Shown piece by piece: positions 1 through 64,000 of a DNA stretch of 64,000 nucleotides. The position numbers and the translations under genes were made by a program. The number at the start of each line of letters is the position of its first letter. Position 1 is the stretch's first letter. The DNA is from Nitrosarchaeum sp. (GTDB lineage: Archaea; Thermoproteota; Nitrososphaeria; Nitrososphaerales; Nitrosopumilaceae). The notes beneath the pieces are model-generated. The model had not been told where the DNA came from and ran no database searches. It saw nothing but the letters and a program-made list of their open reading frames with translations. Location of the stretch: contig OZ245020.1 of the NCBI GenBank assembly GCA_965223865.1, forward strand, positions 960,001 through 1,024,000, given 5' to 3'.

Positions 1-21183: not shown

Positions 21184-21279
21184 TTATCTCTCCTCGTCAG
21201 CTCCACAGTAAATACATCGTTTTGTAGATAGAATCTCAAACCAAGCAAAACTATGAACATGTCCTTCTTTACAGCTCAT
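21184..21279 (-). CDS. Putative zinc-finger micro-protein (31 aa)
   Basis: Manual translation MSCKEGHVHSFAWFEILSTKRCIYCGADEER*; C/H/H plus CxxCG. Confidence 0.45.
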   Translation of the reverse strand: MSCKEGHVHSFAWFEILSTKRCIYCGADEER

Positions 21280-21477
21280 AAAATACAAAATATTCCTCTA
21301 GAATTCAAGTAGTATAGTGAAGAAATAGTTCGATCTGGGTCAACATCTCTATTTTCTTTGGATAGTTCTTGTCTTATTCTCTAATTCGGATTATGTCTTC
21401 TAGTCATAAGATGGTGTGTTTTTTCTATTCATTTTGCCTTTATTGACTAATTGTTTATTGGTTCTAGGCTTTTTTGA

Positions 21478-22427
21478 TTATTTCATATAAGGATACAGAA
21501 TTGTTTCCCAACTACTGGAGATTTGCTCATATTCTCCATTACAATTAATACTTCTTTCTATTGGGAGAAATCCTTCCTCTATTAGGTCTTGGTTGTACTC
21601 TGGATTATGTCCATAAGCATAACAAGAAATATTGTAAAATCTCTGTATGTCTAGATTATGTACATCAGAGTAAAATGATTGTGAATGTATTTCAGATTGA
21701 ATCAAAAACCATGTTCCTACATTATACAAGATATCTTGACCTAATATCCCATCATAATCTCCCTTGTTTTCTGCAAGTAGTATAAATAAAATTGCAAACT
21801 GATCTACTGCATTTTCTTCTAATCCTGTTATTGGTAATTGGTATAAATCGATTAACGCATGGCCTAATTCATGATAAAAAATGAAATCAATTACATCCAA
21901 AGTCATTATCCCTATTTGCTCTTCAGTTATCTCTTCAGAGTAATATTCTGAAAATTCAGAATATGTAGTGTCTATAAATTCATAGCAAATAATGATTTGT
22001 TTTGTTTCTGAATCATAAAATGCATTGGATTCTTGCATTCCTGTAAAGAAATCTCTACATCATGCGGTAAATTAAACAAACTATTGAGAAATAGAATATT
22101 GGTTTCAAAATACTCTAAATCCATTATCCAATTTTTTGCAGAATACTCATAATTTGAATTTGGATTAGGATTATATTTTACGTAAAAGTCTCCCGCATCT
22201 TCATATTTGGTATTTTGAGATGAAACATTGATGATGTTATTGTTTATCATATATTCTAATGCGTTGATAAATTCGATATCAGTAACTTGCTCATCAACCC
22301 AAAATTTTGCCGTGTTTTTTATCCATGATGGAATTGTATTTTCTTCTGCCTGTACCATAAAAAACATAATTGGAGAAATTGAAATTATTCCGATTACAAT
22401 AAAAATTACAAATCCCAAATTATTCAC
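21478..22427 (-). CDS. Exported DUF4344-like putative zinc metallopeptidase, split by a frameshift near 22035
   Basis: 5' ORF has signal peptide + IPSWIKNTAKFW domain and ends ...LQEC; 3' ORF continues ESNAFYD..IIICYE, HELGH, EExAVD, H..xxQRFYNxxC. Confidence 0.75.
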
Positions 22428-22663
22428 ATTGTACCATCTTCGTTAGCAATTAATTAAAAGATCTTAATATCAAACAATTGTAGCTTTGTATTGTTACTGG
22501 TTTAGACAAGTTTACAGTTCTAACTCAAGCACTTTTGAGGTTTTCCTATATCGGTTAAATTGATGCTGGAATTCTTACAGGATCATTTAGATAGTTTAAA
22601 TGAAAAAATCTTAACCTCAAATAATTTCAAAGGTTTAAATCTGATAATCTTTGGTTGATACTT

Positions 22664-22730
22664 GACATCGAATTCAAACCGTTCGGGGAACAAGCTGGCA
22701 GTCCGTGCGTTGGACTGTCAGCCCCAACAT
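22664..22730 (+). ncRNA. Candidate structured small RNA (GC-rich hairpin)
   Basis: 11-bp stem GCTGGCAGTCC(22694-22704)/GGACTGTCAGC(22712-22722) with one G:U, extendable by GGG/CCC; TTTAAAT ~30 nt upstream; ends approximate. Confidence 0.4.
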
Positions 22731-22741
22731 AATCTCAAAAT

Positions 22742-24514
22742 TTAATTTAGTGATGCTAATTCCTTTACTTGATTCTCAATATAATCAAAACCTTCTTGCC
22801 AGAATTTAGGAGATCTTATATCAAAACCGTATTCTGATAATAATTTTTCAGGTTTTTTAGAGCCACCAGCTGCAAGGATGCTGATATATGATGGTACAAA
22901 GTCTTTGCCTTCTTTTTTATATCTCTGAAATAATGAGAGCGCAAGCAAATTCCCAAAAGAATATGCATAGCAATAAAACGGTGTATGATAAAAGTGAGGT
23001 ATGCAACTCCATTCAATTGCAAAATCCTCAGATAGATTAATTGAATCTCCAAATTGTTCTTTTAGATTTTGAAGATAGGTTTTTGATATTTCATCTACTG
23101 TTGTTCCATTTCCTATTTGTTCATGAGCATCTACCTCAAAAATTGTAAAAAATGATTGTCTCATTATAGTTGCATAAAGATCATCCATTTTTTCTGAAAG
23201 CATAATCTTTTTCTCATTATCTGAAATCTTATCTGAAAGATTATCATACAGTAACAGCTCTGAAAAAGTTGATGCAGTCTCTGCTAGTGGTAGAGGTGCA
23301 TCTTGTACAAGAATTGACCTATCTTGTGCTGATTGACTATGAACAGCATGGCCTAATTCATGAGCAAGTGTAAAAACATCTCTTGATTTTCCAGTAAAAT
23401 TGACTAGAACATATGGCGTGATTTTTGGAGTAAGTGTACTACAAAACGCTCCATCTCTTTTTCCAGTTCTGATTGATGAATCTATGTGATTTTGATCAAA
23501 AACATTTTTTGCAAAATCTCTTAGCTTTGGACTAAATCTGCCAAGCGATTCAAAAACAAGCTTTACTGATTTATCATATGGATATGTCTTTTCTTTAATG
23601 TTTGAAGCTGACGGAGCATAAAGATCATATCTTCGCAGCTTTTTCATTTTCAACATTTTTGCTTTTTGTAAAAAGAATCTTTGAAAAACATGAGAATTTT
23701 TTCTGCATATTGTAAGAAGGGATTCTATTGTCTTATCATCTACATCGTTTCCAATATTTCTCATTGATATTGGAGAATTATATCCTCGAATCTCAATTCC
23801 CTCATCTTTCCAATTAAGAACAATATTTTGATAAATCTCTCCTATCACCCCCTTGTTTTCTGTGTATTTTGTTAGGATTGTTTTGTATGCAGTCTCTCTT
23901 ATTTTGGGATTTGTACTACGAACATAATTTGTAAGCTCTTCTCTTGTCATTTTTTTTGTTTTTTTACCGATCTTCATTTTGTATTCATAAGCATTTGTAA
24001 TCTTATCATAGAGTTTTATCAAAGCAGAAATGCCAGTAACATCTAATGTGTTTATTATTCTCTCTTCTGGTTCACTAAGTGAATATTTTGCTACTAGTCT
24101 TTTATGCCCTAAATATTCTGAAAGCTCTCCAGATTTTTTCATTAATCTTTTTGCGTTTTTCTCATCAATCTGAGTCTTCCACCATAAATCAAAAAACAGA
24201 ATTTTATTTGAAATCTCAGAACCTAGCTTTGACATCTTCGTCATTAATGAAGTGGCCTCATCTGATTGTGTATTTGCTGAATATGCGAGTGATGCATATC
24301 CTCCAAGTTTGCTCATTTTTTCAGAAATATCTTCAAGATCATGTAAAATTGTCATAAATTTTTTTGATGATATATTTGGGTTTAAATTATTTTTTATTTT
24401 CTCAAATTTGGCAGCAGATATTTCTAAATTTTTTATATTTTTTTTAAAGGCAGGACTTTTTGGATCTTTTGCAAGCTCTGAGAGATTCCACTCTTCTAGT
24501 TTGTATTTGGTCAT
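22742..24514 (-). CDS. pepF: M3B oligoendopeptidase F
   Basis: WNLSEL start, GKRDGAFC, TLAHELGHAVH, LAETASTFSE, HFYHTPFYCYAY. Confidence 0.92.
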   Translation of the reverse strand: MTKYKLEEWNLSELAKDPKSPAFKKNIKNLEISAAKFEKIKNNLNPNISSKKFMTILHDLEDISEKMSKLGGYASLAYSANTQSDEATSLMTKMSKLGSEISNKILFFDLWWKTQIDEKNAKRLMKKSGELSEYLGHKRLVAKYSLSEPEERIINTLDVTGISALIKLYDKITNAYEYKMKIGKKTKKMTREELTNYVRSTNPKIRETAYKTILTKYTENKGVIGEIYQNIVLNWKDEGIEIRGYNSPISMRNIGNDVDDKTIESLLTICRKNSHVFQRFFLQKAKMLKMKKLRRYDLYAPSASNIKEKTYPYDKSVKLVFESLGRFSPKLRDFAKNVFDQNHIDSSIRTGKRDGAFCSTLTPKITPYVLVNFTGKSRDVFTLAHELGHAVHSQSAQDRSILVQDAPLPLAETASTFSELLLYDNLSDKISDNEKKIMLSEKMDDLYATIMRQSFFTIFEVDAHEQIGNGTTVDEISKTYLQNLKEQFGDSINLSEDFAIEWSCIPHFYHTPFYCYAYSFGNLLALSLFQRYKKEGKDFVPSYISILAAGGSKKPEKLLSEYGFDIRSPKFWQEGFDYIENQVKELASLN

Positions 24515-24584
24515 CTGTTTTGCCTATTTTGTAACTATTAAAAAATGAAGTGTCATTTTATGATTAATTTGAAAAATCTTGTCT

Positions 24585-24842
24585 CTAGTAGTATTTTTCA
24601 TGAATATAGCACCATTTCCAGGGATTTTTGTGAACAGCTATCATTACAGGGTGTCCAGTTTCTTTGAAATGTTGTGTTGCATGTTTTCCTACAGATGAAT
24701 CACAGCATCCAACGTGCCCACAAGTAAGACACATCCTCAGTGCAACTGTTGGAAGATGCTCTTTTTCACATTCCTCACATCCTTTTGTATTTGGAGTAAT
24801 TTCTTTATTTTCGTAAGAAAAATGCTCACAATCTTGTGACAT
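24585..24842 (-). CDS. UBP-type zinc finger protein
   Basis: CEH, CEEC, LRMCLTCGHVGCCDSS, HATQHF, WKWCY. Confidence 0.9.
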   Translation of the reverse strand: MSQDCEHFSYENKEITPNTKGCEECEKEHLPTVALRMCLTCGHVGCCDSSVGKHATQHFKETGHPVMIAVHKNPWKWCYIHEKYY

Positions 24843-24874
24843 TACAATTGGAGACAAACACTAGGATGTAAATT

Positions 24875-25414
24875 TTAGTATTTTTTTAGAGTGTTTCTGT
24901 ATCTCTTGATTGAATCAACTATTACTGTTTTTGCTTCCTTTGTTGGTTTCCATCCTAGAATTTCCACTTTTTTCCCTTCTAAATCCTTGTAAACTTGGAA
25001 AAAGTGTGCAATTTCTGACCTATAATGATCTTCAATATCTGAAATGTCGACTGTGTGAAGATATCTTGGATCATTTGTTGACACGCAAATGATTTTGTCA
25101 TCTAGACTTCCTTCATCTTTCATCTGAAGTAATCCGATTGGCCTTGCTTCAATTAGAACTCCAGGGTATGTTGGATTAGTAACTAGTACTAATGCATCAA
25201 GTGGATCTCCATCTTCAGATAATGTCTGTGGTACGATTCCATAATCTCCTGGATAGTGAAATGGTGAGAATAATACTCTGTCAAGCTTCATCATGTTATG
25301 TTTTTTGTCATATTCGTATTTGTTCATGGACCCTTTTGGTATTTCTACGATAACATTGATAATTTCAGGAATGTCTGCCCCTGATTCAATATCGTGCCAA
25401 AAATTCTTGCTCAT
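24875..25414 (-). CDS. ppa: Inorganic pyrophosphatase (family I)
   Basis: EIPKGS.NKYE, YPGDYG, DGDPLD, DDKI, HFFQVYKDLE. Confidence 0.95.
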   Translation of the reverse strand: MSKNFWHDIESGADIPEIINVIVEIPKGSMNKYEYDKKHNMMKLDRVLFSPFHYPGDYGIVPQTLSEDGDPLDALVLVTNPTYPGVLIEARPIGLLQMKDEGSLDDKIICVSTNDPRYLHTVDISDIEDHYRSEIAHFFQVYKDLEGKKVEILGWKPTKEAKTVIVDSIKRYRNTLKKY

Positions 25415-25745
25415 TTTACAGTTTTTCTCAGAATTCAAACAGTATATGAATTCTATGAAAAAATCCTTGGCTGAGGTTTTTTCTATGAATAAAATTTTGT
25501 AAAGTGAGTTTTTTACTTTTGAATTTAATAAAATATCTCAAAATCTCTTTTTTTCTAAATTCTATTTATCATAATATCTTACAATTCTTTGATTACATCT
25601 GAAATTTAGGACGTCAAAATTTTTCTGTTATTGATTTTTCTATGGGAATGGCTCAGATGGGAAATGGGGCACACTAGTCTCTTTTTTTAGTTCTAAACTG
25701 TACTGTTAACTAAGTTTTTATAAAATTCATTTCGTATAAAATTAG

Positions 25746-26132
25746 TTGACGTCCGAAGAACATGAACGATTAGCAAAAGAGATCTTTAATGCTGATCCAC
25801 AAATTGTTCATCTAGGCCTAATCGATTTGGAAGGAAATGTTTTACTTGATCAGTCTTCAGCTGCGTCTGGCCCAAATGAACCTGATCTTGCTAGAAAATC
25901 ATTTTATCATCAACTTGGTGTGAGACGAAATTCTAGAGAACATTTTGATGAAGCCTATGGGAAAACTGATTACATACACATTACTAGAGAAAAAATGCAG
26001 CAAGCGATTTTATACTTGCCACAGATTACAGTTTATCTTACTTTGGAGAAAGCTATGACCCCTGAGGAGGTAAAAACTGCTGCTCAAAAAATCAAATTGC
26101 TTGATAGCGATATTATGAAGAGTGGAATTTAA
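25746..26132 (+). CDS. Hypothetical protein, roadblock/DUF6659-like
   Basis: 128 aa; pattern (I.HLGLIDLEG...R..FD..YG..DY) resembles ORF 35281-35673. Confidence 0.55.
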   Translation: MTSEEHERLAKEIFNADPQIVHLGLIDLEGNVLLDQSSAASGPNEPDLARKSFYHQLGVRRNSREHFDEAYGKTDYIHITREKMQQAILYLPQITVYLTLEKAMTPEEVKTAAQKIKLLDSDIMKSGI

Positions 26133-26190
26133 TCTCAAATAAATCCAGAATTATTTTCTACACATTTTATATTTTAATGAAAATTTCTAA

Positions 26191-26331
26191 CTATTCCTCT
26201 GTAGTACGAATTGTGTGATTTTCAGCATCCACATAATTTTTGCACATATTGCAAAGCCATAATGTCATGTTCATTTCTTTTCTCCATTTAGGGTATCTTC
26301 TGCCATTACATTTTTCACAATATATTGGCAT
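26191..26331 (-). CDS. Zinc-ribbon micro-protein (46 aa)
   Basis: Manual translation MPIYCEKCNGRRYPKWRKEMNMTLWLCNMCKNYVDAENHTIRTTEE*; two CxxC. Confidence 0.65.
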   Translation of the reverse strand: MPIYCEKCNGRRYPKWRKEMNMTLWLCNMCKNYVDAENHTIRTTEE

Positions 26332-26432
26332 AAGACAATTTGATATTTTCGCTTATTTGTATTAGTCGATTATCTTTATTGTTATTAACACTCTTCATAG
26401 ATGTGATCTTTTGAGAATTAAACTAGGGAGTA

Positions 26433-27404
26433 TTATGTGTATTCTACATCATAATTAAAATCTGCAAATAGTGCTGCGTGGTCTGGTTCAGGGAAAAAAC
26501 GTTTGGGTCGTGACGGTCTATAGTGTTCTTCTCTAAGAAATTCATTGTGAGCAGATGCTGTAATAAAATAGGGAAGTTGGGCTCTTGATATCAAAATATG
26601 ATCTATCATTATGCCTTTACCACGGAAAATATATGAAAATCTTTTCTCAGAAGGTAATGATAATTCGCATGGCAATAATTCATTCATTCGTAAACTCTCG
26701 TTGTTTGCTCCCAAATGGTCACCTATTATGGTCTGAACAGTAGCAGAAGAAAGATCTGCATTGAAATCTCCCATAACTACAATTTTTGATTCAGGATCAT
26801 TTTCAAAAAGTTGATCCAATCTGCGTCTCAAATATCTGGCTTGTCCTACTCGACGAAGTGTACTTACATATGCTCCATCTGCGTATTCGGTGAGATTATC
26901 CCATGTATTGCCTGCCCCTGACTTTTTTGTTGGGATTTTTGATTTAAGATGAACTACAAAAAAACGAATTGTAGTAGAATTGTTGTTTACTAAGGGAATC
27001 TGAATAGGGAGTTCAAGTAGCGGTCTATCCCAAGGAATTGTAAAATTAATGTCAACATCATCATTGTTAGTCCAATGAAAATTTTCACTATTATCATGTG
27101 GCTCTAGATTGCTTTGGTCTATCGGAAAGCGTGAAACAATTGCGCTTTTTATTCCAAAACCTGCAGATTGTGTTTTAACTATGGTACTTTTGTAGGGAAT
27201 AAAGGAATCTGGCAATTCTTCCAAAATTTCTGTAAGAAAATTTTCATTGACAAGTTCTTCAAAACCTAAAATATCTGCATTCATTCTAAAAATTATTTCT
27301 TGAAGAGCTTTCTTTTTTGCAGCACGTTCTACTGGTTCATTCGGAGGACTCAATTTTTCTAAATTTAAAACACCTATTCTGAGAGGCAAATCTGAATTGT
27401 ACAT
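26433..27404 (-). CDS. Endonuclease/exonuclease/phosphatase family protein
   Basis: LRIGVLNLE, DILGFEE, VHLKS, VMGDFN, IDHILIS, PDH. Confidence 0.88.
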   Translation of the reverse strand: MYNSDLPLRIGVLNLEKLSPPNEPVERAAKKKALQEIIFRMNADILGFEELVNENFLTEILEELPDSFIPYKSTIVKTQSAGFGIKSAIVSRFPIDQSNLEPHDNSENFHWTNNDDVDINFTIPWDRPLLELPIQIPLVNNNSTTIRFFVVHLKSKIPTKKSGAGNTWDNLTEYADGAYVSTLRRVGQARYLRRRLDQLFENDPESKIVVMGDFNADLSSATVQTIIGDHLGANNESLRMNELLPCELSLPSEKRFSYIFRGKGIMIDHILISRAQLPYFITASAHNEFLREEHYRPSRPKRFFPEPDHAALFADFNYDVEYT

Positions 27405-27675
27405 GGGATTTTTATATAAAAGGATTCTTTGTGTTGCTTAATTATCTGTGACACATTAATCTACGTTGTTGGAAGGATCAATAAAACCAAATTATGTCGT
27501 GAATATATGGCTGAGATAGTTTTATTACGAGTACACAAAGAACTGATGTGTATTTTTTGTGAATCAAAAATAATTAATTTTCCTTTCCAACACTAATTCT
27601 TATTCATTAGTTTCTGACAGTTTCTATTGATCAGATATAATATGCAAAAGAACAATTCTCAAAGGATATCTATTT

Positions 27676-28086
27676 TCATCTTCTCTTTTGTTTAGGCGCA
27701 ATTTGATTAGTTTCTTGTAAAACTTGCTTAATTACATTTAGATCAACGTCTTCTAATTTCCTAAATCGAATGCAACTTTTACCGACATTGGATTTTGGCA
27801 AATCCTTTTTGTGTTTTTCCGCGATGTACTTCTTCCCATCAGATAAGCAGGTATAAAGCGAAATGTAATTTTTCTGACTCGATAACCCTATTACCATCCA
27901 ATCTCCTTCACGTCCTGATGCATATTTGTAATGATATGTTCCATACCCTAACATTCCATATTTCATATGAGGTTTTAGATTCGGAACTATTTTACGAATA
28001 AAACTGTGTAATTTCTTTATCTCTTTTTTGCGTGGCTCTTTAAGTGAGTTGATATATTCAGTTGGTGTCTTTGCATTGCTTTTCAT
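27676..28086 (-). CDS. DUF1801 domain protein
   Basis: YINSL.EPRK, MLGYG.YHYKYASGREGDW, QKNYISLY, GKSCIRF. Confidence 0.85.
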   Translation of the reverse strand: MKSNAKTPTEYINSLKEPRKKEIKKLHSFIRKIVPNLKPHMKYGMLGYGTYHYKYASGREGDWMVIGLSSQKNYISLYTCLSDGKKYIAEKHKKDLPKSNVGKSCIRFRKLEDVDLNVIKQVLQETNQIAPKQKRR

Positions 28087-28149
28087 TTTTTATCTCTAAT
28101 GAAATTACTCATAAATCCTTCTCTAATTTTGTATTCAATAATATGAAAA

Positions 28150-28169
28150 TGGACCGGATGGGATTCAAC
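28150..28169 (-). mobile_element. tRNA-Ala 3'-end fragment, possible att site
   Basis: Reverse complement GTTGAATCCCATCCGGTCCA = T-loop remnant, T-stem and acceptor 3' strand CCGGTCC-A (U70); no 5' half of a tRNA present. Confidence 0.5.
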
Positions 28170-28312
28170 TACCAAAATGGGTATAATTTTTGGCCCATTC
28201 AGTTGAATTCAACTGTTCTGATGGTGTAAATTTGTCTTTAGATTTTATAGTTTCAAACTAGTTTAACAAACCTCGTCTCTGAAAAATGAATTCTAGTATG
28301 CTTATTCTCGAT

Positions 28313-28852
28313 TTAGTCCAATTCTATCTCAATGTTGATGGTACTATCAGTAACGTCAACTCTGACCTCGTTTTTTGTTAAACTTTCAATAGGAGTCTTG
28401 AACAGTTCTGCTATTTGCCAAGACCAATTTATTCCCATTTCATGGTATAATGCATACTTGATTTTGTTGCCTGTTACTTCTTTTTTGTAATCTATGTTGG
28501 AATCTGCCATCCAGTATTCTAGTGCCTTTAGATGTTCTTCTGCAGAAAATCCTGTTCTCAAAATCTTGCAAATTGCTTCAGGATATTCTAGTGCCTGCTT
28601 TCTTGCAATTTCCCTTGATTCTTCTATGCTATATTTTGATAAAATCTGCGTGACCCATTTTTTTGGAACAAATACAAATCCCGCAACTTGAGCTGCTGAT
28701 CTAAACTCTGCATGACTCTCAAAAATTTGGTTTGCAAGAACATTCAAACTAATCTTCTTCTTTTTTGATTCTATCTTCAATTTGTCTAAGATTTCTTTGT
28801 TAACTCTAAATGTGGACAATTCAGTTTCTTTTTTCTTTTCCATGATGTGCAC
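28313..28852 (-). CDS. Putative transcriptional regulator (N-terminal ribbon-helix-helix-like)
   Basis: STFRVNKEILDKLK.ES...ISLN.LANQI; C-terminal HEMGINWS domain. Confidence 0.6.
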   Translation of the reverse strand: MHIMEKKKETELSTFRVNKEILDKLKIESKKKKISLNVLANQIFESHAEFRSAAQVAGFVFVPKKWVTQILSKYSIEESREIARKQALEYPEAICKILRTGFSAEEHLKALEYWMADSNIDYKKEVTGNKIKYALYHEMGINWSWQIAELFKTPIESLTKNEVRVDVTDSTINIEIELD

Positions 28853-28896
28853 AGTGTGTACGTATTATTTATCTACAATTTATCCTAACAATATTT

Positions 28897-29913
28897 GTGA
28901 AATTAATATTATTTGCAGTTGTTCCTCTTATCCTGTCAATAGGAGTTACCCCTGTTTTGCCATTTGATTTTATTCCTGAAGCTGATGCCGTAAAAGCCAA
29001 AGGAAATTCTCTTACTGAAACAAACTCCAAGAAGGTTTGTGGCGATAGACTTTGTTCTGAACTTGCATCCAAAAAATCATCCATTTTAGAAGATTCTGAA
29101 AATGCTCCTGGAACTGTTGTTTATCAGAATGGTCTTTATCATTTAATTGAAGTCTCTGAAGGTGTTTACAGTTTTGGTAATTTGATTTATCTTTCTTTGG
29201 TGATAGTTACAGATGAAGGCGCGATTGTTGTAGATCCAAATACTGTGGAGCATTCTGAAGAAATGCTTCAAGCCGTTAAAGCAATTACCTATCAGCCCGT
29301 AAAATATTTGATTTACAGCCATAATCATTGGGACCATTCTATAGGAGGCCAGGTCTTCAAAGACCACGGAGCAACTGTTCTGAGTCATGTTGAGACAAGG
29401 GATTGGTTTTTGGAAAACCCACACCCAGACGTTGTAGTTCCAGATGAGATTTGGGAAGGAAGCAAAAAGACGATTGTCCTAGGCGGTAAAACACTTGAAC
29501 TTCATCAATTTGGCCCCAGTCACGGGGAAGGAATGACAGTTTTCTATTTACCTGATGAAAAAATTATTTTTGTTGGGGACTTGGTAACTCCAAAAACAGT
29601 TGGTTTTGGAATTCTAGGAGACTTTGTCCCATCTGAATGGGAGAGAACCTTGAGCGAAGTAGAAAAACTTGACTTTGACATTGCGATGTACAGCCACAAG
29701 AAACCCTTTGGTCCTGCTTATGAAGTGACTGAACAAAGAGAATACTTGAAGGATTTGAGAGAAGAAATTTCTAGCATGATAAAGGACGGAGTACCTCCAA
29801 TAACAATTCCATCTGCCATAGAACTTCCAAAGTATCAAGATTGGGGAGCATATGATCAATGGCTTGAAATGAATGCATGGAGAACGTTATTTGAAGTCTG
29901 GATTGGATGGTAA
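28897..29913 (+). CDS. Exported MBL-fold metallo-hydrolase
   Basis: Signal peptide, VCGDRLCSE motif, HNHWDH, PSHG, VGDL, YSH. Confidence 0.85.
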   Translation: MKLILFAVVPLILSIGVTPVLPFDFIPEADAVKAKGNSLTETNSKKVCGDRLCSELASKKSSILEDSENAPGTVVYQNGLYHLIEVSEGVYSFGNLIYLSLVIVTDEGAIVVDPNTVEHSEEMLQAVKAITYQPVKYLIYSHNHWDHSIGGQVFKDHGATVLSHVETRDWFLENPHPDVVVPDEIWEGSKKTIVLGGKTLELHQFGPSHGEGMTVFYLPDEKIIFVGDLVTPKTVGFGILGDFVPSEWERTLSEVEKLDFDIAMYSHKKPFGPAYEVTEQREYLKDLREEISSMIKDGVPPITIPSAIELPKYQDWGAYDQWLEMNAWRTLFEVWIGW

Positions 29914-30014
29914 GAAATCCTCCAGTTTATTTCGTTAGAAAATTCTGCTGTTTTTGAGGGCTATATAACATGACATGAACTCATGATGTTCTCCTAGACG
30001 CAGATAGGAATAAA

Positions 30015-31460
30015 CTAAATCCGTTTTCTAACTTGCCATATTACTATTACAGGTACTACCAAATACATTCCAATATTCATTAAAATTACTCCAATACCAT
30101 ATCCTAAAACCTCCTCTTCAGAGTCTGCCATTGACATTATAGAAAGAGATGACAACATTGGAGTTATTCCAATCTTTACTAGTTCTTTGAATGCTGGGTT
30201 TTCTCTTTCATAGTCTGCAATGTATGGTGAAAATGAATAGTATGCCTGGTTGAATCCTGTCATAAATGAAGCACCAGAGTTTGTTGTCATTACCTTGCCA
30301 TCTCTGATTTCCCTCAATAACTGTACTTGGGGTGCCATCTCAGAGCCATACGTTGCAGTTGCAATTAGACAACCACCTCCTTCCATTCCAAAAAAACTAT
30401 CTTGATTTTCCTCTTTTACACATTGACCATCTTTGAAAATCATGCCTGACTCACATTGAATTTCTTGCACAACAGATGTTTTATTTGAAATAACAGTAAT
30501 AGTTTGAACAGCACTGTCAGCATCAGTATATGTTATTGCAATATTGTTAGGATCCCTTATTTCTGAAAACCTGGCCTGAAAATTATGCGTTCCCCCACCG
30601 ACAAAAATATTCTCAGACCATTCATTAGGCTGAATTTTTGCTTGTGGTAATCCATCAACATAGATCTCTACTGAATGCATGAGCAATGTAATGGGTATTT
30701 GCAAGTCATCAGTAAGTATAGTTTTGACTTTGACATGCTCTGATAGGTCTCCTTGATTTACCTGTAAGTGCAAATTAGTAGGAACAATCTTTTGCAACTG
30801 GATTTGCTTGGCGACATTTTGGGTTTGAATATCAGAGGTGTGTTCCCCCAGGGGTATTTTGGCAATTGCTAGATTGACGTTTCCTCCATTTTTCATTTTG
30901 ATTATGACATTCATCTCAACTTTGAGTGAATCAAATGCTCCAATATTCTCATTTACAAACACTTGGAATTTTCTAACATCTTCTGAATCAAACAATACTG
31001 ATTCTGGAGTTATCGTAGCTGGCCCTCTGATTATAGGCTGTATCTGAATGTGTGGCATTGCAAAAACCTGGCCTACCAAGCTTTCTGGTATCTCTATAGT
31101 TTTTTCTTCACCAATTTTTAATTCGTCTTCAAAGGTACCCAGTATTTTTTCATCTTGCAAAAATATTGTAACAAGCTTTCCTGGTTTATTTGCTGTAACC
31201 AATATATCAAAATCACTTCCTGCATGAACCAATTCTGTACTAAGTATCTCTAAAGGAATAGAATATTCCATTTGAACTGAAAAAGTGCCATAGAGAGGAA
31301 CATATTGAGAATAAACAGTATCTTGTCCTTTGATTTCATGTTGATTGCTCGACTCTTGCGCAAATATGTTATCGTATGAATTACCCAATACCACAATCAT
31401 GAACGAGAATACCAAAAATACAACACAGAGTTTATCGATAGATCCTGTAGCTAAATTCAC
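30015..31460 (-). CDS. Exported protein with CFI-box-CTERM domain
   Basis: Signal peptide; GGGCLIATATYGSEMAPQVQLLREIRD...YYSFSP and final TM. Confidence 0.85.
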   Translation of the reverse strand: MNLATGSIDKLCVVFLVFSFMIVVLGNSYDNIFAQESSNQHEIKGQDTVYSQYVPLYGTFSVQMEYSIPLEILSTELVHAGSDFDILVTANKPGKLVTIFLQDEKILGTFEDELKIGEEKTIEIPESLVGQVFAMPHIQIQPIIRGPATITPESVLFDSEDVRKFQVFVNENIGAFDSLKVEMNVIIKMKNGGNVNLAIAKIPLGEHTSDIQTQNVAKQIQLQKIVPTNLHLQVNQGDLSEHVKVKTILTDDLQIPITLLMHSVEIYVDGLPQAKIQPNEWSENIFVGGGTHNFQARFSEIRDPNNIAITYTDADSAVQTITVISNKTSVVQEIQCESGMIFKDGQCVKEENQDSFFGMEGGGCLIATATYGSEMAPQVQLLREIRDGKVMTTNSGASFMTGFNQAYYSFSPYIADYERENPAFKELVKIGITPMLSSLSIMSMADSEEEVLGYGIGVILMNIGMYLVVPVIVIWQVRKRI

Positions 31461-31461
31461 T

Positions 31462-31989
31462 CTAAATCTTATCCAAAATTTTCCTTTTCTTTTCTCTAAA
31501 CTCTTTTTCTGTAATTATGCCTGATTTTCTCAATTCTCCTAGTTTTTCTAAAATGAGTAAATTTTTTTCAGAAGTTGATTTGATTGATTTTCCTGCCTTT
31601 ATCCCTTTTTTTACACCGGAAGCTGCACCCTCCTTTAGTCTTGAGCCAAAAATTCCACTTTTCCTGAGAATAGAATCACTAATGTTATGACCCTTCTTTT
31701 TTGCATCTCTTAGAAATTCTTCAGATTTTTTGACAGCAACCTCATCAACTAGCCTCTGTTTTTTTGCAAAACGTTGTAAGTCTTTGACTTTTCTTTCTAC
31801 GACTTTTTCCTGATTTTTTATATTTTTAATTATTTCATCTTTTGTTTTTTGTTTAAAACGACGCGTGTATTCTTCAATTATTAGTACTGGAAAAGGAGAA
31901 AATTCAACATCAAGATAATATTTGATAATATCATCATCTGAAATTGATTTGAGATATTCTCTGATTGATTTTTCCGATTTTAAATTCAT
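31462..31989 (-). CDS. SHOCT-domain protein
   Basis: C-terminal LEKLGELRKSGIITEKEFREKKRKIL. Confidence 0.75.
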   Translation of the reverse strand: MNLKSEKSIREYLKSISDDDIIKYYLDVEFSPFPVLIIEEYTRRFKQKTKDEIIKNIKNQEKVVERKVKDLQRFAKKQRLVDEVAVKKSEEFLRDAKKKGHNISDSILRKSGIFGSRLKEGAASGVKKGIKAGKSIKSTSEKNLLILEKLGELRKSGIITEKEFREKKRKILDKI

Positions 31990-32067
31990 GTATTTAATTC
32001 AAAACCAACGCTAAAAAACATTCATGGATCTTATTAAGTAGTTTGTACAATATAGACAGTAGAAATA

Positions 32068-32778
32068 TTGATTGTAGATACAGAACAAAAATCAAAAACT
32101 AAAGTCATTGTCCTAAAACCACATGTTGATAATTCAGAAGTTCAGGAATTGATTGAAAGGAAAAAAGCAGATTACTTTAGGCATCTTTTAAGAAAACCAG
32201 ACAAATCTGAAGTTCATGTCCATTCATTGGTTTTGGTGTATGAACCATTTATGATACTATCAGGACAATACAATGCGGATTTTCTACGAAAAACTACTCA
32301 CGAAATCAAGGTAGATCATAATGTAAAAGAGATTTTTTTTGGCGAAGGGGTGTTTCCTGCATCAAACTACACGACATCTAGCAAGTTTGGCTCAAAACTA
32401 CGAGGAAATTCAGTGCCTCTCGAACTTGAAGAACATGTCTTTGTCACAGAAGAAAAGGAGCTAATCTTGGATCATCATGGCGAGGTTAGAAAATTCACCT
32501 ACAAAGTAGATGCAAAGGATGTTGAAAACTATCCAAAGAGGATTTTAAAGAAAAATACTGTCAAAGAATTTGAGATAACAGAAGAGGCTGCAATTAAGAA
32601 ACTTGCCAATTCCTTACAGACACATCAAAGCTTTGAAGATGTACGAGATCTCAACGAAAATTTACTAATAAATGAGATAACAGAAATCTATATTCCGATA
32701 TTTGAGGCAAGGTTGATTGGACCTAAAAAGAAAGTCCAAATAGTGCGATTTGACGCAATAAAAAAGAAGTTTCTGTAG
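32068..32778 (+). CDS. Hypothetical protein (paralog of 35789-36390)
   Basis: 236 aa; shares EVHVHS, GEGVFP, EEH, LDHHG, NYP with the 35.8-36.4 kb copy. Confidence 0.75.
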   Translation: MIVDTEQKSKTKVIVLKPHVDNSEVQELIERKKADYFRHLLRKPDKSEVHVHSLVLVYEPFMILSGQYNADFLRKTTHEIKVDHNVKEIFFGEGVFPASNYTTSSKFGSKLRGNSVPLELEEHVFVTEEKELILDHHGEVRKFTYKVDAKDVENYPKRILKKNTVKEFEITEEAAIKKLANSLQTHQSFEDVRDLNENLLINEITEIYIPIFEARLIGPKKKVQIVRFDAIKKKFL

Positions 32779-33024
32779 AATTTTTATTTTTCCTCAAATA
32801 TTTTTCTATTTTTTTTAAACTTATTTCCTGTCAGAGATTTCATATGATAGTACTATTATACAAAAGATTTGTTACAAAATCAAATTAATATTCGCTCAAA
32901 CATCAGATTTAGAAAAAAAACTGGAACTGAACAACCTGTCCTTAATGTACAAGAAATCATTATGATTATTACACTGCTAAACAATTCCCAGTTTTGGAAA
33001 GCAAAAAAGAAGTGACATTTTTTG

Positions 33025-33468
33025 TTATTTTACTACAAGTAGTGGGCATTTCAGGTCCCTTACAAGATAGTTTGCCATGCTTTCATGGTATTTTCCTTCA
33101 GTAGCAATTAGCTTGGTCTGACCTATTACCACAAGGCCAATGTGATTTTTCTCAACATATTCTGAAATAGTGTTTGGGGCAAAAGATGATTTTAGAATTA
33201 CTTGTTTTATTGGCTTGTTCAGTTCCTTTATTTCAGATGAAATTTTTTTCAATTCATTTTCAACGATCTTCTTTTCTTGTTCAAATTTCTGTTTCTTGGC
33301 TTCCCTTCTAAAAAATGACAGTATTGACTGGTTTTCGACACATGTCAACAATGTAACTTGTCCATTAACCTTCTTTGCAAGTTCTATGGCAGCTTTTAAT
33401 CCTCGTTTTGCTCCTGCAGTTGCATTATAAGGTACTAAAATTGATTCAAAATCAAATTCTTCACTCAT
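33025..33468 (-). CDS. Universal stress protein
   Basis: FESILVPY, LVVIG, CPLLVVK. Confidence 0.85.
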   Translation of the reverse strand: MSEEFDFESILVPYNATAGAKRGLKAAIELAKKVNGQVTLLTCVENQSILSFFRREAKKQKFEQEKKIVENELKKISSEIKELNKPIKQVILKSSFAPNTISEYVEKNHIGLVVIGQTKLIATEGKYHESMANYLVRDLKCPLLVVK

Positions 33469-33709
33469 ATTTCACATATTCATTAATTGTATTTGAATTT
33501 AAACAAGAATTCAAAATCAAATGAGAAGGCAGTTTGCGTGACTAAATCCACTGCAACTATTATGCTGCAAAGAGGATGGGCAGACTACTTTTAGTGTATA
33601 CAAAAGACACTGACCTGAGGATAATGCTATTTCTGATAAATGTGTAAATCCCACGACTGAAAATCAAGTTTACATACTTTATTATGTTTTTGTTTTTATG
33701 TGAACTAGT

Positions 33710-34435
33710 ATGAGTTCACAAGAAATTACAAATGAAAAAATTTTGATTGTGGCATTTCCCAGCGTAGGTCTGGTGGGAGCTTTTGCTACATCTTACCTTG
33801 TCACGCAATTACAAATGAAAGATATGGGAGAACTAGAATTTGCCGAGATTTCTCCAACATATACAATTAAAAATGGAGAAATCTATGGACCAATTCGCAT
33901 CTACAACAAGGATAACATATATGCCATTTTAGCCAGCATTCCGTTGAGTCCCATCTCCACATATGATCTAATTATAAAGTCAATAGAGTTTGCAAAAAAT
34001 AACAATATCAAAAAATTAATTATTCCACGAGGATTGGAAGTTAGCAAAGAATACAAAGATGAACCTAAATCATATGGCCTGGCCGTGAACAATATTTCAA
34101 AACCCCTTTTAGATGAACATAATTTACCAATTATTCCCGGTGCAACAATTCTTGGTGCTGATGCGAGTGTTATTTCTGCATTAAAAAATTCTGAAATTTT
34201 GTGCATTGTTTTGTACACTACTTGCCGTATGATGATGCCTGATGATGATGCCATCATTAAAGCCGTCAACACGCTTGCAGACGTCATTAATGTCAAAGTG
34301 GAAACTGAACAGTTTGAGGAGAGGCTTGAAAAGATAAGTAAAGAAAACGAGAAACTAATAGAAGAAACTAAAAAATATTTTGACAATCTAAAAGGAAAAC
34401 CTGCATCCATACCACAGCCGCCTGGAGTAGCATGA
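33710..34435 (+). CDS. PAC2-family proteasome assembly chaperone
   Basis: IVAFPSVGLVG..ATSYL, PIRIY, MPDDDA, C-terminal coiled coil. Confidence 0.8.
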   Translation: MSSQEITNEKILIVAFPSVGLVGAFATSYLVTQLQMKDMGELEFAEISPTYTIKNGEIYGPIRIYNKDNIYAILASIPLSPISTYDLIIKSIEFAKNNNIKKLIIPRGLEVSKEYKDEPKSYGLAVNNISKPLLDEHNLPIIPGATILGADASVISALKNSEILCIVLYTTCRMMMPDDDAIIKAVNTLADVINVKVETEQFEERLEKISKENEKLIEETKKYFDNLKGKPASIPQPPGVA

Positions 34436-34552
34436 TTTTTAATATTTCAGATGTCGCTAATGTAGATTTGTTTTTTTACAATAAATGTTTCGCCATTTTT
34501 TTGTTTGAAAAAGTATATGTGAATTTATTTAACACTACCTGATATTGTCTTT

Positions 34553-35026
34553 GTGTATAATACTATTCTAGTTCCTCATGCTGGTACCTCCGCAGGTGAT
34601 GAGGCATTAAAGCATGCAGTACACATTGCAAAGAGCTCATCTGCTAAGATCATACTATTGCATATAATCGAAGAAATTCAAAGACCCCCTACATTTGGAC
34701 TGTCTGAATCTGAAAGAGAAAAAATCCTAGACAACATAAGGGATGCCAATGAATCCATACGAGCAGAATCAAAAAAAGAGATGGAGAAAAGAGCAGACAC
34801 ACAATGTAAAGAAAATAAAATTGAAACTGAAGTTAGAGTACGTGTAGGCGATGCCGCACAGATAATTTTAGACACAATAGAGCAAGAAAATGTAGATCTT
34901 GTAGTTATGGCAAAAAGAAGAAAGCTGAAGGGAGTAAAAAAACTGCTTAGTCTTGGAAGTGTCTCAAGAAAAGTGGTTGAAAACGTTACATGCCCTGTCA
35001 TGTTGCTTGATATAGAAAACTTGTGA
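34553..35026 (+). CDS. Universal stress protein
   Basis: YNTILVPH, DLVVMA, LGSVSRKVVENVTCPVML. Confidence 0.9.
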   Translation: MYNTILVPHAGTSAGDEALKHAVHIAKSSSAKIILLHIIEEIQRPPTFGLSESEREKILDNIRDANESIRAESKKEMEKRADTQCKENKIETEVRVRVGDAAQIILDTIEQENVDLVVMAKRRKLKGVKKLLSLGSVSRKVVENVTCPVMLLDIENL

Positions 35027-35280
35027 TAGTTTAGTCATCTGGATTGCATAATGATGAAATGATAATATGCAAAACAATCTTGATTTCACATAGTGAAATT
35101 GTTGTTACTTGATGTCGCTCTAGGCTAACAAAAATTACTATGTGTTGAGTATTTTTAATTGATATTTCGTGAATAGCAATTCACACTCTAAATTTATGTG
35201 TCTAAGATAATTTAATTGAGAAAAATAACTTTTAATATAATCTGTAAGTATGTATGAAAAAAACCTACTCATCAACAATT

Positions 35281-35673
35281 CTAAACTGTAGTAATTGTAA
35301 TCTCATCAAATATCTCTTCTGCCTTTTTAATTATTTTCTTGTCATCTGCAACAGACTCTGCTGTAACGAGTACCAAGTTTTCTCCAATTGGCACACTGAT
35401 AACCAGCTGCTTTGCTCTTCTGGATGCAATATAATCAATTGGACCAAAAACATCATCAAGATCCTGTCTCATATTGAAATCAAGCTGCATCTGCATGTAA
35501 AACATACCTATCTTTTCATCAGACAACAATGGTTTTATCCCTTCTTTGAAACCACCTGCAATCAAACGACCCAGTGAATTTATTACTCCGACGTGTTGAA
35601 CTTTTTCTTCATGGGATAGTTTTTTGCAAGCATTATCCAATTCCTTAATCTTTTCTGGAGATATGATTGCCAT
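35281..35673 (-). CDS. DUF6659/roadblock-like protein
   Basis: VGVINSLGRLIAGG, MRQDLDDVFGPIDY.ASRR. Confidence 0.7.
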   Translation of the reverse strand: MAIISPEKIKELDNACKKLSHEEKVQHVGVINSLGRLIAGGFKEGIKPLLSDEKIGMFYMQMQLDFNMRQDLDDVFGPIDYIASRRAKQLVISVPIGENLVLVTAESVADDKKIIKKAEEIFDEITITTV

Positions 35674-35788
35674 AATCGCTAGCAAATTTCGAGTAATTTT
35701 AACTAATGTTTGAATAAAGAAAATTTAGGAAAATAGTACCAGTATAAACTGATATTTTTAACTATGAACAATTGTAATATGTAACAAC

Positions 35789-36390
35789 ATGACCAAAGAT
35801 GACGTCAAAAATGATGATGATTATTCACAAGACTCTGTTGATCTTGCGCATGTAGAACAAAAAACAGTTGTTCTAAAAAACCAACTGGAAGAAGAAGATG
35901 CCGACCAAATTATTTATAGCAAAAAATGTCCTTGTTTGGTTCGGCATTTAGCAGACCAAAACCTGAGGAGATACATGTTCATTCTAAGATAACTGCATAC
36001 GAATCATACCTAATAATTTCAGGAAAATATGAGGTCGATTTTTACCGAAAGGCTTTACATAAAATAAATGTGGATGGGGATGTTACAGAGATTCTCATAG
36101 GCGAGGGGGTATTTCCTATCAAATCAAAATCAGGAGTTTGGGATAAATTTGAAGATAAGATGAAAGAAGGTATTGGAATTGACAAAGAAGAAGTAGAGAT
36201 AGAAGTGGAAGAACATGCCATAAGACGTCAGAGCGGTACGTTAACATTGGATCATCATGGAAACGAAGTCAAAGAATTTCAATACAAAATTGATTCATCA
36301 ACAATTGCAAACTATCCAAGATCCGTTGATAAGAAAAAGAGAATAGAAATACTAAGAATTGACGGAGTAACTAAAAAGATTCTAAACTAA
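35789..36390 (+). pseudogene. Degraded paralog of 32068-32778 (frameshift plus internal deletion)
   Basis: Frame break in A6 run at 35921-35926; jumps from NYPRSV to DKKKRIEILRID, missing ~55-60 aa present in the paralog. Confidence 0.65.
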
Positions 36391-36767
36391 ATCTTATCTA
36401 ACAAATCCTTTTTCTTTGAATTAAATTCTTTTTCAGTTATTATTCCTTGTTCTTTTAGCTTTGCAAGTCTCTCTAGCAGATTTATTATTTCGTTTTTTGA
36501 ATCAACTGATTTTGGTCTTAGTTTTTTTGCGGCATCCCAACTGTCATCTACTACATCATCAATCTTTTCACCTAATTCTTCAGCTTCTCTTGCAGCAATT
36601 TTGCTAAGCTCAATGCCTTGGCGCCTTATTTCATCTGCTTTTTTTGCAAGATTTTCTAAAAATCCTTTCTTTGGCAGAGAACCTCGTGCAATTTTGGTTT
36701 CAGCGTGTTCCCAATCATTATCAGGTACAATATTTTCTGACTGTTCATCTTTCTTGTCAGTACTCAT
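36387..36767 (-). CDS. SHOCT-domain protein
   Basis: Likely start MSTDKK (36767); C-terminal LERLAKLKEQGIITEKEFNSKKKDLL. Confidence 0.75.
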   Translation of the reverse strand: MSTDKKDEQSENIVPDNDWEHAETKIARGSLPKKGFLENLAKKADEIRRQGIELSKIAAREAEELGEKIDDVVDDSWDAAKKLRPKSVDSKNEIINLLERLAKLKEQGIITEKEFNSKKKDLLDKI

Positions 36768-36893
36768 ACAGTAAATACAACACCCTCGTAAATAAACTCC
36801 AATATCATAACAGTACATTATTAGATTATTTTCAAACATTAGATAGCATAGGACTCGATAACGCTGGAGATTGCTAACAGGTCTGATATTTCC

Positions 36894-37115
36894 ATGAAGA
36901 TAACCGATCTTGAGCAAAAGATAGACATGCTAGTAGAAGAACAGGCAAAACACCAGACAGAGCTAAACAAACTTGCAGTACTATCAGAAAAACCTGCATA
37001 TTACGAACAAAAAGTTACAGAACACTCCAACAAGATAATTCAGCTAAGAAACGAGATCAGAGAAGCAAAATTCCAGCTGTATGGAAGCATGTGTGAGGTA
37101 TACAAAAACCCATAA
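36894..37115 (+). CDS. Small coiled-coil protein
   Basis: 73 aa with heptad pattern. Confidence 0.6.
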   Translation: MKITDLEQKIDMLVEEQAKHQTELNKLAVLSEKPAYYEQKVTEHSNKIIQLRNEIREAKFQLYGSMCEVYKNP

Positions 37116-37207
37116 TTCTTTATTTTTTTATATCCATAATTTTGTTATGATAATTGACACACAACCAATGTTAATTCTTACATGACTAAAAACAAAAAAG
37201 AGGTAGA

Positions 37208-38263
37208 TTATTTGTTAAGGACTATGGCATAGCTTACCGTAAATGGAGTTTCATTCATTGTGTGTACTGCAAGTGCGTTGCCAGAAAACACCCAAGAACC
37301 AGCCGACTTTTTAGGATCTACCAAAACCAAGGCGTATTTTGTCTTGCCGTCTGTAGTCCAAGTAGGCTGTCCTGCAAGCTCACCTTCTGGAATTGGTCCA
37401 ATCAAAGTAACTAACTGAATTGGTTCAGATGCATCATATGTCAAATGTCCTCTGTAAATCTTCTTGTCCATTGGTGGAAGTAATACTGCAAGCTGGTGTG
37501 ACTCGTGTCCCATTCCAGGATCCTGCTCTGAGGTCATTGTTCCTCTGAGGATCTTTTGGTTGTCAACTGTATGCTCAGTGTATGTGACAGAATATGTTAC
37601 TGTGAATGGTTTTGTGTTTTTTGTGTGAACCGCAAGTGCGTTTCCTGTAAACTGCCATACTCCTGCAGAGTTTTGGTTGTCGACAAGCGTTAGACCATAC
37701 TTTGTCTTTCCATCAGTTGTCCATATTGCTTGTCCCTTGTCCTTGCCTTCTGCAAGTGGTCCGTTTAATGCAACTAGCTGTACATTTTCTGATGCAGAGT
37801 ATGTCAGGTGGCCTCTATAGATTTTGTCACTTGGTTGTAGTATGATGGCCAGTTGATGACTTTCATGACCCAACCCTGGATCCTGTTTTGATACAATACT
37901 TCCAGTAACTGTCTTTGAAGTCTTTGTCGTAGCAGATGATTGTTGTTTTGCTTGCTTCATTGTTTCTGCTTTTTTGTCTTTTGTTGGTACTTGTGTTGCC
38001 TTTTTAGCCTCTTCAGTCTTTTTTTCAGTCTTTATCTCTTCTTTCTTTTTGCTACTTTCTTCTTTGGCTTTTTCTGATCTTACTTCAGAACATAATTTGT
38101 CACCGCAAACTACTCCTTTGGTGGCAGAGCCATACTTTGATGATGATACTCCTTTACCCTGGAGTGCATCAGCTGTTTGTAGCAGATTTAAGGGGCCAGA
38201 CACTGCACCTAACAAAAGCACAGAGACTGTAAACAATGCAACAAAAGTTGTTTTATTTGTCAT
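37208..38263 (-). CDS. Exported protein with duplicated QDPGxGHESHQLA domain
   Basis: Signal peptide, VCGDKLCSE motif, Lys-rich linker, two ~115-aa near-identical domains. Confidence 0.8.
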   Translation of the reverse strand: MTNKTTFVALFTVSVLLLGAVSGPLNLLQTADALQGKGVSSSKYGSATKGVVCGDKLCSEVRSEKAKEESSKKKEEIKTEKKTEEAKKATQVPTKDKKAETMKQAKQQSSATTKTSKTVTGSIVSKQDPGLGHESHQLAIILQPSDKIYRGHLTYSASENVQLVALNGPLAEGKDKGQAIWTTDGKTKYGLTLVDNQNSAGVWQFTGNALAVHTKNTKPFTVTYSVTYTEHTVDNQKILRGTMTSEQDPGMGHESHQLAVLLPPMDKKIYRGHLTYDASEPIQLVTLIGPIPEGELAGQPTWTTDGKTKYALVLVDPKKSAGSWVFSGNALAVHTMNETPFTVSYAIVLNK

Positions 38264-38390
38264 TGGATTGACACGATCGTTCTTGAATTTAAACAATAGT
38301 TTTTTTCATTTTATTTTACACTGGTTGCATTTTGGTGTCTTGTTCGATATTTTGTTCTTGAATATATTTCTCATCAAATTTTCTTTATTT

Positions 38391-40184
38391 TCACTTTTTG
38401 CCTTGTTCATCTTCCTCTTTTTTTGGGTCCCCAATACCATATTCATCTTCCTCTTTTTTTGGGTCCCCAATACCATATTCATCCAGAATATGTTTGCGCT
38501 CTTCATCGTATTTTGAGATTTCCTCAAATTCTCTTTTTTCATCTCCCTGGTAGATTGTTCTGATTGGCCAGGGAATCCGTATGTCATATTTTTTGAACTC
38601 TTTGTACATCATCATACGCATGTCACTTTCTACTTTGAATTGTGAGCCATAATCTCTGACGTACACCCACATCGCAAAATATAACGATGAATCGTCAAAT
38701 TTTCGAAATCTTACCTTTGGCTGTTCCATATCAACTAGGACGTCCTTGTCACATCCACAGCTTGGCTTGCCTTCCAGAAGATAAGGGCACTGCTCTTGAA
38801 TTATCATGTGGGCGCCATCTGAGTCGATTATCTCTTTCATTGCTCTTTTTCCTATCTTTACTAGTATTGCAGCAACTTGTTCTGGATCATTTAGATATGA
38901 TACGCCAACGTCAATCTCTGCTGGAACAAGCTTGAATGAGGTGGTATAGTTGATGATTTTTGATGTAACAAGTTGCCTTGTTGGAATAATTGCCAATGAC
39001 TCGTTTAGAGCATGTCTGATGTATGTTACACGAGGCGTGATTCGATGAACATACCCATTGTATCCATCCACCTCAATTCTGTCCCCTTCCAGAAATATTC
39101 TGTCTTTTCTGATAAAGACATATGCAAAGTAATTTTCCATTGTATCTTTTAGTGCAAAACCTATTCCGATTGACAAACCTCCAGTGGCAGTAGCTAAAAC
39201 AACAAGATCAACCTGCCACCATGCAACAATTCCAAGAAAGACTGCTACGTTGACAATTATCGGAATCCATTGTCTGAATGATTTTGGTATGTCTTGTACT
39301 CTTTTTTGTGCCCATCCGGGTGGTTGTCCGCCAGGTATGATCGGAGCATAATCTCCAAGTCTTTTTTGTTCAGTCCAAATATCAAAAGGATACACTTCTT
39401 GAGGAGTCACACCTAGTCTTAGTTTGTGTCCTGCAGCGTTGTTTCCTATTGTACAATCCTCAAGATATTTTAGGTATTTTCTTTTTTCAGATTTTTTCCA
39501 TTCCTTTAGAGGATCATCTACTAATTCTTTGTAGCTACCTATGGTAAACCCACGAGTTGTTCTAAACTGCTCAAGACTCTTTTTTCCCTTTTTTGTCTTC
39601 AACAGTTTATGAAATACCTCATCGGACATATTTTTGGGTGAATACTTTGGAGGAATCCATTCAAAAATTTTATGAAAAAAGTCTGGCTTATCGTCTGCAA
39701 ATCCCGTCATCATTTTCCAAGAATCAAAATCAATACGTTCCTGTTTTATCCTGTCGTATTTTGTAATTAGAATCGGAATCAATTGAGATACTGCATAACC
39801 AACTGCAAAAATATTCATTGATGTTAGCAGTTTCGCGAAGATCTCTCGTTGAGTTAGATGATCACTTGCTTGAGCTTCAAGCACTTCGATTCTTTCATCA
39901 AAGAGCTCAAAGATCTGAACATATACATTGACAGCGGTAATGATAGCTATGGCAAAAAATGGCAACATTGCCTTTCTAGTAAATTCTGCTAACTCTGGAT
40001 GAATGTGGCTTATTCTTTTTGAGGTGGCCCATCTTGCAAAACTTCTATGTATTGCAACAATAGAAATTATTCCAATTATGAGAATTACAAGTGCTATCTG
40101 AATCAAAGGTGATGATAATACGAGCTCACTTAGTGTTTGAACTTGGCTTGCATTAATACCGGATACTATTGCTTCTTCTACCAC
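38391..40184 (-). CDS. Mechanosensitive channel (MscS family), enlarged
   Basis: GGLSIGIGFALKDTMENY, GDRIEVDG..G.V..I..R.T, IINYT, VGVSY, F..FDDSSL.F, IRIPWPIR. Confidence 0.85.
   Translation of the reverse strand: MVEEAIVSGINASQVQTLSELVLSSPLIQIALVILIIGIISIVAIHRSFARWATSKRISHIHPELAEFTRKAMLPFFAIAIITAVNVYVQIFELFDERIEVLEAQASDHLTQREIFAKLLTSMNIFAVGYAVSQLIPILITKYDRIKQERIDFDSWKMMTGFADDKPDFFHKIFEWIPPKYSPKNMSDEVFHKLLKTKKGKKSLEQFRTTRGFTIGSYKELVDDPLKEWKKSEKRKYLKYLEDCTIGNNAAGHKLRLGVTPQEVYPFDIWTEQKRLGDYAPIIPGGQPPGWAQKRVQDIPKSFRQWIPIIVNVAVFLGIVAWWQVDLVVLATATGGLSIGIGFALKDTMENYFAYVFIRKDRIFLEGDRIEVDGYNGYVHRITPRVTYIRHALNESLAIIPTRQLVTSKIINYTTSFKLVPAEIDVGVSYLNDPEQVAAILVKIGKRAMKEIIDSDGAHMIIQEQCPYLLEGKPSCGCDKDVLVDMEQPKVRFRKFDDSSLYFAMWVYVRDYGSQFKVESDMRMMMYKEFKKYDIRIPWPIRTIYQGDEKREFEEISKYDEERKHILDEYGIGDPKKEEDEYGIGDPKKEEDEQGKK
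38406..38483. repeat. 36-bp in-frame tandem duplication (DEYGIGDPKKEE x2) at MscS C-terminus
   Basis: Identical units starting at 38406 and 38442, partial third at 38478. Confidence 0.9.
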
Positions 40185-40319
40185 GTAACTTTATTGCAAG
40201 GCAGGAATTTATCTATAATGACTCAATTAGATTGAGGGTAATCTTACTTTACATTATTGCATTCATTACCTTCTATATTCCTGAGAATCTTTTATTAACT
40301 ACAATCGTTTTTCTGAAAC

Positions 40320-43207
40320 GTGGCTAAATTTGTTCAGGCTGCATTATTTGTAATAGTAATTTTAGCAACTGGTTCAATTATCGGTTCATTTCCATTTGTT
40401 TCTCCAGCACAAGCAGTTAATGCCAATCTATTTGTCTCTGCAGAAAATTCATCATTTAACAATCGTGTATCAGGCCCACAAATAATCGAGGTTGTGGTTC
40501 GTGATCAAAACATCAGTGATACTGGAAAAGGACTAGGAGAACCTGATGTGACAGTAAATGGTAAAGACTTTAGGATGATTCAGGCAACTGATGGAAATTG
40601 GTATGGCTATTTTGCAGACAGAAAACAAGCTCAGATTGCAGATGGTACTGTAGGGTTACCTGGCAAAGGACTAGACTTTGGGACATTTTGCTCACGTGAT
40701 ACGTCTGTTCTTGGTTTTTCTGTGAGTGACTCTGAAGGTGTTGCAATACCAGTGCACGGTTCAGGCATTGGTGGAGAAAATGGTGCAAAAACTCCCGACC
40801 CAATTTCAGACTCTTGTTCGTTTTCATCTCCTTATACTACTGGAACAATGAATGTAGTAAGACAAGCTAAAACCATCAACCAAGGCAGTGGTTCTATAAA
40901 TCTTGGACAGATTGGTTTGGCATCACAAGATCTTTGGCCTTTCGTCCAATTATATGATTTTTCAAAAGGAGGTAACATTATTGTCCAGTATAACAGAGGA
41001 GGAGGTCCACAACAGACTACCCTGACTTTTGATACTGCTGAAAAGTCTATTAATTTTAATCTGGACAGATCATCCTATCCTAGATCATCTGATGTAAACA
41101 TACGAATTGCTGACTTGAATCTCAACATTGATCCTACTTCTGAGGATTCTTGGTCTTTTGGAACAAATCCGTCAAATCCCTCTACATATTACATGCTCTA
41201 TGAAAGCAGTGGAAAAGCAGATGCTGATGGAACAGATGGCGCAGTAAATCTCATTCCAACTCTTAGTGCAATGATGTTCAAAGAGAATGGAATCTTGAAA
41301 ATCAATCCAAGCACCCAAGGACAATCAAATGTTGTAACCATAAAGGATAATGCAGACTCTCAAACCAATGGTGATGGTGAAAAGACAATCTCTGATGTGG
41401 CATCCAATGGGAGTTCATTGTCTTCTGGCAGCCAACCCATTACACTAACAGAGACAGAGCCCAAAAGTGTCCAGTTACTCCCGAATCAGGATTTACAAAA
41501 TTAGACAAGAACAAATCCGGTGTGTTATCAAGGTTTGATTCAGCTCCCACTGCCAAAGGCAGTAGTTACTGCATCTTGCAAGGTGATGTAATTACAGTAG
41601 AGTATTCAGACCAAACAGATGCATCTGGTTCTAAAAGAACCACAACTGATTCAGCTGCATTTGATCTTCGCATAGGAGCACTTCAGTCTGATCAACAATC
41701 TTACATCATAGGACGTGATGTCTTGATTACCTTGATTGATCCAGATCTGAACTTTGATTCCAAAAAAGCAGAAACCTTATCACTTGATCTATTAGAATGG
41801 GATTCAGATGACGCCAAAGCTTCCATGGGGAACTTGGGTGGACCAATAACAAATAATGGAAAAGTATTTGATCCTCAACCAGTAGGATTACGTGAGACAG
41901 GAGACTCCACTGGAATATTTCAGACCACAATCGAAGTACCATCAGAGATAAACAAAAAACCAGTGGATAGAGGTGAAACAATCAAAATAACATATACTGA
42001 TTGGGGAACTGCAGGTTCTGACTTTGTTGGCAAAGATGATCAAAAGATACAATTGAAATTTACAACATCAAACTTTCAGTCTTTGATTACATTGGATAAG
42101 AAGATGTATTCATGGACAGACAAAGTCTACGTTACAATCACAGCACCAGATCACAACTTTGATGAAAACAAGATTGATGAGATAGGCTCAAAGTCTATAA
42201 ACGAGATCAAGATATCGACTAGGGGTAATAATCTCAAACAATACAAGCTTACAGAGACAGGAACAAGCTCAGGATTTTTTGCAGGTGAGGTAATACTGAC
42301 TGGTTTCAAGCATGATGCAGACGGAAACCCAAGGACTGGAGACATTGATGGAATTGACACAAGACCAAGGACAGAACCCAAGACAGGCGGTGGTCCAACT
42401 AATGGATTTTTAGAATCTAAAAATGATGATGGGCTGACTGTATCATTTCAATTTTCAGACAGAGAAACCGTTACTGGTTCTGCGTTGATCAGATGGAACA
42501 TCGGCAATGTGGAATGGCTTCAAGCAACAACCTCAGCTAATGGCAACGGCATAGTTCGTGTGATTGATCCTGACATGAATCTCAATCCTGAAACCATAAA
42601 CAACTTTTCAATTGATGTGTGGTCTGATTCTGACCTTGGAGGCATTGACTTGGCAGTAACTGAGACGGGTCCTGCAACCGGAATATTTGAGGGACACGTC
42701 ACTTTTTCAAGCAAGGATCAATCTTCAGGCCACAGACTTCGTGTATCTGATGGCGATACAGTAACTGCAAAATATGAAGACAATACATTGCCAAAACCAT
42801 ACACCAGGGCAGATGAGCTCAAAATTTCAGCAAGCACCTTTGTTGGACCTGTTATCCCTCCATTAGAAAGGGTACCTGTCTCAAGCCACAAAGTAATTGA
42901 TTCGTTTGGCAGTAGTATCAACCAAATCAAGGTCAATCAACAGATTCAGATTACAGCCAACATTGCAAACAAAAACATTACAGATCAACCCTTCACATAT
43001 TTGGTTCAGATTCAGGACTCATCAGAGGCAGTGCAATCCTTATCATGGATTACTGGAAAACTGGCTACAGGACAGACTTTTTCACCTGCAGTGTCCTGGA
43101 TTCCTGAAAATTCAGGAAAATACACTGCCACTATATTTGTCTGGCATAGTTTGGAGAATCCAATGGCACTAAGTTCACAACTTGAATTTTCAATTGATGT
43201 AACATAA
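40320..43207 (+). pseudogene. Thaumarchaeal S-layer protein (SlaA-like) paralog, frameshifted and probably internally deleted at ~41465
   Basis: NANLFVSAENS..GPQIIEVVVRD N-terminus; repeated LxETG.xTG.F and DPDxN motifs; C-terminal QQIQITA..QPFxYLVQIQD..SLSWITG; frame switches at CCCAAAAGTGT. Confidence 0.75.
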
Positions 43208-43890
43208 AACATTAATCGCGTGCGTCTGTTCTATTATTCCCATCGGTTAATCTTTTTACAAATGAGTTGACTTTATTCTGATGCAAATCAACTAGTTAAC
43301 TACAAATAATTTTTATTCAAAATTCTTCTGTCTTAATTATCTGATATTGGATATTCATTTCATGATGCAACAAATCATACTGAACAAAAAGAAATGTGAA
43401 TCAGAAAAAGCAGAAAATCAAACGTCATTATCCTGTCTGGCTGGAAGTGATGCCAAAAACGCTCTTCCTGCCAATAACATATGCCAAATCAATGCAATGG
43501 ATTTGATAGGTTTGTCTTGGATATTTGCAAAGGAGGATGATTTTGATATATGTTAGAGACAATAGAAACTTCACTGTATCTATTAGAATACCAAATCAAT
43601 ATTCCCTAATTAACTTCAGACAACGACTCAAAAAAAGAAAGACAGAACCAACGTTTGATGCTGAAATATTGGAAGCCTACAAGTGATTTAACTTAGTGTT
43701 CTAAAAGAAGGTGAGAAAATGAAAATACGATACAAGAAGACAAGATTTGGCATATGGCCAGAATGTTAATTGGTTATTTTTTTCATTTTTCTTTATGTTT
43801 AATTGCTATCAAATATTTGAAACAATTTGCTCTCTCAACATTGAAAATTATATTCTGTCTTTAAATTCATAAATGTAGAAATTAATAAAA

Positions 43891-44718
43891 TTGAAAAACG
43901 GTATTGTGGTAATAATTTTTGCATTAACTATAATTCCGTTATTATCTTACAATGCGTTTGCTGAATCAATTTATGACATTAACATTCCTTCTGGTTCTGC
44001 AGACAAAACTGCTCCATTTCATTGGATAAGTGAAAAAGATGGAGATACCTCAGGATTTATTGAGATTATTGTAAATGATTCAATTCAATGGAAAAATGGA
44101 GATACAGTTACACATACAGTTATTTCTGGAACTCCTCAAAAAGGACCTGATCAGATATTTGATAGCGGAAGACTTGGTCCTGGACAAACATTTGTGCATA
44201 AATTTACAGAGACAGGAAAATTTCCATATTATTGCACCATACATCCTTGGAGAGAAGGTCTTGTAGATGTGGTTAGTGGGTACAGTATTTTGCCAAATGT
44301 AGCTTCTGATATAGGAGATGGCATGAAAACCTTCGATATAGAATACAAGTTTAACAGATTAGTCAATCGTGCAAGTATTGATGAAAGTTCAAAATCAATT
44401 TTATTTGAACTAAAAGGAAGAACCATAAGCGATGAAAATACCCTTACCATGTTACTGCCCTCTACCCTGATCACCGGAATCTCCTCAGTATCCGTGGATG
44501 GTGTTATGACAGAAAATTTCACTCAAGAACTTGAGGAAGATATTACTAAATTTACAATTACTGAAATTTCTCCTACTGCAAAGTCAATTACGATAATAGG
44601 TGCCACCATAATTCCAGAATTTGCAGAAATTGTTTTTGTAATTCTAACAATTTCTATTGCAGGAACAATTATTGCATCTAAAAAGAAATTAGTCTCAAGA
44701 AATATCCAGTTTAACTAA
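43891..44718 (+). CDS. Cupredoxin (plastocyanin-like blue copper) protein with PEF(G)-CTERM
   Basis: WKNGDTVTHTV, FDSG, YYCTIHPW(R)EG (axial Met absent), IPEF+TM+KKK. Confidence 0.85.
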   Translation: MKNGIVVIIFALTIIPLLSYNAFAESIYDINIPSGSADKTAPFHWISEKDGDTSGFIEIIVNDSIQWKNGDTVTHTVISGTPQKGPDQIFDSGRLGPGQTFVHKFTETGKFPYYCTIHPWREGLVDVVSGYSILPNVASDIGDGMKTFDIEYKFNRLVNRASIDESSKSILFELKGRTISDENTLTMLLPSTLITGISSVSVDGVMTENFTQELEEDITKFTITEISPTAKSITIIGATIIPEFAEIVFVILTISIAGTIIASKKKLVSRNIQFN

Positions 44719-45168
44719 TTTATTGAATTGTAAATAAATTAAAATTGAAGGATAGTATTTTTACAAAACACACAATTCTTCTCTTACTAACTGATGTTGA
44801 ATTGGTTCTTTTTTGGAGAGAAATATGATAAGTCTGCAAAATTATTTTCTGAGTACATGAGTCTTCTAATAAGGCTAGCAATATTAATCTCAGTTGCAGT
44901 TTATGAAAGAAGACAACTTTTCAATTCTTCGGTGTCATTTACACATTTTCATTTGTCACTTTATGTTATTATACAAGGATAGTATTGTTCAGAAATGGGT
45001 CTGATGCATTTAGTTGATCTAATATTCGTTTCAGATCAAAAAGTAACTAGTTATAGATATTATCAGCTTTTGTTTTAATTATAAAATAAAATTTATTTGT
45101 CGTATATTTATTGTATCTTCGTTGTTTCTTTCTTTTTAATTTATTGCAAATTTCAACATAGGAGAATG

Positions 45169-46473
45169 TTATAATTTTTCTTTTATTCCTGCATAACGAA
45201 GGAATTTTTTTGGATGCTCTTCTACTAATTTTTTAATTCTTATCCTGTCTGCTTTTGAAATACCTTTTGTGTTTTTCATTATCTCATCGACTAATTCATA
45301 GCTTGTTTGAGCCCCTTTGTATAACCCTAAATGAAATAATACGGGTAGTTTGGATAATTGATCATTTGTTTTTAGGACTACCGCTTCTGGAGACTTTGTA
45401 TTTATTGCTTTTATTTGAAGTGATTTGTCAACTGCAGTTCCAAAAAGATCTGATAATCCAGAGCTGATGCTTTGCTCAAGCTTTGTGTTTTTTTCTTTTT
45501 TTGCAATTGATACTATGCGTTTTATCTTCAGAATGACCTGATTTTCTATTATTCCTTCAAAGTCTAGTGCTGTTAATTCGACTCCAAAACACGTTTGAAA
45601 ATAGTCAATAATGTATGATAAGGCTTCCTTTCTGCATGCTGCCTTTGTTGTTCCAAAAGGGCAGTTATCGCAATTAGTAGTATAGTATCGCGAACCCCTA
45701 TCACCAAAACTGGAAAGAACAATCTTTTCATTTTTTCTTAGTTTTGATATTGTTCTTGAAATCGTAGCCTCATCAATTCTCAGAATGTCCGATATTTCTT
45801 TGGCAGAAAATGATCCTTCATCAATTAATTCAAGAATTTCTTTTTCAATTTCTCCCGGAGATCTTCTAGATGATTCTCCTATTTCGTCTCCAAGATAATG
45901 CCATACTAGTTTGTCATCTAATTCATGATTGATTTTTAATGTTTTTTCATCAAATTCAGCTACAAAACCAGAAGCGATTTCATTTTTTAGTATTTTTCTA
46001 ATGATTTTTGGTATGCTTTTAATTTTAAATTCTTGTAATAATTCAGAAACTTCCTTGACTGTGATTTTGGGTTTTCCTGAACGCCAAAGATAATACAGTG
46101 CCCATCGAACTTTTCTATCATCGCTTCTTTCAATTCTTCTAAGTGTACTGCAAAACTCATCAAGTCTTTCCCATTTCAGATCTGCACATGATGATTCGTC
46201 ATTTTTTATCATTAATGTTTTATCAAGTTTTTTGCAAAAGTCCTCCACCAATTTTTTTTGTTCATATTTTTTTGTAGGAATTGGTCTTTTTGGTTTTACT
46301 AATTTTGTTCTTTTTAGGAATAGTTCAAGTAAAACTCCCTTATCTATGAAATCTTGTTTTCGCAAATCATCAGTCTCAAACTTTAGCGTTTCTAAAAAAT
46401 CAAGATCATTGTTTTGAATTGAAGAAGGTGCAAAGGTTTTAAGTCCAGATAATGACCCTTTTGACAATCCCAT
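45169..46473 (-). CDS. Large winged-helix putative regulator with Cys cluster
   Basis: EILELI..GSFSAKEIS..LRIDEATISRTISKL followed by CDNCPF..AC. Confidence 0.65.
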   Translation of the reverse strand: MGLSKGSLSGLKTFAPSSIQNNDLDFLETLKFETDDLRKQDFIDKGVLLELFLKRTKLVKPKRPIPTKKYEQKKLVEDFCKKLDKTLMIKNDESSCADLKWERLDEFCSTLRRIERSDDRKVRWALYYLWRSGKPKITVKEVSELLQEFKIKSIPKIIRKILKNEIASGFVAEFDEKTLKINHELDDKLVWHYLGDEIGESSRRSPGEIEKEILELIDEGSFSAKEISDILRIDEATISRTISKLRKNEKIVLSSFGDRGSRYYTTNCDNCPFGTTKAACRKEALSYIIDYFQTCFGVELTALDFEGIIENQVILKIKRIVSIAKKEKNTKLEQSISSGLSDLFGTAVDKSLQIKAINTKSPEAVVLKTNDQLSKLPVLFHLGLYKGAQTSYELVDEIMKNTKGISKADRIRIKKLVEEHPKKFLRYAGIKEKL

Positions 46474-46929
46474 TTGTTTTTAGACTTGATCAACCTTTCC
46501 TATAAAGTCATCTAAATGACAGTAGTAAAATAATTTGTTATTGAAACTAAATTGTCAAAATAGGATAATTCTTTCTGGCATTCCTGCGCTTTTGATTTTG
46601 TTGCTTTTGTTCCATCATTGAATTATAATTTGGAAACATGTTAAAAAATACCTTATCAATGTCAACTTGTTCTGTCAATTCTTGTCCTTTTTCTTTTTAT
46701 GATTTATGTAAAGCTGGAAATTTGTTTTGGTAGTGGTATAGTTTTTGTAATCTGCGTACTTCATTCAGTTTTCTGTAATCTCTTAAAATATTATTAAATC
46801 AGGTGTTTCTTGTTTTTAACCTGATTAAGATAAACCATTTGATTAAATCTTGAATATAATCAAGTAATTATTAATTTTTGTCAATACTACAGGAAATATT
46901 TTTAATAATATGTTTTACATGTATTACTA

Positions 46930-47745
46930 TTGAAAAAAATTATCGCTGTTTTTCTTTCTGTATTATTGCTTTCTAGTTTTGGCATTTTTAATTCAGCTTC
47001 TGCAGAAAAAGTACCTGCTTGGGTTAAAAATACTGCAAAGTGGTATGGTGACGGAGTAATAACAGAAGCAGAATTTCTAAATGCTATTCGTTATCTGATA
47101 AATAATGGAATCTTAAACTTGGATGAGAAAATTAGACAAGAACAAGTTGTGATGGTAATACCAACACCTGATATTCCAAATGTAGATATGCTTGAAATAC
47201 CAGTTGCAGATCTGGAGAATAAGGATCAAGTTATTGCATCTGATCTTGACTTGCTTACTTTCAAAATAATACAATTACAGGATCTTGCAGAAAATCCGGT
47301 TGTCAGACAGGCAATAATTGACTCTAATAAAAGATTCAAGGCAATGGAGGACCCTGAAACCTACATTTTAGAACGAGATAGAGAATGGAAAAACACTCCA
47401 AAAGACAAACCATCTCCATTTATGGGATCTCTGATTGAAAACAACATTTCAAAAATCCTAAAACAAAAACAAAAAATCTCAACGGAAGAATTTGGTGATG
47501 TGGTATTCCCTGAAATCATAATAACCAATGAATTTGGGGCAAATGTAGCAATTACTGGTAGAACTGACGATTATAATCAAGGAGATGAAGGTTGGTGGCT
47601 CAGAGCTTTAGATCAGGATGTTCATATCAGGGAAGTGCTATGGGACGAGAGTGCAAAAATATTATCTGCAGATATTGTTCTAAAAATTAAAGACAGTCAT
47701 GGTAGGTTCATCGGAGTTCTTAATGCTGCTACTCCAATCAGATAA
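46930..47745 (+). CDS. Exported protein: thaumarchaeal VPxWVKNTA domain + Cache-like sensor domain
   Basis: Signal peptide; EIIITNEFGANVA..RTDDYNQGDEGWW...D..GRFIGVL. Confidence 0.7.
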   Translation: MKKIIAVFLSVLLLSSFGIFNSASAEKVPAWVKNTAKWYGDGVITEAEFLNAIRYLINNGILNLDEKIRQEQVVMVIPTPDIPNVDMLEIPVADLENKDQVIASDLDLLTFKIIQLQDLAENPVVRQAIIDSNKRFKAMEDPETYILERDREWKNTPKDKPSPFMGSLIENNISKILKQKQKISTEEFGDVVFPEIIITNEFGANVAITGRTDDYNQGDEGWWLRALDQDVHIREVLWDESAKILSADIVLKIKDSHGRFIGVLNAATPIR

Positions 47746-48040
47746 ACTATCACAACTAAGTAAGAATTTTCAAAATATGTGATAATTTTTTACAAAGAAA
47801 AATAGTTTAAGAAAGCATTAAAGAAACACAAAATTTGAATATAGTTACATGCGTGACCATTATCAAAATGGTTAAGTTCAAATCAAAAAATGAAGTTTGA
47901 ATTTGGTATTGTTTGCTTTGTATGTTGCAAGCAAGTCATGATTTTTTAATAATCAGCCTTATAATGTAAATTATGAAGCAACTTTTGCAGGAATTATTTA
48001 AAATTCTGCAGATAATTTTTCAAGAGGAAATTTCACAATA

Positions 48041-49381
48041 ATGAAAAAAGAAATAGTCATACTTGGAGGAGGTTTTGCAGGAACCACTTTGCTAAGACAA
48101 CTTCAGTCAAAATTCAAAAACAATTCTGATGTTAACATTAGTCTTGTAGGAGATGATAATTTCTTTTTGTTTACTCCAATGCTGCCCGAGGTAGCATCAG
48201 GAATGCTGCATGCAGGAGACGTATCCACTCCAATCAGATTGTTTTGCAAACACGCACAGTTTTATCATGCCAAGGCAACATCCGTTGATTTTGAGAAAAA
48301 ACAAGTAAACATAGTTAGGATATTTGATGGAAAGAAAATAATTTTGCAGTATGATTATCTGATTTTTACATTAGGAAGTATCGATAATTTTTTTGGAAAT
48401 GAAAATATGAGAAAATACTCTTTTACAATAAAGACACTAGAAGATTCACTAGCCATACGTAATCACGTTATCAGCATGCTTGAGAGTGCAGACAATGAGT
48501 CAAACATAGAACTACAAGACGAACTGTCAAACTTTGTTGTAATAGGTGGTGGTTTTGCAGGAGTTGAGATAGCTTCTGAAATTAATCACCTAGTGCAAGA
48601 TGCATCAAAAACATATTATCCAAACATAGATCGTGCAAAACTCAAAGTAATTTTGATCTCAGCAAGAGATGGAATATTGCCTGAAGTTGGAGATGAACTT
48701 GGAAAGTTTGCACTTGATTCTCTCAGAAATGACGGCATACAAGTCATTACAAATACAAAGGCATCAGATGCAGGAGAAGATTTCGTAATCTTGGATGATA
48801 ATAACAAAACCAAAATCAATTGCGGCACTTTGATTTGGGCAGGCGGTGTAAGGGTAGACCCCTTGGTAGTATCTCTTGATTGTAAACATCATTCATCGGG
48901 AAGAATAATTGTAGATGAATATCTAAGGATAAAGGATCATGAAGATGTCTATGCACTTGGAGATTGTGCTTATATGATTGACAAAAATAAGGGAATTCCA
49001 TATCCTCCTACTGCACAGATTGCAATAAGAGCAGGCAAAATAACTGCAAAAAACATAATCCATCAAATAACAAAAAGCAACAATACAATTCTTGAACCAT
49101 TTTCTTATCACAACAAAGGAATAATGGCAACAATTGGAAAGAGAAACGCTGTTGCATTGATTGGAGGGAAAAAAATTCATGGTGTTTTGGCATGGATTCT
49201 ATGGAGATTCTTTTATCTCTCAAATCTTCCTACAAATGAGAAAAAAGTCAGAGTTGCACTTGAATGGTTCTTAGATGTGTTCTTCAAACATTCAGACATA
49301 TTAACAGTCGGCATAATAAAGCACAAAGAAGTAACAGAAGAGAATTCTAAACATGATCATCATCCAAGTCAACAGTTATGA
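48041..49381 (+). CDS. Type II NADH dehydrogenase-like FAD oxidoreductase
   Basis: ILGGGFAG, FTPMLPEVASG, VIGGGFAGVE, WAGG, ALGDCA, PPTAQ.A, KG.MA.IG, AW..WR. Confidence 0.88.
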   Translation: MKKEIVILGGGFAGTTLLRQLQSKFKNNSDVNISLVGDDNFFLFTPMLPEVASGMLHAGDVSTPIRLFCKHAQFYHAKATSVDFEKKQVNIVRIFDGKKIILQYDYLIFTLGSIDNFFGNENMRKYSFTIKTLEDSLAIRNHVISMLESADNESNIELQDELSNFVVIGGGFAGVEIASEINHLVQDASKTYYPNIDRAKLKVILISARDGILPEVGDELGKFALDSLRNDGIQVITNTKASDAGEDFVILDDNNKTKINCGTLIWAGGVRVDPLVVSLDCKHHSSGRIIVDEYLRIKDHEDVYALGDCAYMIDKNKGIPYPPTAQIAIRAGKITAKNIIHQITKSNNTILEPFSYHNKGIMATIGKRNAVALIGGKKIHGVLAWILWRFFYLSNLPTNEKKVRVALEWFLDVFFKHSDILTVGIIKHKEVTEENSKHDHHPSQQL

Positions 49382-49452
49382 CTGCCAAAGAGAAACTCTT
49401 GCATGTAAAAAAACTCATCAACTTTTTTGTATGTTGGAAATTATTACTAATC

Positions 49453-49530
49453 ATGAGATGTGTAAATTGTGGAAACCAAGCAAGCTGGCGAGATTCTACT
49501 TGTAACAAATGTGACTTGCAGTCTTTCTGA
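49453..49530 (+). CDS. Zinc-ribbon micro-protein (25 aa)
   Basis: Manual translation MRCVNCGNQASWRDSTCNKCDLQSF*; two CxxC. Confidence 0.45.
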   Translation: MRCVNCGNQASWRDSTCNKCDLQSF

Positions 49531-49612
49531 TGTAATAGTAAGGGAAAAACAGAAGACTAAGTGTCATGTTGTTAATGAGCAGTTGTGAACACAAAAAAAT
49601 CTCAAAACAAAT

Positions 49613-49628
49613 GAGAAATAGTTTAAAT
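49613..49628 (+). promoter_or_regulatory. BRE/TATA promoter of the ligase operon
   Basis: GAGAAATAG-TTTAAAT ending 27 nt before ATG 49655, consistent with a short-leader transcript. Confidence 0.55.
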
Positions 49629-49654
49629 CCCATTGAAACTCACATAAAAATCTC

Positions 49655-51823
49655 ATGAAAGTTGCTTTAATTTACAATGAACGAGAAATCAATCCTGAGG
49701 ACGTAATCAATGTCTTTGGGATGACCACCAAAGAACATTATAGTAAAAAGGCAGTTGAGCGTGTTGCAAGAGCTCTAGAAAAAGGTGGACATACAGTCAA
49801 GGTAGTTGAAGGAGACATTCACTTGGCAGATGAGCTACGTGAGTTTATGCCAAAGGTAGTTGCAGGAGACTCTCCAGGAATGGTATTCAACATGGCATAT
49901 GGAATCCAAGGACAGAATCGTTACACACATGTTCCAGCAATGATGGAGATGTTAGGCATTCCATACATAGGATCAGGACCTGCAGGACACGCTATAGTTC
50001 AAGACAAGGTAATGACAAAAATCATCTTACAGAAAAACAATATTCCAACCCCTGGATTCTGGGTTTTCAAAACTGCAGAAGATACTTTTGATGATTTAAT
50101 ATTTCCTGTGATTGTTAAACCAAAACTAGAATCCACCTCGATGGGCATGGAAGTAGTTGACAACTGGGATGATCTGCGCAAGGCAGTAAAGGTGCAGATT
50201 GAAAAATTTCAACAAGATATTCTAGTAGAACAATTCATTTCGGGAAGAGAGTTTGCAGTAGGTATCCTGGGAAACACCCCCAACATCGACATTCTTCCCA
50301 TAGTTGAAATCAATCTAGATAATCCAGATCAAATTCAGACTATAGAGGATAAAAAGAAAAAAGGAGGGGTTGACAAGACATGTCCGGCAAAATTATCCAA
50401 AGAAAAAACAGAAGAGATGAAACAGATGTGCATAGATGCATTCTCATCTTTGGGACTAAATGATTACAGCAGGGTTGATTTTAGGATGGACAAAGATGAG
50501 AATCTTTACATTCTTGAATTAAATTCAATGGCAAGTCTTGGAATGGGAGGTTCACTATTTTACGCTGCACAAACTGCCGGATACACTTATGAATCTTTGA
50601 TCAACAAAATTCTTGATGTTGCAGTAATGAGATACTTTGGCTCATCACAAAAAATCGCAGAAATAGAGCCAGACATGACACAACCATTACGTGTAGTTGC
50701 AAGGACATACTTGCGAGGACATCTGCAAAGCATTAAAGAAACTCTAAGGGACTTGGTGAATCTCAATACTCATGTATATAATATTGACAACGTAAACAGG
50801 ATGGGCAATATTTTATCTCGCAGGCTAAAGCATTTGGGGTTTAATGAATATATTCACAAACAATTTGAGATCGGAGATTTTCGTTTTTTTAAAAATCATG
50901 ATGAATCAGAAAATGATGTCCTGATTGTATCTCATATTGATACTCACTACGGGCCAAATGACTTGATAAACTATTATGAAGATGGTGATAAAATACTTGG
51001 CTCTGGAATAGCTGAAAGCAAGGGAGGTCTAGTTGTGATGCTAGGTGCATTACATGCACTTCGATTTGCAAAGAAACTCCGTAAGGTAAAATGCGCAGTA
51101 CTGTTAACTACTGATGACAGTCTGGGGGGAAAATTTAGTAAGGATCTAGTGCAGCAATATTCTAAAACATCAAGGTACATCATGGGGTTAAAGTCTGCTA
51201 GTAAGGAGGGGGGAATAATTACAACATGTTATGGACGAAATGACTATCAGATTCGCTTTACTGCTCCTAATATAACATCTGCAGACATTCATGGCATCAT
51301 CCCAGTATTAGGCAAGAAAATCTCAGCAATTGAGAAATTATCAAAAGACGAAAAAGACTATCGCCTCAGAACAACTTCCATTGTTGCTCAAGGTTCTCAT
51401 GGTCACACCCCTAATTATGCAACCCTGTCTTTGGTTTCAAGTTACAAGACGCCCCAACTGGGAGACTCGCTTGATTCAAAAATACGAAATATTATGAAAA
51501 AACGAGAAACAGGTGCTCCAAAACTTGATGTGGCAATTAACAGAGTTCAGACAAGACCGCCAGTAATGGAAGAAGAGTCAGATAAGGCCTTTTATGAGAT
51601 GATAGAAGATTTAGCAAAGAGACATGAGATTAAGATAAAACGACACGAACAAATCATGTCTTCAGATATTAGTAATGTGCCTCCTGAACTTCCAGCACTA
51701 GATGGATTCGGTCCAAAGGGTCACAAGTACCGCTCTCCTCAAGAGTATATCATTCATGACAGTATCGTTGAAAGGGCAGCCCTTCTAACATCTGTTATTT
51801 ACAGATGTTTTGAGAAAAAATGA
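49655..51823 (+). CDS. D-Ala-D-Ala-ligase-like ATP-grasp ligase fused to M20/CPG2-like domain
   Basis: N-half: GIPYIGSG, DKVMTK, IVKP..STSMG, VEQFISGREF, RVDF, LELN; C-half: SHIDT, GSGIAESKGG, DGFGP.G. Confidence 0.85.
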   Translation: MKVALIYNEREINPEDVINVFGMTTKEHYSKKAVERVARALEKGGHTVKVVEGDIHLADELREFMPKVVAGDSPGMVFNMAYGIQGQNRYTHVPAMMEMLGIPYIGSGPAGHAIVQDKVMTKIILQKNNIPTPGFWVFKTAEDTFDDLIFPVIVKPKLESTSMGMEVVDNWDDLRKAVKVQIEKFQQDILVEQFISGREFAVGILGNTPNIDILPIVEINLDNPDQIQTIEDKKKKGGVDKTCPAKLSKEKTEEMKQMCIDAFSSLGLNDYSRVDFRMDKDENLYILELNSMASLGMGGSLFYAAQTAGYTYESLINKILDVAVMRYFGSSQKIAEIEPDMTQPLRVVARTYLRGHLQSIKETLRDLVNLNTHVYNIDNVNRMGNILSRRLKHLGFNEYIHKQFEIGDFRFFKNHDESENDVLIVSHIDTHYGPNDLINYYEDGDKILGSGIAESKGGLVVMLGALHALRFAKKLRKVKCAVLLTTDDSLGGKFSKDLVQQYSKTSRYIMGLKSASKEGGIITTCYGRNDYQIRFTAPNITSADIHGIIPVLGKKISAIEKLSKDEKDYRLRTTSIVAQGSHGHTPNYATLSLVSSYKTPQLGDSLDSKIRNIMKKRETGAPKLDVAINRVQTRPPVMEEESDKAFYEMIEDLAKRHEIKIKRHEQIMSSDISNVPPELPALDGFGPKGHKYRSPQEYIIHDSIVERAALLTSVIYRCFEKK

Positions 51824-53082
51824 GTCTTGAGTATGAGTTAGCAGCATTAGCTGCACTTATCGGATTGTCTGGTTTTTTTAGTGGACTAGAAGTCGCTTTG
51901 GTAGGTACCTCTCAGGCAACCATTGAAAGGCTCGTAAAAGAAAAGGTAAAAGGTGCAAAATCGCTTCAAAAACTAAAATCAAATCCAGGGTGGATGATGT
52001 CCAGTGTAAATCTTGGAAACAATCTTGTAAACATTGGTTCGGCATCTCTGGCTACTGTGATCTCAATTGAGATTTTTGGAGAAAATGGAGTTGGCATTGC
52101 AGTTGGAATAATGACTTTTTTGGTGATCATATTTGGAGAGGTCACTCCAAAGACATACTGTAATGCAAATGCTACAAAAATAGCGTTACGAAGTAGCGGA
52201 ATTTTACTTGCATTCAGCTATGTGTTTTATCCTGCAGTTTGGATTTTAGAAAAAATTACGCGCAGCATCATTAAAGTTACAGGAAGCGATTATCTGCCAC
52301 CTGCATTAACTGAAGAAGAGATCAAAGGGATAATCGAACAGGGACACAAAGACAAGGCCCTTGAGAAAGCTGAGAGAGACTTGGTTCGTGGAGCCCTAGA
52401 ATTTGATGATAGGGCAGTCAGGTCTGTTATGATGCCCAGAACAAAGATGTTCTGCCTGCACGCCAACGCACCATTAATTGATGCAGCAGACGCCATCCAC
52501 AAAAGTGGTCATTCCAGAATTCCAATCTATGGCAAAGACCTTGATGACATAGTTGGCATATTGCATGTACGGGATATACTCATACATCTAAAAGAGGCAG
52601 AGATCCAAAAGAAGAATCTTAGAGAGTTTGTAAGGGATCCAATTTATGTCTCACAGGAAAAGAGAATGAGCGATTTGTTAAAACAGATGCAGGCCAAGAA
52701 CACCCACATGGCAATTGTGGTTGATGAATTTGGAGGAGTCGAGGGATTAGTTACACTTGAGGATCTTATCGAAGAGATAGTCGGAGAGATTCATGATGAA
52801 ACAGATTCAACAAAACCATTGTATGAGAAAGTTGATGCAAACACAATAATCACAAACGGAGATATTGAAATTGACATTATTAATGAAATTTTTAAAACGA
52901 ACATTCAATATGGTGACAATTATTCTACACTAAACGGGTTACTGCATGAAAACTTGCATGATATTCCAGAAGTTGGAGATGTTGTCAAAATTGATCCTCT
53001 TTCAATAAAGGTTGAAAAAGTTTCAAAAAACAGACCTACAGTTATACGCATTGAGAAAATAAAAAAACCTGAACAGACATGA
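51820..53082 (+). CDS. CNNM/CorB-type (DUF21-CBS-CorC) Mg2+ transport protein
   Basis: FFSGLEVA, LGNNLVN, FGEVTPK, VMMPR, GHSRIPIY, VVDEFGG..GLVTLEDLIEEIVGEI; ATGA overlap with the ligase. Confidence 0.92.
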   Translation: MSLEYELAALAALIGLSGFFSGLEVALVGTSQATIERLVKEKVKGAKSLQKLKSNPGWMMSSVNLGNNLVNIGSASLATVISIEIFGENGVGIAVGIMTFLVIIFGEVTPKTYCNANATKIALRSSGILLAFSYVFYPAVWILEKITRSIIKVTGSDYLPPALTEEEIKGIIEQGHKDKALEKAERDLVRGALEFDDRAVRSVMMPRTKMFCLHANAPLIDAADAIHKSGHSRIPIYGKDLDDIVGILHVRDILIHLKEAEIQKKNLREFVRDPIYVSQEKRMSDLLKQMQAKNTHMAIVVDEFGGVEGLVTLEDLIEEIVGEIHDETDSTKPLYEKVDANTIITNGDIEIDIINEIFKTNIQYGDNYSTLNGLLHENLHDIPEVGDVVKIDPLSIKVEKVSKNRPTVIRIEKIKKPEQT

Positions 53083-54728
53083 AAGAGCAGATTGGAATTG
53101 TCGTAAATAGACTTGTAATAGGATTTACTTTTGCATTTGTCTATCAAATAGTAATTGGTGTTGCAACATCTCTGTTGTCATTACCCCTTACTGGAAACAT
53201 ACAAGATTTGATTGCAGGAATAGAACAAATTGAATCCTATCAAGGTTCTTGGTTTATAGCTTGGTGGATTGTCTCTACAATAATAATTACTGCGCTATCT
53301 CTTTTGGTTGTAAAATACAGGAAATACTTTTCTCCTTACAAAGAAGAAAAAAACATAGATCTTCCAACAAGAATTACTGCACTTACGGCCCTTATTGTAG
53401 GTGCAATAATCTCTTTTCTGTTTTTCTTGTTAGATTTGATAATAGGCTCGTTGGTAAAAATAGGTACTGCTACAGACGTACAAGCAATCTATCAAGCTGC
53501 AACTGCAGGTGATTTTACTCCTCTTACAGTAAGCATTGTGTTTTCTATACTTGCAGGATTTATCATAGTTGGGGTAGTCAGCAAAACTTCCAAAGTTTCA
53601 GAGATTACCCGTGAGTTTGGAATAAATGAATTTACGCGGTTTTCTAAAATCATAAGCAAGAAGAAAGAAGATAACAGAACCACAATTGCCGATACCATCG
53701 GACTTAGACCTGGAGAACTTGTACATGTAGGAGAAAGAAAAGTAGACAAGACTCGAATAGACCTTATTGAATTTGATGAAAAAGACATCAATGAAATCAA
53801 GGATGCATCAATTAAGACGTGTTTAGAATCTAAAAGTAAATCCAATATATCATGGATAAACATCATTGGAATACATGATCCTGACATCATCGGAAAGTTT
53901 GGAAATGCGTTTGGCCTACATACTCTACACCAGGCCAACATAATGAATACAGAGTTGAGACCATCCATTGAGATCTCCGATGAATATATTCATCTTATGC
54001 TAAAGATGCCGCACTTTAGCGAGGAAAAAGGAAAAATTGAGCTTGAACACATATCGCTTGTCATAGCACAAGACCATCTTTTGTCGTTTCAGGAGATTGA
54101 GCAAGATTTCTTTGATGGAATTCGAAAGAGACTAAAAGAGAATCTTGGCACCATTAGAAAACGTAAGACCGATTATCTAGCATATGCATTAATTGATGCA
54201 ATTGTTGATAGTTACTTTGTCATCCTTGAAAAAATTGGTGACATAACAGAAAACTTAGAAGATGAACTGATGTCCGATCCTAATCCTAGTACCTTGCAAA
54301 CCCTTCAGCTATTGAAACGACAAATGATTCTGCTTAGAAAATCTGTTTGGCCTGCAAGAGAAGTGATAGACAGTCTGCAACGCAGTCATGCTGTTCTTAT
54401 CTTTGATGAAACAAAGACGTATCTGAGAGACTCATACAATCACATAGTCCAAGTAATAGACACTATTGAAGGATTGCGTGATGTAATTGGTGGAATGGTA
54501 GATACCTATCTTTCCAGCGTAAGCAACAAAATGAATGAGGTGATGAAGACACTTACTGTCATTGCCAGCATATTCATTCCCATAACCTTCATTGCTGGGA
54601 TATATGGTACCAATTTTAGCTATGTTCCAGAATTAGAATGGGAGGGAAGCTATTTTGTCATGCTTGGTGTAATGATCATAATAGTTGCGGTAATGGTGTC
54701 GTGGTTTAAGAAAAAAAATTGGATTTAG
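53079..54728 (+). CDS. corA: CorA Mg2+/Co2+ transporter with extra N-terminal membrane domain
   Basis: GLRPG.LVHVGE, WINIIG, MNEVMKTLT, FIAGIYGTNF, PELEW; ATGA overlap; ~190 aa N-terminal extension. Confidence 0.88.
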   Translation: MKEQIGIVVNRLVIGFTFAFVYQIVIGVATSLLSLPLTGNIQDLIAGIEQIESYQGSWFIAWWIVSTIIITALSLLVVKYRKYFSPYKEEKNIDLPTRITALTALIVGAIISFLFFLLDLIIGSLVKIGTATDVQAIYQAATAGDFTPLTVSIVFSILAGFIIVGVVSKTSKVSEITREFGINEFTRFSKIISKKKEDNRTTIADTIGLRPGELVHVGERKVDKTRIDLIEFDEKDINEIKDASIKTCLESKSKSNISWINIIGIHDPDIIGKFGNAFGLHTLHQANIMNTELRPSIEISDEYIHLMLKMPHFSEEKGKIELEHISLVIAQDHLLSFQEIEQDFFDGIRKRLKENLGTIRKRKTDYLAYALIDAIVDSYFVILEKIGDITENLEDELMSDPNPSTLQTLQLLKRQMILLRKSVWPAREVIDSLQRSHAVLIFDETKTYLRDSYNHIVQVIDTIEGLRDVIGGMVDTYLSSVSNKMNEVMKTLTVIASIFIPITFIAGIYGTNFSYVPELEWEGSYFVMLGVMIIIVAVMVSWFKKKNWI

Positions 54729-54738
54729 TGTTTGATAG

Positions 54739-55530
54739 ATGACCAACAAAGCAATGCAACGTGCATATGAAATTCTTGAAGGCACTACTGATGACAAACT
54801 TGCAAAAGGATTTCAGATTTTTATCATATCCTTGATTGCAATAAATGTTCTATTTGTTATCATTGAAACTGAAGAATCGGTTTTAGATGAGTATGGTTAT
54901 CTTTTTACTCCCTTTGAAGTTTTTTCGGTAATAATTTTCACAACAGAATACATTGGAAGAATAATTGTCTGTAGGTTAAATCCAAAATATGAGAAGAGCA
55001 GATATGCAAGACTCCGATTTGTCTTTACCCCGATGATGTTAGTTGATTTGGCTGCAATATTGCCATTCTTCTTGCCGTTTGTAGTAACAGATCTTAGGTT
55101 CATAAGAATAATCAGACTCTTGAGACTATTCAGGCTGTTTAAGCTTGCCAGATATTCTGATCCGATGCAAACACTTGGCGAGGTATTCAAGGCAAAAGCA
55201 GGAGATCTTTCCATTGCATTTTTTATTCTTTTCATAGTGTTGATCTTTGCATCAAGTTTGATGTATTATGCAGAAAATGAATCTCAGCCAGAGATATTTT
55301 CTAGCATTCCTGCATCAATGTGGTGGGGAATTATCACATTAACTACTATAGGATATGGAGACACATACCCAGTAACAGTGTTAGGCAAGATAGTTGGCGG
55401 GGCAGTAGCCGTTCTTGGCATTGCAGTTTATGCCATTCCTACAGGCATCATGGCATCTGCATTTACTGAAGAATTACGCAAAAAAAGACAAAAGAAACGA
55501 ACATGCCCTCATTGTGGCAAGGAGATCTAA
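54739..55530 (+). CDS. Voltage-gated-type K+ channel (6TM)
   Basis: S4 RFIRIIRLLRLFRLFK, filter TTIGYGD, C-terminal CPHCG. Confidence 0.92.
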   Translation: MTNKAMQRAYEILEGTTDDKLAKGFQIFIISLIAINVLFVIIETEESVLDEYGYLFTPFEVFSVIIFTTEYIGRIIVCRLNPKYEKSRYARLRFVFTPMMLVDLAAILPFFLPFVVTDLRFIRIIRLLRLFRLFKLARYSDPMQTLGEVFKAKAGDLSIAFFILFIVLIFASSLMYYAENESQPEIFSSIPASMWWGIITLTTIGYGDTYPVTVLGKIVGGAVAVLGIAVYAIPTGIMASAFTEELRKKRQKKRTCPHCGKEI

Positions 55531-55535
55531 AAAAA

Positions 55536-57167
55536 TTGGACATAAAAAAGATTGAAAACTCGTTTATCTCAACGTCTGACAAGAAATTTTCTTATGCAAA
55601 ACATGGCATGGTTTCCAGTGCGTTTCCTGATGCAACAAAGGCAGGAATTGAAATACTAAAGAAAGGAGGAAATGCCATAGATGCTGCATGTGCTACATCT
55701 ATTGCATTAGGTGTTTGTGAACCTCAAGCATCGGGCATTGGAGGACAATCCATGGCGATTTTACACATCAAAGGAAAAACAATCGCAATCGACGGGTCTA
55801 GCAGATCGCCTTCTCTTGCACATTCATCTATATTTCAAGGAAAGAGACCAAGATTGTTAGGATACAAGTCCACTACCGTTCCAAGTACTTTGGCTGTTAT
55901 TGGGTATATCCATGAGCGATATGGTGAATTAGAATGGCCAAAAATAATCCAACCAGCCATTAGAATTGCAAAACACGGTTACAAGATAACCAAACTCCAA
56001 CATGACTTGCAGGAAAGAGAGCTTGAAAATTTCTTGAAGATTAAATCAAAGTCAGGAGCAAAGTATTTTCTCAAAGACGGTCAAGTGCCTTATGATGTAG
56101 GAGATAGATTCATTCAAGAAGAGTTGGCAGATACTTTACGAAATATTTCAGAGCACGGATATAGAAGTTTCTATCATGGTCAGATTGCTAAAACAATCCA
56201 CAACGACATGAAAAAGAATAAAGGATTGATAAGAGACGAAGACCTGGCATTCATTCCCGAACCAATTGAAAGAAGACCAATCAGCAGATACTATCGCAGA
56301 ATAAACGTAGTAACCATGCCACCGCCTGCTGCCGGAAGAACCTTGCTTTTAACACTGATGATGCTTAATCATTTACCATCAAAATTTTTGAGAAGTTCAA
56401 AACCTGTTTCTTATCATTTTGTTGCAGAAACATTCAGAAAGGCGTTTTTCCATAGAGTGCAACGACCATTTAATCCTCATACATATCATCAAACTCAAGA
56501 TACGGTGCATTTGGCAAGAAGTTTTGCCAAACAAATGGCCGAATCCATTCACAGTACCATGGATGCTACTTTGCCCATGACTGATCCTGAATTTGGTGGT
56601 GAAGATACAACTCATCTCTCAGTAATGGATGATGAAGGCAACGCAGTAGGAATCACACAGTCAATTGAGTTGGCATATGGTGCAAAAACTGCTGCAGATG
56701 GATTGGGATTCCTTTACAATAATTACATGTCCGCATTTGAGTATACTAATCCTAACCATCCTTTTTTTATCAGGCCCAATGCCATTCCTTGGACGTCGGT
56801 TTCACCTGCATTTGTATTCTATGGGGGCAAGTTATGGATGGTAGTAGGCAGTCCTGGAAGCCAAAGAATATTTTCAGCTATAAGTCACTTTATCTCTAGA
56901 ATGGTTGACGGAGAACTACCAATGAGTGAAGCAATTCAGAGACCAAGGTTTCATTGCTCAATTGGAGGAACAGTAAGCTATGAGGATGAAGGATTTGATG
57001 ATAAAACATTGGACTATCTTACAGGAATAGGATATACTATTTCCAAGAAGGAGAGATGGTCGTTTTATCATGGGGCAATTCATGCAGTATTAAAATGTCA
57101 AACCAGAGAGGGATTTCAGGGTGTTGCAGAAGTAAGACGTGATGGAACAGCAGAGGGATTAAATTAA
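55536..57167 (+). CDS. ggt: Gamma-glutamyltransferase (cytoplasmic)
   Basis: GGNAIDAA, EPQASGIGG, PPPAAG, nucleophile DTTHLSV, LYNNYM, GSPG, RPRFH; likely TTG start at 55536 after GGAG; no signal peptide. Confidence 0.9.
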   Translation: MDIKKIENSFISTSDKKFSYAKHGMVSSAFPDATKAGIEILKKGGNAIDAACATSIALGVCEPQASGIGGQSMAILHIKGKTIAIDGSSRSPSLAHSSIFQGKRPRLLGYKSTTVPSTLAVIGYIHERYGELEWPKIIQPAIRIAKHGYKITKLQHDLQERELENFLKIKSKSGAKYFLKDGQVPYDVGDRFIQEELADTLRNISEHGYRSFYHGQIAKTIHNDMKKNKGLIRDEDLAFIPEPIERRPISRYYRRINVVTMPPPAAGRTLLLTLMMLNHLPSKFLRSSKPVSYHFVAETFRKAFFHRVQRPFNPHTYHQTQDTVHLARSFAKQMAESIHSTMDATLPMTDPEFGGEDTTHLSVMDDEGNAVGITQSIELAYGAKTAADGLGFLYNNYMSAFEYTNPNHPFFIRPNAIPWTSVSPAFVFYGGKLWMVVGSPGSQRIFSAISHFISRMVDGELPMSEAIQRPRFHCSIGGTVSYEDEGFDDKTLDYLTGIGYTISKKERWSFYHGAIHAVLKCQTREGFQGVAEVRRDGTAEGLN

Positions 57168-57193
57168 AAAACACATCACAACCACTGCCTATT

Positions 57194-57961
57194 TTGTTAT
57201 CCATTCCACATGGAGGAACACAAAAACCATCAGAGCTTGACGGACATTTGTGTATCGCTGACAGAGACATGTTTGATGATTCAGATCCATTTGTAATTGA
57301 GATTTATGATCTAGGGGAAAAAGTGCAACAGGTGATTAAGACAGACATTGCAAGGGCCTTCGTTGATCTTAACCGCTCTTTGCAAGATCTTCCACCAAAA
57401 AATCCTGATGGATTGATAAAAAGCACAACTTGCTATCAAAAACCCATTTACATAAAAGGAAAGGAACCCGATGAGGTATTAACTAATACTCTAATAGAAA
57501 TGTATTACAAACCATATCATAAGAAAATTCAGAAAAGTATTCATGAACTGGATTTGCAACTTTGTTTGGATTGCCATTCTATGGCATCGATTGCACCTAA
57601 CATTTCCCCAGACGGGAACAGTAAAAAAAGACCCATGTTTTGTCTTTCAAATCAAGATGGTAAAACATCATCAAATGAAATGATCAATATTTTAGCTGAA
57701 TGCATCTCTGAATCTTTTTCTGTTAGCAGAAATGAAATCGCTCTAAATGATCCGTTTCATGGAGGATACATCACAAAAACCTACGGCAACAACCCAATTC
57801 CATGGATCCAGATTGAGATGAATAGAGATCTATATTTATCAAAAGAGTGGTTTGACTATGAAACTCTAAGCGTTGACAATAAGAGATTAACTGCTTTAAA
57901 CCTCATGTTCAAAGATACGCTAGGTAAATTTTACAACAAATGCTTCAATGGCGAAGACTAA
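57194..57961 (+). CDS. N-formylglutamate amidohydrolase family protein
   Basis: SIPHGG, DSDP, ARAFVDLNR, YYKPYH, LDCHSM, NDPFHGGYIT, IQIEMNR.LY. Confidence 0.9.
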   Translation: MLSIPHGGTQKPSELDGHLCIADRDMFDDSDPFVIEIYDLGEKVQQVIKTDIARAFVDLNRSLQDLPPKNPDGLIKSTTCYQKPIYIKGKEPDEVLTNTLIEMYYKPYHKKIQKSIHELDLQLCLDCHSMASIAPNISPDGNSKKRPMFCLSNQDGKTSSNEMINILAECISESFSVSRNEIALNDPFHGGYITKTYGNNPIPWIQIEMNRDLYLSKEWFDYETLSVDNKRLTALNLMFKDTLGKFYNKCFNGED

Positions 57962-57994
57962 ACAAGAAAAGGCAATTGAGATTGAATTTTTCCA

Positions 57995-58180
57995 ATGCTG
58001 ACAACATTATCTTTTTTGGAATTTGCAGATAATTATTCAGAATTTGACTTTATAGTACTTGGCAGTATAATAGTTGTTTTGAATATTGACATGTATTTAG
58101 TAGGACCTATCTTTCTAATCAAGAAGATTTGCAAACGTCATATGTACCTAGACCCATCATTAAAACAAACAAAAGATTAA
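57995..58180 (+). CDS. Small membrane protein
   Basis: 61 aa with hydrophobic core, co-oriented at the end of the operon. Confidence 0.4.
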   Translation: MLTTLSFLEFADNYSEFDFIVLGSIIVVLNIDMYLVGPIFLIKKICKRHMYLDPSLKQTKD

Positions 58181-58210
58181 CAGATGCATAAATTGCTCTA
58201 AAAAATACTA

Positions 58211-59206
58211 TTATCCTCTATCAGTTTCTCCAGCAATGTCTCCTACAATCTCCTCTAAAAGATCTTCAACAGTTATAATTCCTTGTAGTTGTTCATCTTC
58301 ATCTAAAACAATTGCTACATGACTAACATTTTTTTTAAGGTCTACTAGCAACTCACTGATCTTTTCATTTGAAAAAACAAAAAATGGTTTTCTGGCAATC
58401 TTGCCTATCTTAGTTCTCTTGTATTCTTTTTCGGCAAGTCTAGCAATGTCCCATATGTGTAAGACTCCTACAATGTTTTCAGAAGTGTTTGAAAAAACAG
58501 GGATTCTAGAGAATCTCTTTTCTTTTATCTGTGGGAAAACCTCAGATAACAGGCTCTCAGCATTCAGCGAAAAAATATTCTTTTTTGGAGTCATTACATC
58601 AATGATTGGTTTGTCGTCAAATTCGAGTGCCTTGTGCACTAGATCATGCTCTTCACGTTCTATGGCCTTCTCAGATAATCCTAAATCTACTACCTCTTTG
58701 ATATCTTCCTCTGTAATTGGTTTTGGGGATGCAGTTCCTCCAACTAATTTTAAAAATGCTTTTGTCAAATACTCCAAAAACAAAACAAATGGATACATCA
58801 CATAAGTAAATGCAAGAAGAAAACTGCTAAAATACAAGGCTACTCTTTCAGACTGAATGTTAGAGTATGTCTTGGGCAAAATCTCGCCAAACACCAATAT
58901 TACAAAAGTCATTATTCCAATGGCAATTCCAACACCCTGATTGCCTAGCAGTTTAATGGCAACATCAGCTGCCAACACAGAAGAAGCTACATTGACCAAT
59001 GTGTTTCCTAAATTTACACTTGAGGTCATACGGCTTGGGTTTGTCTTTAGTTTGTATAGTGCAGACGCGCCTCTGATTTTTTTACGATACAATCTCATGA
59101 CTTTGGAACGTCTTGTACCAACGATAGCAATTTCAAGTCCGCTAAAAAGTGCATATAATCCAATAAGAATCAATATTGCAATGATCTCAATCTCCACATA
59201 TTCCAA
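58211..59206 (-). CDS. Second CNNM (DUF21-CBS) protein, lacking CorC domain
   Basis: FSGLEIA, LGNTLVN, FGEILPK, FSRIPVF, GIITVEDLLEEIVGDI. Confidence 0.9.
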   Translation of the reverse strand: MEYVEIEIIAILILIGLYALFSGLEIAIVGTRRSKVMRLYRKKIRGASALYKLKTNPSRMTSSVNLGNTLVNVASSVLAADVAIKLLGNQGVGIAIGIMTFVILVFGEILPKTYSNIQSERVALYFSSFLLAFTYVMYPFVLFLEYLTKAFLKLVGGTASPKPITEEDIKEVVDLGLSEKAIEREEHDLVHKALEFDDKPIIDVMTPKKNIFSLNAESLLSEVFPQIKEKRFSRIPVFSNTSENIVGVLHIWDIARLAEKEYKRTKIGKIARKPFFVFSNEKISELLVDLKKNVSHVAIVLDEDEQLQGIITVEDLLEEIVGDIAGETDRG

Positions 59207-59281
59207 TTAAAAATCGACAGATTTTTGAGAAGTTAAATGATATTTAAAATATCATAGGTGAAATTGATTGCAAATATTCCA

Positions 59282-59407
59282 TCAAGGAATTGAGGGACGC
59301 TTTTTGGTCACCTTTCTGCTTTGCCTAACAGGTTTTCTCTTTTTTTGAATTCGCTTGTTTATGGTCTTTCCTTTAAGCTGGGATTTATGCCGTTGAGATA
59401 TTCTCAT
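59282..59407 (-). CDS. Very basic small protein (41 aa)
   Basis: Manual translation MRISQRHKSQLKGKTINKRIQKKRKPVRQSRKVTKKRPSIP*. Confidence 0.35.
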   Translation of the reverse strand: MRISQRHKSQLKGKTINKRIQKKRKPVRQSRKVTKKRPSIP

Positions 59408-59713
59408 CTTTTCTTTTTCTTGGACCTCCTCGATTTTTTTACTATAATTTTTAGAACATCAATTTCATGTTTTGAGAATTTCATTTCTATTTTGCCACCG
59501 TGACAGGGATATTTGTGTGATGAATCACATGATAAGATACACTGCCAAGAAATACCTAATTGGCACAATAATATTGTACCTAGGTCTGGGAGTAATCTTA
59601 ACTGTCATTAGCATATTTTTTGTAGATGTCTCATTTAGATAGTTTTATTTTTGTTCATTTCTGAGAATCAAAACTGAAAATCTACGATATGTAAAAATCT
59701 CTTTTATGACTTA

Positions 59714-60223
59714 TTGCGCCCAATGACCAGCGATAATGAAAGCAATAACAACAGAGAAAAAAGGGAAGTAGTACCGTTTTGGCGTTCAGGATTTGATGAT
59801 CTGGATAGGGTCTTCAACAATTTTAAGAGAGATTTTGAGCATGTCTTAGCACCATCATTTGCAATGGCAAAGCCATTCCATCATGCATTAGAGTCCTCAC
59901 CAGCATGTGACCTTGTAGATGAAGGAGACAAGTTTGTAGTTACTGCAGACATGCCAAGGATAAAAAAAGAAGAAATCAACCTCAATGTAGGAGATGATTA
60001 TATTGACATCTCAGCTGAGCACAAGGAATCTGAAGAGGAAAAGAAGAAAAAATACATCAGAAAGGAACACAGTAAAGTATCCATTCACAGAAGAATGTCT
60101 CTTCCAGAACGAGTAAAGTCATCAGATGTCAAGGCCAAACTAAATAATGGAATACTTACAATAGATATTCCAAAAGAAAAACCCACTCCTCAACCAAAGA
60201 CAACTAAAATTAAAATAGAATAA
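59714..60223 (+). CDS. Small heat-shock protein Hsp20
   Basis: DLVDEGDKFVVTADMP, LPE.V, AKLNNGILTI.IPK, C-terminal IKIE. Confidence 0.92.
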   Translation: MRPMTSDNESNNNREKREVVPFWRSGFDDLDRVFNNFKRDFEHVLAPSFAMAKPFHHALESSPACDLVDEGDKFVVTADMPRIKKEEINLNVGDDYIDISAEHKESEEEKKKKYIRKEHSKVSIHRRMSLPERVKSSDVKAKLNNGILTIDIPKEKPTPQPKTTKIKIE

Positions 60224-60365
60224 TTATTACAAAGATATCTAAATCGCCATTTCTTTTTTATTTTCAATACATAAAGTACGAAGTCCTAGAATATGTTATT
60301 TTTACATTCTATCTTTTTATCCATTACATTTGGAGATTCAGGTTAATGTAATCATCAAATTATCA

Positions 60366-61169
60366 TTATTTGATTTCATCCCAATGAGAAATATGTGATG
60401 AGCCAGCACTTTTCTGATATGCTTCAATCAAGTCTACTGCAGTAACAATTCCAACTAAATCCTTATCATGTGTAATGCCTAATCTCTTGGTATTATTTGC
60501 AGCCATAATTCGAGCAGCACCTTTTGCATGGATATTATCTTCAGATTTGATTAAAGGCCATGAAGAATATGATTCTATCTCCTCATTCAATGAAGTCTCT
60601 TGTTTTAGACAGTGAAGAACATCTCTTTCAGTAAATATCCCATAATACGCGAAATTTCCAACAATTACACTTCCTATATTTTTTTCAAGCATTATTTTGA
60701 CTGCTTCTTTTATTTTTGTCTTTGAGTTACATGTCATCAAGTCTTTGCTCACAAATGGTTTTATCGGAGGATCATCGTCAGTTTTCTGAAAAGCTCGCAA
60801 CATATCAGTGGCAGTGATTATTCCAACCAATTTTTTGGCTTCTGCAAAGACTAAAATCCGAGATTTTTTTGATGTCATAATTTTTGTAGCATCAAGCACG
60901 GAAATTCCCGGATCAATGACGTCGTACGGTTGTTTTCCTATATGCTTGATTGGTGTTTCAGGATCTGCATCCTTTGACACTATATGTTTTAGAACTTCTC
61001 TTTCTGTAAAAACTCCAATCGGTTTTTCTCTTTCTGTTACTATGAGATTACCAAATCCTCTTTCGGACATAAAGTCAACTACAGTTTTGAAAGAAACGCT
61101 TGATTTTACCGTAATAGGATATGCAGTCATAAATTGAGAAACTGGTAGGTCCTCTATTTTTAAAAACAT
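60366..61169 (-). CDS. CBS-domain protein (four CBS)
   Basis: GVFTERE, GIITATD, GIFTERD, GIVTAVD. Confidence 0.88.
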   Translation of the reverse strand: MFLKIEDLPVSQFMTAYPITVKSSVSFKTVVDFMSERGFGNLIVTEREKPIGVFTEREVLKHIVSKDADPETPIKHIGKQPYDVIDPGISVLDATKIMTSKKSRILVFAEAKKLVGIITATDMLRAFQKTDDDPPIKPFVSKDLMTCNSKTKIKEAVKIMLEKNIGSVIVGNFAYYGIFTERDVLHCLKQETSLNEEIESYSSWPLIKSEDNIHAKGAARIMAANNTKRLGITHDKDLVGIVTAVDLIEAYQKSAGSSHISHWDEIK

Positions 61170-61286
61170 GAATTAAAAAACATAACAAAATATTTCATTC
61201 AAGTATTCAAGAATCAAATCTGAGAATCAGTTTGGAGAATTACATTGTTTTGTAATTAAGGAGAGAGACAAAATTATTGTGATATA

Positions 61287-62621
61287 ATGATAGTAAGATC
61301 CTTTGAGTATACTATTCCTCAAATCACATATCTAGTCAAGAAAAAACTATGGGCTCAGGTTCTTGTTGGTTTATTCTTTGGTTTGATTTTAGGAATAGTT
61401 CTTGGTCCAGAAGCAAATTTAGTTCCTAGAGAATCGGTTCAGGTGCTCACAGAGTGGTTATCAATACCTGCCAATCTATTTCTTAAAATAATACAAATGA
61501 TTATTGTTCCTCTTATCTTTGCATCAATAATCCGTGGACTCACATCTACAGGAAATATGGAGCAGCTAAGATCAATTGGTATTGGAACTACCATGTATTT
61601 TATAATCACCACCATAATTGCCATGGCAATTGGGATTCTAGTTGCAACTGCAATCATGCCAGGAAATTTTATTGACAGTTCTCTGATATTCGAAAGTTTT
61701 GGAATTGAAGAGACTGAAAATATGGTAGAACAAACTGAGTTTGGTCTAAGCGATATCCCCCAAGGTATTGTTGGTTTTATTCCTAGCAACCCCTTAGAAT
61801 CAATGCTTTCAGGTGAGATGTTAAGCATAATCGTTTTTGCCCTATTTGTAGGAGTGGCATTGATATCATTACCAAAGAAAAGCTCTGAGCCAATACTTGA
61901 CTTGTTGGATGGTGTTCAGAAAATCACTATGAAAGTTGTTTCATGGGCAATGCGTTTGGCCCCCTTTGCGGCTTTTGGATTAATGGCAGACATTACATCA
62001 AAACTTGGCGTATCTGCACTTGTGGGACTCGGAGTCTACATGGTGACTGTGGTAATTGGACTCTTTGCAGTATTGGTTGTCTATATAATCATAATCAAGT
62101 TTTTTACCAAAAGGCCTCTTGCCTCGACGTTGGGAATGCTCAAGGATCCTATGCTTCTTGGTTTTTCAACATCAAGCTCTGCTGCAGTAATGCCAGTATC
62201 CATCAAAACGGCTGAGGAGAAATTAAAAGTAAAACCCGAAGTTTCCCAGTTTGTAATTCCTTTGGGGGCAACAATCAATATGAATGGAACTGCCTTGTAT
62301 CAAATAGTTGCAGTGTTTTTCCTGGCACAGCTTTTCAATATTGACCTTGGAATAACCACCATACTTTTGATTGCATTGACTGCCCTTGCTGCATCAATAG
62401 GAGCACCTTCTGCCCCGGGAACTGGAATTGTGATACTTTCATCCATACTTGTTACTGCAGGAGTTCCAGCAGTTGGCATTGTTCTTATTCTTGGAGTAGA
62501 TAGAATTTTAGATATGACCAGAACTATGATCAATGTTACTGGCGATCTTACGGCTTGCCTCTTCTTTGATAAAAGGACAAAAGTAGAGAATGCTACATCT
62601 AAGGATCAGAAACATCAGTAA
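61287..62621 (+). CDS. Dicarboxylate/amino acid:cation symporter (GltP/GltPh family)
   Basis: MIIVPLIF, FSTSSSAA, PLGATINMNGT, GVDRILDMTRT..NV.GD. Confidence 0.92.
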   Translation: MIVRSFEYTIPQITYLVKKKLWAQVLVGLFFGLILGIVLGPEANLVPRESVQVLTEWLSIPANLFLKIIQMIIVPLIFASIIRGLTSTGNMEQLRSIGIGTTMYFIITTIIAMAIGILVATAIMPGNFIDSSLIFESFGIEETENMVEQTEFGLSDIPQGIVGFIPSNPLESMLSGEMLSIIVFALFVGVALISLPKKSSEPILDLLDGVQKITMKVVSWAMRLAPFAAFGLMADITSKLGVSALVGLGVYMVTVVIGLFAVLVVYIIIIKFFTKRPLASTLGMLKDPMLLGFSTSSSAAVMPVSIKTAEEKLKVKPEVSQFVIPLGATINMNGTALYQIVAVFFLAQLFNIDLGITTILLIALTALAASIGAPSAPGTGIVILSSILVTAGVPAVGIVLILGVDRILDMTRTMINVTGDLTACLFFDKRTKVENATSKDQKHQ

Positions 62622-62693
62622 ACATCGTATCCTACAAGCAATAATTTGAAAATTTAAACAATAATTTTTTGATAAATTAAATTCAAGGGGTTC

Positions 62694-63494
62694 TTATTCT
62701 TTTAGCTTACTCTCTTTGAATATGTCGGAGCCATACCAACAGTATCTGAAATAGTCAAGGCACCACTCATGAAACATTTGATCATCTCCATGGAGCATTT
62801 CAGTAATGTCTGCTTCTCCATTAGTTGTAGGAAACATTATACATGCTTCTTTTTCATTGATTACCAAGACCGTTTGAATACTTTTGACCATTTTTCTTTC
62901 AACTAATCCTTTTTCAATTAGTTTGTCAAACCCAAGTTTTTTCAACAATGCTTTTCTACCTTTTGGCACCACGATATTCTCTGCAAAAATATACTGAAAC
63001 CTAATTCCTTTTTTAACGCGCTTAATCAAAGGCTCAATCAAGTCCAATGGAACCTCTGATAATATTTCGTAGATATACTCATCAGCATTTCTGTAAATTG
63101 TCTTCCACTGTTCAAGGATTTTAGATACTCCCTTGATGTGTTTTCCAGAGGCAAGCTGTCCTGCTCGCATAATAAACTTGGTTGGAAGATCTCCAAACGT
63201 ATGATCTTCAAAGTAGGTTCTATTCTGAGATAAAAACACAAGTGAAGGAACTTGAGTACACATTGTTTTTCCAAAGGTAGTTAATGCATATTTTCCATCC
63301 TTGTCTTTTTCAATCATTCCACTTTCCTCTAAACGAATAAAATTTCTGTGAACTTCTTGTTTTGTGACCCCGATCTCTCTTGCAAGAAATGTTGCTGTAG
63401 TTCTTTTCTGCAATAATTTGAATAAAATCTCTAATCTTTGAGAGCTTGTAAGCTCCAAAAAGTTTTCAGATGCTTTATCGTACAAGTCACTCAT
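62694..63494 (-). CDS. ArsR-type wHTH transcriptional regulator with C-terminal DUF1724-like domain
   Basis: LTSSQRLEIL..L, EVHRNF.RL, YALTTFG, FHEWCLDYFRYCW. Confidence 0.8.
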   Translation of the reverse strand: MSDLYDKASENFLELTSSQRLEILFKLLQKRTTATFLAREIGVTKQEVHRNFIRLEESGMIEKDKDGKYALTTFGKTMCTQVPSLVFLSQNRTYFEDHTFGDLPTKFIMRAGQLASGKHIKGVSKILEQWKTIYRNADEYIYEILSEVPLDLIEPLIKRVKKGIRFQYIFAENIVVPKGRKALLKKLGFDKLIEKGLVERKMVKSIQTVLVINEKEACIMFPTTNGEADITEMLHGDDQMFHEWCLDYFRYCWYGSDIFKESKLKE

Positions 63495-63536
63495 GTCTAC
63501 AACAGCTCATTTTAACAAGTACTATTGAAATAATTT

Positions 63537-64000
63537 TCACTCCATAACATGAATCAAATCTCTTAATTTTCTTCTAGACTTTGGTGGTTTTTTTGCTGCA
63601 GGATATCCTATACATAATATTGATGATGGTTTCAAATCTGTTCCTAAAATCTTCTTTACTTTTTCTTCATCTATCATTCCAATCCAAATTGAGCTCAGTC
63701 CCAAAGCATGTGCCGCAAGCTGAGCATATGCTGCTGCAAGTGTTGTGTCTTGTATTGAAAATTTTGAAAGTTTCTCAGGTGGAAAATCAAGTTTTACTCT
63801 GCCCGGATTCATACAAAATACAAGCACAAGAGGTGCATTCACGAATGGTTGTTTGTTTGCTGCCTCAACAAGTGCCTCTTTTGCTTCCTTGTTTTTTACG
63901 TAAAAGACCTCTAATCCTTGAAAGTTTCCAGCAGTAGGTGCAGTGTCAGCTGCAGCTAGAATCTTCTCAATCTTCCAGTTTTCGATCTTTGTTTTTGCAA
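63537..64000 (-). CDS. Nitroreductase family protein, 5' end beyond window
   Basis: Frame extends to the edge: KIEKILAAADTAPTAGNFQ..., QLAAHALGLSSIWIG, IGYP..R. Confidence 0.85.
   Translation of the reverse strand, partial: AKTKIENWKIEKILAAADTAPTAGNFQGLEVFYVKNKEAKEALVEAANKQPFVNAPLVLVFCMNPGRVKLDFPPEKLSKFSIQDTTLAAAYAQLAAHALGLSSIWIGMIDEEKVKKILGTDLKPSSILCIGYPAAKKPPKSRRKLRDLIHVME

Follow-up and report, generated by a model that had tools for sequence, protein, structure and literature searches.

We read the six genes at 49655..57961 of the window (the whole stretch of 64,000 nucleotides analysed here, from a marine ammonia-oxidising archaeon) as an operon of two modules: a conserved cassette encoding an ATP-grasp ligase fused to an M20 domain (LigM20), a GGT-family and an FGase-family hydrolase, and an accessory cation-transport block. 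Such an operon would make and turn over a glutamate-type amide or oligomer for osmotic or cation homeostasis. We hold this reading tentatively, with confidence a little short of even, and from gene families and their neighbourhoods we infer which reaction is catalysed, that the product is of the glutamate type and what it does for the cell. The conserved core is made of three genes, ligase-GGT-FGase, and not of six, and we found no description of such a cassette in the literature.

Organization of the putative operon

Six co-directional open reading frames lie on the forward strand; the first two junctions are 4-nt overlaps, followed by a 10-nt gap, an overlap of 28 nt and a gap of 26 nt. A TATA-like box stands just 5' of the ligase ATG as a putative promoter element, and similar A/T boxes are found 5' of the ligase orthologues in L014, L018, L023 and L024. 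The sequence-only reading had placed six genes with ATGA overlaps or short gaps behind one TATA box, and its coordinates, gene families and TATA box were all confirmed. A search for riboswitches upstream of 14 loci found none. The window also holds a small 5' CxxC ORF, which was not found in 11 relatives. The operon and the genes around it are as follows.

38391..40184, - strand: nearest MscS-family gene, about 9.5 kb upstream
45169..46473, - strand: 434-aa protein with weak winged-HTH matches only
48041..49381: NDH2/CoA-disulfide-reductase-like flavoprotein, just upstream of the ligase
49622..49628, + strand: TATA-like box TTTAAAT, read directly, about 30 nt 5' of the ligase ATG at 49655
49655..51823, + strand: LigM20, 722 aa; Pfam Dala_Dala_lig_C (E 1e-33) and Peptidase_M20 (E 2e-10)
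51820..53082, + strand: CNNM/CorC-type transporter, 420 aa; Pfam CNNM, two CBS and CorC_HlyC; NCBIfam below cut-offs
53079..54728, + strand: long CorA-family channel, 549 aa; Pfam CorA at residues 257-545 (E 5e-63)
54739..55530, + strand: voltage-gated K+ channel (Kv), 263 aa; Pfam Ion_trans / Ion_trans_2
55503..57167, + strand: GGT-family Ntn hydrolase, 554 aa; Pfam G_glu_transpept (E 1e-113)
57194..57961, + strand: FGase-family amidohydrolase, 255 aa, TTG start; Pfam FGase (E 5e-45)
58211..59206, - strand: second CNNM (Pfam), lacking a CorC_HlyC domain; convergent neighbour
61287..62621, + strand: GltP/DctA-type sodium:dicarboxylate symporter; Pfam SDF (E 6e-115)

The arrangement is more than chance, because the complete six-gene order is found again in G004, G006 and L024, and the same order minus CNNM in G032, G001 and G034. 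Among the surrounding genes, the second CNNM and the GltP-type symporter announced by the sequence-only reading were found at the positions given above. The former is possibly associated with the cassette, and G005 has a CNNM2-like gene after its FGase. Homologues of the symporter occur near the cassette in L014, L016 and L046, which are all kin (Nitrosopumilaceae) and so provide weak evidence. A homologue of the 434-aa protein adjoins the cassette in L014, L026 and L046, making this protein a candidate regulator. An MscS-family gene does exist upstream, as had been claimed, but at its distance the wording 'same region' was generous.

Distribution of the cassette

The genes for ligase, GGT and FGase are immediate neighbours in records whose labels span 11 phyla, and the set is shared with many bacteria. 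Our neighbour survey covered 80 LigM20 loci over ±5 kb, and kinship among the genomes means that its counts overstate independent events: GGT is present in 45 of the 80 loci and FGase in 40, and FGase comes after GGT in 40. At 34 loci the sequence extends 10 kb or more to either side of LigM20; an enzyme partner lies at 0-5 kb in 29 of these and at 5-10 kb in three.

In the window's family, where presence and absence of the three genes are matched exactly, nine of 37 genomes carry all three and 27 none; the one genome with the ligase only is 72% complete, its locus cut at a contig end. The three enzymes that the sequence-only reading brought together do co-occur elsewhere. The cassette is patchy in this family, and its absence from 27 genomes shows that life in seawater is possible without it. 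It stands bare in G011 and in most clade-B Nitrosopumilaceae loci.

The cassette enzymes

LigM20 joins an ATP-grasp amide ligase resembling Ddl (about residues 1-335) to a CPG2-like M20 domain (about residues 358-722), and its best PDB matches are Ddl for the N-terminal half (about residues 25-330) and CPG2 for the C-terminal half (about residues 360-647, E 3e-17). The ligase looks active, since its ATP-grasp motifs are intact and invariant in eight of eight orthologues. Its assignment as a Ddl is ruled out by NCBIfam Ddl scores below cut-off (171 bits against 243) and by replacement of the omega-loop Tyr; the N-terminal Ddl motif is also missing. D-Ala-D-Ala synthesis had already been judged unlikely on first reading.

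To judge from its residues, the M20 domain is a catalytically dead pseudo-peptidase, because most metal ligands and the catalytic Glu are lost. SHxDT and GxGxxxxKGG can still be recognised as fold-level motifs, and the site changes comprise bridging Asp to Glu, catalytic Glu to Asp, the next ligand Glu to Ser, Phe or His, and the third Glu to Lys. The C-terminal His is retained in only five of eight orthologues and the first His is gone from most of 16 distant homologues. With metal ligands and general base lost, the earlier view of this domain as an active CPG2-type peptidase has to be abandoned.

The GGT scores 360.9 bits with TIGR00066 (cut-off 357.85) and is predicted to be cytoplasmic, having neither a hydrophobic N-terminus nor a signal peptide. 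Aligned to E. coli GGT, the cassette enzyme keeps the Thr nucleophile while the canonical gamma-glutamyl-binding residues are replaced; in the E. coli enzyme, these residues hold the gamma-glutamyl donor by its free alpha-amino and alpha-carboxyl groups. This signature of a divergent subfamily is found in 41 of the 42 GGTs adjoining LigM20, and the replaced residues suggest that the substrate may be other than an ordinary gamma-glutamyl compound. The proposal that glutamyl amides are the substrates of GGT, FGase and M20 alike therefore lacks a firm basis, the M20 being dead and the GGT donor-binding residues replaced.

The FGase scores 100 bits with TIGR02017, far under the cut-off of 278.75, and matches 2q7s only weakly. 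HutG was rejected on this score and because the window's genome, 99.98% complete, yielded no urocanase, which agrees with the earlier remark that histidine catabolism does not account for this gene.

Transporters and ion channels

In one Nitrosopumilus subclade the CNNM-CorA-Kv block has been inserted between ligase and hydrolases, a derived state. CNNM occupies this position in G004, G006, G014 and L024 and is absent in G032, G001 and G034. The CorA gene, which scores 280 bits with TIGR00383 (cut-off 200.75), is the second, accessory one of two in the genome. Its product is extended at the N-terminus by 235 aa, which include four hydrophobic helices and match no Pfam family, and it carries a YGTNF pore motif with GTN in place of GMN in nine of nine CorAs of the window's subclade, which makes Mg2+ selectivity uncertain. 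The Kv protein has a TIGYGD filter and an S4 helix with an Arg repeat, and its gene adjoins a match to the long-CorA extension in eight of the eight genomes that have it; G021 and G023 have the pair of long CorA and Kv but no cassette.

Across the surveyed loci, channel families are enriched close to the ligase and recur independently in distant lineages. Within 5 kb of LigM20, MscS is found in 20 of the 80 loci, CorA in nine, MgtE in six, and CNNM and Kv in three each; at least one of them is present in 29 loci, scattered over separate clades of the ligase tree, and none in 51. At the 34 loci with long flanks, 41 channel matches in 17 loci lie at 0-5 kb, against seven in three loci at 5-10 kb. 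Five genomes, picked because their loci had shown MscS, have four to eight MscS genes each, and in at least four of the five, at least one MscS lies a few kb from LigM20. The coupling to transporters first suggested thus survives as a recurrence of cation and osmotic channels near the ligase, but the window's own transporters lie outside the conserved core.

Proposed function and alternatives

We propose that the ligase would spend ATP to make an amide linkage within a small compound of the glutamate type; candidates are a dipeptide, an N-acyl-glutamate and a short oligo-glutamate with gamma or beta linkages. The dead M20 domain could act as a scaffold or bind a ligand, perhaps a C-terminal glutamate, and the GGT-like and FGase-like hydrolases would degrade the compound again, so that the size or charge of the organic anion pool could be quickly adjusted. 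Adjoining channels would carry counter-ions (K+, a divalent cation), and MscS channels in other phyla would vent the solute. N. maritimus is reported to contain beta-glutamate at about 730 mM (PMC8269262), so that an anionic glutamate-type pool needing counter-ions is real in Nitrosopumilus.

Other partners of the ligase bear on this scheme. A class-I glutamine amidotransferase or C26-like gene of about 193 aa lies immediately 5' of LigM20 in seven of 16 Pfam-examined loci; such a partner occurs in 14 of the 80 loci, never together with GGT, and is a non-homologous replacement of GGT/FGase. It stands nearer to GuaA/TrpG-type ammonia-delivering subunits (E 1e-28 to 1e-32), scoring best against GMP-synthase subunit A and TrpG-type models, than to C26 hydrolases (E about 1e-7). 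These matches favour glutamine-dependent amidation, in which the ligase would activate a carboxylate (e.g. glutamate or beta-glutamate) and the amidotransferase, or GGT in the role of a glutaminase, would supply ammonia to yield a neutral amide solute such as beta-glutamine. Carbamoyl-phosphate synthetase likewise pairs an ATP-grasp enzyme with a class-I amidotransferase subunit, and beta-glutamine is a known methanogen solute. A glutamate-2,3-aminomutase-like (Eam-like) gene is adjacent in three of the 80 loci (563.7 bits against a cut-off of 650); an aminomutase above the Eam cut-off was found in one of ten cassette genomes searched, and none in the window's genome. We nevertheless consider amidation unlikely: the ligase has a Ddl-like, two-substrate architecture, we know of no ammonia-channelling role for GGT, FGase is left without a role, and GGT-type cassettes are the majority and sit at the base of the amidotransferase-type clade in the ligase tree. 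Like the replacement of GGT/FGase, glutamate-related neighbours speak for the reading that we prefer: besides the Eam-like gene and the GltP-type symporter of Nitrosopumilaceae, the ligase of L086 has genes for an M42 glutamyl aminopeptidase and for a fusion of FGase with GNAT near it.

Quite improbable, in our view, is a reversible tailing in which LigM20 would add glutamate-type residues to the C-terminus of a protein or peptide, the M20 domain holding the terminus and the hydrolases trimming it. The relatives of GGT and FGase act on small molecules, the ligase is closest to dipeptide-forming Ddl, and the recurrent neighbours include no conserved candidate substrate gene, the small CxxC ORF of the window being found in none of 11 relatives. 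On the other side, the CPG2-like domain would suit a C-terminal glutamate, the nearest paralogues of the ligase carry an RloB-type 7TM module, and RimK/RimB and RloABC pair an ATP-grasp enzyme with a peptidase on poly-glutamate tails or peptides (PMC11957051).

Salvage of external gamma-glutamyl or N-acyl amino-acid compounds for nitrogen, with transporters adjacent by chance or shared regulation, would suit two hydrolases, a GltP-type symporter close by and a patchiness often seen with accessory nutrient genes. We hold it to be very unlikely, as a purely degradative route leaves the most conserved member, an ATP-consuming ligase, unexplained, the GGT has no signal peptide, channel enrichment drops sharply with distance and the recurrent neighbours include no uptake system for peptides or amino acids. 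Hardly credible is the synthesis of a glutathione-like thiol peptide by a GshF-like ligase with recycling by GGT: the GshF synthetase domain is Ddl-like, GGT is the classical glutathione hydrolase and a flavoprotein lies just upstream, but that flavoprotein does not recur at other loci, no glutamate-cysteine ligase is found among recurrent neighbours, the GGT donor pocket is altered and the channel neighbours are left unexplained.

Comparison with known systems

The reading that we prefer, production and turnover of a glutamate-type compound, finds its closest parallels in RimK/RimB and RloABC, which share the pairing of an ATP-grasp ligase with hydrolases and a connection with osmotic stress: P. 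aeruginosa requires its rlo operon to tolerate hypo-osmotic conditions, and the peptidase encoded there cleaves poly-glutamate (PMC11957051). RloB has an inactivated peptidase-like domain, an inactive transglutaminase where LigM20 has an inactive M20, and the closest ATP-grasp paralogues of LigM20 (42-46% identity) are fused to an RloB-type 7TM module. The cassette differs in that its ligase is Ddl-like and not RimK-like, its hydrolases belong to the GGT and FGase families and not to retropepsins, and its parts are all predicted to be cytoplasmic.

The likeness to Ddl lies in the best sequence and PDB match of about residues 25-330 and in conserved ATP- and Mg-binding residues, and the differences in the sub-cut-off scores, the two lost Ddl features, the M20-like fusion and a host without peptidoglycan. 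CPG2-type M20 peptidases share fold-level motifs and the best PDB match with LigM20, which has lost their metal ligands and catalytic Glu.

Poly-gamma-glutamate is turned over by CapD and GGT, by enzymes of the PghP fold and by C26 gamma-glutamyl hydrolase, so that relatives of GGT, of the FGase fold and of class-I amidotransferase/C26 cut gamma-linked glutamate chains, a similarity at the superfamily level only. A PgsB-type synthase is lacking, and the cassette FGase has no Pfam match to PghP.

Compatible-solute clusters offer a parallel in organization. The N. maritimus ectoine cluster reportedly includes an MscS gene (Widderich et al. 2016), which couples solute-making enzymes genetically to a release channel. 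In NAGGN synthesis by Ngg/AsnO, an ATP-grasp enzyme makes a glutamine dipeptide. Compared with both, the cassette employs other enzyme families and holds its hydrolases as part of the core.

The six-gene run of the window

The genes studied here are more aptly seen as an enzyme cassette, widespread and unstudied, which is composed of a ligase (LigM20), a GGT and an FGase-family hydrolase, together with a lineage-specific insertion of transporters. In the window, the six co-directional open reading frames (ORFs) put forward by the sequence-only reading are present at exactly the coordinates it had assigned (49655..57961), with junctions of two 4-nt overlaps, one 10-nt gap, one 28-nt overlap and one 26-nt gap.

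ORFs of the run, in order, with Pfam assignments
ORF 1: LigM20, 722 aa; Ddl-like ATP-grasp and Peptidase_M20 in a single protein
ORF 2: CNNM transporter; CNNM/CBS/CorC_HlyC
ORF 3 (53079-54728): CorA
ORF 4: K+ channel (Kv); Ion_trans
ORF 5: GGT
ORF 6: FGase-family protein

The proposed promoter was recovered as a TTTAAAT box about 30 nt 5' of the first ATG, and comparable boxes stand upstream of the ligase orthologue in relatives. A second CNNM and a GltP-type symporter occupy the positions claimed for them. The MscS-family gene said to lie in the same region does exist, but the nearest one is about 9.5 kb upstream. The whole genome amounts to 2.01 Mb and is 99.98% complete.

Other features of the surroundings deserve mention. 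Two candidate regulators are encoded on the minus strand: a 434-aa protein with a weak winged-HTH match (45169-46473), beside the cassette also in the Nitrosopumilaceae loci L014, L026 and L046 of our wider scan, and a TrmB-like protein (62694-63494), beside it also in L019, L026 and L030 of the same family. The G+C content of the cassette (0.35-0.40 at 51000-57000) is slightly above that of the upstream flank (0.28-0.33 at 44-48 kb), which fits a patchy, island-like distribution. A 25-codon ORF with two CxxC pairs (49453-49530), between an NDH2-like gene and the ligase promoter, was dropped; it is probably due to chance, since a regular-expression search in three frames found no such ORF upstream of the ligase in 11 relatives. 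Rfam scans of 14 bacterial and archaeal loci at the gathering threshold detected no riboswitch upstream of LigM20, their only matches being tRNAs, a group II intron and, elsewhere in the Propionigenium locus L086, c-di-GMP-I and purine riboswitches.

A ligase fused to a pseudo-peptidase

The prediction that LigM20 is not a D-Ala-D-Ala ligase is borne out by family scores under the cut-offs (171.2 bits against 243 for NF002378, 153.3 against 245.65 for TIGR01205), by the replacement of the omega-loop Tyr and by an N-terminal region unlike that of Ddl. Ddl has an omega-loop Lys-Tyr and an N-terminal motif for substrate binding; in LigM20 a Lys or a variable residue stands in place of the Tyr, the loop differs among orthologues and the N-terminal motif was not recognised. 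The catalytic and Mg-binding residues of the ATP-grasp fold (Lys, Arg-x-Asp, Glu-x-Asn) align to those of Ddl and are invariant in all eight orthologues.

The M20 domain aligns best with carboxypeptidase G2 (CPG2) and had been taken for an active enzyme of that type, a view that has to be abandoned. In M20 peptidases such as CPG2, metal is bound by five residues (His, Asp, Glu, Glu, His) and a Glu acts as general base; the alignment to 1cg2 indicates that most of these ligands and the general base have been lost. The bridging Asp is replaced by Glu, the Glu-Glu pair by Asp followed by Ser, Phe or His (eight orthologues), and the third ligand Glu by Lys (8/8), while the last His is retained in five of the eight; among 16 distant fused homologues, the first His is gone in most and a neighbouring Asp is invariant. 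The domain is, judging from these alignments, a pseudo-peptidase conserved as a fold, and its presumed function is binding or scaffolding.

In the paralogues nearest to the LigM20 ligase domain, at 42-46% identity, ATP-grasp is joined to an RloB-type 7TM module (PF14402, NF052267) known from osmotic-stress proteins; examples are the representative proteins P0162, P0169, P0172 and P0186. Other architectures were encountered: an ATP-grasp paralogue fused to a nucleoside-transporter-like domain (P0217), a 1646-aa protein with a dockerin (P0164) and, upstream of LigM20 in one locus (L083:6338-9418), a protein that joins a methyltransferase to another, second ATP-grasp domain of Ddl-like type and is followed by an MscS gene.

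The two hydrolases

The GGT scores 360.9 bits against the TIGR00066 cut-off of 357.85, and the TTH motif with the Thr nucleophile of the autoprocessing site, which aligns to the T391A position of 2e0w, is present in all 42 cassette-linked GGT sequences. The canonical donor-binding residues of GGT are the Arg of DxRE, TxN, NN[EQ]MD[DN]F and the GG oxyanion pair, which in the E. coli structure contact the gamma-glutamyl donor at its free alpha-amino and alpha-carboxyl groups. The corresponding motifs read DGSSR, SIE, NNYM and GSPGS (the last for GSPGG) in 41 of the 42 GGTs adjoining LigM20; the sole canonical sequence, with the classical residues kept, is a second gene upstream of the ligase in locus L051. 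Given these altered residues, the cassette GGT probably takes a different or N-blocked acyl group, and an ordinary gamma-glutamyl bond should not be assumed. As had been claimed, the enzyme appears to be signal-less: no hydrophobic N-terminal segment, such as would mark a periplasmic or extracellular enzyme, was visible by eye. Both the GGT with its rebuilt donor pocket and the dead M20 domain fused to the ligase are clear cases of an enzyme domain put to new use.

The FGase-family protein contains the Pfam FGase domain, scores 100.3 bits against the HutG cut-off of 278.75 (TIGR02017) and matched its only solved relative weakly. That no hut genes explain its presence holds at the genome scale: urocanase was not found in the 99.98%-complete genome, so the protein is not part of histidine catabolism. 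Membership of the poly-gamma-glutamate hydrolase family was considered and rejected, as a relaxed Pfam scan gave no match to that family. An FGase-GNAT fusion protein is encoded on the opposite strand of the Propionigenium locus (L086:7568-8863).

Distribution of the cassette

The search covered 61 related genomes, the window's own included, of which 37 belong to the Nitrosopumilaceae. Ten of these 37 encode the full-length ligase fusion. Nine of the ten have an orthologous GGT and an orthologous FGase as well; the tenth is an assembly of 72% completeness in which the locus runs into a contig edge. All three genes are missing from the remaining 27. Wherever a relative offers enough contig the three genes are grouped: they are directly adjacent without transporter in G011, adjacent and followed by CNNM and CorA in G005, arranged as in the window in G004 and G006, and in a window-like order without CNNM in G032, G001 and G034. 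In another Nitrosopumilaceae locus (L029:5824-13847) the order is rearranged: the ligase is surrounded by three GGT paralogues, and an FGase and two CNNM genes are also present.

A neighbourhood search, proposed with the sequence-only reading, revealed that ligase, GGT and FGase do co-occur elsewhere, as an adjacent cassette across many phyla. Among 1.84 billion representative proteins, 504 matches at E <= 1e-30 were obtained, including full-length fusions down to about 30% identity, and a pattern scan with one genome per species confirmed at least 576 LigM20 loci, 80 of which underlie the locus statistics. The common arrangement among these 80 is ligase-GGT-FGase, in this order and directly adjacent. 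It occurs in Nitrososphaerota, Methanobacteriota (ANME-2c type), Binatota, Gemmatimonadota, Fibrobacterota, Nitrospinota, Pseudomonadota, Actinomycetota, Chloroflexota, Acidobacteriota and Ignavibacteriota (taxa as labelled in the MAG records). Within 5 kb on either side of the ligase, GGT was detected in 45/80 loci and FGase in 40/80, many loci without a match being truncated by contig ends. Among the 34 loci that extend 10 kb or more to either side, an enzyme partner lies at 0-5 kb in 29 and at 5-10 kb in three. Among the organisms that carry the cassette are the principal nitrifiers of the sea (Nitrosopumilus, Nitrospina, Nitrosomonas) as well as anaerobic methane oxidisers. Carriers identified by name include N. 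piranensis, N. ureiphilus, N. zosterae, Draconibacterium aestuarii and Propionigenium maris, and the ligase is named in the sources only as 'D-alanine--D-alanine ligase' or 'M20 family metallo-hydrolase'.

In a maximum-likelihood tree of 75 ligases, the Nitrosopumilaceae sequences group in a single clade (22 rows, SH-aLRT 100). The cassette is bare in two of its subclades, and the window's subclade (11 rows) is the only one where transporters stand among or next to the genes; the CNNM-CorA-Kv block is thus a derived insertion into an older three-gene cassette.

Elsewhere the ligase has other partners. A Pfam survey of 83 neighbouring ORFs from 16 loci with no GGT-FGase pair detected after the ligase found a class-I glutamine amidotransferase of about 193 aa directly upstream in seven. 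Its best scores were against GMP-synthase-A and TrpG-type models, with a weak match to Peptidase_C26. Such amidotransferases were found in 14/80 loci overall, never with GGT, and all 14 fall within one major ligase clade at whose base stand GGT-type cassettes. In three loci, two of Ignavibacteriaceae and one of Methanosarcinales, the ligase adjoins a gene closest to glutamate 2,3-aminomutase (Eam; 563.7 bits against a cut-off of 650), and two of the three also hold an intact stand-alone M20 gene.

Ion channels beside the ligase

Loci with a channel or transporter match within 5 kb of the ligase
MscS: 20/80
CorA: 9/80
MgtE: 6/80
CNNM: 3/80
Kv: 3/80
Any of the five: 29/80

The remaining 51/80 loci have none of the five families within this distance. 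Channel-bearing loci belong to separate clades of the ligase tree (Nitrosopumilus, Nitrospinota, Binatota, Gemmatimonadota, Ignavibacteriota, Bacteroidota, Methanosarcinales, Chlorobiota and Nitrosomonas), and channel positions and copy numbers vary from locus to locus. With CorA, MgtE and CNNM, three unrelated Mg2+ transporter families are therefore found beside the same ligase. An internal distance control on the same 34 loci, which reach 10 kb in each direction, gave 41 channel matches in 17 loci at 0-5 kb against seven in three loci at 5-10 kb, these being tblastn matches in which some genes are possibly counted twice. Five genomes, picked because their locus had MscS, contain only 4, 4, 5, 8 and 7 MscS genes genome-wide, and no fewer than four of these genomes have at least one MscS gene a few kb or less from the ligase. 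Channels have been repeatedly recruited next to the cassette, and in the window they share the same putative operon.

The window CorA, the second of two copies in the genome, scores 280.3 bits against the TIGR00383 cut-off of 200.75 and carries an N-terminal extension of 235 aa, which has four hydrophobic helices and matches no family. GMN is the pore-loop motif of CorA Mg2+ channels. The nine CorAs checked in the window's subclade all read YGTNF rather than YGMNF, the latter being kept in the CorAs of loci L016 and L033 and in five bacterial cassette-linked CorAs; the selectivity of the window CorA may accordingly differ from Mg2+, as far as this motif can tell. The neighbouring Kv channel combines an Ion_trans domain (Pfam E 3e-33), a TIGYGD filter and an S4 helix with Arg at every third position. 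The long CorA and Kv also occur as a pair in two 99%-complete family genomes (G021:C125:1731-4164 and G023:C149:239-2616) where ligase, GGT and FGase were not found, so the pair looks like a separate movable module.

Possible roles of the cassette

The best-supported reading is that the cassette builds and removes a glutamate-type amide or short oligomer for osmotic and cation balance. The ligase would build this small compound, the hydrolases would remove it, and the compound itself would serve osmotic and cation balance; its glutamate-type nature is inferred from partner families and neighbours. The sequence-only reading had already proposed a glutamyl compound linked to cation flux. The co-occurrence of the cassette and the recurrent channels speak for that proposal, while the dead M20 domain, the replaced GGT donor residues and the lineage-specific transporters speak against the form it was given. 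Its recurrence beside MscS, CorA, MgtE, CNNM and K+ channels suggests a hitherto undescribed route in the homeostasis of organic anions, osmolarity or cations. The rival readings account for less of the data and are less likely: glutamine-dependent amidation giving a neutral solute, RimK-type protein tailing, uptake and salvage of compounds from outside, and synthesis of a thiol peptide.

Beta-glutamate is the dominant solute of marine archaea. Heal et al. 2021 (PMC8269262) report it at about 730 mM in N. maritimus. The cassette is a concrete candidate for how marine archaea handle this solute; it is common in marine nitrifiers and may bear on beta-glutamate biology. A bolder proposal, which we hold to be rather unlikely, is that the cassette represents the missing beta-glutamate enzymology, either making beta-glutamate or polymerising or derivatising it to a short beta/gamma-linked oligo-glutamate. 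An oligo-glutamate of this kind, if it exists, would be a polyanion that serves the cell as an osmotic and cation capacitor: ligation would cut osmolarity while the charge stayed bound to K+ or divalent cations, and GGT-like and FGase-like hydrolysis would free the monomers at once.

Beta-glutamate formation by Eam was rejected as a general link to the cassette and retained only as a lead, as only one of the ten cassette genomes searched has an Eam match above the cut-off and the window's genome has none recognisable (best match 80.7 bits against 650). Six other cassette genomes of the ten have unassigned KamA-family matches of 215-519 bits. The weak best match in the window's genome is a radical-SAM gene adjoined by an MscS-family gene (G000:C1:412612-415111). 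No homologue named for N. maritimus was present among the best 120 of 1285 matches or the best 120 of 1560.

Comparison with known systems

Each enzyme of the cassette has a well-known counterpart from which it departs. LigM20 shares its ATP-grasp motifs with Ddl and has neither the omega-loop Tyr nor the N-terminus of that enzyme; CPG2 is the closest alignment to the M20 domain, in which most metal ligands and the catalytic Glu are replaced. The GGT has the Thr nucleophile of the canonical enzyme, with a rebuilt donor pocket and, by eye, no secretion signal.

In a survey of amidoligases, Iyer et al. 2009 (Mol Biosyst) reportedly cover a class of metabolite systems made of an ATP-grasp ligase and a peptidase. 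Like the members of that class, the cassette associates an ATP-grasp amidoligase with peptidases/amidohydrolases in a conserved neighbourhood. A full-text literature search, whose scope did not extend to that survey, found no prior description of the ligase-GGT-FGase cassette, which is a variant of this known ligase-plus-peptidase kind not described before in the literature found.

A further parallel is offered by the rlo system of P. aeruginosa, described in a preprint (PMC11957051): an ATP-grasp protein, a peptidase that cuts poly-glutamate and a 7TM protein whose transglutaminase is inactive jointly control tolerance of hypo-osmotic conditions. The 7TM module of this system is also the one to which the nearest ATP-grasp paralogues of LigM20 are fused.
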